From IMG/VR virus record IMGVR_UViG_3300008262_003210: a stretch of DNA of 64,000 nucleotides; one strand, given 5' to 3'. The notes below the pieces were generated by a model. That model saw only the letters and a program-made list of their open reading frames with translations, made no database searches and had not been told where the DNA came from. Position 1 is the stretch's first letter. The number at the start of each line of letters is the position of its first letter. A program made the translations under genes and the position numbers. Positions 1 through 64,000 of this stretch are shown one piece after another. The stretch comes from a virus (taxonomy: Duplodnaviria; Caudoviricetes).

Positions 1-2
1 GT

Positions 3-710
3 AGCCCTCCAGGTTACGTTGGCTTTGAAGAAAATGCAGGCCAACTTATTACTAGCATTCAGGAAAATCCAAATGCTGTATTGTTATTCGATGAAGTTGA
101 AAAATCACATCCAGATGTGTCGACTGTACTACTACAAATGATGGATAACGGTTTTATTACAGGATCAAATGGAAAACGTGCAGATTGCCGTCAATTAGTT
201 TTAATTCTAACTACTAATGCTGGCGCACAAGAAGCCGATAAAAATGCTATTGGGTTTGGTAGTCAGCAAAAGGAATACAGCGATAAAGAACTTAATAAAT
301 TCTTCACACCAGAATTCCGTAATCGACTAGATGGTATTGTTACTTTTAACAAACTAGGTAAGGATACTATGATAAAAGTCGTTGGTAAATTTATCGACGA
401 GCTTAAAGAACAGGTTAAGGAAAAAGGAATCCGTGTTAAAGCTGATAAATCCGCTATTGATTGGTTAATTGAAAAAGGGTTTGACAGCAAAATGGGTGCT
501 CGTCCTTTACAACGTGTCATTGATAAAGAAATCAAACGTGATCTTTCTAAAATGATGTTGTTTGGTGAGCTGAAGAACGGAGGCTGGTTAACTATCAGTG
601 CAGATGATTCAAAACTCGTACTAATAGCTAAACCAAAAACTCCTAAAGTTCCGTTGTTAACTATTGAAAATATAGATACAACAATTGAAGATGTTAACGA
701 AAACAACTAA
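3..710 (+). CDS. clpA: ClpA/ClpB-family AAA+ chaperone, C-terminal part (5'-partial, frame is open to the window edge)
   Basis: Frame reads SPPGYVGFEE..LLFDEVEKSHPDV..LLQMMDNG..ILTTNAG..FTPEFRNRLD..GARPLQRVI, the NBD2 motifs of Clp ATPases. Confidence 0.9.
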   Translation, partial: SPPGYVGFEENAGQLITSIQENPNAVLLFDEVEKSHPDVSTVLLQMMDNGFITGSNGKRADCRQLVLILTTNAGAQEADKNAIGFGSQQKEYSDKELNKFFTPEFRNRLDGIVTFNKLGKDTMIKVVGKFIDELKEQVKEKGIRVKADKSAIDWLIEKGFDSKMGARPLQRVIDKEIKRDLSKMMLFGELKNGGWLTISADDSKLVLIAKPKTPKVPLLTIENIDTTIEDVNENN

Positions 711-1311
711 AAGCCTATTTAACGGAAGGTATCAGTACAAACTAGTGTTAGTTTGTGCTGGTGCTAACTGGTTTCGCGGAGGAGATTGGGCTGGTACTTT
801 AGAAAATCTACAAAAAATAACTTTAAATGACAGTAAAACTTCGAGGACTGGTATCAAAACTCAAGAAGATCTCGATTACGCATTTAAATTACAATCTCAG
901 TTAAAAAAACTAAAAGACATAACTGTAAGAGTAGAAACTCCGTGGATAAGTGTTTACAGCAATAACAAAGCTGAAATTGATTCACTTATAAAACTAGATA
1001 GAGCAAGGGTCAAGTACATCAGTGTTCCGCCGAGTAATAATACCTTAACAGAAGGTGTTATTATTTCACCCAAGGTAAACTACGAATTCAAGGTCACTAT
1101 GGGTAAGTCAGGTACACAACAGTCAGCTTTTGTATCCTGGGCAGAATCAAACCCTAAAGTTAAACTCACTAAAAGTTGCAAGAAAGAACTGAGCAGAGAT
1201 CGCAGTTGGGGCGGCAGCTACTTCTATATAACGGGCGAAAAGAATCTTTTGTTAGCAAAAATGCACTTAGGCGGCTCAATAAACAAGATTGAGCGCATCG
1301 TCAAAGGCTGA
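685..1311 (+). CDS. hypothetical protein (ATG at 691 is the likely start)
   Basis: 208-aa ORF overlapping the clpA stop; no motif recognised. Confidence 0.7.
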   Translation: MKMLTKTTKSLFNGRYQYKLVLVCAGANWFRGGDWAGTLENLQKITLNDSKTSRTGIKTQEDLDYAFKLQSQLKKLKDITVRVETPWISVYSNNKAEIDSLIKLDRARVKYISVPPSNNTLTEGVIISPKVNYEFKVTMGKSGTQQSAFVSWAESNPKVKLTKSCKKELSRDRSWGGSYFYITGEKNLLLAKMHLGGSINKIERIVKG

Positions 1312-1329
1312 ACCCTAAAACCTTTTTCC

Positions 1330-1337
1330 GATAAATA
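1330..1337 (+). promoter_or_regulatory. T4-like late promoter (GATAAATA)
   Basis: Variant of the T4 late consensus TATAAATA in the intergenic gap upstream of 1385. Confidence 0.55.
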
Positions 1338-1384
1338 GTATATTAATGCAGGATAACTGTGACTATAATTTACGGGCTTAAAAT

Positions 1385-1756
1385 ATGCGAATTAGAGAAC
1401 TACTTGAAGGTAAAAAATTTAACGATTTAGATTTTGTCACCAAGGACCAGGACGGTGAAAGCATCAACTATGACTTAATTGAAGATCTTACATTCTTCAT
1501 GAATAACGACGACGATGCTTATAGACGTCATTTATACCCTAGTCTAGCTAAATGTTTAGATCAACTAAAATCAAAGAAAAACACAACACCGTCCTTTTTT
1601 GAATCAGCGGTTGAAAACAGCTACAACGATTATTGTAAAAAATATCCTATTCGCCAACTTCCGTCTAGCATAGAAAAAGAAATGTTTGAAGAAATTTGCA
1701 AAAAATTACATGACGATGTTTGCAAAGATTACGAAGACGGAAAGTACAAGGACTAA
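1385..1756 (+). CDS. hypothetical protein, MRIRELLE leader (putative head-internal protein)
   Basis: 123-aa ORF; N-terminus resembles those of neighbouring ORFs. Confidence 0.7.
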   Translation: MRIRELLEGKKFNDLDFVTKDQDGESINYDLIEDLTFFMNNDDDAYRRHLYPSLAKCLDQLKSKKNTTPSFFESAVENSYNDYCKKYPIRQLPSSIEKEMFEEICKKLHDDVCKDYEDGKYKD

Positions 1757-1758
1757 CT

Positions 1759-2910
1759 GTGTTACTTCGAGAATTATTTTATTTTGAAAATGCTCCGGCA
1801 AAAAAGAAGTTAGGCCGTGCATTTAATCACCTCGAAGATTTGGTATTCTTTTACGGAAGTGCAGGAACACTCGAAGCGTTAGATCATTTAAAAGATTTAG
1901 CAACAGCTGAAGGTGCAAAAAGTGTTAGAATGAAATGGGACGGCAATCCTCAAATATATTGGGGAAGAGAAACAGCCGGCGGTCCGTTAATACTTGCGGG
2001 ACACAACGGTTGGAGTAGAGGCGCAAAATATTCTAATAAAAAAGATATCTATAATTTTATTGCACATCAAAGTGGTAGACCTGGAACACCAGAGCAACAA
2101 AAAGAAAGAGAAACATTTGCTAAACAGTTTGCAAATCTCTATCCGTTGTTTGATGCTGCAACTCCAAGAGACTTTGTTGGATTTGTTTACGCAGACGGAT
2201 TATTCTTACAAAGGCCGCAAGTAGATCAAGCAGGCGTTTATACTTTTTGTCCAAACCCAAATAGCCAAACTTGTTATCATGTAAAAGCGGAAAGCGAACT
2301 AGGTCAAAGAATTAGTCGAGCACAAGTAATGGTTGTAGGACATGCTTATTTTGAAAGTTTTGGTATGGACGACAGCGAACAACAGCCCATGGACGATTTT
2401 AGTACGTTTAATCAGACTGTAGGTTTGATTGTACAAGGGCCTATCTATAATCAAGCAGAGATAAAAATAGAAACACAAGAGATAGATCAAGTTGAAAATT
2501 ATCTGCAAAAACATTCTTCACAGATAGACGGATTTTTACAAGGTGTTCCTGGTATGAGTGACCTTAAAGACATTTTGTATAAGTTTGTCAATCAGACTGC
2601 TAAAGCAAAAAACTTAGATAATATAGGAACAGATTTATTTTTCCAATGGTTAAGTAGTAGCGGTGTTAGCGGACCAAAACAACAAAAGATAAATCAACTA
2701 AGTCAACAATTTAACGGCGCATTAGAAGCAATTTTTACACTAGTAAGACAAATACAAGATATTAAAGATAATGTAATTGATCAAATCGAAGCAGGACACT
2801 CAGCAGATGTGTGGGATACTAACGGCGAAGGCCGTGTAAGATACGCTGGACCTAATAAAAAGTTTGGTAATATTAAATTAGTACCTAGAAAACGTTGGAC
2901 ACCAAAATGA
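1759..2910 (+). CDS. KxDG-motif protein (ligase/capping nucleotidyltransferase-like, DUF6267-like)
   Basis: GTG start with AAGGAC upstream; HLEDL and MKWDGNPQIYWG motifs. Confidence 0.55.
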   Translation: MLLRELFYFENAPAKKKLGRAFNHLEDLVFFYGSAGTLEALDHLKDLATAEGAKSVRMKWDGNPQIYWGRETAGGPLILAGHNGWSRGAKYSNKKDIYNFIAHQSGRPGTPEQQKERETFAKQFANLYPLFDAATPRDFVGFVYADGLFLQRPQVDQAGVYTFCPNPNSQTCYHVKAESELGQRISRAQVMVVGHAYFESFGMDDSEQQPMDDFSTFNQTVGLIVQGPIYNQAEIKIETQEIDQVENYLQKHSSQIDGFLQGVPGMSDLKDILYKFVNQTAKAKNLDNIGTDLFFQWLSSSGVSGPKQQKINQLSQQFNGALEAIFTLVRQIQDIKDNVIDQIEAGHSADVWDTNGEGRVRYAGPNKKFGNIKLVPRKRWTPK

Positions 2911-3914
2911 GATTAAGAGAATTATTTGAAAACATATACGAGATAGCTGACGACACAAAACCGTTTGACGGTGGTTTAAAAACTATCGGCATTTGCTACG
3001 GGCGTTGGAATCCTCCACATCAAGGGCACAGAGAAGTATGGAAAGAAGCGTCTAAAAATCCTGTTTGGTTTGTAGGCACTAATCAAGATACAGCTGGTCC
3101 TAAAGATCCGTTGCCATATGAAGTGAAATTACAATGCATGGCTGCTGTTTGGCCAAAAGTTGCTGGGCATGTTATTCCAGAACAAGATTTATTTGTAATG
3201 GCTACTCATATATACGAACAGTATGGTGAAAACGTAAATTTAAATGTCTATACAGACGAAGAATGGTTAGTTAGTAGTTTACAAAAATACAACGGTTTAA
3301 TGAATCAAAAACACGGTGGCTATAAATTTACACAAATTGATTGGAAGAAAACAAAACGTCTAGCTCGTGCTACTGATTTACGTAATTCGGTTAGAGATGG
3401 AGATGCTGCAAAATTTTATAAAGATGCAGGTGTACCATCTAACACTATGATAGCATTAGGAGAGAAGTCATATCCTATGTTTGAGATTGTAGCACATTTC
3501 TTAAACAAATATCCTGATAAAAGTAAAAAAGCCGCAGTAGCAGAAGGTTCAGTTGGTAAGGGCGGAACAAAAACTATCGACAAAGAAAAGAAAGCTGCTA
3601 TGAAAAATGCTCTTACAATGCCTGATTTAAATATGAGCACTGGCCGCGGCGGCGCATATATGAATTATCGAATGGCAATTGCTCTAGCAGGTGCTCCTAA
3701 TTTCCCAACTAAGATGGAAGCAGACAACTGGATTGGCGGCGATCCTTTGCTTAGTTCTTATACTGAAGAAGAATTTGAAATGGTCAAAGCTGCAGCCAAA
3801 CAAGTTGGTGCTGGCACTATACAAAACTGGTCAGGCAATCGTAGTCAAGAAATCGCAGACGTAAATAAGACTAGTCCAGTTGCCAAGCCTAAAAAGAACA
3901 AATACGGAGTTTAA
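2907..3914 (+). CDS. HxGH cytidylyltransferase-like nucleotidyltransferase with an extra C-terminal module
   Basis: ICYGRWNPPHQGH motif; ATGA overlap with the upstream gene. Confidence 0.7.
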   Translation: MRLRELFENIYEIADDTKPFDGGLKTIGICYGRWNPPHQGHREVWKEASKNPVWFVGTNQDTAGPKDPLPYEVKLQCMAAVWPKVAGHVIPEQDLFVMATHIYEQYGENVNLNVYTDEEWLVSSLQKYNGLMNQKHGGYKFTQIDWKKTKRLARATDLRNSVRDGDAAKFYKDAGVPSNTMIALGEKSYPMFEIVAHFLNKYPDKSKKAAVAEGSVGKGGTKTIDKEKKAAMKNALTMPDLNMSTGRGGAYMNYRMAIALAGAPNFPTKMEADNWIGGDPLLSSYTEEEFEMVKAAAKQVGAGTIQNWSGNRSQEIADVNKTSPVAKPKKNKYGV

Positions 3915-3916
3915 AA

Positions 3917-4357
3917 GTGGAAGACGAAAAATATTTTGCAGCATTAAAAACAGCATTTGCCAGTGAATACGCTTTTGCATTAAAAGCACAAAACTTCCAT
4001 TGGAACATTGAAGGTCCAAACTTTCCACAGTATCATGCTTTGTTTGAAAAGATCTATGATGAAGTGTACGGCATAATTGATGACTTTGCTGAAAATCTAC
4101 GTAAAGTAGGAACATATACACCTGCTAGTTTTTCACGTTTTAATATGTTGACTATGATTGAAGATGAAACACAAATGCTAGACGAACGTTCTATGCTAGC
4201 CGAATTGTACGCAGACAGTGAAAAAATGGCCAATATCTTTAAAGCTATTTTTCAACTAGCCGAGGAACGCGGAGAGCATGGGTTAAGCGATTTCTTTGCT
4301 GCAAGACAAGATGCACACAAAAAACATAGTTGGATGCTAAGAGCAACACTAAAATAA
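3917..4357 (+). CDS. dps: Dps/ferritin-like DNA-protection protein
   Basis: NFHWNIEGPNFPQYHALFEKIYDE..DDFAENLR..HKKHSWML ferroxidase signature; 146 aa. Confidence 0.9.
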   Translation: MEDEKYFAALKTAFASEYAFALKAQNFHWNIEGPNFPQYHALFEKIYDEVYGIIDDFAENLRKVGTYTPASFSRFNMLTMIEDETQMLDERSMLAELYADSEKMANIFKAIFQLAEERGEHGLSDFFAARQDAHKKHSWMLRATLK

Positions 4358-4358
4358 T

Positions 4359-4589
4359 ATGGATGAACTAGCTCAAATTAAAAAGTTAGCCGGCATTAAA
4401 CCTTTCCCAGGTTTAACAGAGTATTCTATCGAAGACGGTAGTAATATTAGTTTGACTGGCAACGAAAAAGGCGAGCTAATGAAAAAACATAACATCAAAC
4501 CTGGAACACCTGAATGGTTTCAATTATGGTTTAGTTTACCTAAACTTACAGGAGAAAAACCTGTTGGTCCAGGAATAAGGAAAAAGTAA
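4359..4589 (+). CDS. hypothetical protein
   Basis: 76-aa ORF; MDELAQIKKLAGI leader. Confidence 0.7.
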   Translation: MDELAQIKKLAGIKPFPGLTEYSIEDGSNISLTGNEKGELMKKHNIKPGTPEWFQLWFSLPKLTGEKPVGPGIRKK

Positions 4590-5125
4590 TGAAAGTTATA
4601 GAAATTTTATCAGAAATGAGAGGACGTAGAGATGCGTATCAACGTGATTACGATTCTAGCGTAATCGGAATGGGTAAGCGAGATAGCTACGCATATCAAC
4701 AAGATGGCGGTGCTAATGACGAAGGTTGGGATCGTGAAGAACCTGCTAAAGATGCGCCACACGATGTACATATCGATGGCCGCAAATGGAAAACGTTTGG
4801 GTCACGCGGCCACGCTAGTAATGTTGCTCGTAAACTACAATCTAAAGGTAAAAAAGCTACAGTACATAGATCATTAGATGAAACAGCAACACCTGGAGCT
4901 ACAAGTGCAGCTAATGTAGGTACAGTAGATGCACCACATATTAGCCCAGGAAAATCTCGTGGAAAAAAGAGTTACATTGGCAGTCCTTGGGGTGGTAAAT
5001 CGGGTACAAAATCCCCTGCACAACCCAAAGTAAAACAACCTAAAAAATCAGATGGCACAGCAGTAAACGGCTTAGACATAAAAGGCTCAAGTTTATTTGG
5101 TGGGCCGACCATTAAAAGAAGCTAA
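4589..5125 (+). CDS. hypothetical protein, MKVIEILSE leader (putative head-internal protein)
   Basis: 178-aa ORF; modules separated by LSE/LDE motifs. Confidence 0.7.
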   Translation: MKVIEILSEMRGRRDAYQRDYDSSVIGMGKRDSYAYQQDGGANDEGWDREEPAKDAPHDVHIDGRKWKTFGSRGHASNVARKLQSKGKKATVHRSLDETATPGATSAANVGTVDAPHISPGKSRGKKSYIGSPWGGKSGTKSPAQPKVKQPKKSDGTAVNGLDIKGSSLFGGPTIKRS

Positions 5126-5128
5126 ATA
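5123..5128 (+). promoter_or_regulatory. T4-like late promoter core (TAAATA)
   Basis: CTAAATATA at the stop of the 4589 gene, followed by GGAG and ATG 5150. Confidence 0.45.
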
Positions 5129-5149
5129 TACAATAACGGAGTTTATACC

Positions 5150-6862
5150 ATGCACGACGACATGCAACCAGATACATTAAATCCAGTACCAGCTGGAGCA
5201 CAACAAGATCACGAAGGCGCTATGGCCCGTGCTGATCTTTACAAATTAGCCAACTATTCGCTTAAATTATTTAAGAAATTAGATGATTCTGCTCAACTAG
5301 AAGGTTGGGTACAGGCTAAAATTACTAAAGCAGCTGACTATGTTGCCAGCGTTTATCACTATATGGAATATGAAATGAAATTCAACGAATATGGTGAACA
5401 CTTGGCCAATGCTGAAGTTATGAGCGAAGGACAAAAAGCTCAAATTATTAATAAGTTAACTGAAGCTCGTCAAAAGGTTGCAGCACTAAAGAAAATTCAA
5501 GCAGACAAGATGTCTGGTAAAAAAGTTGATGAAGGTGTACTTAGCGGTGGTGAACGTCCGTGTGCAGAGTGTGGTGGGAGCGGAATGGTTTATGAAGAAC
5601 CAAAAGCAGTTCCAGATCATGTTAAAGGTAAAGTAGACAAGTATAAGCGCCTAACTAAAGCTATGCATGCCGCCAGCAAGCGTTTGGATAGAAACAACAA
5701 CGGTATTCCTGATCATTTAGAGAACGATCAAGAAGTAGGAGAAGACCAAGGCGACCTTAAAAAAGTTGGTGATACAACTAAAACTTCTAAAGGTGGCACC
5801 GTAACTAAAACTTCAACTGGTATCAAGCACGAGCGTGATCCAAGCAGTTATGATGACGGCGGTGATGCTGACGAAAAATCTGGAAAAGGCACCAAGAGTC
5901 ATGCTAAAGCACAGTCTGCAGCTGAAAAGAAAGAACGTGCTCCTGCACAAAAACAGTCTAAGACTGGTACATGGGGCATGAAGGATGGTGCTAAGTTTGA
6001 CAATCGTAAGAAAGAAAAAGCTGTTGACGAAACATTTGGTCAAGGCGTTTACGCAGAAGGAAAAGGCAAGAAGCCAGACTTCTTAGACATGGATAAAGAT
6101 GGCGACAAAAAAGAGCCAATGAAAAAAGCTGTCGCTGATAAAAAAGCAGGTCCAAAGAAAGGTGTAAATCCTTTTGCTAAAAAAACTAATGAAGCATTAA
6201 AAGGCGGTCAACATAAACTAGATGTAGACGATGATGGCGATATCGAAGGCGACGATCTAGCAGACTTACGTGCTGGTAAGAAAAAGAAAGAAAAGAAAGT
6301 TGACGAGTCAGGTAAAAAGACTATGAGTCAGGCCGCAAAAGGAAACGAAAAATACGGCAAGGATGGCATGAAGGCACTAGCTAAAGCAGGTCGCAATGGC
6401 GCAAGTGAAAAGAAATTAGATGCTATTCGTGACAAGCACGACAACTATTCAGAGTCATGGAAGCTAAAAGCTAAAGCTCTTAAAGAAAACTTAGATGCAA
6501 TGACACCAGATCAAGATATGGAACTCAGTCTTGACGAAGCAGGTCAGATAGATTTAACAGCATTGTTACAGCAAATACAGCAAACAGATCCAAAAGGATT
6601 AGAGCAAGCCATTGCAGCTGAACAAACTACTCCTGGATCAATTGCAAAATTTATGGATTCTAAAATGAAAGGTGGCGCAAAACCTGGACAATCACCTACA
6701 CCAGATGCAAGTGCAACACCAGCAAATCCTACACCTAATCCAACAATGGGTCAAGCACCAACAGCACAACAAGATACTGCTATGGATGATCCAGCTAATC
6801 AAATCAACGAATCTTCTGAATTAGATCGCATGAAACAATTCTTAACAAGATTAAACGGATAA
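5150..6862 (+). CDS. highly charged, low-complexity putative head-internal/scaffold-like protein with DxDxDG motifs
   Basis: 570-aa K/D/E-rich ORF; repeated VDE/NES motifs; DRNNNG, DMDKDG and DVDDDG motifs. Confidence 0.65.
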   Translation: MHDDMQPDTLNPVPAGAQQDHEGAMARADLYKLANYSLKLFKKLDDSAQLEGWVQAKITKAADYVASVYHYMEYEMKFNEYGEHLANAEVMSEGQKAQIINKLTEARQKVAALKKIQADKMSGKKVDEGVLSGGERPCAECGGSGMVYEEPKAVPDHVKGKVDKYKRLTKAMHAASKRLDRNNNGIPDHLENDQEVGEDQGDLKKVGDTTKTSKGGTVTKTSTGIKHERDPSSYDDGGDADEKSGKGTKSHAKAQSAAEKKERAPAQKQSKTGTWGMKDGAKFDNRKKEKAVDETFGQGVYAEGKGKKPDFLDMDKDGDKKEPMKKAVADKKAGPKKGVNPFAKKTNEALKGGQHKLDVDDDGDIEGDDLADLRAGKKKKEKKVDESGKKTMSQAAKGNEKYGKDGMKALAKAGRNGASEKKLDAIRDKHDNYSESWKLKAKALKENLDAMTPDQDMELSLDEAGQIDLTALLQQIQQTDPKGLEQAIAAEQTTPGSIAKFMDSKMKGGAKPGQSPTPDASATPANPTPNPTMGQAPTAQQDTAMDDPANQINESSELDRMKQFLTRLNG

Positions 6863-6866
6863 AAGC

Positions 6867-7184
6867 ATGGACACAGGTTTAAAATCAGATATAACTAAGT
6901 TTTTATCTATTATAGATAAAAATGATGTTTCTATTCTGAAAGAAGAACAGGATAATAATCGTGTGCTTAATGAGGGTGCAAACCCTCATAAAGTATCGTT
7001 GCCTGTTCAAATGGCCATGCAACATTATCAAAAAGATGCTGTTAAAAAAGATTCGGTGTTAAAAAAATATTTTAAAGAAGCAGAAGAATCTGCTTTACAA
7101 ATAACAGCTGAAAGAAAAAAAATGTTGTCTCAATATGCACAAAAAATTTCTAATAAAATTTTAGAAAGATCTAGAGGTATTTAA
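6867..7184 (+). CDS. hypothetical protein
   Basis: 105-aa ORF. Confidence 0.65.
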   Translation: MDTGLKSDITKFLSIIDKNDVSILKEEQDNNRVLNEGANPHKVSLPVQMAMQHYQKDAVKKDSVLKKYFKEAEESALQITAERKKMLSQYAQKISNKILERSRGI

Positions 7185-7217
7185 ACAACAAATTATAATT
7201 TGAATCAGGAAAATAAA

Positions 7218-9047
7218 ATGGATTTAAGATCACTTATTGATAAACTAGACACTATTGAACAGGAAAAACTATTGCTCGAATCTGAAGAGCTAATGGAAAG
7301 AGTTGGTCTTAGATTGTCAGACATTGAACAAGCTGTTGGAAGGGAACTTGATGGCAATAAACGTGCCGCAATAATTGGTGACTTTGCTCGCAAGTTTGGA
7401 TATGCAGGTTTGTTTGATCCTGTTTCAGGCAAGTTTGTTAATAAAGATGGAAAATTTGCTAGTTTTGGTGCTTATCAAAGTGAAGTTGAACAATTAGAAG
7501 ACGAAGGATTAATTCCTAATAGTGCAAAAACAGATGCACTACTTGGCTTCATGGGTAAAGACGAAAAAGCAGCCAAACCAAAAGCATTTGCAAGAGCCGA
7601 TTTAATGGGGGCAATTGACAAGGCAGACGGTTTACTCGACAAAGCTCTCGACGGTATGCTAGAAAGCAAAGGTATCGCTAACTCGTTATTAGAAGAGTTT
7701 GGCATTGATACACGCATATTAGAAGCCATTACGCCTGAAGAGCATCAATTCCTTAAAAAGACAGTTAAAGATGCTGAGCCAATTAAACATAAAGCCGATG
7801 CTAATAATCTTATAACAAGATATAATCAAGTATACGTGCCTGCACGAAATAGACTTATTGCAAAGATCAAAGAAGTCATTGCCACAATTAAGCCTGCAGC
7901 AAAAGCAGTTCCAGCGGCACCTGCAGCTAAAGACCAGCGTTCTGGGGCTGCTACTACAAAAGAATCTTTAACATTTGAAAATAAAGATATTTTACTTGAA
8001 ATCGAACTAACACCCAAAGGAAAACAAGCTAGAGCTAAAATTTATCAAGCAAGCTGGACGGGATATTTAAGTCCACAACAAAGTCAACATAATCTTAACA
8101 TGATTAAGAAAGGGTATGCTAGATATACTGTCGGGGATCATGTAGGACAGAACGTAAGAGATATTTTTAATGCACCTACAATGGGCGCAATGGATAAATT
8201 TCAAGCATGGGCAAGTAGTCGTAACGATCCTAACACATCGTATGAAAAAGAATTAGCAAAATTGCAAGGGCAAACTACAGCATACAACCGAAGTAATCAA
8301 GCTGGAAATCTTCGTAATGCAGTAAAAGCTGTAACAGGTTACCAGATGGATAAAGACAATCCGTTTGGTAATATTACTCCTGGGGATCTTATTGGTACGT
8401 TTGCAGGCGGAATGGGTTTATGGAACGCAGGTGTTAAAGTTGCTACAAAGTTAGGCGTACCAGGTGTAGTTGGTGGTCTTACAACTACACTTGCAGCACC
8501 GTTGGCAGTAGCACAAGTTGGCAATGGTCGACAACCTAACAATCAACAACCTAACGATCAACAACCTAACAACGGTTGGCAACCTGGCGATAATAATCAA
8601 CAATCTGGCAATGGTATGCTACTTGCTGGAAATCAATTTGCAATAATGAAAATGCAAAGAGACCTAAAAGCAGCAGGTGCAAATTTAGGTACGTATGGTC
8701 CTGACAAAGACGGTGTTGATGGTAAGATTGGTAAGTTTACTAGAGATGCAATGGCAAAATATCCAGAGATTGCCAAAAAACATGGATTCGGTGGCGGTGT
8801 AGCAACACAGCCAGACAATCAATCCGACGACGGCTCCTATGATAGAGCAGAGGCAAGAAGATTATCTAACTATCCCGCCGACAATACAGATACATATCAA
8901 ACTGATATCAATACACGAGTTAGTCCAGAACAAGTACAAACTATGATGGCCGAACTTGGGATAACTGGAACTGAAATTACACCTGATCAACTACTAGCTA
9001 GGTATTACAGATGCAGCTCCTGTAGCAGAATCAACAGACCTAGATAG
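7218..9047 (+). CDS. segment 1 of a frameshift-split ~1000-aa virion-type protein; contains a peptidoglycan-binding domain
   Basis: PG_binding_1-like IMKMQRDLKAAG..G..DGVDGKIGKFTRDAM at ~8640-8770; codons after ~9000 look out of frame. Confidence 0.65.
   Translation: MDLRSLIDKLDTIEQEKLLLESEELMERVGLRLSDIEQAVGRELDGNKRAAIIGDFARKFGYAGLFDPVSGKFVNKDGKFASFGAYQSEVEQLEDEGLIPNSAKTDALLGFMGKDEKAAKPKAFARADLMGAIDKADGLLDKALDGMLESKGIANSLLEEFGIDTRILEAITPEEHQFLKKTVKDAEPIKHKADANNLITRYNQVYVPARNRLIAKIKEVIATIKPAAKAVPAAPAAKDQRSGAATTKESLTFENKDILLEIELTPKGKQARAKIYQASWTGYLSPQQSQHNLNMIKKGYARYTVGDHVGQNVRDIFNAPTMGAMDKFQAWASSRNDPNTSYEKELAKLQGQTTAYNRSNQAGNLRNAVKAVTGYQMDKDNPFGNITPGDLIGTFAGGMGLWNAGVKVATKLGVPGVVGGLTTTLAAPLAVAQVGNGRQPNNQQPNDQQPNNGWQPGDNNQQSGNGMLLAGNQFAIMKMQRDLKAAGANLGTYGPDKDGVDGKIGKFTRDAMAKYPEIAKKHGFGGGVATQPDNQSDDGSYDRAEARRLSNYPADNTDTYQTDINTRVSPEQVQTMMAELGITGTEITPDQLLARYYRCSSCSRINRPR
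8532..8573 (+). repeat. 15-nt tandem repeat (CAACCTAACRATCAA) encoding QPNNQ/QPNDQ
   Basis: Two full copies and one partial copy seen directly. Confidence 0.8.
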
Positions 9048-9981
9048 AATTTTAAAGTTATCTGGTTTAGAAGAAAATGCTGGTGCAGTAGCAAGTATAT
9101 TTGGTGCAGGTGAAAGAAATGTTTTAAGATGGGCTGGTGAGACTTGGAGAAGATCTGGCAATACATGGCTAAGTTCTTCAGGTAAAACAAAAACTGCGGC
9201 AAAGATGGATGACCTTCTTCAAAAGCAATACCCTAAGGGAAGTAAAGGCGGCACCAAACTACCACGCGAATACTCAAGGAAAAATATACAAGGTCAAAAT
9301 GCAAATTCCGCTGTAGATTCTATGACCAGACAGTCAATTGCAGCTCGGACAGGCAATGTAGCTGCCAGTTCTCTTGATGATGTAGCAAGGACATTACCAC
9401 AAGCGGCAAAAGGCGTTTTCACTAACCTAGCATCGAAGCTATCTGGATTAGGCGGACGTTTTGCACAATTACTTAAAAATCCAAAATTCTGGTGGTTAAT
9501 GGCGGCACTTGCTGCATTAGGAATCACAATTTACACAGTTGCCAGCGGAAATTCTGATGACAATGTTGATACACAACCAGATAATGGCGGTGGTGGTGGC
9601 GGTGGTGGTAACGGTGGAACTAATAACGGGCCGGCTGTTGTTCCACCTAATGCAGCTCAAGAAGAAGAAAGAAAACGTGAAGAAGAACGTCAGCGTCAAC
9701 TTGGCGAGCTTAACAAGTTACTCAATCAATTATACGGCGGTTGGCCTACAGATGCAGAAACTGCCCAAACAATTCAAGCTGCTGTAGCAGTCGGTGGAAC
9801 TGCTCCTACAGGATTCACACCTGGTGGTAATGGTAGCGGTGTAGCAACACAGCCTGCAAATGGGGGAGCATATCGTAGCCCAATTGATGCAAAAAGTGAT
9901 GCAGAGAGTCAAAGAATGGCAGATCAAGGATTAATGTCGCAAGGAAAAGTTTTAAATCCGGCTGAAAAAAAAACTCAGTAG
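8998..9981 (+). CDS. segment 2 of the split gene (+1 frame), with a predicted transmembrane helix and a poly-Gly linker
   Basis: Frame is open from 8998 (LGITDAAPVAESTDLDRILKLSGLEE), well upstream of the ATG at 9205; hydrophobic FWWLMAALAALGITIYTVAS. Confidence 0.65.
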   Translation, partial: LGITDAAPVAESTDLDRILKLSGLEENAGAVASIFGAGERNVLRWAGETWRRSGNTWLSSSGKTKTAAKMDDLLQKQYPKGSKGGTKLPREYSRKNIQGQNANSAVDSMTRQSIAARTGNVAASSLDDVARTLPQAAKGVFTNLASKLSGLGGRFAQLLKNPKFWWLMAALAALGITIYTVASGNSDDNVDTQPDNGGGGGGGGNGGTNNGPAVVPPNAAQEEERKREEERQRQLGELNKLLNQLYGGWPTDAETAQTIQAAVAVGGTAPTGFTPGGNGSGVATQPANGGAYRSPIDAKSDAESQRMADQGLMSQGKVLNPAEKKTQ

Positions 9982-10226
9982 CATCTGATACTACAACTAG
10001 CAGAAGTTCAAATACACCTGCGGGTTCTGGTAGACCAACAATAGAGTTAACTGCTAAAGAAAAATCAAATATTGATTTGGCATTTGAATATCCTAGTATG
10101 GCTAGAGGACAAGTTAAAAAAGAATATGATAATGCTACACCAGAAAAACGTGCTGCTGTAAAAGCATATTTGGACAGCAAAGGATATGATGCTAAAAAGA
10201 CTTTCGGTATAGACTTTAGCGCATAA
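9972..10226 (+). CDS. segment 3 of the split gene (back in the original frame after an A9 run)
   Basis: 84 open codons NSVASDTT..KKTFGIDFSA* start in the A9 run at 9965-9973 and end just before a terminator-like hairpin. Confidence 0.55.
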   Translation, partial: NSVASDTTTSRSSNTPAGSGRPTIELTAKEKSNIDLAFEYPSMARGQVKKEYDNATPEKRAAVKAYLDSKGYDAKKTFGIDFSA

Positions 10227-10228
10227 TA

Positions 10229-10254
10229 AAATGGCAGATTTGTTTCTGCCATTT
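10229..10254 (+). terminator. intrinsic terminator-like hairpin
   Basis: AAATGGCAGA-TTTGTT-TCTGCCATTT, a 10-bp stem 2 nt after TAA 10226. Confidence 0.6.
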
Positions 10255-10267
10255 CCGCCTCTAAAGG

Positions 10268-10296
10268 TTGCATTTATAAAATAAGTAGTATATAAT
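10268..10296 (+). promoter_or_regulatory. sigma70-type promoter
   Basis: TTGCAT-17 nt-TATAAT, followed by AGGAG and ATG 10321. Confidence 0.7.
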
Positions 10297-10320
10297 AGGC
10301 ATATTATTTAGGAGATTTAC

Positions 10321-10578
10321 ATGGCTGGTCGTTCATACGGTGCGGAAGAAAAGGCTAAATTGGAACGTTTAATTAGCGAAGGTTCCACAGTATTACGTGA
10401 AATCGAAGATTTACAAGAAGGCTTAAAAGAAACAGTCAAGGCAGTAGCAGAAGAATTGCAGGTCAAGCCAAGTGTTATTAATAAAGCAATTAAAATTGCA
10501 CACAAAGGCGATTGGCAGGCTTACAATGAAGATTGGGAAGAAATTGAAGCAATTTTGGATATTACAAAACGTATCTAA
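10321..10578 (+). CDS. T4 DsbA-like double-stranded DNA-binding protein
   Basis: 85-aa helical pattern EIEDLQEGLKETVKAVAEELQVKPSVINKAIKIAHK; lies directly upstream of the polymerase. Confidence 0.65.
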   Translation: MAGRSYGAEEKAKLERLISEGSTVLREIEDLQEGLKETVKAVAEELQVKPSVINKAIKIAHKGDWQAYNEDWEEIEAILDITKRI

Positions 10579-10590
10579 ACCTGCTATAAT
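10562..10590 (+). promoter_or_regulatory. sigma70-type promoter with extended -10 for the DNA polymerase gene
   Basis: TTACAA-17 nt-TATAAT with TGn (TGCTATAAT). Confidence 0.6.
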
Positions 10591-10600
10591 ATAAAGGCAA

Positions 10601-10648
10601 GGCGGGCCATAATCCGCCGTGTTTGGTATTTGCAAGCCGTAAATTGCA
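10601..10648 (+). promoter_or_regulatory. tandem 5-bp-stem/8-nt-loop hairpins, candidate translational operator of the polymerase
   Basis: GGCGG-GCCATAAT-CCGCC and TGCAA-GCCGTAAA-TTGCA immediately before GGAG (10650). Confidence 0.55.
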
Positions 10649-10663
10649 TGGAGAAGAAGATTA

Positions 10664-13330
10664 ATGAGCTATGTAGACGCATGGTTTGACCGCGATAATG
10701 ATATCATTCGTGTTGTCGAACGCAACAAAAAAAGTGAAAGGGAATTTAGAGATATTCCCGTACGTCACACACTTTATGTTAAAGACCCCAAGGGCAAACA
10801 TCAATCAATTTACGGCGATGCTGTAACTCGCATTGTATGTAAAAACACAAAAGAACTACGCAAAGAACAAGCTATCAATTCAGGTAAGCAATTATTTGAA
10901 GCTGATATCAATCCTATCTTTGTAACACTAAGCGAAAACTATCTTAATCAAGATGCTCCAAAACTAAATGTAGCGTTTTTCGATATTGAGGTAGACTTTG
11001 ATCCAGAACGTGGCTATGCAAGTCCCGACGATGCTTTCATGCCAATTACTGCTATTGCTGTTCACCTACAGTGGCTTGATACTATGATATGTTTGGCAAT
11101 TCCTCCAAAGAAAGTTAAAATGGAAGATGCCAAAGAAATGGTTAAAGACTTTCCTAATACATATTTGTTTGATAACGAAGCAGAACTATTAGATATGTTT
11201 TTAGATCTAATTAAAGATGCAGATGTGTTGAGTGGTTGGAATAGCGAAGGATTTGACGTTCCTTATACTGTTAATCGTATCACTAAAGTATTAAGCAAAG
11301 AAGATACACGCCGGTTTTGCTTGTTTGACCAAATGCCGCGTAAACGTGAATATGAAAAATTTGGACGTACATCGACAACATACGATTTTATTGGTCGAGT
11401 TCACGTAGATTATCTTGAACTTTACAGAAAGTATACCTATGAAGAAAGACACTCCTATCGATTGGATGCCATCGCGGAATACGAACTTGGAGAAAGAAAA
11501 ACTCAGTATGAAGGAACTCTGGACCAACTCTACAACAACGATTTTAAAACATTCGTCGAATACAACAGACAAGACTGTGCGCTATTGGACAGACTCGACA
11601 AGAAACTCAAGTTCCTGGATCTAGCCAATACATTGGCACATGAAAATACTGTATTGTTACAAACAACAATGGGTGCTGTTGCTGTAACTGAACAGGCTAT
11701 TATTAACGAAGCACACCGCAGAGGTTTTGTTGTACCTAATCGTCCTAAAATGAGTGAACGAGAAGATACAGCGGCTGCAGGTGCGTATGTTGCTTACCCC
11801 AAAGAAGGCATTCAAGATTGGGTCGGATCATTAGACATTAACAGTCTTTACCCAAGTGCTATTCGTGCGCTTAACATGGGTCCAGAAACTATTATTGGCC
11901 AATTGCGTCAAACAATGACTGAAGATTTCTTACAAAGTCAAATGGCCAAAGGCAAAAGTTTTGCAGCGGCATGGGAAGGTGTGTTTGGATCATTAGAGTA
12001 TACTGCTGTAATGAATCAAGAAATTGGCACAGACATTGCTATTGACTGGGAAGATGGAACTAGTGATGTTGTTAGTGCGGCTGAAGTCTATAGATTAATT
12101 TTTGAAAGCAATCAGCCTTGGATGCTTTCAGCTAACGGCACTATCTTTACTTACGAAAAAGAAGGTATTATTCCAGGACTACTAAAACGTTGGTATGCAG
12201 AACGTAAAGAGATGCAGGCCAAACTAAAGGAGGCTATCAATGCTGGTAACAAAATTGAAGAAGAGTATTGGGACAAGAGACAACTGGTTAAGAAGATTAA
12301 TCTTAACTCGCTCTATGGCGCCATTCTTAATCCTGGCTGTCGCTTTTTTGATAAGCGCATCGGCCAATCTACAACTCTTACAGGAAGACAGATCGCCAAA
12401 CACATGGCTGGAAAAGTCAATGAGATCATTGCGGGAGAATATAATCATGTGGGCAAAGCCATTATATATGGAGACACAGACAGTTGTTACTTCTCTGCAT
12501 ACAAGACCTTAAAGAAAGAAATTGATGCTGGTCATATTCCTTGGACTAAAGAAACTGTTGTACAGTTATATGACCAAATTGGTGAAGAGGTTAACACTAC
12601 ATTTCCTCAGTTTATGTTAGATACATTCCACGTACCTAAGTCGCGTGGTGAAGTTATTAAAGCAGGTCGTGAGATTGTTGGCAGTAAGAGTTTGTTTATT
12701 ACTAAAAAACGTTATGCTGTATTGTATTATGACAAAGAAGGCAAACGTGCTGACATCGAAGGTAAACCCGGTAAGATCAAAGCCATGGGCTTGGACCTTA
12801 AACGCAGCGACACACCAGAATTTATTCAAAACTTTTTAAGTGATATTTTAGAAATGGTGTTGACTGGTTCTACAGAACAAGATGTGTTAGACCATATTAC
12901 ACATTTCCGCACAGCGTTTAAGGCAAGACCTGGTTGGGAGAAAGGTAGTCCTAAACGTGCTAATAATATTACAGATTATCAAGAAAAAGAAAAGAAAGCA
13001 GGTAAGGCCAATATGCCTGGTCATGTAAGAGCAAGCATCAACTGGAATACTTTAAAACGTATGTACAACGACAAGTATTCTATGAATATTACAGACGGAC
13101 AAAAAGTAATTGTTTGTAAACTAAAACAAAATCCACTAGGCTTTACTAGTGTTGCTTACCCAGTTGACGAGTTGCGTTTACCACAATGGTTTAAAGACTT
13201 ACCGTTTGACCATGAAGAAATGGAAACTACTATTATCGATAATAAACTAGGAAACTTAATAGGTGTATTAAATTGGGATATTCGAAGTACAGAAGAAAAG
13301 AATACCTTTAATAGCCTATTTGAATTTTAA
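10664..13330 (+). CDS. polB: family B DNA polymerase (T4 gp43-like)
   Basis: Exo FFDIEVD, WNSEGFDVPY and YNRQD; Pol DINSLYPS, KINLNSLYG and YGDTDS. Confidence 0.97.
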   Translation: MSYVDAWFDRDNDIIRVVERNKKSEREFRDIPVRHTLYVKDPKGKHQSIYGDAVTRIVCKNTKELRKEQAINSGKQLFEADINPIFVTLSENYLNQDAPKLNVAFFDIEVDFDPERGYASPDDAFMPITAIAVHLQWLDTMICLAIPPKKVKMEDAKEMVKDFPNTYLFDNEAELLDMFLDLIKDADVLSGWNSEGFDVPYTVNRITKVLSKEDTRRFCLFDQMPRKREYEKFGRTSTTYDFIGRVHVDYLELYRKYTYEERHSYRLDAIAEYELGERKTQYEGTLDQLYNNDFKTFVEYNRQDCALLDRLDKKLKFLDLANTLAHENTVLLQTTMGAVAVTEQAIINEAHRRGFVVPNRPKMSEREDTAAAGAYVAYPKEGIQDWVGSLDINSLYPSAIRALNMGPETIIGQLRQTMTEDFLQSQMAKGKSFAAAWEGVFGSLEYTAVMNQEIGTDIAIDWEDGTSDVVSAAEVYRLIFESNQPWMLSANGTIFTYEKEGIIPGLLKRWYAERKEMQAKLKEAINAGNKIEEEYWDKRQLVKKINLNSLYGAILNPGCRFFDKRIGQSTTLTGRQIAKHMAGKVNEIIAGEYNHVGKAIIYGDTDSCYFSAYKTLKKEIDAGHIPWTKETVVQLYDQIGEEVNTTFPQFMLDTFHVPKSRGEVIKAGREIVGSKSLFITKKRYAVLYYDKEGKRADIEGKPGKIKAMGLDLKRSDTPEFIQNFLSDILEMVLTGSTEQDVLDHITHFRTAFKARPGWEKGSPKRANNITDYQEKEKKAGKANMPGHVRASINWNTLKRMYNDKYSMNITDGQKVIVCKLKQNPLGFTSVAYPVDELRLPQWFKDLPFDHEEMETTIIDNKLGNLIGVLNWDIRSTEEKNTFNSLFEF

Positions 13331-13331
13331 T

Positions 13332-14105
13332 ATGAAAATCATAATTGCAGGTTACGGATTTGTTGGCAAGGCTGTTGCCAGTGCCTTAGAAAAACATCAT
13401 GAAATTATTATTCATGATCCTAAGTATACAGATTATAAAATAATTGACCATTTGGATGCCGACGGTATTATAATTTGTGTACCTACACCAACTACAGAAT
13501 ACGGAATTTGCGATGCTAGTATCATAGCAGACATTTTAGATAATATACCAATTTATATGCCTGTGTTAGTTAAAAGTACTGTAACTCCTGGAGTCGCAGA
13601 AGGATTTAAAGAAATATATCCCAATCATAGCATTTGTTACAGTCCAGAATTTTTAAGGGCTAATTCAGCCAATACAGATTTTTTAAATCAAAAGTATGCT
13701 GTGATCGGCGGAGAAGATCCAGAATGTTTTTGGCAAGAACTATTTCAAACATCTTTGCCACATTGCAAAATTATTTTTAATTGTACAGAACAAGAAGCGT
13801 GTTTAGTCAAATATGCTACAAATAGTTTCCTGGCGTTAAAAACTAGCTTCTTTAATCAAATATTTGATATTTGCGAAAGAACAGGAATAAGTTATGACGT
13901 AGTTAGACAACTAGTATCACAAGATTCAAGGATTGGTAACAGTCATACACTTGTTCCAGGGCCGGACGGGTTGCGTGGTTGGGGAGGACATTGTTTTCCC
14001 AAAGACACAGAAGCATTTATAAAATGGACCCGTACAGTAGATACATCAAGTAGTTTGGTGGAATCTGCTGTAGAATATAACAAAAATATAAGAAAAAGTC
14101 CTTGA
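13332..14105 (+). CDS. UDP-glucose/GDP-mannose dehydrogenase family protein lacking the C-terminal domain
   Basis: GYGFVG, CVPTP, KSTV, PEFLR, KYATNSFLA and GWGGHCFPKD motifs; ~257 aa. Confidence 0.85.
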   Translation: MKIIIAGYGFVGKAVASALEKHHEIIIHDPKYTDYKIIDHLDADGIIICVPTPTTEYGICDASIIADILDNIPIYMPVLVKSTVTPGVAEGFKEIYPNHSICYSPEFLRANSANTDFLNQKYAVIGGEDPECFWQELFQTSLPHCKIIFNCTEQEACLVKYATNSFLALKTSFFNQIFDICERTGISYDVVRQLVSQDSRIGNSHTLVPGPDGLRGWGGHCFPKDTEAFIKWTRTVDTSSSLVESAVEYNKNIRKSP

Positions 14106-14130
14106 CTTTAGACAAAAACCTAAATATAAT
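14102..14130 (+). promoter_or_regulatory. sigma70 promoter overlapping a late-promoter core
   Basis: TTGACT-17 nt-TATAAT; TAAATA at 14121-14126. Confidence 0.7.
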
Positions 14131-14150
14131 CATTAAACATGGAGAATCAT

Positions 14151-14882
14151 ATGAAAGACATTTTACAAGACCTAGTAGCACATACACACAGCCTGGGATT
14201 TATTCCTCTAGTTAAAATCAGTTCTACTAATCAAGCAACTGAAATTGAAGCTATGGCTGAGGATCGTAGTGTTATTGTTAACGCAAAAACTAAAACGCCG
14301 GTTGACGAATTAGAGGGCGTGTTTGGCATGCCAAACCTAAATAAACTAGACATTCATTTGAAATGTCCAGAATATAAAGAAAACGCAAAGATTAGTGTAA
14401 CTAAGGCACAGCGTAATGGAGAAGAAATTCCAACAGGCTTGCACTTTGAGAATAAAGACGGCGACTTTGAAAACGACTATCGTTTTATGAGCACTGAAAT
14501 TATCAATGAAAAATTGAAAAGTGTTAAGTTTAAAGGTGCCAAGTGGGACATCGAATTTGAACCTAGCGTTGCAAGTATTCAACGTTTAAAGTTCCAAGCA
14601 AATGCACACAGTGAAGAAAGTGTTTTCCAAGTAAAAAGCGAAGACAGTAACTTAGTATTCAGCTTTGGTGATGCAAGTACACACGCAGGAGAATTTGTAT
14701 TCCATGCTGGAGTTACTGGTAAACTTAAACAAACTTGGTCATGGCCTGTTGTACAAGTTATGAGCATTCTTAATTTGTCTGGTAACATTACCATGAAAAT
14801 TGCAGATGTTGGTGCTATGATGATTACTGTAGACAGTGGTGTTGCAACATATGACTATATCTTGCCAGCTCAGAGTAAGTAA
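14151..14882 (+). CDS. DNA polymerase sliding clamp (gp45/PCNA-like)
   Basis: ~243 aa, beta-rich two-domain pattern ending YDYILPAQ; near polB; GGAG SD at 14141. Confidence 0.6.
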   Translation: MKDILQDLVAHTHSLGFIPLVKISSTNQATEIEAMAEDRSVIVNAKTKTPVDELEGVFGMPNLNKLDIHLKCPEYKENAKISVTKAQRNGEEIPTGLHFENKDGDFENDYRFMSTEIINEKLKSVKFKGAKWDIEFEPSVASIQRLKFQANAHSEESVFQVKSEDSNLVFSFGDASTHAGEFVFHAGVTGKLKQTWSWPVVQVMSILNLSGNITMKIADVGAMMITVDSGVATYDYILPAQSK

Positions 14883-14884
14883 TC

Positions 14885-15235
14885 ATGAATAGCGTACAAA
14901 TATTATCTGGGTGTTTGGCATTCTTAGTCTTATGTGGCGCAGTTTATCGCCACATAGGATTTGATAAAATAAAAGAATGTTACGGCATGTGGTTTACAAA
15001 GGAATACTGGACTGACTACAATACTGTAGAGTTTGCTAGTTGGGCGGCAAAAGCCTGTATCATTATTCCTGGCTTAATATTTGGTATTAGTATTTGGTGG
15101 TTGTATTTCTTTACACTAGCAACAAGTCTAACACTTATCTGGGCTAGTGAAAAGAAACTATTACCTACTCTCGTAGGATTTAATACTATATGGGCATGGA
15201 TTAGCTGTATGGTACTGGCACAACATTTAATATGA
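14885..15235 (+). CDS. small multi-pass membrane protein
   Basis: 116 aa with about four hydrophobic segments; ATGA-coupled to the TGT-like gene. Confidence 0.7.
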   Translation: MNSVQILSGCLAFLVLCGAVYRHIGFDKIKECYGMWFTKEYWTDYNTVEFASWAAKACIIIPGLIFGISIWWLYFFTLATSLTLIWASEKKLLPTLVGFNTIWAWISCMVLAQHLI

Positions 15236-16797
15236 ATAAAAATCTAACAGCGGCACAAAACGATTACGCATATTTCTTACCAGCAACATCAGGATTCTAT
15301 GCTACATTCATAGGAAAACAACGTTATGGTAACTATGTTGATCCTGCACGACTTCCTAAAGTATGGAAAAATGGAGTAGAAGGATTAAACTATCTAGAAC
15401 CTGAAAAAGGTTTGTTCTACTACGACCATTGTTTGTATTCAGCAGGCCATGCTAATCTCGATTTGAATAAACAAGACGAAGGTGAAGACATGTTCCGTAA
15501 TAGGGACCGTAGCACCAGTTGGGTACTTGGCGATTCGGGTGGATTCCAAATTGGTAAAGGCGTGTGGGAAGGTGACTGGAAAAATCCCAACTGTCCCAAA
15601 GCACAAAAGAAACGTGAACAAGTTCTCAAGTGGATGGATGCACTTATGGATTATGGAATGTGTTTAGATATTCCTGCCTGGGTCGCTCGCAGTCCTGCTG
15701 GTCAAAAAGCCACAGGTATTACCACATACGCAGAAGCAGTACAAGGAACTTATATTAACAACGATTGGTTTGTAAACAATCGTAATGGTAATTGTAAATT
15801 TTTAAATGTTCTTCAAGGTGAAAACCACGGCGATGCCGATGATTGGTATGACCGAATGAAAAAATATTGCGATCCTAAAGTCTATGGCGACCGTGCTTTT
15901 AACGGTTGGGCCATGGGTGGACAAAATATGTGCGATGTACACTTGGTCTTGAAAAGACTAGTGGCACTGAGATTTGATGGACTGTTAGAAAAAGGCCAGC
16001 AAGACTGGATGCATTTCTTAGGTACATCAAAATTAGAGTGGGCATTATTGCTCACAGACATTCAACGTGCTGTAAGGAAATATCATAATGAAAACTTTAC
16101 CATATCTTTTGACTGCGCCTCACCGTTCCTTGCAACAGCAAACGGTCAAATCTACGTCCAAACAGAAATCGAAGACAGAAAAAAATGGCTCTATAGAATG
16201 TTGCCGTCTATTGATGACAAAAAATATGCAACAGACTCAAGACTCTTCCAAGATGCAGTAATACAAGACAATTTCTTTAAATCATTTACTACAAGTCCAG
16301 TTATGGATGGGGTTGAAATTAAAGATATTTGCATATACAAACCTGGCGACTTAAATAAAATAGGTAAAGAAGGCCGTACATCTTGGGACAGTTTTAGTTA
16401 TGCTATCATGATGGGACACAATGTTTGGCAACATATTAATAGTGTACAAGAAGCCAATCGTCAATACGATGCAGGACTATGTCCAAATATGTTAGTCGAA
16501 GAACGTTTCCAAAGAACCTACTTCAAAGATGTTGTAGAGGCCATTTTTGCAACATCAAATCGAGCAGAAGCAGAAGCTATTATTGACGATTTTGATAAAT
16601 TTTGGCAAGCTATTCCTGGTACTCGTGGTGCAATAGGCAAGAAAACGGTTAATGCAAGTACCAAATATTTCGAATTATTTGACGAAGTGGCCGCTTCTAA
16701 TGTACAATTAGAGGAAGGACACAGTGAAGAATTCACTGAAGATGAAATTGATAAACTAGATGACCTGGAAGTACAATTACATAATGACTCTCCCTGA
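15232..16797 (+). CDS. dpdA: TGT-fold guanine transglycosylase (DpdA-like, 7-deazaguanine insertion)
   Basis: LGDSGGFQI, CLDIP, NVLQG, WAMGG, HFLG, SFDCAS and MGHN motifs; folE/queD/queE nearby. Confidence 0.8.
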   Translation: MNKNLTAAQNDYAYFLPATSGFYATFIGKQRYGNYVDPARLPKVWKNGVEGLNYLEPEKGLFYYDHCLYSAGHANLDLNKQDEGEDMFRNRDRSTSWVLGDSGGFQIGKGVWEGDWKNPNCPKAQKKREQVLKWMDALMDYGMCLDIPAWVARSPAGQKATGITTYAEAVQGTYINNDWFVNNRNGNCKFLNVLQGENHGDADDWYDRMKKYCDPKVYGDRAFNGWAMGGQNMCDVHLVLKRLVALRFDGLLEKGQQDWMHFLGTSKLEWALLLTDIQRAVRKYHNENFTISFDCASPFLATANGQIYVQTEIEDRKKWLYRMLPSIDDKKYATDSRLFQDAVIQDNFFKSFTTSPVMDGVEIKDICIYKPGDLNKIGKEGRTSWDSFSYAIMMGHNVWQHINSVQEANRQYDAGLCPNMLVEERFQRTYFKDVVEAIFATSNRAEAEAIIDDFDKFWQAIPGTRGAIGKKTVNASTKYFELFDEVAASNVQLEEGHSEEFTEDEIDKLDDLEVQLHNDSP

Positions 16798-17047
16798 TGA
16801 AAGATATCGTGCTGTAGTACAAACTCGCAGATTTTTATTTGATTTGTGTAATCCACAGCATACTCCTAGAGTTCCAAAACTCATAAGAGATACTGCTCGC
16901 AGTATGCTTCGTCATTATCCCAGCGATTGGGATATGAACCGTGCTGCCGAAGGTGCTCCTGATGTTTTTCAAGAACGCATGGAAGCAGTAACAAGACTTA
17001 TAAAACAATACGAACAATCTAAGGCCGAAAAGAATGAGCAAACGTAG
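16784..17047 (+). CDS. small conserved-type hypothetical protein (MTLPDERYRAV..LRHYP)
   Basis: ORF overlaps both neighbours. Confidence 0.65.
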   Translation: MTLPDERYRAVVQTRRFLFDLCNPQHTPRVPKLIRDTARSMLRHYPSDWDMNRAAEGAPDVFQERMEAVTRLIKQYEQSKAEKNEQT

Positions 17048-17918
17048 TTTAGTAGTGGGTATGGGCATAGGACAGTTATACAAAACTGTTCTAGAAAAGC
17101 TCGGCCACGAAGTTGTTACTGTTGACCAAGATATAAGCAAAGGTGCTATGTTGCCTAGTGTAGATTCAGCAATGCTAGTGCATGGTCCTTTCGACACCGT
17201 ACATATTTGCACACCAAATTTTACACATTTTCAGTTAGCGGCTAAGGTTGCACCTGTTAGTAAAATAGTGTTTATCGAAAAACCTGGGGTTGCTAATGCA
17301 GATAATTGGGCTACCTTATCACATACATTTAAAGATACACGTTTCATGATGGTTAAAAACAACATGTGGCGGAGTAATATAAACGAGTTAAAAGAATTAG
17401 CTACTAAAGCCAAAAAAGTTGAAATTACATGGGCAAGAAAGAATTGTATCCCTAGTCCAGGCAGTTGGTTTACTACTCGTAAATTAGCATTCGGTGGTGT
17501 TAGTAGAGACCTTATGCCGCACTTATTAAGTCTTTATATTGCTATGAATCCCACTTGGCGCAGAGAACAACAAACTGGGAAACATTCATTGCAATGCTGG
17601 AATCTAGAAAGTATTGATAGTACCGAGTATGGAATAATAAATCCAAAAGGCACATATGATGTAGATGACCGCTGTCATCTACTGTTCGGTGATAAGTGGC
17701 AGTTACTAGCAGACTGGCGCACTATGAAAGAAGATGATAGTTCTATCAAGTTTATCATGGAAGATAACAGTGAAGAACGGTTTGAATTAGGTTGGTGTCC
17801 TGAAGAGGCATATCTAAATATGATTAAAGATGCAGTTGCTAATGTAGACGATGATGATTTTTGGCAACAACAGTTAGAATACGATTATTGGATCCATCAA
17901 AGGATTGAAAACTTATGA
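17034..17918 (+). CDS. Gfo/Idh/MocA family NAD(P)-dependent oxidoreductase
   Basis: VVGMGIG Rossmann motif, ICTPNFTH, FIEKPG and DLMPH. Confidence 0.85.
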   Translation: MSKRSLVVGMGIGQLYKTVLEKLGHEVVTVDQDISKGAMLPSVDSAMLVHGPFDTVHICTPNFTHFQLAAKVAPVSKIVFIEKPGVANADNWATLSHTFKDTRFMMVKNNMWRSNINELKELATKAKKVEITWARKNCIPSPGSWFTTRKLAFGGVSRDLMPHLLSLYIAMNPTWRREQQTGKHSLQCWNLESIDSTEYGIINPKGTYDVDDRCHLLFGDKWQLLADWRTMKEDDSSIKFIMEDNSEERFELGWCPEEAYLNMIKDAVANVDDDDFWQQQLEYDYWIHQRIENL

Positions 17919-18811
17919 CACGCTGTTTACAAACAACAGGGCAAGGCTACTTTGAAGAAGTAGAATATAATAAGCCAGAACCAGGTCAGTATGAGATTGA
18001 AGTTAAAGCTGTAATGACCGGAGTTTGCCGAAGCGACATTGATATGATGATGGGAAATTTTGGACCATTACCATTACACATGCAAGGTCATGAAGGATTA
18101 GGAATTGTAACTAAAGTAGGCACAGGTGTTGCTAAGGTACAGGTCGGGGACATTGTTGCTACCCGCGGTGAACCTGCGTATGCCGATTATTACAACACTA
18201 AGATTGAAGAATTTGTTGTAGTTCCAGAAGCCAACCCCAAATACATATTAGAACCAGTTGCTTGTGGTATTAACCTTATTAATCAAGCCAAAGAAGAAAT
18301 TGAAAAACGTCAAGGTATCAACTCTAAGATGTTAATTTTAGGTAGCGGATTTCTTGCTTGGGTTGCGTTTCATACTATGCGGTTGAATGGTTTCATTTAT
18401 CAAGTGGATGTGTTAGGTTCTAATAACTTAGAACTTTGGGGAGATAGGCTATTGATGGCAACTACTGAAAGTTATGATGTAGTTGTAGACGTAAGTGGCA
18501 AGTACGGGCTGGGTACATACATAAACCTAAATAACAATGCATTAGTTATTGATGCAGTTGGCAAGACTATTGATAAAAAAGAAGCCGAAACAATGTTATG
18601 GAAGGCTGTCACTACTGTCAGACCTAGTCCACGTAATCAACAATTTATCGAATGTATGCATTTTGCCAAACACTGGATTGAAAACGGCTATCTAGAGGTT
18701 GATAGTTTTTGGACTAGAGCATATAATCGTGATACAGAGTGGCAACAAGCGTTTGCGGATGGTATGGATCGTCCAAACGGTTACAGCAGAGGTTATATTA
18801 AATGGGACTAA
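17915..18811 (+). CDS. Zn-dependent medium-chain (MDR) alcohol/polyol dehydrogenase
   Basis: GVCRSD, GHEG, VGDIV, LEPVAC and ILGSGFLA; no structural-Zn Cys lobe. Confidence 0.85.
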   Translation: MTRCLQTTGQGYFEEVEYNKPEPGQYEIEVKAVMTGVCRSDIDMMMGNFGPLPLHMQGHEGLGIVTKVGTGVAKVQVGDIVATRGEPAYADYYNTKIEEFVVVPEANPKYILEPVACGINLINQAKEEIEKRQGINSKMLILGSGFLAWVAFHTMRLNGFIYQVDVLGSNNLELWGDRLLMATTESYDVVVDVSGKYGLGTYINLNNNALVIDAVGKTIDKKEAETMLWKAVTTVRPSPRNQQFIECMHFAKHWIENGYLEVDSFWTRAYNRDTEWQQAFADGMDRPNGYSRGYIKWD

Positions 18812-19374
18812 ACACTGAAGAACGACAAGACGTTGTTTACTTTACAGGGTATGAAGTCGAACATACTATTTGCTATGGTATGTTTACATTGTTTGTTGTA
18901 GGTACGCCGCCTTTAGAAGAAATTTTGCGTAAGGCAGACGACACTCAGTCAATGCTAGACGAAAACAAACGTATCAAACATATTTACTTTGGTACAAGTC
19001 AGAGTTTTAATCCAAAAGCTATGACTCATGGAGAATATAAAGCATGGGATGAAGTTATCTTTGGATGCTTAAAGAAAGACTACTGGGTGACTTTAGACTT
19101 TGGTGTCGAACACACAGAAGGCGTAATTGAATCTGGTTATTCCGAATATCCTAGATTTGTTCCTATGATTAGTGTAAAATTACCGTACATTAATCAATTC
19201 AACTATAATGCCACACTTAAACTGGATGACCGAACTTGGGGTGCTACAAATCCAGGTGTGTGGACACATCACCTACAGAGCCTGATGAGTAAAGACAAGT
19301 ATACTCATTGGGATCAGTACACTCAAGATACACAACTATTATTATCAGACAAGATCAAAGACCTAACAAAATGA
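18802..19374 (+). CDS. hypothetical protein embedded in the deazaguanine operon
   Basis: 190-aa ORF overlapping both neighbours. Confidence 0.75.
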   Translation: MGLNTEERQDVVYFTGYEVEHTICYGMFTLFVVGTPPLEEILRKADDTQSMLDENKRIKHIYFGTSQSFNPKAMTHGEYKAWDEVIFGCLKKDYWVTLDFGVEHTEGVIESGYSEYPRFVPMISVKLPYINQFNYNATLKLDDRTWGATNPGVWTHHLQSLMSKDKYTHWDQYTQDTQLLLSDKIKDLTK

Positions 19375-19733
19375 TATGGGTTACCTTCCGCAAAGAAGGC
19401 ATACATAAATACCCTGCGGCGCTGACAGATTCGGCGTTGGCTACAGGAGATGAATATGATGTATCGTTTTTGGGTTATCCTCATCGCCACATCTTTCATT
19501 TCAGGGTGTGGATCAATGTGCTCCATAATGACAGGGACATCGAGTTCATCCAGTTCAAACGATGGCTCGAGTCGTTGTATAATGGTCAAGGTGCCGTTCT
19601 AAGCCTTGACTATAAAAGTTGCGAAATGATGTCAGATGATTTACATGACATTATCAGCAAAAAGTATCCAGGCCGTGAGGTTTGGATTGAGGTCTCCGAA
19701 GACGGAGAAAATGGTTCATTTATCAAATATTAA
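19371..19733 (+). CDS. queD: QueD-like / 6-pyruvoyl-tetrahydropterin synthase-like T-fold protein (may start at ATT 19338)
   Basis: GIHKYP, YPHRHIFHF (HxH metal motif) and KSCEM. Confidence 0.7.
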   Translation: MIWVTFRKEGIHKYPAALTDSALATGDEYDVSFLGYPHRHIFHFRVWINVLHNDRDIEFIQFKRWLESLYNGQGAVLSLDYKSCEMMSDDLHDIISKKYPGREVWIEVSEDGENGSFIKY

Positions 19734-19747
19734 AATAAGAGGCTATA

Positions 19748-20011
19748 ATGGCTAAGAATTACAAGGATTATTCCTATTTCGAAAATCGTCCTGATGTTGT
19801 CAAAATTTTTGACGACTTAGATAAATTACTTAACTTCTGTCGATTTGAGATGCTTCCGTTTAACGAAGCGGATCTATATAACAGACAAAGCCGTGTATGG
19901 CAACAGTACGAACGATTTGGTCGTCCACGTAAGCCATGGAACGGTGAGAAAAAGCCATGGAACGGTGAACGTAAACCTTACCAAGGCAATAAGCCACGTT
20001 ATAACCAATGA
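19748..20011 (+). CDS. hypothetical protein with a KPWNGE repeat tail
   Basis: 87-aa ORF; AAGCCATGGAACGGTGA duplicated at 19931 and 19952. Confidence 0.7.
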   Translation: MAKNYKDYSYFENRPDVVKIFDDLDKLLNFCRFEMLPFNEADLYNRQSRVWQQYERFGRPRKPWNGEKKPWNGERKPYQGNKPRYNQ

Positions 20012-21105
20012 CAGTATTCTTAGTTGACTTAGAAGCAGTTGACACACGGTACACGGGACAATGGAAGTCCCATGTACCTGCTCTCTTACGAAAGGCTGGA
20101 CACAATGTTCAAATTATTGACGGCCCTGAAGATATCCCTCGTGCTACCACTCCAGGCGCTTTTCTCAATTTTGGTGGTACTAACATATATAAGTCTGTAC
20201 AAGTTGAAAAAATTGGCAGACTATTTTGCGATGGACGCATTCATGCTGGCGACCACTTTATTTTTACTGATGCTTGGCATCCGGGCATTATAAATCTAAA
20301 ATACATGAGTGAACTATTACAAACTCCTGTAAAAATTCACGCATTATGGCATGCTGGTAGTTACGATCCAGCAGACTTTTTAGGCAGACTTATTGGTAAT
20401 AAACCTTGGGTTAGGCATGCCGAGAAAAGTTTTTTTGCTGCTATCGATTACAATTATTTTGCTACAGATTTTCATATTAAAATGTTTGTTACAAACCTTT
20501 TAAATGATTATCCTACAGAAAATCCGTGGTTAGGTGAAGATTTAGCAGAAATACTAGACGGAGGTTGGCCTAATATAGTACGTTCCGGGTGGCCAATGGA
20601 GTATATGGGAGACACTTTACTACCATATAAAAATATGCCCAAGCGTAATCTTATTCTTTTCCCACATCGTATTGCACCAGAAAAACAAGTTGAAATATTT
20701 AGAGATTTAAAAGAACACTTGCCTCAATACGAGTTTGTTATTTGTCAAGAACGAGAATTAACTAAAAACGAATATCATAATTTATTAGGCGAAGCTAAAA
20801 TAGTGTTTAGTGCTAACTTACAAGAAACACTAGGCATTAGTTGTTATGAAGGTGCTGTAGTTGATGCTATTCCTATGGTGCCAGATAGACTCAGTTACAC
20901 AGAAATGTATTACGATACTTTTAAATATCCAAGTCATTGGACAGAAAATTTTGAAGCATACGATGCTCATCGTCCATTGTTATGCAGTAAAATTATACAG
21001 TTTATGGATAATCACTCAAAATTCATACCGACTGTACGTAAACAAGCGAGAGATTTACATGACAGATTTTTCAGCGCAACCAAGTTGCTCAGTAACATCA
21101 ATTGA
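20008..21105 (+). CDS. GT-B fold glycosyltransferase (GT4-like)
   Basis: FPHRIAPEKQ and the E-x7-E motif ETLGISCYE, followed by VPDRLSYTEM. Confidence 0.8.
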   Translation: MTVFLVDLEAVDTRYTGQWKSHVPALLRKAGHNVQIIDGPEDIPRATTPGAFLNFGGTNIYKSVQVEKIGRLFCDGRIHAGDHFIFTDAWHPGIINLKYMSELLQTPVKIHALWHAGSYDPADFLGRLIGNKPWVRHAEKSFFAAIDYNYFATDFHIKMFVTNLLNDYPTENPWLGEDLAEILDGGWPNIVRSGWPMEYMGDTLLPYKNMPKRNLILFPHRIAPEKQVEIFRDLKEHLPQYEFVICQERELTKNEYHNLLGEAKIVFSANLQETLGISCYEGAVVDAIPMVPDRLSYTEMYYDTFKYPSHWTENFEAYDAHRPLLCSKIIQFMDNHSKFIPTVRKQARDLHDRFFSATKLLSNIN

Positions 21106-21511
21106 ATCGTTAGATTTATCAGCATTAGATACTATTACTCTTACAAATACAGGATCTAGTTATTCATCGGACACTTTTGTTGTTGACTTAGGAACTGGGT
21201 CTGGTGGTGGATCTTCTTATTACACTATAAACAATTCTGGAAGTTTTGGAACTATAACTACCACAACCATAGGCGGTGGCGGTAGTGGCTATGGATCTGG
21301 CTCAATAAATATTGGTCCTATAACTTCTCTCGATTTTAAAGACATGTTTAAGAACCAAGAATGGAAAACTGGATTTCCAGAATGGAATAGAATACAAAAA
21401 ATGTGTGAACAGTATCCTGGATTAAAAATTGCTTTTGAGAAATTTAAAACAACATATAAATTAGTTCAGGACGACTACGATGCACCGCCAGAAAAAAGAA
21501 TAAAACCATAA
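21059..21511 (+). CDS. hypothetical protein with a Ser/Thr/Gly-rich low-complexity N-terminus
   Basis: ATG 21059 in the 20861 frame. Confidence 0.6.
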   Translation: MTDFSAQPSCSVTSIESLDLSALDTITLTNTGSSYSSDTFVVDLGTGSGGGSSYYTINNSGSFGTITTTTIGGGGSGYGSGSINIGPITSLDFKDMFKNQEWKTGFPEWNRIQKMCEQYPGLKIAFEKFKTTYKLVQDDYDAPPEKRIKP

Positions 21512-21936
21512 TGAGCTATACTTATACAACAACCAACACAACAGGCGCAGGACTTAGTGGAACAGGCAGTACTGGTAATATTACACTAAATGGCGGTAGC
21601 CACATTTATACTACCAATACAGGTACAACTGGGCAATTTTTAACATCGTCTGGTAGTAATGGTACGGCGTGGACTATTGGTACTACCACTACTCCATACG
21701 ACAACGTAATGATTGTTAAAAACAGTCCGGCAGAACTAGAAGTCAAAGGTCGAATGGTTCTTAATGGTAGAGACTTAGAAGAACGATTAAAGATCATTGA
21801 AAAAGTATTGACTATTCCCGAACGAGATGTTAAACTAGAAAAGAAGCATCCAAAACTTAAAAAGATGCATGATGACTATATTAAGGAATTGTCCAAATAT
21901 AGAATGTGGGAATCAATTAAAGGAGATGACGAATGA
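21511..21936 (+). CDS. hypothetical protein with a Thr/Gly-rich N-terminus
   Basis: 141-aa ORF, TAATG-coupled. Confidence 0.7.
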   Translation: MSYTYTTTNTTGAGLSGTGSTGNITLNGGSHIYTTNTGTTGQFLTSSGSNGTAWTIGTTTTPYDNVMIVKNSPAELEVKGRMVLNGRDLEERLKIIEKVLTIPERDVKLEKKHPKLKKMHDDYIKELSKYRMWESIKGDDE

Positions 21937-22169
21937 GAGATTTACATCCTGACGTAGCACATACTGCCAATGAAATGATTATTAAAGAAAACGAAGGTTT
22001 TAGACTTCGTATGGAAAAATGGGAAAGCATAAATCCCAAAGGCTTGTTTGCCGTAGATTTGATTCAAGAAAGTCTTGATGAAGACGGAGATGTTTGTCAA
22101 ACTAGTACATATAGTTTTAATATGACTAAAGAAGAACTACAAACTCTTGCACACGGTTTAACTGCATGA
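21933..22169 (+). CDS. hypothetical protein
   Basis: 78-aa ORF with ATGA overlaps. Confidence 0.65.
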   Translation: MRDLHPDVAHTANEMIIKENEGFRLRMEKWESINPKGLFAVDLIQESLDEDGDVCQTSTYSFNMTKEELQTLAHGLTA

Positions 22170-22657
22170 AGAAAGTTTATTACACTTGGCAACAAGTAGA
22201 AGGTGCATGTTTAGACATTGCTAGACAAATGCATAGTCACTATTGGCGGCCGGATTATATTGTCGGTATTACAAGGGGCGGGCTTGTTCCTGCCAATTTG
22301 CTTAGTCAATATACTGGCATTAAGATGAACAGTCTTGATATTAGCCTGCGTGATGGCGGAGATTGTGTTAGCAATCTTGGCATGGCCGAAGATGCGTACA
22401 AAGGCAAAAATATTTTAATAGTTGACGACATTAATGATCAAGGGTCAACTGTTAATTGGATTAAAAATGATTGGCCTAGCGGTTGTTTTCCAGATGATCC
22501 TAAATGGAACAGCATCTGGGGAGATAATGTTCGTTTTGCAGTATTAACACACAATCAATCAAGTCAATTTAAAGATCCTGACTATTATGTCTGGACTGTA
22601 AACAAAGCAGAAGAGGACTGCTGGTTAGTATATCCTTGGGAGGAATTTTGGTTATGA
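22166..22657 (+). CDS. type I phosphoribosyltransferase (xanthine/guanine PRTase-like)
   Basis: IVGITRGG, PRPP-binding LIVDDINDQGST and C-terminal WLVYPWE. Confidence 0.88.
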   Translation: MKKVYYTWQQVEGACLDIARQMHSHYWRPDYIVGITRGGLVPANLLSQYTGIKMNSLDISLRDGGDCVSNLGMAEDAYKGKNILIVDDINDQGSTVNWIKNDWPSGCFPDDPKWNSIWGDNVRFAVLTHNQSSQFKDPDYYVWTVNKAEEDCWLVYPWEEFWL

Positions 22658-22854
22658 TAATTAAATCAATTTTTAAATTAATATTAGGTATTGTATTAAT
22701 ACTCGCTGTAATTATTCTCGGTCCAATACTAGGTATTTGGTCTTTAAATACATTATTTCCTGTACTTAATATTCCGTACACTTGGCAGACCTGGGCTGCA
22801 TTCTTGTTACTGTTTGGTAGTGTAACAGGACTAAGATTTGGATCAAGAAAATGA
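22654..22854 (+). CDS. small two-helix membrane protein
   Basis: Hydrophobic 66-aa ORF. Confidence 0.6.
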   Translation: MIIKSIFKLILGIVLILAVIILGPILGIWSLNTLFPVLNIPYTWQTWAAFLLLFGSVTGLRFGSRK

Positions 22855-23027
22855 GCTTAACTATTAACGCATTAAAAGAAAAAATTGCTAAAGTAGAACA
22901 GGACATGCTAGACTTACGATCAACAGGAGATGCTAGTCGTAAATTCGAAGTGTTAAGCGAGTATAAATCTTATTTAGAAGACGAACTTAGAATGCTAAAA
23001 GATGAAGAACGTAAATCAAAAACATAA
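22851..23027 (+). CDS. 58-aa coiled-coil protein (absent from the supplied ORF track)
   Basis: MSLTINALKEKIAKVEQDMLDLR..KSKT*; ATGA overlap; fills the gap. Confidence 0.65.
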   Translation: MSLTINALKEKIAKVEQDMLDLRSTGDASRKFEVLSEYKSYLEDELRMLKDEERKSKT

Positions 23028-23256
23028 AGCAGTAGGCGAAGAGTTTTTATTTCCTGATGCCGAAACAACTATTCGGTTAGCATGGGAAAATCAAAACAAA
23101 TATTGGTGGAACGAAGTTTGTGCCGATGTTGTTAAAGTATTTGGTTTACCTGGGGATCGTTTTACTAGTCACCCTACTCCAGACTACATGGATTTTCATT
23201 TTAAATCAAAAAAGGATGCGGATTTATGTCGTATAATGTTAAGCGAGAAACTGTAG
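23002..23256 (+). CDS. hypothetical protein
   Basis: 84-aa ORF. Confidence 0.6.
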   Translation: MKNVNQKHKAVGEEFLFPDAETTIRLAWENQNKYWWNEVCADVVKVFGLPGDRFTSHPTPDYMDFHFKSKKDADLCRIMLSEKL

Positions 23257-23447
23257 AAATTTCAATAGTTATTATAGCGTCTATAATAGCTGTGCTTGTT
23301 ATGATTTTTATATTTCCAAGACAACAAGGCCGATATTACGATTGTGGTATGGCAGAATGGCATCCTGATATTCCTAATAAAGTAAAAGAAGAATGTAGGA
23401 AAATTCGAACAGAAAACTTTAAAGAAAATTTGCAAAAACCTAAATAA
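23226..23447 (+). CDS. small membrane-anchored hypothetical protein
   Basis: N-terminal hydrophobic helix followed by CxxxxWHPD. Confidence 0.6.
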   Translation: MSYNVKRETVEISIVIIASIIAVLVMIFIFPRQQGRYYDCGMAEWHPDIPNKVKEECRKIRTENFKENLQKPK

Positions 23448-23458
23448 GAGTGTATAAT
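23430..23458 (+). promoter_or_regulatory. sigma70 promoter with an embedded late core, upstream of folE
   Basis: TTGCAA-17 nt-TATAAT; TAAATA at 23441-23446. Confidence 0.65.
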
Positions 23459-23500
23459 ACACAAATATGGCGATCCACCGCCTTAACTCGGAGATTATAA

Positions 23501-24337
23501 TTGACAACTAAATTTACACCAGATCCTGTATTAAATGCAGACACTAACAAAGACTTTGTTGAAGAAACATTCGAAGACAAGTATGTTCCTTTACCGCAAA
23601 AAGTTTATATAAAGGCCGGCGAAATGATGAGTGACAAAGGATATGAAGAAGCATATCTAGCAGATGTCATTCGTACTAAAATGAAACGTGAAAACAAACG
23701 TTTCTGGGCTGGAGATAACATTAGCGACTTCTTACATGAAGGCGATAAAGAAAAACTAATCGACGAAGCAACAGAAGCATTTGAACTAGTGCTTGATCGT
23801 TTGCTGATTGACAGAGAAAATGATCCTAACAGCAAAGGTACAGCAAGACGTCTTGCTAAAATGTACTTTAATGAAATAATGGCAGGTAGATATGAACAAG
23901 CACCAGAAGCAACAGCGTTCCCAAATGATACGGAGGACCGTTACGAAGGTATGTTGGTTGTTCGTAGCGAGCTTCGCAGTATGTGTAGCCATCATCACCA
24001 ACCCGTTGCTGGCGTTGCTTATATTGGCATTATTGCTGCCCAGAAGCTTATTGGTCTCAGCAAGTACACACGCATCGCCCAGTGGTGTGCCCGTCGAGGT
24101 ACTCTCCAGGAGGAACTTTGCAATGACATTGCTAGGGAAATCCAAAAAGCTACAGGAGCCAAAGACATAGGCGTGTACATTCAAGCAGTACACGGTTGCT
24201 GTGAGAACCGTGGTATTATGGCACATAGTAGTTTGACTCAGACTACAGTATTAAAAGGTGCATTTAAAGACGACCATGGAACTAAGAAAGAATTCATGGA
24301 TAATATTAAACTACAACAGGAGTTTGCCCCAAGATGA
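23501..24337 (+). CDS. folE: GTP cyclohydrolase I
   Basis: TARRLAKMY, SMCSHHHQP, GLSKYTR, LQEEL and HGCCENRG; TTG start after GGAG. Confidence 0.95.
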   Translation: MTTKFTPDPVLNADTNKDFVEETFEDKYVPLPQKVYIKAGEMMSDKGYEEAYLADVIRTKMKRENKRFWAGDNISDFLHEGDKEKLIDEATEAFELVLDRLLIDRENDPNSKGTARRLAKMYFNEIMAGRYEQAPEATAFPNDTEDRYEGMLVVRSELRSMCSHHHQPVAGVAYIGIIAAQKLIGLSKYTRIAQWCARRGTLQEELCNDIAREIQKATGAKDIGVYIQAVHGCCENRGIMAHSSLTQTTVLKGAFKDDHGTKKEFMDNIKLQQEFAPR

Positions 24338-24549
24338 CAACTGCAAATGAACTTACTCAACAATTAATTGACCGAGCTAAAAATTTAAAAGAATTCGTAG
24401 TTCGAAGAGAATTTGACTATATTCCAGCCGGTGTGGTCAAATTTAATGTTCAACATACACAAGGAGAACTAGCTCGTATATTTGTTCATGCTTTAACACA
24501 AGAAGAAGCAGAGCAAATGGTCGACGAATGGTTTAATGTTTATGGATGA
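24334..24549 (+). CDS. hypothetical protein
   Basis: 71-aa ORF with ATGA overlap. Confidence 0.6.
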   Translation: MTTANELTQQLIDRAKNLKEFVVRREFDYIPAGVVKFNVQHTQGELARIFVHALTQEEAEQMVDEWFNVYG

Positions 24550-24772
24550 TAAAAATTTAATTAATACCTATCATGAGTTTATGACACTAACTGATCGATT
24601 GCTAAGAGAAGAAGTTAGAGCAATCGAAATTGCACCGATATTAATTAAGTTAGGATTAGAAATTTACAAAACAGTTCTTCCAGAAAACGAATACGAACGT
24701 ATGGTCGATTATATCTATGCTCATAAAGACGAGATAAATGATCTAAAACATTTTTTACCGGAATTACATTAA
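24536..24772 (+). CDS. hypothetical protein
   Basis: 78-aa ORF. Confidence 0.6.
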   Translation: MFMDDKNLINTYHEFMTLTDRLLREEVRAIEIAPILIKLGLEIYKTVLPENEYERMVDYIYAHKDEINDLKHFLPELH

Positions 24773-25251
24773 TGAAAGCACAAGAGCCAGCAGAAGGTAT
24801 TTTAAAAAGTAGCGATTTTGGTGATAGTAAATTCTATCAAGTTGTTTGCGGGTGTGGACAACCATATCATTCCCATCAAGTCGAAGTAGAAGCAGATGAC
24901 ACCGGTGTCAATGTTAATATCTACGCATCTGCTCATACCAGCTACTGGAGTGAATTCATTAAAAAACGATATGACATTGATAGCATTTGGTTGCAAGAGC
25001 TCGATTGGGCAATAAAGGACCTAATTAATAGTTTTGTAAATCGAATTAAAGTAACATGGGAAGTTTGGACTACTGGTTCAATTAAAGTTGAAACTACTAT
25101 TGTTATGAGTGAGCAACAGGCTTTAAACTATGCAAAGACATTAGAAAATGCTATTACTGATGTAAAGAAATTTAAAGAAAAAAATAAAACAAATAAAAAC
25201 AACATCAACTCAATAACTAAAATTTTAGCAGAGGAAGGCGATTGTGTCTAA
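24772..25251 (+). CDS. hypothetical protein
   Basis: 159-aa ORF with CGCGQPYH. Confidence 0.65.
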   Translation: MKAQEPAEGILKSSDFGDSKFYQVVCGCGQPYHSHQVEVEADDTGVNVNIYASAHTSYWSEFIKKRYDIDSIWLQELDWAIKDLINSFVNRIKVTWEVWTTGSIKVETTIVMSEQQALNYAKTLENAITDVKKFKEKNKTNKNNINSITKILAEEGDCV

Positions 25252-25513
25252 TAAAATTCAAGAAATATTAGATATATTGCAAGAAGAATGTGGCGAACTG
25301 GTTGTTGCCGCTAGTAAAGTTCGTCGATTTGGCCTAGACAACAGTTATAAGGACGGCGGTACCCAGCGAGAACACTTGACACAAGAAGCAGGCGATGTTA
25401 TGCTAATGATTAATCTATTAGTCGAACAAGGTGTGTTTAGTAAAGACGAACTGTCAGCAGCACAGCATCGCAAACAAGAAAAACTTAAAGTGTGGTCAAA
25501 AATATATGAGTAA
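25244..25513 (+). CDS. MazG-like all-alpha NTP pyrophosphohydrolase
   Basis: LQEECGEL..LTQEAGDV (EExxE..ExxD); 89 aa. Confidence 0.7.
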   Translation: MSNKIQEILDILQEECGELVVAASKVRRFGLDNSYKDGGTQREHLTQEAGDVMLMINLLVEQGVFSKDELSAAQHRKQEKLKVWSKIYE

Positions 25514-26369
25514 AATTAAAATAGCAGAACTGTTTTACAGTATCCAAGGTGAAGGTAGGTACATGGGTGTACCTAGTGTCTTTTTACGTACATTTGGATG
25601 TAACTTCAAATGTGCAGGCTTCGGTATGCCACGTGATACAATTAGTATTGAAGCAGACGATATTGCATACACACATGCAAATATTGAGTCATTTCAAAAG
25701 TATGAAGACTTGCCGTTAGTATCTACAGGTTGCGACAGCTATGCAAGTTGGCATCCTGCGTTTAAAGATTTATCTCCAATGCTAACTAGCGATGCTATTG
25801 CTGATCGCATTGCAGAAATTATTCCGCACGGTGAATGGAAGGACGAGCATCTCGTCATCACTGGAGGTGAGCCATTGCTCGGTTGGCAACGTGCTTATCC
25901 AGACTTGCTACGTCATCCTAAGATGGCCGGTCTTAAAGAAATTACATTTGAAACAAATGGTACTCAGAAATTAACAGAAGAGTTTAAAGAATATCTAGTA
26001 GAATGGCAAATGCCTAACTTGGATTTTGCTAGAGAAGTTACATTTAGTGTAAGTGCTAAACTTCCATGTAGTGGAGAAAAGTGGGATGAAGCTATTCTTC
26101 CAGAAGTGGTTTGCGAATATGAACAAGTTGGTACAGCATACTTGAAGTTTGTTATTGCTACAGAACAAGACTTTGCTGATGCCGAATGTGCTATCGGCGC
26201 ATATCGTGCTGCAGGATTTAAAGGACATATTTATCTAATGCCAGTAGGCGGTGTTGAAAGTGTTTATGCACTAAACAATCGTACAGTAGCAGACTTAGCA
26301 ATGAAGAATGGCTTGCGCTACAGTGATAGGTTGCAAGTGCCGTTATTTAAAAACGAGTGGGGTACTTAA
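25506..26369 (+). CDS. queE: 7-carboxy-7-deazaguanine synthase (radical SAM)
   Basis: ELFYSIQGEG, FLRTFGCNFKC..GCDS, VITGGEP, ETNGT, SVSAK and LKFVI. Confidence 0.9.
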   Translation: MSKIKIAELFYSIQGEGRYMGVPSVFLRTFGCNFKCAGFGMPRDTISIEADDIAYTHANIESFQKYEDLPLVSTGCDSYASWHPAFKDLSPMLTSDAIADRIAEIIPHGEWKDEHLVITGGEPLLGWQRAYPDLLRHPKMAGLKEITFETNGTQKLTEEFKEYLVEWQMPNLDFAREVTFSVSAKLPCSGEKWDEAILPEVVCEYEQVGTAYLKFVIATEQDFADAECAIGAYRAAGFKGHIYLMPVGGVESVYALNNRTVADLAMKNGLRYSDRLQVPLFKNEWGT

Positions 26370-26659
26370 TGAACCTTTGGCAAAAAGTTAAAGACTTCTG
26401 GATTCGAAGTTACACTAGTGATCGTCGTGCATTTTACTACGAGACTGTTGCCAGTGCCTGTGTATTTGTATCTATGACATGGATCAGTGTTACTGCACAA
26501 CACCCACCAATGCATTTAATTTATCCAGTAAGTTTTTTTGGTGCTGTTTTTAGTATCTTGGCATTTACTAGAAGAGGAGCTGGTTGGCCGCTAGTGATGA
26601 CTTGTTACTTTGCTTGTTTACATATATTTGGGTTCGGAAGAGCCATGGGGTGGTATTAA
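26369..26659 (+). CDS. small three-helix membrane protein
   Basis: Hydrophobic ORF, TAATG-coupled to queE. Confidence 0.65.
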   Translation: MNLWQKVKDFWIRSYTSDRRAFYYETVASACVFVSMTWISVTAQHPPMHLIYPVSFFGAVFSILAFTRRGAGWPLVMTCYFACLHIFGFGRAMGWY

Positions 26660-26660
26660 T

Positions 26661-27092
26661 ATGAAAAAATTTTTAAAACGAATTCTTGGAATTGATAAGT
26701 TAGAAAAAGAAAAAGAAGAACTTCAAGCTGTAAGAGATAAAGCAGTAGCAGAAGCAGTAAGAGCTAAGGAAGCAGAGGAACTGGCTAAATTAACTCCAAA
26801 GGATCGTGCTACTAAAAAAGGCGAGCCTTGGGTAGCTGTACTAGATACTAAAATTAATAAAGATAATGTTCGCAACGGTTTCTTTGAATTAGATTGGAAC
26901 GAACATTTTATAACAGAACTCAAAAAAGCTGGGTATGGTTATGACGGTGATCCTGAAGAAGAAATTGTTGATCGTTGGTTCAGAGATCTTGCTGCAAACA
27001 TGCTAGCCGAAGCAGGACAAGATCCTAGTAGACACAATGCAGGTTACATAAATGTAACTAAACTTGCAGACGGAAAAGCAGTTATAGAATGA
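26661..27092 (+). CDS. hypothetical protein
   Basis: ATG 26661 in the 26610 frame. Confidence 0.7.
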   Translation: MKKFLKRILGIDKLEKEKEELQAVRDKAVAEAVRAKEAEELAKLTPKDRATKKGEPWVAVLDTKINKDNVRNGFFELDWNEHFITELKKAGYGYDGDPEEEIVDRWFRDLAANMLAEAGQDPSRHNAGYINVTKLADGKAVIE

Positions 27093-27667
27093 AAATAATT
27101 GAAAGTAACGACTATATTGATTTGTACGATTGGTCTTCTTTAATAAAACAAGAAGATAACGAACAAATTAAAAATATATCTAAAGGCATTATTGATTCTG
27201 GAAACTATTTTACCAATAGTCCAAAGTTTCAAACCAAGCAAAATTTATTTGCTAGGCCAGAACGTGTTTTTTTAAAAATGCGTCAGAGTTTTATCTATAG
27301 TTGTTTTATGTATTTAGACAAAGAAGTTAAAATTAAAAACATCATGAGCTGGGTTTTTATGACTAACAACGAAACAGCCGAGGATAGGGATAATTTTTGG
27401 CACAATCATCATATCAGTGACAACAACGGAACTACTGATACACTTAGCGGTGTTTGGTATGTACACATTCCAAAAGTAGAAAATCAAGATATTACAGGAA
27501 CAGAGTTTTCTGTAAACCCAAAACCAAATTTTGAAGATACATATTTCTTAAAACCGAATCATTTGACATGGAACATATATTCTAGTAAACTGTGGCATAG
27601 ACCCGGTATTTGTGATACTAGCGAATATCGATTTGTTTTTGCCGCAGATATGGAATATTACAAATGA
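27089..27667 (+). CDS. putative 2OG-Fe(II) oxygenase-like protein
   Basis: WHNHH..LSGVWYVHIP..LWHRP..RFVFAAD jelly-roll pattern. Confidence 0.55.
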   Translation: MKIIESNDYIDLYDWSSLIKQEDNEQIKNISKGIIDSGNYFTNSPKFQTKQNLFARPERVFLKMRQSFIYSCFMYLDKEVKIKNIMSWVFMTNNETAEDRDNFWHNHHISDNNGTTDTLSGVWYVHIPKVENQDITGTEFSVNPKPNFEDTYFLKPNHLTWNIYSSKLWHRPGICDTSEYRFVFAADMEYYK

Positions 27668-28650
27668 CATACATTCTGGTTGATACAGCCAATACATTCT
27701 TTCGTGCTAGGCACGTAGTTCAAGGCTCTGCTGACATTAAGTTGGGCATGGCATTTCATATTACTTTTAATAGTATTAAAAAGGCTTGGAACGATTTCGA
27801 AGGCAGTCATGTTGTATTCTGTCTCGAAGGTCGCTCGTGGCGTAAAGATTTTTACAAGCCATATAAAGCTAATAGGCAAGAAACTCGTGCGGCAATGACA
27901 CAACGAGAACAAGATGAAGATAAATTGTTCTGGGAAGCCTTTGACGAGTTTAAAAACTTCATTCAAGAAAAGACTAACTGCACAGTATTACACCATCCAC
28001 AACTAGAAGCAGATGACTTGATTGCTGGGTTTATACAAAATCATCCTGAAGACAAACATGTCATCATTTCAACTGACAGTGATTTTTATCAATTGATTGC
28101 GCCTAATGTAAGTCAGTACAACGGCGTACAGGAACATCATATCACACACGAAGGAATCTTTGATGCAAAAGGTAAACGTGTTAAAGACAAGAAAACAGGC
28201 GAAGATAAAGCAGTACCAAATCCAGAATGGCTCTTGTTTGAAAAATGTATGCGTGGTGATACCAGTGATAATGTCTTCTCGGCGTACCCGGGTGTACGTG
28301 TTAAAGGTACTAAAAACAAAGTTGGTCTTACTGAAGCGTTCGAAGATCGTAAAAGCAAAGGATTTGCGTGGAACAATCTCATGCTGCAGAGATGGGTTGA
28401 CCACAATGGACAAGAGCATAGAGTCTTAGAAGATTACAATCGTAATGTTACTCTAGTCGATTTAAAAGCACAACCAGACGACATTAAAACACTTATTAAC
28501 AAAACTATCGAAGTTGATTGCGTTCCAAAAGATGTTACACAAGTTGGCATTCGTATGCTTAAATTCTGTAATACATGGGACATGAAAAAGATTGCAGATA
28601 ACATTCAGCAATATGCTGAGCCATTCCAAGCAAAATATCAGGGAGAATAA
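27664..28650 (+). CDS. rnh: RNase H / 5'-3' exonuclease (T4 rnh-like, FEN fold)
   Basis: LVDTAN, EADDLIA, STDSDFYQL and GDTSDNV. Confidence 0.88.
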   Translation: MTYILVDTANTFFRARHVVQGSADIKLGMAFHITFNSIKKAWNDFEGSHVVFCLEGRSWRKDFYKPYKANRQETRAAMTQREQDEDKLFWEAFDEFKNFIQEKTNCTVLHHPQLEADDLIAGFIQNHPEDKHVIISTDSDFYQLIAPNVSQYNGVQEHHITHEGIFDAKGKRVKDKKTGEDKAVPNPEWLLFEKCMRGDTSDNVFSAYPGVRVKGTKNKVGLTEAFEDRKSKGFAWNNLMLQRWVDHNGQEHRVLEDYNRNVTLVDLKAQPDDIKTLINKTIEVDCVPKDVTQVGIRMLKFCNTWDMKKIADNIQQYAEPFQAKYQGE

Positions 28651-28651
28651 C

Positions 28652-29146
28652 ATGGCAAACTGGAAAGTATCCACGTATTATAAAAAATCATGCGAAGAGC
28701 ATGAACTTTATACTAAAGACGGAATGACTATTCGCCGTAAAACAGGTTTCCGCTGGGCTAATTTCTATGTTGAAACGTCCGACGACAATCCGCCAGAATT
28801 TGAATTTGATTTTGTTCCTGGCGGTGATGGCAAAAAAGACAGCCTTGACATGTATAACTTGTCAGGACCAAATATTGAAAGTTCCGAACTCGAAGGCATG
28901 AATGACGGCTGTTGGGAAGAGTATGAGTGGCCCGAAGAGATGGACGAGGAAGAACAAGAACGATTACAAGAACTTATTGACGAAAGCAGCGCATACGAAG
29001 CATTAGAAGATGAAGAAGGTTGGATGTTAGATGAAAGCCAAGCATGGTGCTGGGGTCCAATTCTTATCGAAGATGAAAAAGGCAATCAAGTTAAAATTGT
29101 TATTGCCGACGAAGATGGAAACTGTGTAGAGTTCAAGGACGAATAA
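28652..29146 (+). CDS. highly acidic hypothetical protein
   Basis: GGAG SD with ATG 28652; D/E-rich. Confidence 0.7.
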   Translation: MANWKVSTYYKKSCEEHELYTKDGMTIRRKTGFRWANFYVETSDDNPPEFEFDFVPGGDGKKDSLDMYNLSGPNIESSELEGMNDGCWEEYEWPEEMDEEEQERLQELIDESSAYEALEDEEGWMLDESQAWCWGPILIEDEKGNQVKIVIADEDGNCVEFKDE

Positions 29147-29149
29147 TAT

Positions 29150-29296
29150 ATGAAGTGCGAAACATGTGGCGAAAATATTAAAATGGACTGTAACTGGAAG
29201 CAAGGAAGGTGCCCGCATATTCCTCCCATGCTAACAAGTTATCACTTTAGATATTATAATTTGGTACAGTGGATCAAAGGGCTTTTTAAGAGATAA
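29150..29296 (+). CDS. 48-aa Cys-rich (putative Zn-binding) protein (absent from the supplied ORF track)
   Basis: MKCETCGENIKMDCNWKQGRCPH.. Confidence 0.55.
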   Translation: MKCETCGENIKMDCNWKQGRCPHIPPMLTSYHFRYYNLVQWIKGLFKR

Positions 29297-29308
29297 ATAT
29301 ATGCGTAC
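29291..29308 (+). repeat. 18-bp direct repeat, copy 1, containing a late-promoter core
   Basis: AGATAAATATATGCGTAC, identical to 30063-30080. Confidence 0.85.
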
Positions 29309-29349
29309 ATTACTAAGGTGCCTTAGGGGCCTGGTAAAAGGAGACTAAA

Positions 29350-29829
29350 ATGACAGAGATACATGCCAAACCCATTGTAGATGGAAAATTTTGGATCGTC
29401 GAGCAAGACGGTAATAAAATAGCTATCCTACACAAAAAAGAAAACAACAAATTTTTGTTATCTAGTTCTAACGGCGAAGTAATGTTTAATAAAAAAGACG
29501 ACCTTACTAAAGAATTTGGTAAAGATTTTTTTATTAAAAATGAAAAAATAAAAGTTACTGCTGTTGAACAAAATGAATGTCACGGATATGCAACATCATG
29601 CAAACCTTTCAATCCTATGTATGACGTTCAAAGAAGATTGCCATTGTTTACAAAATCAAATGCCAGTAAAAGTCTTTACTGTGCTGGATACTATATCATC
29701 AAGTTTGATAAAGGTTGGGTAAAAAGTCATTGCCCTAAACTTATAACTATTGAACGTTATCCGTATAAAGGTCCTTTCAAAACAGAATTTGAAATGAAAC
29801 AGGTACTTGCAAATGCAAAATCAAATTAA
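29350..29829 (+). CDS. hypothetical protein
   Basis: 159-aa ORF with AGGAG SD. Confidence 0.75.
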   Translation: MTEIHAKPIVDGKFWIVEQDGNKIAILHKKENNKFLLSSSNGEVMFNKKDDLTKEFGKDFFIKNEKIKVTAVEQNECHGYATSCKPFNPMYDVQRRLPLFTKSNASKSLYCAGYYIIKFDKGWVKSHCPKLITIERYPYKGPFKTEFEMKQVLANAKSN

Positions 29830-30061
29830 TTTAACGCCCGTAACACAATTTATACAACAAGTTCGTTCAGCAGAACAAACTCAAAATAAAGAAGTTAAAA
29901 TGAGTATTCAACAAGCAAGGATGCTTGTTCTGACATTAGCAGAATGCATAGATAAACTTAATAAAGACTATGAAATGCTGTTTAACGACTTAAAACGTAG
30001 TGTTGATACTGAAATAGTAAGCGTTTCTATGGACGGTGGCGGGTTCGAAGAACAGAAATAA
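29807..30061 (+). CDS. hypothetical protein
   Basis: 84-aa ORF. Confidence 0.65.
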   Translation: MQMQNQINLTPVTQFIQQVRSAEQTQNKEVKMSIQQARMLVLTLAECIDKLNKDYEMLFNDLKRSVDTEIVSVSMDGGGFEEQK

Positions 30062-30062
30062 A

Positions 30063-30099
30063 AGATAAATATATGCGTACTTATTTAGAGACGCATATA
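30063..30099 (+). promoter_or_regulatory. 18-bp repeat copy 2: late promoter embedded in a 9-bp hairpin abutting the start codon
   Basis: TAAATA at 30066-30071; arms TATATGCGT (30070-30078) and ACGCATATA (30091-30099); ATG at 30101. Confidence 0.65.
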
Positions 30100-30100
30100 C

Positions 30101-30385
30101 ATGAGTAGACCTAAACCAAAAGTTTTATTAGAACATACTAATAAAAAAACTTACAAATCGGAACAGATTTTAGAAGCTGACGCAATCTGGGCAGTTTTCT
30201 ACAAAAACGAGCCTTTTAATTTAAAGAGCTTTAATAGCCTCACGTCCTATCCTGGACCAAAATATAAAAAAGTTTCATTTAGTAATCCTGGCCATGCTCA
30301 CAACCTTGCTAAAAAATTAAATTTAACATTTGGAACAACAGATTTCCAAGTTGTTAAATTAACTTCTGGCACTATCATAAAATGA
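30101..30385 (+). CDS. hypothetical protein
   Basis: 94-aa ORF. Confidence 0.75.
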   Translation: MSRPKPKVLLEHTNKKTYKSEQILEADAIWAVFYKNEPFNLKSFNSLTSYPGPKYKKVSFSNPGHAHNLAKKLNLTFGTTDFQVVKLTSGTIIK

Positions 30386-30789
30386 TCCCAAGAGATGTTC
30401 TTACCAAAGTTTTTTTAAAACAGTGGGGTAAGAGTACAGACAACGCCAACGTGCAACTTTATTCGCATAAATGGTGGCAATCAAATCGTGTAAACAAGCA
30501 AAATGCTTTTCGATTAACAGAAGATGGTTTCAACTTTTTGGTTAACGATTTGGAATTACAAAATTACGAAATTCCATTTACTGAACCAATTGAACTTAGT
30601 CCCCAAACAATTATATTTTTGGAAAAATATATTGACTGTCCTTATTTTTTAACTAACCAAAGTATTACAGTTTTTTCCGAAAAAAAATCATTTGAACTGT
30701 ATTTGTTTTCAGACGATATACGCAAATTTGGACTAATTAAAGCCATGAATGAGCGTCAGAAAGATTTGGATAACGAAAAAAGCAGTTGA
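30382..30789 (+). CDS. hypothetical protein
   Basis: 135-aa ORF with ATGA overlap. Confidence 0.75.
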   Translation: MIPRDVLTKVFLKQWGKSTDNANVQLYSHKWWQSNRVNKQNAFRLTEDGFNFLVNDLELQNYEIPFTEPIELSPQTIIFLEKYIDCPYFLTNQSITVFSEKKSFELYLFSDDIRKFGLIKAMNERQKDLDNEKSS

Positions 30790-30814
30790 CAAGACCTGCC
30801 CTGAGTGCTATAAT
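30786..30814 (+). promoter_or_regulatory. consensus sigma70 promoter
   Basis: TTGACA-17 nt-TATAAT. Confidence 0.85.
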
Positions 30815-30864
30815 ACATACATAGCGTAACAAATTCATCCGCCCTCTTTTTGAAAGGTAATACC

Positions 30865-31956
30865 ATGGCAGAAATCGTTAGTCGTACTGTAGGCCCTAAA
30901 GGCGCTAAAAAGTCCCTACGCAAGGCATTTAAAAACAAGCGTCCAATTTTCCTGTGGGGTCCTCCAGGAATTGGTAAATCTGATATTATTAAACAACTCG
31001 GAGAAGAGTTGGATGCACACGTCATCGATGTGCGTCTTAGTTTGTGGGAACCTACAGACATTAAAGGTATTCCTTACTTTGACTCAAACTCAAATAAAAT
31101 GGTTTGGGCTCCTCCTAGCGAATTGCCAGATGCTGAAATGGCAAAGCAACATAAACAAATTGTTTTGTTTATGGACGAAATGAACTCTGCGGCTCCTGCT
31201 GTACAGGCTGCGGCTTATCAGTTGGTTTTGAACCGCCGTGTTGGCACATATACACTTCCCGACAATGTTGTGATGGTTGCAGCTGGTAACCGTGAAAGCG
31301 ACAAAGGTGTTACTTATCGTATGCCTGCTCCGCTGGCTAACCGCTTTGTTCACTTGGAAATGGCAATTGACTGGGACGACTGGCAAGAATGGGCTGTTGA
31401 AAATCGCATCCATAAAGATGTAGTTGGTTTCCTTACTTTTTCTAAAAAGGACTTGTACGACTTTGATCCTAAATCCGCTAGTCGTGCATTTGCTACACCG
31501 CGTAGCTGGTCGTTTGTAAGCGAGTTGCTGTTTGATGACGACTGCGATGTTGATACACTAACTGACCTAACTTCGGGTGCAGTTGGTGAAGGACTGGCTG
31601 TTAAGTTTATGGCACATCGTAAACATGCCAGCAAGATGCCTAACCCTACTGATATTTTGAGCGGTAAGGTTAAGAAAATGGAATCTAAAGAAATTTCAGC
31701 ACAATACTCTTTGGTTGTTAGTCTATGCTACGAACTCAAAGATGCTTGCGATAAAAATGTCAAGAATTGGAACGACCAAGTAAATTGCTTCTTCCAGTTT
31801 ATGATGGATAATTTCGAAACTGAGCTTGTTATTATGGGTACTAAACTTGCCCTAAGTACTTACAAGTTGCCTTTGGATCCGGACGAGATTCAATGTTTCG
31901 ATGATTTCCATGCAAAATTTGGTAAGTATATTGCACAGGCAACCGAAAAACAATAA
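30865..31956 (+). CDS. MoxR-like AAA+ ATPase
   Basis: Walker A GPPGIGKS, Walker B LFMDEMN, AAGNRESD and LANRFVH. Confidence 0.88.
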   Translation: MAEIVSRTVGPKGAKKSLRKAFKNKRPIFLWGPPGIGKSDIIKQLGEELDAHVIDVRLSLWEPTDIKGIPYFDSNSNKMVWAPPSELPDAEMAKQHKQIVLFMDEMNSAAPAVQAAAYQLVLNRRVGTYTLPDNVVMVAAGNRESDKGVTYRMPAPLANRFVHLEMAIDWDDWQEWAVENRIHKDVVGFLTFSKKDLYDFDPKSASRAFATPRSWSFVSELLFDDDCDVDTLTDLTSGAVGEGLAVKFMAHRKHASKMPNPTDILSGKVKKMESKEISAQYSLVVSLCYELKDACDKNVKNWNDQVNCFFQFMMDNFETELVIMGTKLALSTYKLPLDPDEIQCFDDFHAKFGKYIAQATEKQ

Positions 31957-31957
31957 G

Positions 31958-31986
31958 TTGACAGGACCTTAGGGTCCTGTTAAACT
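31958..31986 (+). promoter_or_regulatory. sigma70 promoter with a palindrome filling the spacer
   Basis: TTGACA-17 nt-TAAACT; ACAGGACC-TTAG-GGTCCTGT at 31961-31980. Confidence 0.65.
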
Positions 31987-32016
31987 ATACACATAGCAAA
32001 ATTTAGGAGCAGACAC

Positions 32017-33204
32017 ATGGCACATGCCGACCCAATTATTGATAAAATTATTGTAGCACGAGTAGGTCTACTACTACGTCACCCTTTCTTTGGTAACTTG
32101 GCTACCCGTATGCAAATTAAAGAAGCAGACGACTGGCTTCCTACTGCAGCTACTGACGGGCGCCACATATTTTTTAATCGCAAATTTTTCGAACCACTAA
32201 CTGTCAAACAAGTTGAGTTCGTCATTGCTCACGAAATTCTTCATGCTGTTTTTGAACACATGACTAGAAGAGAAGGTCGTGACCCAAAAATCTTTAATAT
32301 TGCCTGCGACTATGCTGTCAATGGACAAATTGTGCGCGACCGTATTGGAGACCATAATTTGCCAGATATCAAAATTTTCCATGATACAAAATATTACGGC
32401 TGGTCGGCTGAACAAGTGTACGATGAAATTTACGAAAAATACGATGACGAACAATTAGCCGCTCTTGGACAAATGCTAGACGAACATCTGGATTCTGAAG
32501 GCAACAACAGCAAAGATGGCCAACCTAAGTATAGCAAAGACGAGCTGAAAAAAATCCGAGACGAGATGCGCGAAGCTGTAATGCAAGCTGCACAAGCCGC
32601 AGGTGCTGGCAATGTTCCTGCTAACATTGCTCGAATGATTAAAGAGCTTACAGAGCCTAAAATGAATTGGCGTGAAATGTTGCGTCAACAGATTCAAAGC
32701 ATCATTAAAAACGATTATACATTCATGCGTCCTAACCGCAAGGGCTGGCATATGAGTGCAATTCTTCCAGGAACTAACTACGATGAAACAATTGATATCT
32801 GCATAGCAATTGATATGAGTGGTAGTATTGGAGACGAACAGGCCAAAGATTTCTTGTCAGAGATCAAAGGCATTATGGAAGAATACAAAGACTTTAAAAT
32901 TAAATTGTGGTGTTTTGATACCAGCGTTTATAATGAAGCCGATTACGATGGTTATAACATGGACGAATTTATGAACTACGAGCCAATGGGCGGCGGTGGA
33001 ACCGACTTTGATGCAAATTGGGAATATATGAAAGAACATCAAATTCAACCCAAAAAGTTTATCATGTTTACAGACGGATATCCATATGGTTCTTGGGGTG
33101 ATGAGATGTATTGCGATACACTATTCATAATTCACGGAAATAATACTATTGTTCCTCCCTGGGGAGAATATGCGTATTACGAAGAAGCCAGGGAACTTGC
33201 ATAA
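32017..33204 (+). CDS. HExxH metallopeptidase-like plus VWA domain protein (DUF2201-like), partner of the MoxR ATPase
   Basis: TAATDG, AHEILH, MIDAS-type IDMSGS and GGGGTDF. Confidence 0.85.
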   Translation: MAHADPIIDKIIVARVGLLLRHPFFGNLATRMQIKEADDWLPTAATDGRHIFFNRKFFEPLTVKQVEFVIAHEILHAVFEHMTRREGRDPKIFNIACDYAVNGQIVRDRIGDHNLPDIKIFHDTKYYGWSAEQVYDEIYEKYDDEQLAALGQMLDEHLDSEGNNSKDGQPKYSKDELKKIRDEMREAVMQAAQAAGAGNVPANIARMIKELTEPKMNWREMLRQQIQSIIKNDYTFMRPNRKGWHMSAILPGTNYDETIDICIAIDMSGSIGDEQAKDFLSEIKGIMEEYKDFKIKLWCFDTSVYNEADYDGYNMDEFMNYEPMGGGGTDFDANWEYMKEHQIQPKKFIMFTDGYPYGSWGDEMYCDTLFIIHGNNTIVPPWGEYAYYEEARELA

Positions 33205-33491
33205 TGGCACTAAAAAACGGCAAACCAAATCCTTTAAATTATTTTAATATTAGACGGATTAGTTTTGCCGCGCCTCATTTTAAATATACAACAATAGAAA
33301 AATACAGCCCTTCTCTAATAAAAAATTTAGATGCTTGGATAAAGCATAATCTAAACAGTCGTTACTATATAGGGCAAGCACTTTCTTTAGACCATACTAA
33401 CAGTATTGTATATACTACAGAAATTGGTTTTGAATCTGAAAAAGAACTTAGCTTCTTCACGATTGCCTGTCCTTATCTCCAATTAAGATAA
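33204..33491 (+). CDS. hypothetical protein
   Basis: 95-aa ORF. Confidence 0.7.
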   Translation: MALKNGKPNPLNYFNIRRISFAAPHFKYTTIEKYSPSLIKNLDAWIKHNLNSRYYIGQALSLDHTNSIVYTTEIGFESEKELSFFTIACPYLQLR

Positions 33492-33519
33492 TTATATTTG
33501 TACTTTATAAGGAGATACC

Positions 33520-33762
33520 ATGACTGAAAACGTACCAGAACAAAAAGCAGTTGAACAAGCACCTGCACAGGCGCAAGCACCTAAGCAAGATCCAAACGAG
33601 CTTACACTTAATGACTTAAATGCAATGAAAGTTATTATTGATATTGCAAGCTCAAGAGGTGCATTTAAACCAGCAGAAATGACTGTTGTTGGACAAACAT
33701 ATACAAAATTAACAACATTTTTGGAACAAGTTTCTAAACAATCCGAAAAACAAGGAGCATAA
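33520..33762 (+). CDS. hypothetical protein
   Basis: 80-aa ORF with AGGAG SD. Confidence 0.75.
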   Translation: MTENVPEQKAVEQAPAQAQAPKQDPNELTLNDLNAMKVIIDIASSRGAFKPAEMTVVGQTYTKLTTFLEQVSKQSEKQGA

Positions 33763-33764
33763 TT

Positions 33765-34385
33765 ATGCAATCATTAAAACACATTGGTAGAATTAAAACC
33801 ACAGGAAAAAAAGTTCTAGTAGCATACAGAACAATTCCTGGAGATGCTTATAGCGCATTAGTTGTACCAACAGAAAACTTACCAGACGAACTTCACAATG
33901 CTATTATTAATCTAGTAGAAAGCCCTGCGGCACAACAGGCATACGAGTTTGCTGAAGCATTAGATCGTACGCAATTTCCAGACGGAAGCCGTATGCTTCC
34001 TAACCTACACGGAAATGGACGTCTAGTTAAAGTAAGTACAAATCAAGTTGAAATGACTCCAACACTTAGCACATCTATCCTACTAAGTGAATTAAATCAA
34101 ATTATTGCTGAACAACGAGGAATTGCAGTCGACGAATTGCATATTAAACCTGGAAGCAACGATGTTGTACAAGTTAAAGAAGTAGCAACTGCTCGCGATT
34201 TAACTGAAACACACGATGTTAGTAAAACATCTTCTCAAAGTATAAACGAATCAGTTCAAACTTCTTTTGATAGTCCAGAATCTGAAGCAAAATTCTATCG
34301 TAGTCAAGCAGACAAGTTAGCTAAACAAGCCGCTGAATTTCGTAGAAAAGCAGAGGAGTTGGTTCCGGCCAAAAAAGCAAAGTGA
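33765..34385 (+). CDS. hypothetical protein
   Basis: 206-aa ORF. Confidence 0.75.
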   Translation: MQSLKHIGRIKTTGKKVLVAYRTIPGDAYSALVVPTENLPDELHNAIINLVESPAAQQAYEFAEALDRTQFPDGSRMLPNLHGNGRLVKVSTNQVEMTPTLSTSILLSELNQIIAEQRGIAVDELHIKPGSNDVVQVKEVATARDLTETHDVSKTSSQSINESVQTSFDSPESEAKFYRSQADKLAKQAAEFRRKAEELVPAKKAK

Positions 34386-34702
34386 TGACCGAGGGAAGAA
34401 ATCTTCCCAAAGAAGTTGTTGATTGTTGGCCTGAAGTATTCGGAGAGGTAAAATTAAATGTTCTACCCTTACGATATTTACACGCAGTTCTTATTACATT
34501 CAAAGACGGAAAAGTTTGGGAAGTTAAAATATCAAAAGATGACCATGACAAAGGTTGGAAATCTTTAGAAGAAACTATCGGCGAGCTCTATAAAAACTAT
34601 GAAAATCGTATTGACAACATTGATTTTCGTTTAGATACACAGAGTATAAAAAAAGATATTGAACGTGGAACTCAAAAATTTTTAAGAAAGAAAAGACTAT
34701 GA
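34382..34702 (+). CDS. hypothetical protein
   Basis: 106-aa ORF. Confidence 0.7.
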   Translation: MMTEGRNLPKEVVDCWPEVFGEVKLNVLPLRYLHAVLITFKDGKVWEVKISKDDHDKGWKSLEETIGELYKNYENRIDNIDFRLDTQSIKKDIERGTQKFLRKKRL

Positions 34703-35394
34703 AAGTAAAATTAATTAGTGTGAGCAAACCAAGTCAAGAAATGTTTGACGAAGGAGTAGGCGATGCTCAAGAGTTAATTGCGTTTTGTGCTAGAGTTAGC
34801 AATCCTAGCAATCAATTTAATTTAGAAACCAGTGAAAAATTAATCAGGTATCTTGTAAAGCACAAACACTGGAGTCCGTTAGAGATGGTAAGCGCCTGTT
34901 TAGAAATTGAAACTACTAGAGATATTGCTAGACAGATTTTAAGACATCGTAGTTTTTCCTTTCAAGAATTTAGTCAGCGTTATGCAGACCCAACAAAAGA
35001 AATCGGAGATGCATTTGTATTAAGAGAAGCACGATTTCAAGATACTAAAAATCGTCAAAATTCTGTTGAACTTGATATGAATGACGAACAACAACGGTTA
35101 TTGGCCTTTGAATGGGAACGTGCTCAAAAACGTGTTCTTTGGGCTGTAGAAAAAGAATACAAATGGGCTATTGAAAATGGCATTGCAAAAGAACAAGCTC
35201 GAGCAGTTTTACCAGAAGGATTAACTGTAAGTAGATTGTATATGAATGGCACACTACGCAGTTGGGTACATTTTATTGAGTTGCGTAGCGCAAATGGAAC
35301 ACAATTAGAACATCAGTTAGTGGCTAAAGAATGTGCTAAAATCATTGCAGATGTATTTCCTATGGCTAGTGAATTTGTTCAAATTGATTCTTAA
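34699..35394 (+). CDS. thyX: FAD-dependent thymidylate synthase
   Basis: HKHWSPLE, RHRSFSFQEFSQRY and ARAVLP ThyX motifs. Confidence 0.95.
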   Translation: MKVKLISVSKPSQEMFDEGVGDAQELIAFCARVSNPSNQFNLETSEKLIRYLVKHKHWSPLEMVSACLEIETTRDIARQILRHRSFSFQEFSQRYADPTKEIGDAFVLREARFQDTKNRQNSVELDMNDEQQRLLAFEWERAQKRVLWAVEKEYKWAIENGIAKEQARAVLPEGLTVSRLYMNGTLRSWVHFIELRSANGTQLEHQLVAKECAKIIADVFPMASEFVQIDS

Positions 35395-36046
35395 GCCATT
35401 CAAAGTCGTTAATCTTTACTAATGCCGGATTATTTCCGGCATTTTGTTCTCCGTACGCTCGGCCGGCGAGTGCGCCTTTTATTGCAAATTCACCAAAAGG
35501 TTTATCTGCACCTACACTACACCATATTTTTAATCGAGCAGATGTTTCTAAATCAACTTGACCTTCAATCACACGGCTAGCTAGTTTACAGCATTCTCTA
35601 AACCCGCTACGCCAAGCACTAAACGGATCAGTATTAAATGCAGTAATATTACTAACCTCTGTCATTGGAATAAAATAAGGACTGATACTAGTGCTCATAT
35701 CTGTATTATTAACATCCATAGCTAATGTTAATTTTTTAGGTAATAATTTAACTCCGCCGTAGCCGTATTCTAAACCATTTATTGGATTTAAACTTCTCCA
35801 AACATGCACATGATCTCTCTGATGCGTCGGTGGTTCGTAGTCAAATTTAAAAGTATCAAGTACTTGGGCATCAGCATCAACTACCCAAAACATTTCAAAA
35901 AAACTTCTTTTTGCGGCTTCTATATGAGCTTGATGTATTCCTTTTACACCGCTAACATGTTTTACAAGAGGAAATCTTTCTTTTAATTTTTGAAAATTTT
36001 CTTCTGATGTAGGTTCGTTGTAACTTATAAAAATTATCTCAAACAT
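35366..36046 (-). CDS. GT-A fold glycosyltransferase-like protein (paralog of 36039-36944)
   Basis: FISYNEP, GVKGIHQAH, VVDAD (DxD), GYGGVKL and AWRSGFRE. Confidence 0.7.
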   Translation of the reverse strand: MFEIIFISYNEPTSEENFQKLKERFPLVKHVSGVKGIHQAHIEAAKRSFFEMFWVVDADAQVLDTFKFDYEPPTHQRDHVHVWRSLNPINGLEYGYGGVKLLPKKLTLAMDVNNTDMSTSISPYFIPMTEVSNITAFNTDPFSAWRSGFRECCKLASRVIEGQVDLETSARLKIWCSVGADKPFGEFAIKGALAGRAYGEQNAGNNPALVKINDFEWLKNQFEQIH

Positions 36047-36944
36047 TTTTACGAAGTATCCTTGGAGTATTATTGTAAACTATCTTAAACATCATACTTG
36101 CTGCAGGATCCATATTAGCTATTTCTAATCCGCACTTTTCTTTTAATTCTTTACCATAAAAATTAATTTGTTCAGTTTTTGTTTCAACAGAAGCATTTTC
36201 ATAATTTTCGTTCCAGTAATTAGTTAACCAGTCAAAATCGCGTACATTAGCATAATCCCAGTCTGTACAATTAGTTAATGCAGCTCCTTCTCTTGCTCCA
36301 AGAATACTGTAAATTCCATTTTCAACATCTGCTCCTACACTACACCAAATTAACAATCTATGATAGTTTTGCCACCAGATTTTTTTGATATCGCTGACTC
36401 TTGCACCTTGATCCAATGACATCTTTACACCTTCACGAAATCCTGCTCGCCATGCTTGAAAGGGCGTTGCATTCGTGTAACTAACAGAATAGTTTTCATT
36501 AAACTGGTAATACTTGTCGTCAAAACAAAATTCAACAAGACCTTTTGTATCATTAGGATCACTGTTTTCGTGAGTACGCATGTTGTTAACAAATTTACGT
36601 GTCCACATTTTAAGGCCGCCGTTGCCATACATTAAACCATTGAGGTGAACTTTTCCGCACCAGCTAAACACATGATCTGGCGTTAATCCTAATTCTTCTA
36701 CATCTACTTCAACTTCTAAGAACTTTGGATCTACAATATTATCAGCATCAACAGTAATAAAATATTCAGTATCGCTTAATGCAGCACAGGCTTTGTGTGC
36801 GGCGTCACTGCCTTTAACACCGTGTACACGTTTTGCCCAAGGCACCTTAACACACAAATCTGCGTAATTTTTTTCAGCATTGGGCTCATCATAAGACAAA
36901 AATATAATGTCTTGTTCTATTATTTTAATTTTATCCATTAACAA
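36039..36944 (-). CDS. GT-A fold glycosyltransferase-like protein
   Basis: FLSYDEP, GVKGSDAAH, TVDAD (DxD), GNGGLKMW and AWRAGFRE. Confidence 0.7.
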   Translation of the reverse strand: MLMDKIKIIEQDIIFLSYDEPNAEKNYADLCVKVPWAKRVHGVKGSDAAHKACAALSDTEYFITVDADNIVDPKFLEVEVDVEELGLTPDHVFSWCGKVHLNGLMYGNGGLKMWTRKFVNNMRTHENSDPNDTKGLVEFCFDDKYYQFNENYSVSYTNATPFQAWRAGFREGVKMSLDQGARVSDIKKIWWQNYHRLLIWCSVGADVENGIYSILGAREGAALTNCTDWDYANVRDFDWLTNYWNENYENASVETKTEQINFYGKELKEKCGLEIANMDPAASMMFKIVYNNTPRILRKNV

Positions 36945-37509
36945 TCCTTAATCCATAACTTTTAAAAACTAATTTTGAACTGATTGAAATTTTATCTATT
37001 TTAGATTCGATACTGTGTTGAAAAGGCACAATGTACTCTAAATTAGATAATATCAAATCTTGAACATTAATAATTATAGTTCTAATTAAAAAATCAAAAT
37101 CATCTTCTAGGGTAACAAAAAAAACTAGTTTAGGAGCTGCGGCAACATTATAATAATCTTCAAATCTTGGGTCAAGTCTAATTTCCCATCTTTTTCCTGG
37201 ACCATTCCATGTTACTGTACATTCAACAGAATCACTTGTTTCTTTTATCCACTCAAACACATTATTTTTAAAAGCAAACCCATGATCACCTGCAGGTACT
37301 ATAGCAAGAACAGTTTTTCCAGAATCATCTTTTTTATATCCAATTAGATAATCCTTAAACATTAATCTACCAGTTATAAAACCTTCCGCTTCTTCAAACG
37401 AAATATTTAAACTGTTTTCAAAAGAAGGTTCTTCATAATTAGTCACACCAAGGATAGTTCCAGACTTTCTATCAAAATGTATATAATGGGATAACTTAGA
37501 CACGAGCAA
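36931..37509 (-). CDS. hypothetical protein in the glycosyltransferase block
   Basis: ~190-aa ORF overlapping both neighbours. Confidence 0.7.
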   Translation of the reverse strand: MLVSKLSHYIHFDRKSGTILGVTNYEEPSFENSLNISFEEAEGFITGRLMFKDYLIGYKKDDSGKTVLAIVPAGDHGFAFKNNVFEWIKETSDSVECTVTWNGPGKRWEIRLDPRFEDYYNVAAAPKLVFFVTLEDDFDFLIRTIIINVQDLILSNLEYIVPFQHSIESKIDKISISSKLVFKSYGLRIVNG

Positions 37510-38341
37510 ATCCTTCTAGTTTTGTTATCATTTTTTTAGACATAAAGTTTTTTTCAACATAGTGAAATAATTTAGGTTGTCTTATGTTTCCTACAACTAA
37601 TTGATTTTTAGAATTCAGAACGTAAGGAACAGAATCTTGCCAACTTTCTGGTAATACTGGCCAACCTTGCAAACCTGATTTCATATGTACAAATTGTAGT
37701 GGGCAACATACATCAATTACTGTTTCATGCAATCCTGACATTTCTATTGCTATGGCTGTAGCTAAATCAAGACTCAACCAATTTTGATAACTCACCGGTG
37801 CAAATTTAGTGTAAGCCCATTCCCAGTTATTACACACAAATTCTAAAGTTTTATAAAAAGCTAGTGCATTGTCTGAGAATTTAAAATAGTGACAAGCAAC
37901 ATAAGGATTAGTTAATTTATTATCTGTAAATGCTCTGCGATATATGTCGTCGTGTTTAACAGGTTCTAGTTTATAGTTAAGAACTTGTGAACAAAATCTG
38001 AGATCAAAACGACTACAGTATTTCCACCAGTCTGAAACATCATCTAAAAAAATCATGTCTGCATCGAGGACCATTGTTTCTTTATAAGGAGTAATATGAT
38101 ACAACTTCCATCTATGCTCCGCTTTAAATGTTGTTTCAATTATATCTTTGTTTATCCAAGGAATAGGAATAATATTGTCAAAAACTTTTTTTTGTTTTGC
38201 TGTAAGTTTGTTGTTAGTAACTATGCTAACACTTTTTATTTCTTTTTGAGTAGCTTTGATACTTAGAGCGAGAGCGTATGCTTTTTCAACATAGTTGCAA
38301 TCTTCTATATTTTGAGCAAAAATTAAAAATCCTTTACTCAC
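37496..38341 (-). CDS. GT8-like glycosyltransferase
   Basis: GFLIFAQN, TPYKETMVLDADMIF (DxD) and FVHMK; GTG start at 38341. Confidence 0.7.
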   Translation of the reverse strand: MSKGFLIFAQNIEDCNYVEKAYALALSIKATQKEIKSVSIVTNNKLTAKQKKVFDNIIPIPWINKDIIETTFKAEHRWKLYHITPYKETMVLDADMIFLDDVSDWWKYCSRFDLRFCSQVLNYKLEPVKHDDIYRRAFTDNKLTNPYVACHYFKFSDNALAFYKTLEFVCNNWEWAYTKFAPVSYQNWLSLDLATAIAIEMSGLHETVIDVCCPLQFVHMKSGLQGWPVLPESWQDSVPYVLNSKNQLVVGNIRQPKLFHYVEKNFMSKKMITKLEGFARV

Positions 38342-39179
38342 GTGCATCTCCCATAATTTCTCGTTCAAGACTAATTTTGTTTATAACATGAACATCAAGA
38401 TTTTCTGTTTTTGCTACAGTATACTCTCCTAGACGATCTTTTACTTGTAACAAAAATTTTAAAATTGGACCGTCTGCTGAAATTAAAATATCCCTGTCTT
38501 CAATAAAATTTAATTTTCCCGGTAACTCTACTACAAAATCGCCGTTCATTTTTCCGTTCATTATGTGAATAGCAATACTAAAAGCAAAATCATTTCTAAA
38601 ACTTTCCATATCAATATTGTATAACACTCTGAAATAGAACCAATTCTTTTTTATATAAGAAACTAAATTAAAAAAGGCTTCAACAACAGGATCTTTTTTA
38701 AAAGTAAAAACAGTAGCCCAATATAACGGTATTGAATACGGGTTCATTCGAGTATACGGAGATTGATCCCTCCACCCGGTGATATCAAAACTCTTTTTAT
38801 AAATTTGAAATGGAACGTCTCTATGAATAGCAGATTTTAGTTTGTCAGAACATATAACCATGTCGCTGTCTAAGACTAGAGTTGTATCATACGGTGTAAC
38901 ATCGTAGGCTTGAAATCTTGTTCCATTTTTCCATTCAAGTTTTTTACTGCTAAGGGTGCCATCGTAGAATAGCCTGTTCTGCGATTGTTCAACTGATACA
39001 GGTATAATTTGATCAAATGGGTGGTCTGGATAATTTTTTGTTAGCCATTCTACATTATCTGTAACTAAAGATACTGGTAAATCTAGATATTTTCTAACTC
39101 GTTTTCCACAAAACACAGCAAGTCTTGTGTAATCTATACCAGCGTTGTTGTGAGCAAATATTAATGCACCAGTTGTCAT
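38334..39179 (-). CDS. GT8-like glycosyltransferase (paralog of 37496-38341)
   Basis: GALIFAHN, TPYDTTLVLDSDMVI (DxD) and FRNDFAFSIA. Confidence 0.7.
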   Translation of the reverse strand: MTTGALIFAHNNAGIDYTRLAVFCGKRVRKYLDLPVSLVTDNVEWLTKNYPDHPFDQIIPVSVEQSQNRLFYDGTLSSKKLEWKNGTRFQAYDVTPYDTTLVLDSDMVICSDKLKSAIHRDVPFQIYKKSFDITGWRDQSPYTRMNPYSIPLYWATVFTFKKDPVVEAFFNLVSYIKKNWFYFRVLYNIDMESFRNDFAFSIAIHIMNGKMNGDFVVELPGKLNFIEDRDILISADGPILKFLLQVKDRLGEYTVAKTENLDVHVINKISLEREIMGDARE

Positions 39180-39526
39180 AGATTAACCAGATCAGCAATT
39201 TTTCTTTTTGACTTTAAATCGGCATATTTTATTGAATACTGATTTAATGCAGTCATATACTGCAATAAGATTTCATCAAAAAACTTTTGGACATCTGGAA
39301 CAACAATTGGAAAACCATTAATATCAACAAATGGTACGTCATTTGCATATCCTAGGTCAATCATACTTTTAGTAAAAGTGATTAACTCTGGGCTTATTTG
39401 AAATGTTCCGCCGTTAATGTAGTAGACTATACTTTGTTCAAATTCTTCTGCTATGATCCGACGTTGATTTGACAACGTGGACATGTAATTTGCGATTGCA
39501 AATGCTTTTTCTAAACGTTCATCCAT
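39176..39526 (-). CDS. hypothetical protein, first gene of the GT block
   Basis: 116-aa ORF with GGAG SD. Confidence 0.7.
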   Translation of the reverse strand: MDERLEKAFAIANYMSTLSNQRRIIAEEFEQSIVYYINGGTFQISPELITFTKSMIDLGYANDVPFVDINGFPIVVPDVQKFFDEILLQYMTALNQYSIKYADLKSKRKIADLVNL

Positions 39527-39547
39527 AAAATAACTCCGTAGTGTAAC

Positions 39548-39576
39548 ATACTACACTACTTTAGTTATCTTGTCAA
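39548..39576 (-). promoter_or_regulatory. sigma70 promoter for the glycosyltransferase block
   Basis: Minus strand TTGACA-17 nt-TAGTAT; 8-bp inverted repeat at 39538-39559 over the -10 box. Confidence 0.65.
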
Positions 39577-39594
39577 GATTAAAGGGGAAGTTTT

Positions 39595-40545
39595 TTAGGC
39601 AATACCGGTAGTTGAACCAGTTACTGGAGGAACTGCAACATTTGATCCAGTAGCACGATTATACTCAACATAACTAGTTAAGGTACCGTCAACTTGCTCG
39701 TCTATACCAAACCCAGGATCTGGAGCCGATACAGGAGCAGTAGAATCATCTGCCCAAACTATGGTAAAGATAATCTTTTTCCTGTCAGTAACACTATTAA
39801 CACGAGCTAATATATAGAATTTATTCAATGCATATAGTCCAGCTGGCGGTGCATCTTTTTGGAATATAAGTGAATCAGTAGCGTTTAATGTATAAAATCC
39901 TGAGTTGATCGGAACTCCGGTTCCTGTACATATAGTTGTATTATGTCTTATTTTTATAATACCCATATTTAAAAGCATTGTTACCCATGTAGTATTTTTA
40001 TTACCAGCAATTCTAGGCACAAAATCAGAACTGAACCAAATTTCTCCGCCAGTGTTCCAAAAATATCTAGCATCGTCAGCTGTTGGCCATTCTGCTGTGA
40101 CTGTTTGTTGGACCGAAGTATTCCAAAGAGCAGATCTAATTTGATTAGGAACTAATGAAAGTTTAGAAGATTCTGTAGCGGGTGGCGGAACTGTAAGATA
40201 GTTTGTATCTGCGTCAGTTGCCATGTCTAAAAAAGCAACTCTCCAACTTTCTTTAACTTGTTCTGATGCTGCAGGAACAGGCAAATTAGTACCAGCAACA
40301 TACCCAACTTCACCTGGTGCTTTTGTACCAATAACTGTACCAGTTTGATGCTGTCTAGCTCTAACAATATCGCTTCGTAAGTTATTCCACTGAGCAAGAG
40401 TTATTTTACTATTTGTACCAACTTGTGCGCTAGATAGTGTTTGGCCGTAACCTTTGTTTCCAGTTCCAGTACCCATAACTAGGGTAATCTTCGATTGAAT
40501 AACATTATAGTCATTAGCAATAATTAACGTATTTTGTCCGGCCAT
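39595..40545 (-). CDS. putative virion structural protein
   Basis: 316-aa Thr/Gly-rich ORF downstream of the fibre genes, preceded by TAAATA (40572-40577). Confidence 0.55.
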   Translation of the reverse strand: MAGQNTLIIANDYNVIQSKITLVMGTGTGNKGYGQTLSSAQVGTNSKITLAQWNNLRSDIVRARQHQTGTVIGTKAPGEVGYVAGTNLPVPAASEQVKESWRVAFLDMATDADTNYLTVPPPATESSKLSLVPNQIRSALWNTSVQQTVTAEWPTADDARYFWNTGGEIWFSSDFVPRIAGNKNTTWVTMLLNMGIIKIRHNTTICTGTGVPINSGFYTLNATDSLIFQKDAPPAGLYALNKFYILARVNSVTDRKKIIFTIVWADDSTAPVSAPDPGFGIDEQVDGTLTSYVEYNRATGSNVAVPPVTGSTTGIA

Positions 40546-40580
40546 TATATATCCTTATACTGTATCTCGAGTATTTATTT

Positions 40581-42113
40581 TTAAAGAATCAAACATTCAA
40601 CAAGTTTGACGTTGTCAGATGTGTTAGATTCTAATGCTATAGCAAATGTATCTGCATTATCTATAGTAACATTAGTATCAACAGATGATTTAGCTGTACC
40701 GTTTGGTCCTGCTACCATCCTATCTCCTTTTTTAACTGCACCAGATACTTTAACCGGAACACGCCCCTTAAGTGCGATAAATGTTCCGCCGGCCAATTCT
40801 GCATTCATCATGTAAGCTGGATTAGCTGAAACTGCCCCAATTGCTCTATCGCCGTTTTGACAGGCTGTAACTTCTTGTTCTCCACCTACTGTAACAACAG
40901 TACCTGTTTCATACTCTTGGTCTGCTAGATATTTTTCAGCCAAGTCAGCATAATTAGCTGCTGTTGCTGTTCCTACAAAGTAAGTTGCTTTCAGAGCACC
41001 TGCTGTGATATTTACACCGTTAATAACTTCAGTACTGTTTGTTCTAACTGCAATAGACCCAGATGACGAAGCTGAACTTGCAGTTCTATAATCGTCTGCA
41101 GCAACGTATAGCGAATCTGATCTTGTTGATGTACCAGCAAATGTTACTGCATTTACTGTTTTAAATCGTAATGCACCGCTACCAATATCTGATTGATTAT
41201 CTACACCTGGTAATATATCTGATCCAACTAACTGTAATGGAGTTTTTGTTGCAGCTCCAACTGTTGTTTGAAATTTGATAGTATCATTTAATTGATTTTG
41301 TATTACTGGAAATGTAGTTAAACCAGTTGTATTATTAAAAACACGTAATCTTGGTGTGTCTCCTACAGTAAATCCAGCGTCACTGAAACCAACTAAACTA
41401 TTAAATACTGCACTTCCTTTTTGAACAAAATTTTCTGCTAGTACACCGCCCAAGCGGTCTGAGTTAGTTGCAGTTCCCCAAAATCTATGATTAGCATTAA
41501 CTGTTTGTCCTAGGAATGTATCGTTATTTGTATAAGCAAGGGTAATACCTTGCTGTATTTTTGTAAATCCGTTAATAGAACTAGTTGTAGGATCTAAAGT
41601 AAATGTAGAATCTGCACTGACTACAAAGATAGTGTCGCCGTCAACGACAGCTTCAATAATTGCGTGGGTTGCACTTAATGTATCACGTACACTACGACTA
41701 CGCATTTGTGTAGTTTGGCTTCCAGCAACACCCTGAGGTCCAACTAATATGTAGCTTGCACCATCCCATGTATACAGTTGTTTATTTTGTGTGTCCCACC
41801 AAAAATCTCCAATTGTTAATCCTGTAGGTGCGCTAGACCCAAGTTCTGCGCCACCGGTTGTACGGAATTTTGCTCCATCGTAGAATTTAAGTTTGCTGTT
41901 GCCAGTGTCATACCATAATTGGCCAGGTAAAGGCTTTGGTGGTTGATTAGTGTTTGCAAAATTCTCAAGCAAAAACAGGAAATTTTCATTCTGAACTTCC
42001 CCGTAACCAGCATAATTTTTGCCAATCAGTTTAAGATCTGTGGAACTGTCAATTGTGCCGTCAGCTACTGTGGCAACAACTTGTCCGTTATATTTGTTAA
42101 TGGTGTATGGCAT
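40581..42113 (-). CDS. tail fibre with a C-terminal intramolecular chaperone/autocleavage (peptidase G2-like) domain
   Basis: Shared N-terminal GKNY..ENF..LLENFA..GQLWYD module; C-terminal YADLAEKY..VSANPAYMMN..GRVPVKV. Confidence 0.75.
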   Translation of the reverse strand: MPYTINKYNGQVVATVADGTIDSSTDLKLIGKNYAGYGEVQNENFLFLLENFANTNQPPKPLPGQLWYDTGNSKLKFYDGAKFRTTGGAELGSSAPTGLTIGDFWWDTQNKQLYTWDGASYILVGPQGVAGSQTTQMRSRSVRDTLSATHAIIEAVVDGDTIFVVSADSTFTLDPTTSSINGFTKIQQGITLAYTNNDTFLGQTVNANHRFWGTATNSDRLGGVLAENFVQKGSAVFNSLVGFSDAGFTVGDTPRLRVFNNTTGLTTFPVIQNQLNDTIKFQTTVGAATKTPLQLVGSDILPGVDNQSDIGSGALRFKTVNAVTFAGTSTRSDSLYVAADDYRTASSASSSGSIAVRTNSTEVINGVNITAGALKATYFVGTATAANYADLAEKYLADQEYETGTVVTVGGEQEVTACQNGDRAIGAVSANPAYMMNAELAGGTFIALKGRVPVKVSGAVKKGDRMVAGPNGTAKSSVDTNVTIDNADTFAIALESNTSDNVKLVECLIL

Positions 42114-42136
42114 TTTCCTCTATTCCTTATTCCTTA

Positions 42137-42144
42137 TATTTATA
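42137..42144 (-). promoter_or_regulatory. T4-type late promoter TATAAATA
   Basis: Exact consensus, upstream of AGGA SDs and ATG 42113. Confidence 0.75.
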
Positions 42145-42160
42145 CTGGTTTGGGCTTACT

Positions 42161-43822
42161 TTAAATGTCCGTTTGATATGTCCATACTGGCCCAATAAGT
42201 TTGTATTCCTTAGAAATACCTGTATCTAAACAATAAACTCGTAAAAATGTGTCTTCATCGTGGTCTGCTGGTGGAAAAATTTTAGTTAAAATTGTTCCAG
42301 CTAATTGTGCTTCTGTTAATGCACCAATGTTTACGCTAAATCCTAAACTTGCTTGACGTACTTTGTTGTCAACATAGTTTTTGTTTGTTGCATCTGTTCC
42401 TGTAGTCGGTGTATCAACATCAGAAATTCGTTTTGAGCTGACACTAACTACACCTGTTCCCTTTGGTGTTAGTGTAATATTACCTGCTGGAATACTAGGA
42501 TTTACAAAACTAATAGTACTGTCGTTGATATTGATATTATCAATTTGTAGTTGATTTAACGTACCTATAGAATTCAAACCTAATGCACTAGTTACTGTTG
42601 TTCCTAAGGCTGTTTGTGAAAGAACTTCAAATGCATTAATTTTATATACATTACCAGTAGCTAAATTTAAGTTTTCACTTGATGTCCACGAATCAGTTGA
42701 AGCTGCCCAAGTTAAAGTTTTATTAGTTGTTCCTGCAAGGCTTATGCCGCCGCCTTCAGCAGTACTGTCTGTAGGAGTATCTACTTTTCCTAACTCAATT
42801 AACAAATCTTCAATGACAATATTTGAAGTGTTAATTGTGGTGGTCAAGCCTTCTACTGTTAAATTTCCTCTAATTCTTGTATCTCCAGATACGTCTAACG
42901 TAGCAGTTGGCGATGCAGTATATAAACCTATATATTGACTTTGTGCATTAATATAGATACTAGGTAATAAACCAACATTGTTTAGACTTTGTATGGCGAA
43001 ATTTTGATTCGCAACATTAGAGTTAATTTGAAAAGAGTTGCCAACGATTTGTACTTCCGTATTCTGATTAGTTCCTAAAACCAATGGATTTCCATTAAGG
43101 ATACGAATAGTGCCGTTGGAAATTGTAAAACCGTCAGCAGGATCTACTTGTAAAAAACTTTGAGCATCTTTAAAAGAACCATCTTCCGCAATTAAACCGT
43201 CTGCTTGACTAGATGGCACATTGAATTTTAATCCGCTTACATTGGCTGCATTAAATCCAACTTTTATGTCTCCAATATAACCTGGTATTTCAGTTGCTGG
43301 AGTAAAAGGTACTATTGCACTACTGAATATTCCTAATAAAACTTGTCCGCAGTATAAAAATAAAGTGGTATGATTAATTTGATTAGTATCAACTATATCA
43401 ACTACATTCCAACCAGACAATCCTTGTTGTGCTGTATATATAGGACCAGCTAATAAATTAGCAGTCCCATCATTAAAAAACATTCGTTGGGTGGCTGTAT
43501 CAATCCAAATATCACCCGACGATATACCGCTTGGTATAGTTGAACTTACTATGGTTCCACCAGTAACCTTAAAACCTGTTCCGTCGTAGACTTTTAAACG
43601 GCCTTCAGTTGTGTCATACCATAATTGCCCTTCTGTTGGTCTGTTAGGCTGACTAGTATTAGCAAAATTTTCTAGTAGTTTAATAAAGTTTTCATTAAAC
43701 AACTCTCCATAACTAGTGGAATTTTTGCCTATTAATGTCAAATCAGTAGTAACCTGATCAATTGTTCCGTCTACAACTTCAGTTAAAACCGTTCCGTTGG
43801 TTTTGTTAATAATATAACTCAT
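42161..43822 (-). CDS. tail-fibre/baseplate-fibre protein (paralogous N-terminus)
   Basis: GKN..YG..ENF.KLLENFA..GQLWYD module; beta-strand Thr/Gly repeats. Confidence 0.7.
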   Translation of the reverse strand: MSYIINKTNGTVLTEVVDGTIDQVTTDLTLIGKNSTSYGELFNENFIKLLENFANTSQPNRPTEGQLWYDTTEGRLKVYDGTGFKVTGGTIVSSTIPSGISSGDIWIDTATQRMFFNDGTANLLAGPIYTAQQGLSGWNVVDIVDTNQINHTTLFLYCGQVLLGIFSSAIVPFTPATEIPGYIGDIKVGFNAANVSGLKFNVPSSQADGLIAEDGSFKDAQSFLQVDPADGFTISNGTIRILNGNPLVLGTNQNTEVQIVGNSFQINSNVANQNFAIQSLNNVGLLPSIYINAQSQYIGLYTASPTATLDVSGDTRIRGNLTVEGLTTTINTSNIVIEDLLIELGKVDTPTDSTAEGGGISLAGTTNKTLTWAASTDSWTSSENLNLATGNVYKINAFEVLSQTALGTTVTSALGLNSIGTLNQLQIDNININDSTISFVNPSIPAGNITLTPKGTGVVSVSSKRISDVDTPTTGTDATNKNYVDNKVRQASLGFSVNIGALTEAQLAGTILTKIFPPADHDEDTFLRVYCLDTGISKEYKLIGPVWTYQTDI

Positions 43823-45990
43823 TATATTTCACCAGTAAAAATAATATAATTGATCGTTGCATATGGATTCATAGCATTAAAAGGTTGACCAATTGTTGGG
43901 CTAATAACATTTCCACTGTTTCTTAATCCTGAACCCGAACCTGAAGCATTGCCTAGTCCTGGATCTGCTGCTGGATCTGCGCCTGCGCCTGGAAGTCCAG
44001 CTGCATAATATTGAGCAAATCCGCTATTAAGATTGTGTTTATGATCAGGAAGATTACTAACAGACAACGTTCTAAATTCGCCTGCTGTGGTTCCAGCTCC
44101 TAATGTATCTGCAACAATGTCTGTTACACGATTGGCATTGCCGCCGCCTGCCGGAATATCAACAGTTGGATCGTCCTTTGCTGGAACTTTTCTTGGTTGA
44201 CCCGACAACGGATCAAGATTTTGCATATTATCTCTACCAAGCGGAAATCTTCCTCGAAGATCTGGAAGTGCAAACGTTGCTTTTCCTATTAACAAGCTAG
44301 GAGACTTATATGTATACCCAATAACAGCATATAAATTTGAATAGTCACCAATTAAAACTTCGCAACCATCGCAAAGTAAATATCCTGTAGGAGGTACTGA
44401 ACCTGCAAATGGAAAAATTGCGCCAACTGGAACAATAGGAATATTTTGAATAAATGTTTGTTTAGATACTTTTCTTAATCCTATTCCCGATCTATAAACT
44501 AATAGCTCGTCACTTAAAAAACTATCTAATGTTTCTGTCTTAGTAGCAATTACGTCTTGTGTAATTGTTGTAAAAAATCTTTGATATCCCGAAGGAGTTG
44601 TGCCTCCTTGAGGTAACTGTCCGTCAAATACAACATCAGATGTTGTTTCAATATCTCCTCGTATTTGAAAACGAGTTGGACTAGCCAATTTAACAGCACT
44701 ACCACTAATGTTTCCTGATAAACTACCTGTAAAAGCACCGTTAAAGTTACCAACAAACGACTGAGCGTAAATATTTCTAAATCTTCTCGTGCTTGTTCCT
44801 AAATCGTATAAATCAGTTGCATCATCGCTTGATGGTTGAATAACCACTCCAGCTGTTGGATCACCGTTTAAGTCTAAATTGTTAAAATGAATACCGCCAT
44901 TAATACTAACATCGCCACCAAATTGACTTTGTTTGTTAACACTTAATCCACCATTAGTTGAAATACTGCCAACACCTAAAACTGTTGCGTCAGTAGTTCC
45001 CAATACAATTAAATTTCCGTCTGAAGTTATATTACCTGCTACATCTAGTGCTTCTACTGGGTTAGTATTATCAGGTCCAATACCAACATATCCGTTAGCA
45101 TCAATATGAACTGCTGTTACATTGGTACCATTGTTGTTTAATTTAAATTCTATATAATTGCCGCTTGTTTTTGATATAAACAAAGTAGAATTAACATCTG
45201 TTGCAATATTAAAACTCTTATTACTTCCAATACTAATACCACCATTGTTAGCAATGTTTAATGGAGAATTAGTTGTTTGTTCAATATCTTTTCTAACAAA
45301 ATTTTCAGCATTAACAGTATTACCTAGCACGACTAAAGCATCTGCTTGACTAGCTGTCCCCCAAAATTTTGTTGGAGCAGTTGTACTAGTTGAATCAACA
45401 GTTGATAAATTTATACCTTGGCCAACACTAGGAAACCCTGCAATAGAAGTCTTAGGCGTAAATGATGCCTTGCTAATCATTGCTATTCGATTATTTTCTG
45501 AATATATTGTAACAACACTATGGTCAACGTTGCTGGTGTCTGTAATTGTTTCAATATCAGGGCCAGTCTTTAAACCTGAACTAAACTGAGGACCAACTAA
45601 CAGCCAATTTGAACCTGAGTACACGTAAACTTGTTGGTTTTCTGTGTCAACCCACAGGTCTCCTTTACTACTGTTAACAACTGCGGGCTCTGATGCAGAT
45701 TTTTTTACTGTGCCTGCAGGAGTCCAGCCTGTGCCGTCGTATACTTTAAGAACATTTTCTCCAGCACTATTGTCATACCATAGTTGACCCTGAATAGGAT
45801 TTGGTGGAGCAGTATTTTTAGCAAAGTTTTCTAATAAATGTAAAAAATTTTCTGCTAGAATAGGAGCATACGCACTATAGTTTTTACCTGGAAACTGTAA
45901 ACTTGTTTCTTGATTAATACTTTGATCTGCTACTGTGATACTTGGTTTAGCAGGATTTGTAGTTTCAGTAAATTTAATTTGATATGGCAT
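43822..45990 (-). CDS. tail fibre with a tail-collar domain
   Basis: Shared N-terminal module; collar motif VPVGAIFPFAG..GYLLCDG..FALPDLRGRFPLG. Confidence 0.8.
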   Translation of the reverse strand: MPYQIKFTETTNPAKPSITVADQSINQETSLQFPGKNYSAYAPILAENFLHLLENFAKNTAPPNPIQGQLWYDNSAGENVLKVYDGTGWTPAGTVKKSASEPAVVNSSKGDLWVDTENQQVYVYSGSNWLLVGPQFSSGLKTGPDIETITDTSNVDHSVVTIYSENNRIAMISKASFTPKTSIAGFPSVGQGINLSTVDSTSTTAPTKFWGTASQADALVVLGNTVNAENFVRKDIEQTTNSPLNIANNGGISIGSNKSFNIATDVNSTLFISKTSGNYIEFKLNNNGTNVTAVHIDANGYVGIGPDNTNPVEALDVAGNITSDGNLIVLGTTDATVLGVGSISTNGGLSVNKQSQFGGDVSINGGIHFNNLDLNGDPTAGVVIQPSSDDATDLYDLGTSTRRFRNIYAQSFVGNFNGAFTGSLSGNISGSAVKLASPTRFQIRGDIETTSDVVFDGQLPQGGTTPSGYQRFFTTITQDVIATKTETLDSFLSDELLVYRSGIGLRKVSKQTFIQNIPIVPVGAIFPFAGSVPPTGYLLCDGCEVLIGDYSNLYAVIGYTYKSPSLLIGKATFALPDLRGRFPLGRDNMQNLDPLSGQPRKVPAKDDPTVDIPAGGGNANRVTDIVADTLGAGTTAGEFRTLSVSNLPDHKHNLNSGFAQYYAAGLPGAGADPAADPGLGNASGSGSGLRNSGNVISPTIGQPFNAMNPYATINYIIFTGEI

Positions 45991-45993
45991 CTG

Positions 45994-46602
45994 TTATACT
46001 CCAGCTAGACCAGTTAAACTTTGAATACGTACAGTATAGTCAATTTGAATTAATCTGTTTAAAGATTTCTGCACAGGATGAAAAATCACATGTGTCAATA
46101 GTAAACTATTACCTGTTGAACTATAAGATTTAAGTCCTAATTCATCAAATACATACAATCCGCTATTGTTATTTGAATTATCAAATGCTTGTTGTCCACT
46201 AGGTTCGCCGTAATCTAATAGGCAAGTTACAAAAACATCAGTATAATTAGTGCCTGTTACATGTCGTGTTTCAATAAAATTACGTGTTGGGTCAACGTTG
46301 TTACTACTTCTGTCATCAACTACTTTAGTGTATGTTTCGTTATAGAGACTAGCATTAGATCCTGTTGAATTCGGAGTTAAGTACGTAACAATGCCCGTTG
46401 GATCAACAGCAGTTCCGCCGTTACCAAAAGCCATTTCATAGACAAAGCCCTGACCACTGTTGGCTAAACTTTGTGCTAGGGCTATACTGATGTTTTCATA
46501 ATGAATGGCATTACGTTTATTGATAAACACTTCACCCGATTCTGGGTTGTAAATTTTTATATGTCCCTCAATATGAACGCCTGTAACGTCTTTACTCTGC
46601 AT
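45994..46602 (-). CDS. putative baseplate/tail structural protein
   Basis: 202-aa ORF with a late core TAAATA at 46623-46628; FDELGL..LLTHVIFHPVQK pattern. Confidence 0.6.
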   Translation of the reverse strand: MQSKDVTGVHIEGHIKIYNPESGEVFINKRNAIHYENISIALAQSLANSGQGFVYEMAFGNGGTAVDPTGIVTYLTPNSTGSNASLYNETYTKVVDDRSSNNVDPTRNFIETRHVTGTNYTDVFVTCLLDYGEPSGQQAFDNSNNNSGLYVFDELGLKSYSSTGNSLLLTHVIFHPVQKSLNRLIQIDYTVRIQSLTGLAGV

Positions 46603-46654
46603 AGTAATCTCTCTTTATTCTATATTTAGCTGAATTCATTATGTGCTAGTTTAA

Positions 46655-49600
46655 TTAATCCCATGATCCACCTTGTTGCTGCCAAGCACCATCTGTGAAT
46701 ATCAGTGTGCAGAATGCACGACTATTATAATAGCTAGAGTCAGCATCATTGAATATTCTAAATGGAAATAATTGTCCGGTGGTTCCTTGAGAGCCATCTA
46801 TTCTATAGTTGGCTACAATAACATCTATAGAACTAGGATCTATTCCAGTTTGCGGAACTAGATGCATGATCTGACCTTCTATACCGTCGGCTAATGAGTA
46901 CGGGCCGTCTGCTAGTTTGTTCACAGATTTTGTTAAATTTAATGGTACTCGAACTAATTCTGAAACATCAATGTTGGAAGTATTTCCAGGTGTGCCGCCT
47001 AAGTCCCCAGCATCCAGTGTACCAATAACTTGATTAATAGTAAACGTTGCGTTATTGAGAACGCTAGTAATAGTATATATCGGCGATCCACCTACTACTT
47101 GAACAGTAAACACAATGTCACTTCTTGTAAACGGCCCGTAGTTGCCATCAACTAGTGGTGCTGGATATGTGGAATCTCCTAGATAAAGTGGTGCTCTTGC
47201 GGCACTAACTGTGTTAGTCACTGTGCTGTTAACTACAGCACCTGGTATAGTTAGTTTACCAGTTGTACTAAACTCCCATACATTATCATTGGTGCCTATA
47301 GAAATAGCACCACCTAATCCTAGTTTTAGATATTTGCCGTCATTACCAAAATACTGATCGTATACTGCGGTGTCGCCAACGCTGAGATGTAAGTGAGTTG
47401 GATTATCCCCTCCATGTATTCTAAAGTACATGTCTTGGTCAAGATCGGGGCCTGGTGCCAGATTTAATCCTTGAAAACCGTCGTTTGAACCTGTACCTCT
47501 CAAGGTGTTGCCCACCACAGTCAAGTCACCAATTGGTATACTGAGACCGTATCTAGTTGTCACTAAAAAGTTGGTACTTTCATGTGCAAATGTTGGAATA
47601 TCTGTGGTTATGTTTGAAGAATTATCGCTGTCAGTTTTACCACCAGCAGTTACTGTGATGTCCGATGCAGTATTGTTTAATATACCGCTGAAACTAGCAC
47701 CTTTAAAGTCCCAATCGCCTGTGGCAAATAATGTTCCACTGCTACTAACCTGTGCAATAAAGGCCTGCAACGAGAGTGAACCCGGGTCGCCAAATGCGCC
47801 AGATACAGCTACATAGCCATCTTTGACAGCAATATTACTGCCGCCGCCTTGCTGAAACCAGTTACTGCCAAATGACCAAGTTGCAGTATTATCTAATAAA
47901 CGTTGCCATAGTACTTGACCTGAAGTGCTGTACTTGGCTATAACGAATGTATAATCATCAGTAGCATCTGTACCGGTTATGCCTGATAGATATAAGCAGT
48001 TATCTGGGCCTACAACCACGCTGGAAGCAAAATCTTCACAGTCACCTACTACTCTACGACTCCATACCTTAGTGCCATCGTCTTCGAGTTTTATCAGACT
48101 CATTGCGGTATTCCACGGGCCTTCACCATCAGGTCTAGTGTAAGTACCACAGACATAGATATTGCCCGCTGAGTCTATGTCAGCATCTGCTCCTGCACAG
48201 TTAACTCCTTCGTCAAACTCAATGGCCTTTTGCCACGCAATGGTTCCAGTGCTGTCATATTTGACTACCAACATCTTATCAGCAGTATCGTTTCCAGTTA
48301 CAGAACCAACTTTGAGAATCATGTCATCAACGCCTGTAACGCCACCAAACGATACTCCATTGATAGTGCCAATTATACCATCTACTGTTCTATTTCCTAC
48401 ATAGTCTACTATGTTGGTAAATGTTGGAACGCCGTCTACAAAACTAACTGTACAACTAAACTCGCCGCTAATAAAAATTCCTGTGCCTGTTGTCCAGTTA
48501 GGATTGCTCACGGGATCTGTATATAAAGTTGCAGCAGCATCTAGAACCCCTACGTTGTCCATGTAGCCAATAACAACCACTTCGCCTGATGGGCCTATAG
48601 CCATGCCATAAGCGTATTCACCGTTTTGTCCGTCTAATTTTCTACTCCAGATCACCTCACCGGTGTCTTTGTCAACTTTAGTAGTAGTAACGTATGCTTC
48701 GCCATCAAAATAAGCATAGCCTACCATGACAGGGTGGCCGTCACTAGCTACATCTACTACCGCACCAAAACTCTGCGCATTAAAATCATAAGTTTTCAAC
48801 CATATAAAATTGCCGTTGATAGTGTTTAATTTTATTAGCATACTACGGTCGTAACTTGCTTCCGTATCTGATCGGCCGGCTATATATACTGCTTGACTAT
48901 CTACAGCCAATCCCCAACCATCTGTATATAAATCAGCAGTAAGTCTTGCTGACCATAGTTTATTACCAGCAGTATCAAATTTAGCTACGCTGGTATATAT
49001 ACTTACAGGATCAGCATTAGTATCTTCGTGCCGAAAGAGTGCTACAATATTGCCGTCACTATCATATTCTACGCTGGTAGCATATTGTACATTATCACCC
49101 GCTGTATCTGAAACAAATGTTTCTACCCAAACGTTAGTGTCTAAAGAACTGCCTGTTGGGTCTGCGTAAGTGACTTCACCTGTTGTAGTATTATAATAAA
49201 GTGCTTTTGCGGTATTCTCTACTATTTCACGAACAGGTTTAATATACAAACCATCTGCTGTTGGATCAAGAGCAACGCCAGTTGCATTTAGGGTAATACT
49301 GTTGTCTTGAGCAAAATTGCGAGCGGCTCTAGCACCAATAGCAATGGCAAACTCACCTTGTGGATCTTCAAGGTCGTTCCAGCCTGCTTCATAACCAATA
49401 TAGACACCGCCTTGTTTACCGTCGTAACCAACGTCGTTGTTACCAATAGAAATAACTCCACTTCTAATAGGAGTACTAGTATTGCCTAAACTAATTCCAA
49501 CCCCAAGATCGCCAGGGCCTGTGCCCTGCTGATATGTTCTTAATTTAATATCATTGTTGATATCTAGCGAATATCGTATATCGCCTTCATTTGCTGGCGT

Positions 49601-49717
49601 GTAGTCAGTGTTGCCTGTTAATCCATTAACACTTATAGGATCACCATTTGAATCTACAATGTCGTCCCCTGCTTGTATGCTAATGCCGTCTTGGGTTTCA
49701 AATCTTTTAATTGTCAT
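46655..49717 (-). CDS. 1020-aa adhesin/receptor-binding-like protein with beta-propeller repeats
   Basis: Repeated V.K.D..G...W..., D..GNIYV.G and GP..CLYLSG blades; AIAIG/GYEAG fibre motifs at the N-terminus. Confidence 0.6.
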   Translation of the reverse strand: MTIKRFETQDGISIQAGDDIVDSNGDPISVNGLTGNTDYTPANEGDIRYSLDINNDIKLRTYQQGTGPGDLGVGISLGNTSTPIRSGVISIGNNDVGYDGKQGGVYIGYEAGWNDLEDPQGEFAIAIGARAARNFAQDNSITLNATGVALDPTADGLYIKPVREIVENTAKALYYNTTTGEVTYADPTGSSLDTNVWVETFVSDTAGDNVQYATSVEYDSDGNIVALFRHEDTNADPVSIYTSVAKFDTAGNKLWSARLTADLYTDGWGLAVDSQAVYIAGRSDTEASYDRSMLIKLNTINGNFIWLKTYDFNAQSFGAVVDVASDGHPVMVGYAYFDGEAYVTTTKVDKDTGEVIWSRKLDGQNGEYAYGMAIGPSGEVVVIGYMDNVGVLDAAATLYTDPVSNPNWTTGTGIFISGEFSCTVSFVDGVPTFTNIVDYVGNRTVDGIIGTINGVSFGGVTGVDDMILKVGSVTGNDTADKMLVVKYDSTGTIAWQKAIEFDEGVNCAGADADIDSAGNIYVCGTYTRPDGEGPWNTAMSLIKLEDDGTKVWSRRVVGDCEDFASSVVVGPDNCLYLSGITGTDATDDYTFVIAKYSTSGQVLWQRLLDNTATWSFGSNWFQQGGGSNIAVKDGYVAVSGAFGDPGSLSLQAFIAQVSSSGTLFATGDWDFKGASFSGILNNTASDITVTAGGKTDSDNSSNITTDIPTFAHESTNFLVTTRYGLSIPIGDLTVVGNTLRGTGSNDGFQGLNLAPGPDLDQDMYFRIHGGDNPTHLHLSVGDTAVYDQYFGNDGKYLKLGLGGAISIGTNDNVWEFSTTGKLTIPGAVVNSTVTNTVSAARAPLYLGDSTYPAPLVDGNYGPFTRSDIVFTVQVVGGSPIYTITSVLNNATFTINQVIGTLDAGDLGGTPGNTSNIDVSELVRVPLNLTKSVNKLADGPYSLADGIEGQIMHLVPQTGIDPSSIDVIVANYRIDGSQGTTGQLFPFRIFNDADSSYYNSRAFCTLIFTDGAWQQQGGSWD

Positions 49718-49730
49718 TTCGCTCTTCCTT

Positions 49731-50765
49731 TTAATCTGTTCCGTTTAATTCGGTTATTTGTGTTCTAACATTGAGTGTATCGATTGCACTGACTGGGCTT
49801 GCGGTAATCTCAAAGTTAAAAGTTAATGGGTTATATTGTCCATCGAATGTTGCTATTGGAGCAACTCCAGTATATGTAATACCATATACTGACACGTAAA
49901 TTTCATTTAATGCTTCGTCAATTGTTGCTATAATTTCACACGCTTGCGACTCGTATCCGTTAGTGAATTTTTCAACTAGTGCAAATATTTTAACTGCTCT
50001 AACATAATTTCCATTTGTAGAATAAATTACTGTATCTACACTAGGAGCAATCTGTTCAAAATTAGTTTGTTGATGTACACCGTTTCCTGGATAACTAATC
50101 CTGCCCGATGTATCAAGTATCAATGTTTGATCGCTGGCTGTTAATCTGTCTGCAATTCCAACTTCTTGAGTATCAGCACTTAATACACCATCAGTAATTG
50201 TTAGCCTCGATCCAACTTTAATACCGCCAAGAACAGTTGGCGACGCTGTTGGTAGTGCATATTCTGTTGCTGTAACGCTTACTATTCCCCCAGCATCAAT
50301 TTGAAGTCCGCTACCAATTTTAATACCACCAAGCGCACTACCAGTTGCTTTAGGTAGTGTGTATGCGCCAGGGTCTGCACTTAGAACACCGTCAGCATCA
50401 ATACTAAGGCGATCTCCTACTTTAATTCCACCAAGTATTGTTTGACTAGCTTTTGGCAACTGATAAACACCAACACTAGCCACGCCTTCTTCGTTTACTG
50501 TAATACCTGTACCAATCTTAATTCCGCCCAGATCATTTACAGTAGCAACTTTATTTGTTATTAGCACTTCGCCTGTGGCGGCGCTAATAGCTATTCCGTT
50601 TCCGGCCATTACTTTAGAAACAATACTTAACGGTGCTCCGGATTCTCCTCCAAGAGTGTTGTATAATTCTGTAAAGTTATCGTTGATTTTGCCACCGGCA
50701 ATTCTTAGCGAATCCCCCGAATTGTCATTTGCGGTTGTTCCTACATTGATTACTTTTTTTGCCAT
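49731..50765 (-). CDS. T4 gp9/gp10-like N-terminus plus four LP.A....LGGIK repeats (fibre/baseplate protein)
   Basis: INVGTTANDNSGDSLRIAGGKINDNFTELY; ~33-aa repeats at ~50150-50560. Confidence 0.7.
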   Translation of the reverse strand: MAKKVINVGTTANDNSGDSLRIAGGKINDNFTELYNTLGGESGAPLSIVSKVMAGNGIAISAATGEVLITNKVATVNDLGGIKIGTGITVNEEGVASVGVYQLPKASQTILGGIKVGDRLSIDADGVLSADPGAYTLPKATGSALGGIKIGSGLQIDAGGIVSVTATEYALPTASPTVLGGIKVGSRLTITDGVLSADTQEVGIADRLTASDQTLILDTSGRISYPGNGVHQQTNFEQIAPSVDTVIYSTNGNYVRAVKIFALVEKFTNGYESQACEIIATIDEALNEIYVSVYGITYTGVAPIATFDGQYNPLTFNFEITASPVSAIDTLNVRTQITELNGTD

Positions 50766-50768
50766 ATT

Positions 50769-53700
50769 TTATTCCTGATCGAATGTTATCGATTCGCTAT
50801 CAAATGTTCCATTATCACTGTCAAAACTGGATGGAATTCCGGCCTTGTTCTCATATTTACCAATATTTGCATACCAAATTCCAGGAACAGCTTTTAAGAA
50901 ACGTGCAATTTTACTGTCATCTTCTAGTATATTTGTAGTCGAATCCCATGCTGTGCCTGTTCGTTTAACAACAGTTACCCTAGTTCCAAATTCTAATTTA
51001 TGAGTTAACCATATATTGTTTGATACACCGTCAACTGCAAATTCAGCGTCTAGTTGTATATCACCCTCTGGGCTATACGGAGCTTCATTGATGTTATGTA
51101 CATGATATGGTTTCTTTTTCAGTCTGATATTTCCTACAAAGAATACCCAGTACTGTTTATCTGTAAAGAAATCTAAAGTACTTGTGTGTGCTTCTACACA
51201 GCGATATGTATAGCTTCCTACTTCTACAATATCATCTACAACATACTCTGCTCCAGAAACCCAAGGTACACTTGAATATCCTCCCACAAACACTTCTATA
51301 TCATTTGGCTGAATAAAATAAAGTTCTGGTATAGTTGATACAAAGTCTTCATCATACTCTCTAAGTTCTGGCAGTATAAGTCCGTATTGCGGATCCATTG
51401 GAGCAAAAGATAAAGGTACAATATTAGTGCCGTCAGATTTTACCTGCTCTATAATAGTAGATTCAGTGTACGGAATAGTTTCGCTTGGTCCAAGATCTTG
51501 AACATAACTGCCTGCTCTATGAACATAAGCAACGCCTGTTCCTAATGTACCTCTACGTAATTGCCCCAGTACATAGGTTGTAGTTAACCCTTCAGTTTTT
51601 TCCGTAAGAGTAAAGAACTCAATACGTTCACCTCTAATTTCAATTATTCCTGGTTTGTTATTTGGAATACTTGGTCTGTCAAAATTACTTGCATCTTCAA
51701 CTTCAATAGTGCTGTCAGTATATTTTAAATTTTTAACTAGTGTACTTCTTTTATTGGCATTTAATCGTTTATAGTGTACTCTGTTTAGCATATCTTTAAA
51801 TTGCATATAAGAAATGCCAGAAGTTAAAACTTTGCTGCCATATGTAATAATTGTAAAAATATCTGCTGGGTCTGGATAGAACGCTAGTTTAATACTCTTC
51901 TTATCTTCATTTAATCTGAAATCTGCACTTGGGGTTAATAATATACCGTTCTTAATTACCCAAACATAGTTTTCATCAATCACGTGTCTATCTAATTGAA
52001 TTACACCTCCAGAAACTGCCTTATAATTGTAAAACTCTGGAGTGTCTGAAATTAATTCTAAATTTGATGTCACGTTAACTTCTGTTCTTTGGATATCTAA
52101 AATATTGTGTCTATAAGAGCTTAACACCTCAATTAAATCAGTTGAATCATATGTTTGATTGAAAATAATCTGTGGAGGCTGAATTCCAGACGGTGGAACG
52201 TATTCGTAATCTTGAGTTTGTTTTACACTTATAATCAATTCTTGATTCAAATATGTTTTTCTAACATTCTGAGTTATTTTAATATTGATTCCACTTAAAT
52301 CTACAACATAATCTATTCCAGATACTAATAAATTTCCGCCTGCATAGACAAAAATATCATTTATTGATAATGTATAAGGAAGATATTTTGTTGAATCAAT
52401 TGAGTAATTAACCCTGTTGCCTGTGATTGCAAAATAGCTGTTATTTGGTCCTTGTAAAAACTTATTATTAACTCTAACTAACATGTTTGCTTCTGCTGGC
52501 AGACTATCACCAACTACATTTTGTAAGTTATAAGTTGTTGTTCCATTACCTGGAAAGCGTTCTGTTTTAGTAACTGAATAAGTTTGCTGAGGTCCTTTTA
52601 CTATGACAAAATTAATTAAATCTCCAACTTCAGGAGCAGATGCAAATATTAGCCCCATCCTGTTACTACTTTCATAACTTGAATCTGTTCTGAACAAAGA
52701 TGGAGTTCCTGGTATTGGCTCTGTTCCGTTAATGTAAACTAGATAGGTAACATCTTCATTTACCCAAGGTGCTTTGGTAATAAATTCTTTTGTTACACCG
52801 TCACCGATAAAATAATCAAGATCCAAAATATTTGAACCGTTAAATCCAAAGCTAAAGATCGAAACCATCTCACCAGCTGGAGGAGGAGTTAAGAATTTAA
52901 TTAATCTGTTCTGATAATCAACTGTGTAGTCAATGTTTAAATTTTTCACAGTTGAAGAAGAAGATAAAATTCCTGATATCTGATCTCTTACACCTGTTGT
53001 AAACTTTACAATAACTGCGGTTCTTGTATTTGGTTGTTGTGTAATTTCAAAATCAGTGGTAATTCCGTCAGCAATATAACTGTCAACTTTTATATTAGCA
53101 GATCCAGATTCTGGTCTATCGTATACTTTAATAGCAACAGTATCAACAATTTGTCCTGGAACAACTTCTTCTGTTGCAGGACTACTTGTTGGAGTAACAA
53201 AGCCGTCACCGTCAACAATAATGTCATCTGCGGCAATACCTGTTGCAGAACTGTATGCAAGATTTCCGCCGCTTAGTGCTGTGTCGTAATCTTGTTCTTG
53301 TGGCAATACTGATCCATCGCTACCAGCTTTGCGCCAAATAAACTGATCACCTTCAAATACAGGAAATGTTCCTGGAATAGTGAATGTTTTATATGTTGGA
53401 TCTAACTGATTGTCTGGCACTCCGTCAGAAATAATAGTTTGCATAATAGCAGTATTATTTGCCAACGGTGTCAACGTATTAATGTAGTCAACTTGATCAG
53501 CAATCTCATCAAGTTTTTCATTTTTGTCTATTTGATTTTGTGCTATATCCGCGTTTATGTCATTAAGATTAGTTTGTTCCGTTTGAATTGTCAACTGGAT
53601 AGCTGGTATTGTTGTACCAATTAAATTAGTAATGTCGCTAACTGTTGGTGCGTATAATGGATCTGCTGGAGTTAGGCCGTCTAACACAACATAAAGTGCA

Positions 53701-56700
53701 TTAAGCTCTGCCTGTTTATCTGCAAGAGCATCGTTGGCATTTTCTAAATTTGATTCAATAGTAGCTTTAGAATTTTCCAATACATAAAATTCGCTAGTAA
53801 GCACATTATATTCAAGCTGAAGACTGTTTAATTGATTTTCAGCCACACCAGTTATTGTATAGTTAGGATCATCTAATCTAACCGGGCTTGTATACGCTGT
53901 GATTGAAATATTTGCACCAATTGGAATTGGTTCAACTAAAAATACTGTTCCATTAGGATTGATAGTACAATCTGTTGGATCTACTAGTGTCCTAGTAAAA
54001 ATTGCGCTTGTTCCTGCTGTAATTGGTTTGAATAATATCTGATTTAATTTGACTGTAATAGAATCTACAACTTCTACTACTGTTGTTTCAAAACCTAGAG
54101 TTTTATCTACATCAGGACTAATTGTTAAAACATCGCCTTGTTTAATACCTACAGTATCATCCACAGTAATTATATCGCTACCTGCAACGTTTGTAGGAGA
54201 ATCAGAAATAACAGTAGTAACAGCAACTTTTACAGTTGGAGGATATATGTCATTTATATTAAAATTATAAATGGTTGAAAACCCATCGCCTGTATAAGAA
54301 TCTGTATTTTTTCCGGCATAATAAACGTTTAACTCACTGCCTTGTTCTGGAACATAAGGCAATGTAAACGAATGTGTTCCTGCTGCAACACTAACTACAT
54401 AATCGTCATATGTTTCATCAAAACTTGCCCATTTGTCGGTGTAATAAGGAACACTATCCCATCCTGATCCAATATCAAAATTTAATCCATGAACACTGAC
54501 ACCACCGTAGTCAACTCCAGTCATCAATTGTGCTAGGTCTTTTCCTAGTTCGCCCGCTGCAGGATCATAGTAGAACTGTATTCTATCTGCTGCGTTGAGT
54601 AGTTGTAAATCTTTTGTATAATTAACTGTTACGACAGAACCTTGTGCTGGTGCATTTTTAAATGTTAATGATCCTGAATAACTTGTAAATCCTTTTGATG
54701 TTGATTTAAGAACAGATAACGTATAATTGTCTTTAAGAATTTCTATGTTATTAATCAACACAGTAGCTTTACCACTCTGAACATTCTGAATAAACGTGTT
54801 AGTTATGTCTGGTGCCCATTTTAAAACAAACTGAATTCTAGAACCATTTACAAGAGAGTTTCCACTTATAACTTCAGTTTCTTGAAGTTTAGACATAACA
54901 TAATTCTGAGACAACCTATCAAATTTTAATTTAATTAGATTGCTTCTAATCAATCCGTTGCCTAATATAGCTACAACTTTTGCAGGTGTTCCACCATCAG
55001 CTAGTCCACCTGAAATAACAACAGTTGGTGCGCTTAAATATCCTGAACCTTTTGTTAATAATACTACTCTGTTTATTTTTCCGTTGGTAAAAAACACTCT
55101 AGCAGTGGCGCCAGATCCAGTGTTGCTAATTATACTGACAGTGGGTTCTGATCTATAGCCAGAACCGCCATCAACAATAACTAAAGAAGTTACAGAAAAT
55201 CCTAAATTGTCATACCAGTGACGCCACGGATAAGATAACACGGTATTGTTATCTGACTGTACTACACCGTTAGTTACACTGGTTGCAATAGAAACTATAG
55301 ATCCGTTTTCATAAGTAGAAGGTAAATCAAAATCAGTAGTTACAATCTTACTTGTGTCTAATTTATTATAAGAACTAACATACTCTCTAACTTTAGTTCT
55401 ATAAGGTTTAACTTCGTTAATAAAGTCTTCAAAATTTTCTAAATTGTCACTATTGTAAGTTACTTTTTCTTTTAGTTCTCCAACATTGTGTCGAGCTTTA
55501 ATAAAACTTGTCTTAAATATCCAATCAACATAAGTTTGTTCGCTGAAAATATATCTAACGCTATTGAAGAATAAATTTAAATATACATCTTTTAAATTAT
55601 CAATCAAAATTTCATTTTTCAAAGAATTCAAAATTATTGTTAATTCTGTAGAAGCTGAATTATCAAATATTGCCGAATCGTAAAGAGAGCCGTCAAAACC
55701 ATATAAAGTATTTTCAAATTTATATAATGTTGAATAGAATTGAATTGTTCCTTTTTCTTTTCCAATTATTTTATAATTTTGAGTCCAATCAACACTTTCA
55801 GAATTAGCATATTTTTCTAATAATATCCAAGTGCCTATACTTGTTGTTTTAATTTTAACTGTTTGTCCAATAGAACACTCTAAACTTAATAAATCTGTAA
55901 ATGTATTAACTGTATGGTCTATAGATGTAAATTCATTGTACCCTAAAAGATACCAATCAACATAGTTCCAATATCTTCTTACATCATAACTCTGACTCTG
56001 TACTCTGCTCCACGTTAATGTTGTTGGCTCGTACGAATATATACTCCATGCCCCGCTGGCTTCACTATCGCTGTGAACTAAAACACTATAATTTCTTAAA
56101 GTTACTGTGGTAGCAGAAGTATATCCTTCGCCTGATGAAATAATTTCATAACCTGATATTTGCCCTTTGTTGTTAATTTTAGATTTTACTTTAGCTCCAA
56201 TACCTGTGCCATTTATTATAAAGTAAGGTGCAACTGTATAACCTCTGCCTCGGGCAATTATATCTATGCCGATAATTTTTCCGTTTTCAATTATTGCTGA
56301 AAATTTTGGTTTTTCGAATGTTCCGATATTAGCAAATCTTAATTCAGCATCACTGTCAAGGGTAGTATCATATAAACCTGTTAAGGTGCTTGGTTCTTTT
56401 TCATAAGAATTTAATTTTGAAATATCTCTGTTTTCAACAATTAAATTTTTAAATAATTCGTTGTTAACTTGTTCTATAAATTGTTTTAATGCTTCAAAAC
56501 GATTTATAAACATTCCTTGTCTAGGTCTATTTTCTATACCGTATTTGAGTTTTTCTGGTAGTAACGGATCTGGGACTAATCTACCCTGGGTGTCTTTTCC
56601 GCTTAGACTATCAAACCACTTTTGTTCAACAGCTGATGGAATTACAGTACTAGTTTCATTATTAATAATTTTCCATTGGCTGTGAACATTTTTACCAGTG

Positions 56701-59700
56701 TTTTCTGATGTCCAATATTCTATACTTAATACAACATCTTTGTCTTGCAACAATGGTTGAACATTAACTAAACTAAAACTATTTGCACCAGTTAAAGCAA
56801 TATACTTGTAATCGGCGCCGCGTGGATTTTCTATTAGAGATGCAACATCTCCTGCTGATAATTTTCTATTTGGAATTGATGGAATAGTTTTCTTACCTTT
56901 AACCCAGAAATAATATGTATTTCTAAAAGTTTTAGAAATAGTGTCATATTTTTTAATTACTGAATAAACATTATTGTCATACAGACTAGTTCCGCTTATT
57001 CCTACAGTAATACCTTCTTCTGTGTCGGCTAATTCGTTCCACTGATCTGGAGTAAGTCTAGATTCAACCCATTCGTAAATATCAATACTAGCAAAAGGAA
57101 AAATTGTATTCCATGTGCTATTTCTATAAATTAAATCTGTATCATTACTATCAATAAATTTGGCTGTTCTTAAATCCCACCAAAGCGCACCAACATGCAT
57201 TTTAGTCCAAGCCATGCCTTCGTCTACATTTACTTCCGCAGTTCCAGAACTGTAGGTTGCAGGATCATAAAATGTTTTAAATCTTATTTCAGCGTCGGCA
57301 ATTCCTGGAATTTTACCTTGACTTGGGTCAATGACATCCAAGTATGAAATCATCTTATTTGTTTTTCTATTATATAAAAATGCTCTCTTTATTTGAGATA
57401 GATTAACTTTATCGTTTTCATTATATAACAGTTGCCAGCTTAGGTGTCCCGAAGGTTTACGATATTCGTATACTTTACCAGATTGCAATCCTTGATCAAC
57501 TGCATTAGGAATTCCTACAATTACTTGATTTGAGCCAACAGCAAATCCAGAACTGTATCCAGCTACATCAGTTTGTAAATTTTCAAAACTTTCACTGTAT
57601 ACCCATTTTGTAGCATATCTGTCAAAGACATCGACCCGGCCGTTATTTTCAATAGTATCAAATATCTTGGTTAAATTATTATCAAATGTTGTTTCACCGT
57701 TGTCAAATTTTGTTCTTATAAAACTATCAGCACCTTGACTAAAAACAATCAAGGACTCGTAATCGTTCATAAAGGAAATTTTTGATCCAAAAAGTTCAGC
57801 AACTTCTGGAGTTTTACTTACAAGTGTTTGATATAAAGTATAATCATTATTTGCATACTTGTAAATTGTTACAGCACCTTGATCAATTTCATCATTGTCT
57901 TGATATATTGACGAGATTGCAACATACTCGCCATATCCAGAAACACTGATGCTTGAACCAAAATTTTCATCTTGCCCTGTTATTGTTTTTATTAAACTGT
58001 ACTCGGAATTATCTTGTGTTTTGTAAACAAAAACTTTTCCAGCTGGCAATGTTTTAGGAGCAGAAACAACTAAAGTAGAACTGTCTTGACTAATTGATAG
58101 CACTGACCCAAAGTTACTATTTGACGATGTTGGTGCTAGAATATAGTTTTCTGTATCATATCTCCAACTAGTTGTAGTAAACTCAATAGTACCTGACGGC
58201 TCGCTATCTGGTAGAGCACTGATTATAATTGATTTAGTATTCTGGTCAATTGACGAAACATATTGATTACTTAAAAATCCTGTTCCTTTCAAATACATTC
58301 CTAGCCTAATACCTACTGTACTAGTTAAAACAATCGTTGTTCCTGAACTGCCAATTGGATTGTATGTAGTACTAACTTCTGTTATTGTCTTATAGCTTAA
58401 TCTATAAACTATGCCTTGATTGTTATTATAACCATTAGTACCAACAAATAAAGTATTGTTACCAAAAACTAAACTTGAACCAAATAGTTCATTTTGTGTT
58501 GGTAACGGACTTAATATAGTAGCAACTAAACTAAAAATATTGTTAGAATCTTTCTCATAGAGAGAAATTACACCTTGTTTTGAAAGTGTTGAATTGATCC
58601 CAGTACTATCGACTGGAATATAAGAAATTTCTTCCCAAAAATCTTTTGCAGTTCCAGTAACTGATACTGTGGCTATTGGTCCTGATGCAGCTCCTGCAAC
58701 AACAGATACAACCTTGATTATAAGATTGTTCATCGGGGCATCACCGCCTAATACATTTCCGAAAATTCTTATAGTGTTGCCTACTGCAAATGCTGTTCCT
58801 GGATTAACTACAGTAACAGAATAATTTGAGTTAGTTACAACAATATTAAATGTTGCACCAACACCAGCACCTATTAATGTTGTTCCAGATACATTGTTGT
58901 ATGTTCTAACATTCACTAAAGGATCTTTATTAGTATTAGTTGACGATGCTACAAAATGTTTTGAATTTCTTACTACTATACTGTTTTGCAAATAAGAAGT
59001 AGTCGAATCCCACACACCTTTGTAATTACTGCAAACTTCGGTTGCAAAAGGAGTACCCAATGCTAGCCATCTACTGTCTGACGATAAAGCTAAAATATCT
59101 CCTGTATAAGAATCTGGTGAATTTGATAAACCAAAAAGAGATTCTTTAGTAATGAATGGAGCTGTAATTGTTTGTCTTTGTAGCCAAGGAGAATTAATTC
59201 CTGTCTTATCTAATACAATAGATTCTCCTTGATTTGTTGTAACAATAGAAATATTTCCAGAAGAATTTAGTAATACCTGACGACCATATAGTAATCCTTG
59301 TTGTGGTGACGAGTTAACAATTTCATTTTGAGAATAAACATTATTATGCTTCCATACACCCCATTTGTCATTTCCTATATCATCTGTCCACATTAACTCA
59401 TTTTCTAAAATAGGAATTTTAATTGAATTGTCAATATTATCAATAGACGACACTCTATTAGATCTAAAATAAGATAAAGTAGCTTTAGCTTGGTCCTTAA
59501 AAGGTCTTGGTTGTTCGTCTTTTGTAGCTGAAAGTACAACAGTCTTGCCAATAATTTCTAGAATTTTATAGAACCCGTTATAATCACTAGTTTGATCTAT
59601 TCCTAAATAATCGCCGATGTCAAAATTAACAAGTTTTTCTAAGGTGACAGTTACCTTTCCTATTGAATAAGTTATATCAACAATAGAATTTTCGTATCGA

Positions 59701-62700
59701 GAATACCTGTAAACATTCCATTCGCGATTTTCAAAACCCACCCAAACATAATTACCATCTTCAAAAGATTTTACATCTTCGGTAGTAATATCTTCTAAAG
59801 TTTTTAAAACTGTTTTAACATCGCTAGATCTAACATAACCAGGTGTTCTCAAATAATTCTTTTTATTTTCTACAAGTGGCCACGGACTATTATTATAACC
59901 AATAGGTTTCAAATAAACGTCGTTTGGTGTTTGTCTAATTATAAAATCAGAATAAGTTGTATTAACTTGATTTACAAGCTCGAAGCCTTGAGGATTATTT
60001 TTAACAAGTTGTTCATCTATAATAAATTCTATATTTTCAAAACTACTACTTGCACCGTATTGTCCAGTTCTTAATGCCCATTCTTCATAAAAGGTAATAC
60101 TTTCTTGGCCTTCCGCACTAAGAACATCAAACAACTTATTCAATACATTCTGAGTACCTTTTTCAACAATCATCCCTTGATAAAATTTAAACTCACTAAC
60201 ATCATCTTTAATAATATTGCTGAGATATTGTCGCTTCTGATAGCCAATCAAATGTTGTGCCATAGCTTGTTGGTCGGCGTCGAAATTATCGCTATCCAGG
60301 TTATAAAAATCTTGGAACTGGTTGGCCTTATAAGACCAATTTGGTAATAGTTGAGCCGTTGGCTTACTATCTAGTTTCATCCACTTGGTAGAAATAAACT
60401 CCTCGTTTCCAGGCATAGACGATTTAGCTGTATAGTAAAATTGTTTGTATTTTACAATATCACCTAATGCATAATTTTGCCACGGTTGCCAATCTTGAAT
60501 TACTGCTTGGTCAAAAATAAATCCTGGAACATTAAAATCTCCATTCCAATTGCTGCTTAAATATCCAGATACTTTAATTCTTTCTTGACGATATCCGCTT
60601 GTAGGGTTGTATATTGTGTCATTAAATAGAGTGTTATTTTTTAAAACAATAATCTGTTCTTTCTGAACAAGATAAAAAGTAGCACCGTAGATGCCGTCTT
60701 CAACTGGAGTATAACTTACAGTATTTTCTTCTCTATAATTATTTAAAAATTGCGGTTGGATCGGAGACCCATCTACTTTAAATATTTCATACTTGTTAAA
60801 TTGATTTCGAATATCATCAACAACTGTCTGAGGAGAAGAGAAACTAAGTGCAATAGCTGCTGGACTTAGACTAATAACACTACTACCAATCGAGCTTAAT
60901 CCGTCTAATTTAACATATTCGTTGTAATCAAAGATATTAAAAGGATCAATATTATTGATTGCACGATAGTAATCACCGTTATATCTTACAATTTGTCCTA
61001 GCATTACTGGTTGATTTTCTTGCCACTCTGACCACTTGTCTTCTCCGGTACTCCAATTTTGAGTAGTCCAAAACATAAACTCTTTTGCGCTTGTTTCCCA
61101 ATTAGCAATAGCTTTTAATTCATTATTAAAATTATCAAAAATAAATCCTTGATCTTTTAAATATTCTCCATACCCTAACAAGAAGTCAACTACATCCTGG
61201 ATAGTTCTAAGTTTTGTTCCGTAAGGTAACACTATCTCTTCAGTTCTGTCCCATGCTTGTCTAATGTATGCATTTCTACCTCCAACAATAGGAAGGGATG
61301 GCAATAACGTGTAATAAATTGGATTGAATATTGTTTCAGTCGTATGACGAGTTTTTACTCTATAGAAGCGATTTGAATACGCAACGATTTTTCCAGCAGA
61401 GTATTGTTGCTCAGGTGTCCATGTAACATAGTTTTCTGAGACGCCGCCAATATTAATTTCTATACCAGTTTTAATCCAATTATAATATTTGAAAAACGGC
61501 TGGGTCTTACTGTAGCCTTTTAAACTAAATCCGTCTTCTAATTTTGTAATAATTACGCCACTGTAAATAATTTTCTTAACAGGACTAGATGTATTCAAGA
61601 TTATTTCATAATCTTCCGCAGGAACAAAAACACTTCCACTAGTTAATGGTGTTTTACTATCAAGAAGAAGTTTAAATTTCTCTTTACTTGTAAATCCACC
61701 AATCCTATGAGCAAGTCTTACTTGGATATTTTGTAAGTCATAAAAATATTGGTCATAGGATTTTAATTTGTCGCTCTGAATATAATCAACAAGATAGTTT
61801 ATTATACCGCTTGTTTTGACATTAGTAGAGCTAGAAAAAATGCTAGGTAATAAAATATCTTTAGGTCTAATTCGTTTTTTAGTTTCACTATAAACTATTT
61901 GGCCTGCTAAGTTCCTAACTACTCTAGATCGATCCAACAACAAGCCAAAAGATTTAGCAGGTTGTGTTAATATCAGTGTTATTAAAATTCCAAAAGGATA
62001 GTGACTGCTGCGGCGCCAAGCATTTTCAACAGGGCTCACATCACCAAATACAAAATCTCCAGCTGTAGAATTTGTAACTATTCCAGACGCCAAGCCTGAT
62101 TCAACTGGACTGAGTAGTTGTCCTTGCTGATTAACTGGAATATTTCCTTTTAAATATGTTCTTACATATTTTTTAATTTGTCTTGGAGGAGTTCCAGGTT
62201 CCCTAACAATTCCGTCTGCTAAGTCGTCCCACAAAATTAAATTATCACTAGTATAAGGTGCTGGACCGTAAACTTGTTGCCACCATGCTGGTTCCTCGCT
62301 GAAACCTAACATTTCCCAAGGACATAAGTTAGGCCTGTCTGTTTCAAGCATCCATCTGTAAATGCCTTTCCAATAACCTGGAAGCGGTGTTCTTCCGTCT
62401 GGCGTAGCCATCTCTCGATAATTGTATGTTCGAGGATCTTGATTATTATAACTTAATGGTTTTGTAAAATCTCTATCGATTAAATTTGCCCAAGAATAAA
62501 AATTAGTTGATAATACTTCGTCAAATTCCTTCAACGAGTATGCACCATCTCTATTATAAACAGGTAGAAAATCCCCCGCATCAAAAATTTCAGGATCGTA
62601 TTTTATCTTGATATTATTGTAGATTCTTTTTTCTAATTCAAGAATAATTGCATCTCTGTAATCACCATACGCTAATACAATACTGCCGTCATGCCCTTGA

Positions 62701-63998
62701 ATAACTTGTTGTGGAGTTATTAATGTTGTATCTAAATAAATTTTTGGTTCGTACTTTGGCCACAGACCCAACTTGGTTGGTGTAGGAGGCACAAAGCAAC
62801 CGTTGGTGTTTTCAAATTCGTAAATTGTTATTATGTCATTATTGACTATGGGTGCTGATATAACTACGAACCCCTGATCATCAAATGTATAATCTTTACC
62901 GTGTAATAATTGATCGGTGTTGTTTAGATAAACTAAAACTGCTTTATTTGAAAGTTCGTCTAAATTAAATACCGAACTTAATGGGTAAGTTTTGATTCTA
63001 TAATCAAATACTTTTAAATCGGTTCTAATATTTCCCGCATACGGAACCATATCACTAAAATAATAAGGAAACGACGTTGGTTTATCTTTATTAATTTCTT
63101 GTAAAATTGCGTTAACTTGTATAGCCGGGTCCGCTTCTATCCCTAAATTTTCAGCTACCTTGATAAAATTTCTTTTAAATTTATTATAATCATATTGAGC
63201 ATTTTCTATTGCTCTGATAATATTATTATTTTGAGATGTTAAGTGATATAAGGCCAATCCGATTGGACCGCTGTGCTGAACAAATTTAGTGCCAAATTGT
63301 GTGATATTACCTAAGTCTCTGATATTACTTGAGCCTGGAAAAATTCCTGTAAATTGATTTTGAATATTATCAATAATTGAATTTACGTGGGACGATATTT
63401 CGCCTAATGTGAAATCAGTTACATCGTCATTAAGAGGGTTGTTTTGCAATCCAATAGGAATTTCATAAAACCCGTTAGAATTTATATGCTGTTTAGCATA
63501 GGCTTTAATTGTTAAAATATCTGATTTATTGATACTGTTTTCTAAAATAATTTTTTTATAAGGAAACGTATCTTGAATACTCCAGTGTGGCTTTTCTAAT
63601 CTGATACCATTGACTAAAACAATAACTTCTAAGTCATTCAAATTAGTTGGGTCATCAAAAATATCTATCTCAAAGTTGTTTGTTATATTTGAATTTTTAT
63701 AAATTCTGATAGCCGCTTGAACATTTGTACTTGAAGATGTTTGCCAGCCGTTAACATATTTGATTTCGTTATTTGGCAAGGTTTTTAGTAGATAACCAAC
63801 GCTAGTTGATTTGTTAACTATAAAGGATATATCTTTATATTGAAATGTATCTGATATAATATTAAAATTAAAAACTATATCACCAATATTATCAATATTT
63901 TTATAAGTTAGCGGAAACCCTAAGACAGAATCATTGACGCTGGATCCTAGTTTATACGAAAATATTTTAGTTCCGTTAAAAGTAGAACCATCATATAC
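50769..63998 (-). CDS. giant baseplate-wedge-type structural protein, >4400 aa, 5'-partial
   Basis: Frame stays open from the track start at 63779 to the window edge (VYDGSTFNGTKIFSY..); FG-GAP-like blades, GGSGY..GSGA repeats and GDG.T..F repeats. Confidence 0.75.
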   Translation of the reverse strand, partial: VYDGSTFNGTKIFSYKLGSSVNDSVLGFPLTYKNIDNIGDIVFNFNIISDTFQYKDISFIVNKSTSVGYLLKTLPNNEIKYVNGWQTSSSTNVQAAIRIYKNSNITNNFEIDIFDDPTNLNDLEVIVLVNGIRLEKPHWSIQDTFPYKKIILENSINKSDILTIKAYAKQHINSNGFYEIPIGLQNNPLNDDVTDFTLGEISSHVNSIIDNIQNQFTGIFPGSSNIRDLGNITQFGTKFVQHSGPIGLALYHLTSQNNNIIRAIENAQYDYNKFKRNFIKVAENLGIEADPAIQVNAILQEINKDKPTSFPYYFSDMVPYAGNIRTDLKVFDYRIKTYPLSSVFNLDELSNKAVLVYLNNTDQLLHGKDYTFDDQGFVVISAPIVNNDIITIYEFENTNGCFVPPTPTKLGLWPKYEPKIYLDTTLITPQQVIQGHDGSIVLAYGDYRDAIILELEKRIYNNIKIKYDPEIFDAGDFLPVYNRDGAYSLKEFDEVLSTNFYSWANLIDRDFTKPLSYNNQDPRTYNYREMATPDGRTPLPGYWKGIYRWMLETDRPNLCPWEMLGFSEEPAWWQQVYGPAPYTSDNLILWDDLADGIVREPGTPPRQIKKYVRTYLKGNIPVNQQGQLLSPVESGLASGIVTNSTAGDFVFGDVSPVENAWRRSSHYPFGILITLILTQPAKSFGLLLDRSRVVRNLAGQIVYSETKKRIRPKDILLPSIFSSSTNVKTSGIINYLVDYIQSDKLKSYDQYFYDLQNIQVRLAHRIGGFTSKEKFKLLLDSKTPLTSGSVFVPAEDYEIILNTSSPVKKIIYSGVIITKLEDGFSLKGYSKTQPFFKYYNWIKTGIEINIGGVSENYVTWTPEQQYSAGKIVAYSNRFYRVKTRHTTETIFNPIYYTLLPSLPIVGGRNAYIRQAWDRTEEIVLPYGTKLRTIQDVVDFLLGYGEYLKDQGFIFDNFNNELKAIANWETSAKEFMFWTTQNWSTGEDKWSEWQENQPVMLGQIVRYNGDYYRAINNIDPFNIFDYNEYVKLDGLSSIGSSVISLSPAAIALSFSSPQTVVDDIRNQFNKYEIFKVDGSPIQPQFLNNYREENTVSYTPVEDGIYGATFYLVQKEQIIVLKNNTLFNDTIYNPTSGYRQERIKVSGYLSSNWNGDFNVPGFIFDQAVIQDWQPWQNYALGDIVKYKQFYYTAKSSMPGNEEFISTKWMKLDSKPTAQLLPNWSYKANQFQDFYNLDSDNFDADQQAMAQHLIGYQKRQYLSNIIKDDVSEFKFYQGMIVEKGTQNVLNKLFDVLSAEGQESITFYEEWALRTGQYGASSSFENIEFIIDEQLVKNNPQGFELVNQVNTTYSDFIIRQTPNDVYLKPIGYNNSPWPLVENKKNYLRTPGYVRSSDVKTVLKTLEDITTEDVKSFEDGNYVWVGFENREWNVYRYSRYENSIVDITYSIGKVTVTLEKLVNFDIGDYLGIDQTSDYNGFYKILEIIGKTVVLSATKDEQPRPFKDQAKATLSYFRSNRVSSIDNIDNSIKIPILENELMWTDDIGNDKWGVWKHNNVYSQNEIVNSSPQQGLLYGRQVLLNSSGNISIVTTNQGESIVLDKTGINSPWLQRQTITAPFITKESLFGLSNSPDSYTGDILALSSDSRWLALGTPFATEVCSNYKGVWDSTTSYLQNSIVVRNSKHFVASSTNTNKDPLVNVRTYNNVSGTTLIGAGVGATFNIVVTNSNYSVTVVNPGTAFAVGNTIRIFGNVLGGDAPMNNLIIKVVSVVAGAASGPIATVSVTGTAKDFWEEISYIPVDSTGINSTLSKQGVISLYEKDSNNIFSLVATILSPLPTQNELFGSSLVFGNNTLFVGTNGYNNNQGIVYRLSYKTITEVSTTYNPIGSSGTTIVLTSTVGIRLGMYLKGTGFLSNQYVSSIDQNTKSIIISALPDSEPSGTIEFTTTSWRYDTENYILAPTSSNSNFGSVLSISQDSSTLVVSAPKTLPAGKVFVYKTQDNSEYSLIKTITGQDENFGSSISVSGYGEYVAISSIYQDNDEIDQGAVTIYKYANNDYTLYQTLVSKTPEVAELFGSKISFMNDYESLIVFSQGADSFIRTKFDNGETTFDNNLTKIFDTIENNGRVDVFDRYATKWVYSESFENLQTDVAGYSSGFAVGSNQVIVGIPNAVDQGLQSGKVYEYRKPSGHLSWQLLYNENDKVNLSQIKRAFLYNRKTNKMISYLDVIDPSQGKIPGIADAEIRFKTFYDPATYSSGTAEVNVDEGMAWTKMHVGALWWDLRTAKFIDSNDTDLIYRNSTWNTIFPFASIDIYEWVESRLTPDQWNELADTEEGITVGISGTSLYDNNVYSVIKKYDTISKTFRNTYYFWVKGKKTIPSIPNRKLSAGDVASLIENPRGADYKYIALTGANSFSLVNVQPLLQDKDVVLSIEYWTSENTGKNVHSQWKIINNETSTVIPSAVEQKWFDSLSGKDTQGRLVPDPLLPEKLKYGIENRPRQGMFINRFEALKQFIEQVNNELFKNLIVENRDISKLNSYEKEPSTLTGLYDTTLDSDAELRFANIGTFEKPKFSAIIENGKIIGIDIIARGRGYTVAPYFIINGTGIGAKVKSKINNKGQISGYEIISSGEGYTSATTVTLRNYSVLVHSDSEASGAWSIYSYEPTTLTWSRVQSQSYDVRRYWNYVDWYLLGYNEFTSIDHTVNTFTDLLSLECSIGQTVKIKTTSIGTWILLEKYANSESVDWTQNYKIIGKEKGTIQFYSTLYKFENTLYGFDGSLYDSAIFDNSASTELTIILNSLKNEILIDNLKDVYLNLFFNSVRYIFSEQTYVDWIFKTSFIKARHNVGELKEKVTYNSDNLENFEDFINEVKPYRTKVREYVSSYNKLDTSKIVTTDFDLPSTYENGSIVSIATSVTNGVVQSDNNTVLSYPWRHWYDNLGFSVTSLVIVDGGSGYRSEPTVSIISNTGSGATARVFFTNGKINRVVLLTKGSGYLSAPTVVISGGLADGGTPAKVVAILGNGLIRSNLIKLKFDRLSQNYVMSKLQETEVISGNSLVNGSRIQFVLKWAPDITNTFIQNVQSGKATVLINNIEILKDNYTLSVLKSTSKGFTSYSGSLTFKNAPAQGSVVTVNYTKDLQLLNAADRIQFYYDPAAGELGKDLAQLMTGVDYGGVSVHGLNFDIGSGWDSVPYYTDKWASFDETYDDYVVSVAAGTHSFTLPYVPEQGSELNVYYAGKNTDSYTGDGFSTIYNFNINDIYPPTVKVAVTTVISDSPTNVAGSDIITVDDTVGIKQGDVLTISPDVDKTLGFETTVVEVVDSITVKLNQILFKPITAGTSAIFTRTLVDPTDCTINPNGTVFLVEPIPIGANISITAYTSPVRLDDPNYTITGVAENQLNSLQLEYNVLTSEFYVLENSKATIESNLENANDALADKQAELNALYVVLDGLTPADPLYAPTVSDITNLIGTTIPAIQLTIQTEQTNLNDINADIAQNQIDKNEKLDEIADQVDYINTLTPLANNTAIMQTIISDGVPDNQLDPTYKTFTIPGTFPVFEGDQFIWRKAGSDGSVLPQEQDYDTALSGGNLAYSSATGIAADDIIVDGDGFVTPTSSPATEEVVPGQIVDTVAIKVYDRPESGSANIKVDSYIADGITTDFEITQQPNTRTAVIVKFTTGVRDQISGILSSSSTVKNLNIDYTVDYQNRLIKFLTPPPAGEMVSIFSFGFNGSNILDLDYFIGDGVTKEFITKAPWVNEDVTYLVYINGTEPIPGTPSLFRTDSSYESSNRMGLIFASAPEVGDLINFVIVKGPQQTYSVTKTERFPGNGTTTYNLQNVVGDSLPAEANMLVRVNNKFLQGPNNSYFAITGNRVNYSIDSTKYLPYTLSINDIFVYAGGNLLVSGIDYVVDLSGINIKITQNVRKTYLNQELIISVKQTQDYEYVPPSGIQPPQIIFNQTYDSTDLIEVLSSYRHNILDIQRTEVNVTSNLELISDTPEFYNYKAVSGGVIQLDRHVIDENYVWVIKNGILLTPSADFRLNEDKKSIKLAFYPDPADIFTIITYGSKVLTSGISYMQFKDMLNRVHYKRLNANKRSTLVKNLKYTDSTIEVEDASNFDRPSIPNNKPGIIEIRGERIEFFTLTEKTEGLTTTYVLGQLRRGTLGTGVAYVHRAGSYVQDLGPSETIPYTESTIIEQVKSDGTNIVPLSFAPMDPQYGLILPELREYDEDFVSTIPELYFIQPNDIEVFVGGYSSVPWVSGAEYVVDDIVEVGSYTYRCVEAHTSTLDFFTDKQYWVFFVGNIRLKKKPYHVHNINEAPYSPEGDIQLDAEFAVDGVSNNIWLTHKLEFGTRVTVVKRTGTAWDSTTNILEDDSKIARFLKAVPGIWYANIGKYENKAGIPSSFDSDNGTFDSESITFDQE

Positions 63999-64000
63999 AT

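Follow-up and report, generated by a model that had tools for sequence, protein, structure and literature searches.

A probable DpdL-type 7-deazaguanine DNA-modification locus with a linked glycosyltransferase-like gene in a PA5oct-related jumbo phage

An uncultured metagenomic jumbo phage, kin of Pseudomonas phage PA5oct, very probably encodes a DpdL-type, QueC-less system for 7-deazaguanine modification of its DNA, and what looks new in the locus is a GT4-like protein encoded beside the known DpdL-type gene set. The window, the whole stretch of DNA analysed, is 64 kb out of a 207,833-base contig, and the module occupies part of the replication region, with PolB on one side and a flap endonuclease (FEN) on the other. 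Every ORF of the module was found at the coordinates in Table 1; from 16760 to 21105 the ORFs are tightly packed, with overlaps of 4–14 nt, in agreement with the packed run downstream of dpdA described in a first-pass annotation of this DNA. That annotation had also proposed a phage 7-deazaguanine DNA-modification locus lacking QueC, a proposal supported by the presence of FolE, QueE, DpdL and a TGT-fold DpdA-like protein. The overall explanation that we favour, with reasonable though not strong confidence, is a DpdL-type module in a PA5oct-like jumbo phage, with the glycosyltransferase as a member of the pathway.

Table 1. Features of the locus and its flanks, with window coordinates and the basis of each assignment.
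Feature	Coordinates	Strand	Basis
Short UDP-glucose/nucleotide-sugar dehydrogenase-like protein (UGDH-like), 261 aa	13320..14105	+	PF00984 3.5e-23, PF03721 2.3e-13, TIGR03026 2e-43
phrog_12062 protein (context, outside pathway)	14139..14882	+	phrog_12062 1.3e-38
116-aa ORF immediately upstream of dpdA	14885..15235	+	No match in Pfam or PHROG
DpdA-like guanine transglycosylase, 521 aa, TGT fold	15232..16797	+	Predicted structure and motifs
95-aa ORF	16760..17047	+	No match in Pfam or PHROG; varies between relatives
Gfo/Idh/MocA-type NAD(P) oxidoreductase (Gfo)	17034..17918	+	PF01408 1.6e-6
Zn-type medium-chain dehydrogenase/reductase (MDR)	17915..18811	+	ADH_N 1.9e-11; phrog_2640
190-aa protein (u190)	18802..19374	+	Core gene in clade
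DpdL, QueD paralogue, T-fold, proposed CDG decarboxylase	19371..19733	+	Motif, fold, homology
87-aa ORF separating DpdL from GT	19748..20011	+	No match in Pfam or PHROG; kept in most relatives
GT4-like (GT-B type) glycosyltransferase-like protein (GT365), 365 aa	20008..21105	+	Language-model features, motif, sub-threshold PF00534
Type I purine phosphoribosyltransferase (PRT), closest to xanthine/guanine PRT	22166..22657	+	PF00156 1.2e-13; NF006613 xanthine PRT 2e-13
GTP cyclohydrolase I (FolE)	23501..24337	+	PF01227 5.5e-40, 137 bits; phrog_2197 7.4e-45; NCBIfam FolE 8.7e-40
Small MazG-like nucleotide pyrophosphohydrolase, weak call	25244..25513	+	PF03819 2.1e-4, at cut-off
QueE-like radical SAM enzyme (CDG synthase)	25506..26369	+	phrog_2076 1.6e-50

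The T-fold protein encoded at 19371, previously taken as QueD-like, does have QueD and PTPS as its nearest structures (TM 0.65–0.67), yet motif, homology and hhalign place it in the DpdL family. It carries the LxxxHRHxF motif, with H12/H38/H40 and C84-E85 invariant, and it matches the phiST DpdL, CGPG_00067, by tblastn (33% identity) and by hhalign at 98.8% probability, compared with <5% for canonical QueDs; identity as a canonical QueD was rejected. The DpdL of phage ACP17 is also homologous to it, and the gene is kept in all 38 relatives that reach far enough. DpdL was proposed in 2023, from phage phiST with its dDG-containing DNA, as a QueD paralogue that would decarboxylate CDG to 7-deazaguanine (PMC10516641). 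Reading the T-fold gene as QueD had left the missing QueC unexplained and had led to CDG being taken as the inserted base; with the gene read as DpdL, the absent QueC is a known mark of the DpdL/dDG pathway as published (PMC10516641), and the base to be expected is 7-deazaguanine or a derivative rather than CDG.

In line with the reported absence of QueC, QueF and ArcS, no Pfam match to any of them was found among ORFs of at least 100 aa from 1 to 39 kb of the window and, for QueC, tblastn of the whole window with a phage QueC as query gave nothing even at E 10. QueC was likewise not found in five related contigs, in PA5oct, Phosso, ACP17 and BCSR5 (described as complete genomes) or in the phiST records, and phage X1 has only a sub-threshold match, elsewhere in its genome. 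All five related genomes searched encode a canonical QueD elsewhere in the genome, 50–60 kb away in close relatives, and from the latter we infer that the canonical QueD of the present phage is encoded outside the 64-kb window.

The DpdA-like protein had no HMM match, the Pfam TGT and DpdA models included, and it belongs to a PA5oct-type subfamily that these models miss. The earlier TGT/DpdA-like label of its gene is supported by its AF2 model (pLDDT 90), for which the top 50 Foldseek matches in the PDB were all TGTs (E 3.5e-7, with both TGT and ArcTGT matched) and for which comparison with solved TGTs gave a VIA Z of about 17.8 (17–18) over ~300 aligned residues; in BFVD, it matched transglycosylases of nt-1, Motura and phiST. 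The invariant residues are D101-S-G-G, D146 and D294, with aspartates of the catalytic type in DSGG and LDxP motifs, and the protein is related to ACP17 DpdA (hhalign 96%). Vibrio phage 2.275.O encodes a member of the same subfamily together with QueC, QueF and Gat, and neither the GT nor a DpdL match was found in it. Against the favoured reading, more distant members of the subfamily are found in small phages that have neither que nor GT genes close by.

The folE and queE calls both stand, on the matches in Table 1. FolE has an N-terminal extension of ~80 aa; in QueE, a long insertion separates the second cluster cysteine from the third, and its five best NCBIfam matches are all QueE models (1e-15 to 1e-10, under the cut-offs). 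FolE converts GTP to H2NTP, canonical QueD makes CPH4 and QueE makes 7-carboxy-7-deazaguanine (CDG). DpdL would then strip the carboxyl group from CDG to give 7-deazaguanine, which the DpdA-like enzyme, judging from its fold and motifs, would exchange for guanine in the phage DNA after replication; the exchange would shield the DNA from restriction, and the purine PRT may salvage the guanine released. The GT4-like protein may add a sugar to the deazaguanine, as the free base or once it is part of the DNA, as its gene linkage suggests, and the optional Gfo and MDR, together with the likewise optional truncated UGDH-like enzyme, might tailor this sugar or its donor. PA5oct virion DNA is resistant at several G-containing restriction sites and has been reported to be G-modified (PMC12191111).

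The GT-B call made at first reading is partly upheld, by language-model (Atlas) features, at 0.96–0.99 to GT4/GT1 clusters, by an ExxxxxxxE motif (E273...E281) invariant in the family and by sub-threshold PF00534 matches in 8/25 members (best 1e-3); GT365 gave no above-threshold HMM match. Its place in the locus is supported: it follows DpdL in 41/41 related contigs long enough to show the position and, among the 50,697 phage records searched, closer homologues (25–49% identity) occurred only in phages that carry DpdL and are QueC-less, in or beside the module, these being the PA5oct group, Phosso, ACP17, X1, BUDD and BCSR5. In at least five divergent lineages the homologue is embedded between DpdA, DpdL and QueE; it adjoins DpdA or DpdL in PA5oct, ACP17, X1 and BCSR5, and DpdL, FolE and QueE in Phosso, and none was found in phiST. 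We therefore think it fairly likely, from this pattern of gene linkage, that the GT acts in the deazaguanine pathway. The confinement of the gene to DpdL-type sets hints at an undescribed sugar-bearing base, although that the final base bears a sugar is a tentative proposal that we put somewhat below an even chance. To our knowledge, neither 7-deazaguanine nor CDG presents an O-glycosyltransferase with an ordinary hydroxyl, which leaves as acceptor N2, a ring carbon, the carboxylate or some unrecognised side-chain bearing a hydroxyl, and no oxygenase or reductase was found to be common to all the GT-carrying modules compared. If the deazaguanine is glycosylated, the GT-carrying phages differ from phiST, which is without the GT and has plain dDG. 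Expression of ACP17 dpdL and dpdA in E. coli gave no dDG, and the authors suggested that additional enzymes might be required (PMC10516641).

The remaining enzymes of the locus are less constant. A check of GT and dehydrogenase co-occurrence, suggested in the first-pass annotation, separated the two when run across the relatives: unlike the GT, Gfo and MDR, although correctly assigned, occur (always together) in only 22/60 loci, as an optional cassette, and were not found in PA5oct, Phosso, ACP17 or X1, so that neither sugar-type dehydrogenase belongs to the core of the scheme, as had been supposed for both. The weak NCBIfam matches of Gfo are xylose, inositol and UDP-GlcNAc dehydrogenases. 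In the supposed UDP-sugar dehydrogenase, the Rossmann (NAD-binding) motif is retained, as is GGHCFPKD with the catalytic Cys, whereas the UDP-binding domain of the C-terminus is missing, the TIGR03026 match spanning model positions 76–296 of 413; its gene is accessory, in 19/25 long relatives. The PRT is likewise present in 19/25, and in the PA5oct module, and was not found in ACP17, X1, BCSR5 or Phosso. The MazG-like gene, also accessory, is in 6/25; in phiST, a MazG/dUTPase-like gene adjoins DpdL (PMC10516641).

The dDG system of Cellulophaga phage phiST consists of FolE, QueD, QueE, DpdL and DpdA3 (Cui, Hutinet et al., NAR 2023; PMC10516641). Like the present locus, it is QueC-less and has an LxxxHRHxF DpdL, FolE, QueE, a TGT-superfamily transglycosylase and a MazG-like gene nearby, but DpdA3 has 259 aa rather than 521 and belongs to another subfamily (hhalign only 72%), there is no GT365 homologue, the DNA carries plain dDG, and the part of the module examined has neither Gfo/MDR nor u190 among its annotated genes. 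PA5oct and MIJ3 (Wroclawvirus) share the neighbourhood of PolB, phrog_12062, DpdA-like protein, GT, DpdL, PRT, QueE and FEN, with PA5oct identities of 37% (DpdA-like), 39% (GT) and 55% (DpdL), and the complete PA5oct genome is also without QueC; its locus, however, is without FolE, u190, Gfo and MDR and encodes a short SDR-like protein in their stead, and host and GC content also differ. In ACP17 (Acidovorax), X1 and BUDD (Xanthomonas) and BCSR5 (Burkholderia), a GT365 homologue, DpdL, QueE and FolE cluster with DpdA, without a QueC over threshold, and ACP17 has a u190 homologue in the module; these phages differ in having another DpdA subfamily (hhalign 93–96% to the present one, no BLAST match), in having no Gfo/MDR and, for ACP17, in a canonical QueD inside the module. 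The alpha- and beta-glucosyltransferases of phage T4 are GT-B enzymes that act on 5-hydroxymethylcytosine DNA in restriction evasion. They are alike in concept only, as GT-B enzymes decorating an already non-canonical phage DNA base, whereas they transfer to the hydroxymethyl of a pyrimidine base, with no equivalent hydroxyl known on 7-deazaguanine or CDG.

DpdL, QueE, FolE and DpdA without QueC are the published dDG gene set (PMC10516641), and this, the want of an obvious acceptor group on 7-deazaguanine and the sub-threshold HMM call of the GT would all suit a plain dDG system as in phiST, in which the GT-like protein has another role; it may glycosylate proteins or the host envelope, assist DpdA without being catalytic itself, or act on some other metabolite. 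The restriction of its closer homologues to DpdL phages of such divergent lineages and its retention in every relative argue against a plain dDG system, as does the ACP17 experiment, from which the GT was missing (PMC10516641), and we consider it unlikely, though deserving serious weight. The purine-type PRT encoded in this module and in that of PA5oct, and the MazG-like ORF, might instead suggest that the PRT and PRPP make a deazaguanine nucleotide for incorporation by PolB, with the MazG-like enzyme trimming the dGTP pool and the TGT-fold protein serving another role; the PRT step would resemble that of TubE on CDG in the tubercidin pathway, which is also QueC-less and uses CDG and a PRT (bioRxiv 10.64898/2026.04.15.718813). 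Such a route seems improbable, because the PRT is missing in four of the phages compared (see above) and in 6/25 long relatives, MazG is as rare as noted, all the modules have the TGT-fold enzyme, its catalytic-type Asp motifs intact, and guanine salvage after base exchange explains the PRT equally well.

Very little credence, in our view, attaches to a free pterin or deazapurine glycoside made as a phage metabolite, for which cyanobacterial pteridine glycosides and huimycin would be the models. FolE, a T-fold enzyme, a GT and dehydrogenases do resemble the logic of pterin-glycoside synthesis, and HuiG is a GT that acts on free 7-deazapurines, huimycin being a glycosylated 7-deazapurine in which the GT has attached GlcNAc to a derivative of preQ0. 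However, huimycin and tubercidin, likened here by pathway logic, come from actinomycete secondary-metabolite clusters without a nucleic-acid transglycosylase, whereas the TGT-fold enzyme is always present in these modules and the module lies between PolB and the flap endonuclease, two features that sustain the earlier judgement of the pterin glycoside as a weak rival; in addition, the dehydrogenases are optional and, on restriction data, PA5oct DNA carries modified G (PMC12191111).

Returning to the DpdL-type module with its GT, u190 is present in 60/60 loci; it had no match in Pfam, PHROG, NCBIfam or PDB searches, and no homologue was found in the PA5oct, Phosso, X1 and BCSR5 modules, but it is related to a 132-aa ORF lying between FolE and DpdA in ACP17 (hhalign 98.6%, E 6.8e-16). 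The 116-aa ORF varies between relatives and is kept in a minority. The phrog_12062 protein comes after PolB throughout the related phages, as seen for its homologues in Vibrio phage 2.275.O, in PA5oct, where the label is ‘structural protein’, and in Phosso, where it is ‘sliding clamp’.

Sequence-only searches (Pfam, PHROGs, NCBIfam, and phmmer and hmmsearch against the PDB) recognized none of the 521-aa protein, the 120-aa protein, the 190-aa protein (u190) and the 365-aa glycosyltransferase-like protein (GT), so that folds and motifs from the literature were needed to identify them. The 120-aa protein, which the first-pass annotation described as QueD-like, is a member of the DpdL family, that is, a paralogue of QueD and a proposed decarboxylase of 7-carboxy-7-deazaguanine (CDG). 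The resemblance itself was real, because the AF2 model (pLDDT 85.5) adopts a T-fold, and its best structure matches in the PDB and Swiss-Prot were all QueD/PTPS proteins (TM 0.64-0.67, probability 1.00, E about 2e-3); at the sequence level, no match was found in Pfam or the PDB. However, the CxxxHGH motif of QueD is replaced by L34-G-Y-P-H38-R39-H40-I-F42, or LxxxHRHxF, in which Leu stands in place of the catalytic Cys; L34, H38, H40 and F42 were invariant in 14 homologues, including those of PA5oct and Phosso, and R39 was present in 13 of the 14. Cui, Hutinet and colleagues used LxxxHRHxF to define DpdL (PMC10516641). For Cellulophaga phage phiST, where guanines are replaced by 2'-deoxy-7-deazaguanine (dDG), they proposed that this protein turns CDG into 7-deazaguanine by decarboxylation; heterologous expression was unsuccessful. 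The window protein aligned with the phiST DpdL (CGPG_00067) at 33% identity over 95% of the query (E 3e-7, tblastn), and its family profile matched the same protein with a probability of 98.8% (E 9.5e-17, hhalign), compared with less than 5% for the canonical QueDs of phiST and ACP17. PF01242, the canonical QueD family, matched none of the 14 homologues even at E 5. These results, with the presence of QueD elsewhere in the relatives, rule out the T-fold gene as the QueD of the pathway.

Coordinates of the features discussed, in the window unless a related locus is named
Feature	Location	Strand	Length (aa)
ClpB-like AAA protein, C-terminal part	3-710	+	
Ferritin-like protein	3917-4357	+	
Family-B DNA polymerase (PolB)	10664-13330	+	
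UGDH-like (short nucleotide-sugar dehydrogenase)	13320-14105	+	
phrog_12062 protein	14139-14882; L001:10915-11661; L094:8969-9709		
DpdA-like protein	15232-16797	+	521
Gfo/Idh/MocA oxidoreductase	17034-17918	+	
Zn-MDR dehydrogenase	17915-18811	+	
u190	18802-19374	+	190
DpdL	19371-19733	+	120
GT4-like protein, putative (GT)	20008-21105	+	365
Purine-type phosphoribosyltransferase (PRT)	22166-22657	+	
FolE	23501-24337	+	
MazG-like protein	25244-25513	+	
QueE	25506-26369	+	
QueE, region with CNFKC and insert	25506-25760	+	
Flap endonuclease	27664-28650	+	
MoxR-type AAA ATPase, then DUF2201 metallopeptidase/VWA protein	30850-33204	+	
ThyX	34699-35394		
Long minus-strand ORF	50769-63779	-	4,336
Sulfate-permease-family protein (related locus)	L050:12375-13598		
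Halogenase-like protein (related locus)	L053:11620-12840		406
PP-loop protein (Xanthomonas phage X1)	L096:7332-7865		177

The genomic context fits DpdL as well: DpdA-like, FolE and QueE genes lie in the locus, QueC is absent, and QueD was seen only in related genomes. We searched five related genomes, those of PA5oct, Phosso, Vibrio phage 2.275.O and two close relatives of the window, and each encodes a canonical QueD at another position (PF01242, above cut-off); none was found within the 64-kb window. No QueC was found in the window (HMMs over part of it, tblastn over the whole), in five related contigs, or in the records of PA5oct, Phosso, ACP17, BCSR5 and phiST; X1 gave only a sub-threshold match, elsewhere in its genome. 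Given the identity of DpdL, the QueC-less character that had drawn attention to the locus is the published hallmark of the DpdL pathway and no anomaly. In the X1 module, a protein of the ‘PAPS reductase family’ (PP-loop) is encoded between FolE and the GT.

The 521-aa protein, proposed at first pass to be TGT/DpdA-like, proved to be so despite the silence of the HMMs. Its AF2 model, built on the family alignment (pLDDT 90), has the TIM-barrel fold of the TGTs; the top 50 PDB structure matches were all TGTs (E 3.5e-7, Foldseek), with Z values of 17-18 over approximately 300 aligned residues (VIA), and the matches among viral models were the transglycosylases of Vibrio phage nt-1, Achromobacter phage Motura and phiST. 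Neither the Pfam TGT family (PF01702) nor the DpdA family (PF23859) matched the protein or 50 relatives at E 0.01, the family profile did not find the TGTs of the PDB, and the C-terminal CxCxxC...H zinc site of tRNA TGTs is absent from the sequence. Together, the predicted fold and the viral-model matches place the protein in the TGT superfamily, in a subfamily outside the coverage of Pfam. In 50 diverse family members D101-S102-G103-G104, D146 (in LDIP) and D294 (in FDC) were invariant and, judged by motif position, the conserved aspartates would correspond to the DSGG-type and second-nucleophile Asp residues of TGTs. The family is large, with at least 7,900 clusters at 90% identity and 962 representatives at 50%. 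Distant members (33-38% identity; L083-L087, contigs with P0134 and P0173) lie on small phage contigs that lack que and GT genes nearby and in some cases carry integrases; these phages may rely on deazaguanine precursors of the host.

The remaining enzymes were compared with HMMs. FolE matched PF01227 at 137 bits, far above the cut-off of 27, and the Gfo/Idh/MocA oxidoreductase, the Zn-MDR dehydrogenase, the short nucleotide-sugar dehydrogenase (the UDP-sugar dehydrogenase of the earlier reading) and a purine-type phosphoribosyltransferase were each supported. For QueE, the PHROG match was to a QueE-like family (1.6e-50), and the five best NCBIfam matches were all QueE, at 41-58 bits against cut-offs of 200-300; Pfam Radical_SAM also fell below its cut-off. 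The cluster motif of this protein is non-canonical in spacing, a long insert separating CNFKC from the third cluster Cys, in GCDS. QueE variants bearing inserts exist.

We found 509 related loci in IMG/VR and surveyed 80 of them, 25 of which are long; the slot between dpdA and dpdL was read in 60 loci, including the window. The strongest new result is the linkage of the GT gene to DpdL. Among the 80 loci, DpdL was present in all 38 with enough downstream sequence, and the GT in all 41 that reach at least 1.6 kb past DpdL. Among 50,697 phage records, homologues of the GT at 25-49% identity were found only in Phosso, the PA5oct group, ACP17, X1, BUDD and BCSR5, all of which carry DpdL; a more remote group, at 23.6% identity, occurs in Xanthomonas and Erwinia phages. 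The GT adjoins DpdA and/or DpdL in PA5oct, ACP17, X1 and BCSR5, while in Phosso it lies with DpdL, FolE and QueE, and dpdA is about 170 kb away. DpdL phages that lack the GT include phiST, the one in which plain dDG has been measured. Vibrio phage 2.275.O shares the DpdA subfamily of the window and also encodes QueC, QueF and a Gat, and matched neither the GT nor DpdL.

The assignment of this gene as a GT-B glycosyltransferase held in part. Its language-model features resembled GT4/GT1 clusters (0.96-0.99), both glutamates of an ExxxxxxxE motif in the C-terminal domain (E273 and E281) were invariant in 25 homologues, eight of these 25 matched PF00534 at E up to 1 (best 1.1e-3), and the homologues in Phosso and PAC2 bear a glycosyltransferase annotation. 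However, no HMM matched above threshold, the window protein scoring 12 bits against PF00534/PF13692 (cut-off 26.4), and no PDB sequence match was obtained. We therefore describe the product as a putative GT4-like, GT-B-type glycosyltransferase-like protein.

The slot between dpdA and dpdL proved variable. u190 occupied it in all 60 loci, whereas the Gfo/MDR pair was present in only 22, ruling out these dehydrogenases as core to the modification; the co-occurrence with the DpdA clade considered at first pass for the GT and the dehydrogenases thus holds for the GT alone, and the two enzymes behind the earlier idea of a modified sugar or cyclitol form an optional cassette. In the 25 long loci we counted u190 in 25, FolE in 23, QueE in 23, PRT in 19, the UGDH-like protein in 19, Gfo/MDR in 10 and the MazG-like protein in six, a patchiness that, with the lack of PRT in ACP17, X1, BCSR5 and Phosso, rules out PRT as a core component. 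Other occupants of the slot between dpdA and dpdL include a flavin-halogenase-like protein, a sulfate permease and unknown proteins. The halogenase-like protein (PF04820, Trp_halogenase, 4.6e-30) directly follows dpdA in five relatives (L053, L054, L075, L076 and one more), where the window has Gfo/MDR; it retains GxGxxG, and GWMFGIP replaces WxWxIP. Enzymes of this kind act on electron-rich pyrrole or indole rings, and one beside a proposed inserter of 7-deazaguanine hints at yet another variant of the base. The permease (PF00916, 6.3e-50), a membrane protein, is inserted between Gfo and MDR in one relative. A homologue of u190 was found in the ACP17 module (98.6%, hhalign) and in none of the PA5oct, Phosso, X1 and BCSR5 modules (hhalign); the u190 profile gave only noise against the PDB, and a relaxase-like assignment from language-model features (0.91) was judged unreliable on its low shared counts. 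In Stenotrophomonas phage Ps15 a myo-inositol-1-phosphate synthase gene lies inside a FolE/QueC/TGT/QueE cluster (PMC9025141), which again hints at an association of phage deazaguanine loci with enzymes of cyclitol or sugar metabolism.

The pathway type (dDG/DpdL, 2023) is already known, and a deazaguanine system in PA5oct was noted earlier by Aravind's group (PMC7824862). In the literature that we searched we found no mention of the specific conserved coupling of the GT4-like gene to DpdL modules, of the u190 family or of the variable tailoring slot, and nothing beyond the papers cited here on glycosylated deazaguanine, PA5oct/MIJ3 chemistry or the sequel to DpdL. The specific link between a conserved GT-like gene and DpdL modules without QueC suggests a derivative that has yet to be described. 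To our knowledge eight 7-deazaguanine DNA bases have been described, none of which bears a sugar.

FolE, QueE, membership of the DpdL family and the TGT fold are shown or well supported, as is the lack of QueC, and published work supplies the frame in which CDG is formed by FolE, QueD and QueE and DpdA enzymes exchange the base after replication (literature; PMC10516641 for the DpdL proposal). DpdL would convert CDG to 7-deazaguanine, the DpdA-like enzyme would insert 7-deazaguanine or CDG into the phage DNA, and the GT-like protein would then act in the same pathway. We suggest tentatively, and with less than even confidence, that the GT-carrying DpdL modules (those of the freshwater jumbo-phage clade, the PA5oct group, Phosso, ACP17, X1/BUDD and BCSR5) make a sugar-bearing 7-deazaguanine in DNA, in which case the adduct would vary between closely related phages with the optional cassettes that they carry (Gfo/MDR, UGDH-like and, in some relatives, flavin-halogenase-like). 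The main difficulty for glycosylation is the acceptor site. 7-Deazaguanine and CDG lack an ordinary hydroxyl group, and no oxygenase or reductase recurs across all the GT-carrying modules, so that the sugar would have to be placed on N2, a ring carbon, the carboxylate or an unrecognised side chain; N2, which carries the sugar in huimycin, is one candidate.

This difficulty is avoided if the product is plain dDG, as in phiST, and the GT is unrelated, an explanation that we consider rather unlikely. Two independent hints suggest something beyond dDG: PA5oct DNA is reported to carry a modified G and resists cleavage at several G-containing restriction sites (PMC12191111), and expression of ACP17 dpdL and dpdA in E. 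coli did not yield dDG, an outcome for which the authors considered a need for additional enzymes (PMC10516641). A sugar-bearing derivative could explain both. PRT and the MazG-like enzyme might instead, by analogy with tubercidin, serve a route through the nucleotide pool, but both are patchy in the long loci and this route is improbable. A free pterin or deazapurine glycoside as the product seems very improbable. Glycosylation in DNA, if correct, would be the first of a purine hypermodification in a phage genome and, because the DpdA-like family is both large and abundant in environmental viromes, would be ecologically widespread. Several GT-carrying phages are in culture, one of them a candidate therapy phage, so the proposal is directly testable, and the outcome matters for how phages withstand restriction, CRISPR and modification-dependent nucleases.

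The window has a GC content of about 37%; all genes in its first 35 kb are on the plus strand, followed by a minus-strand block of mostly long ORFs. The deazaguanine locus is flanked by the genes for the family-B DNA polymerase and the flap endonuclease. It had no nucleotide match in the phage collection (megablast) and, in protein comparison, the 521-aa protein matched the PA5oct group of Pseudomonas jumbo phages at 36.5% identity; it also matched Vibrio phage 2.275.O and Sinorhizobium phage Phosso. A contig of 207,833 bases is the recorded source of this protein. The longest related contigs, of 119-223 kb, have completeness estimates of 33-60%, so that the genome would measure roughly 370 kb. 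The phrog_12062 protein always follows PolB, and its labels conflict, being ‘structural protein’ in PA5oct (virion MS) and ‘sliding clamp beta’ in Phosso. A single minus-strand ORF of 4,336 aa, which extends to 4,409 aa if read up to the end of the window, presumably encodes a giant virion or tail protein. The auxiliary genes listed in the table include ThyX, which suggests ordinary thymidylate synthesis.
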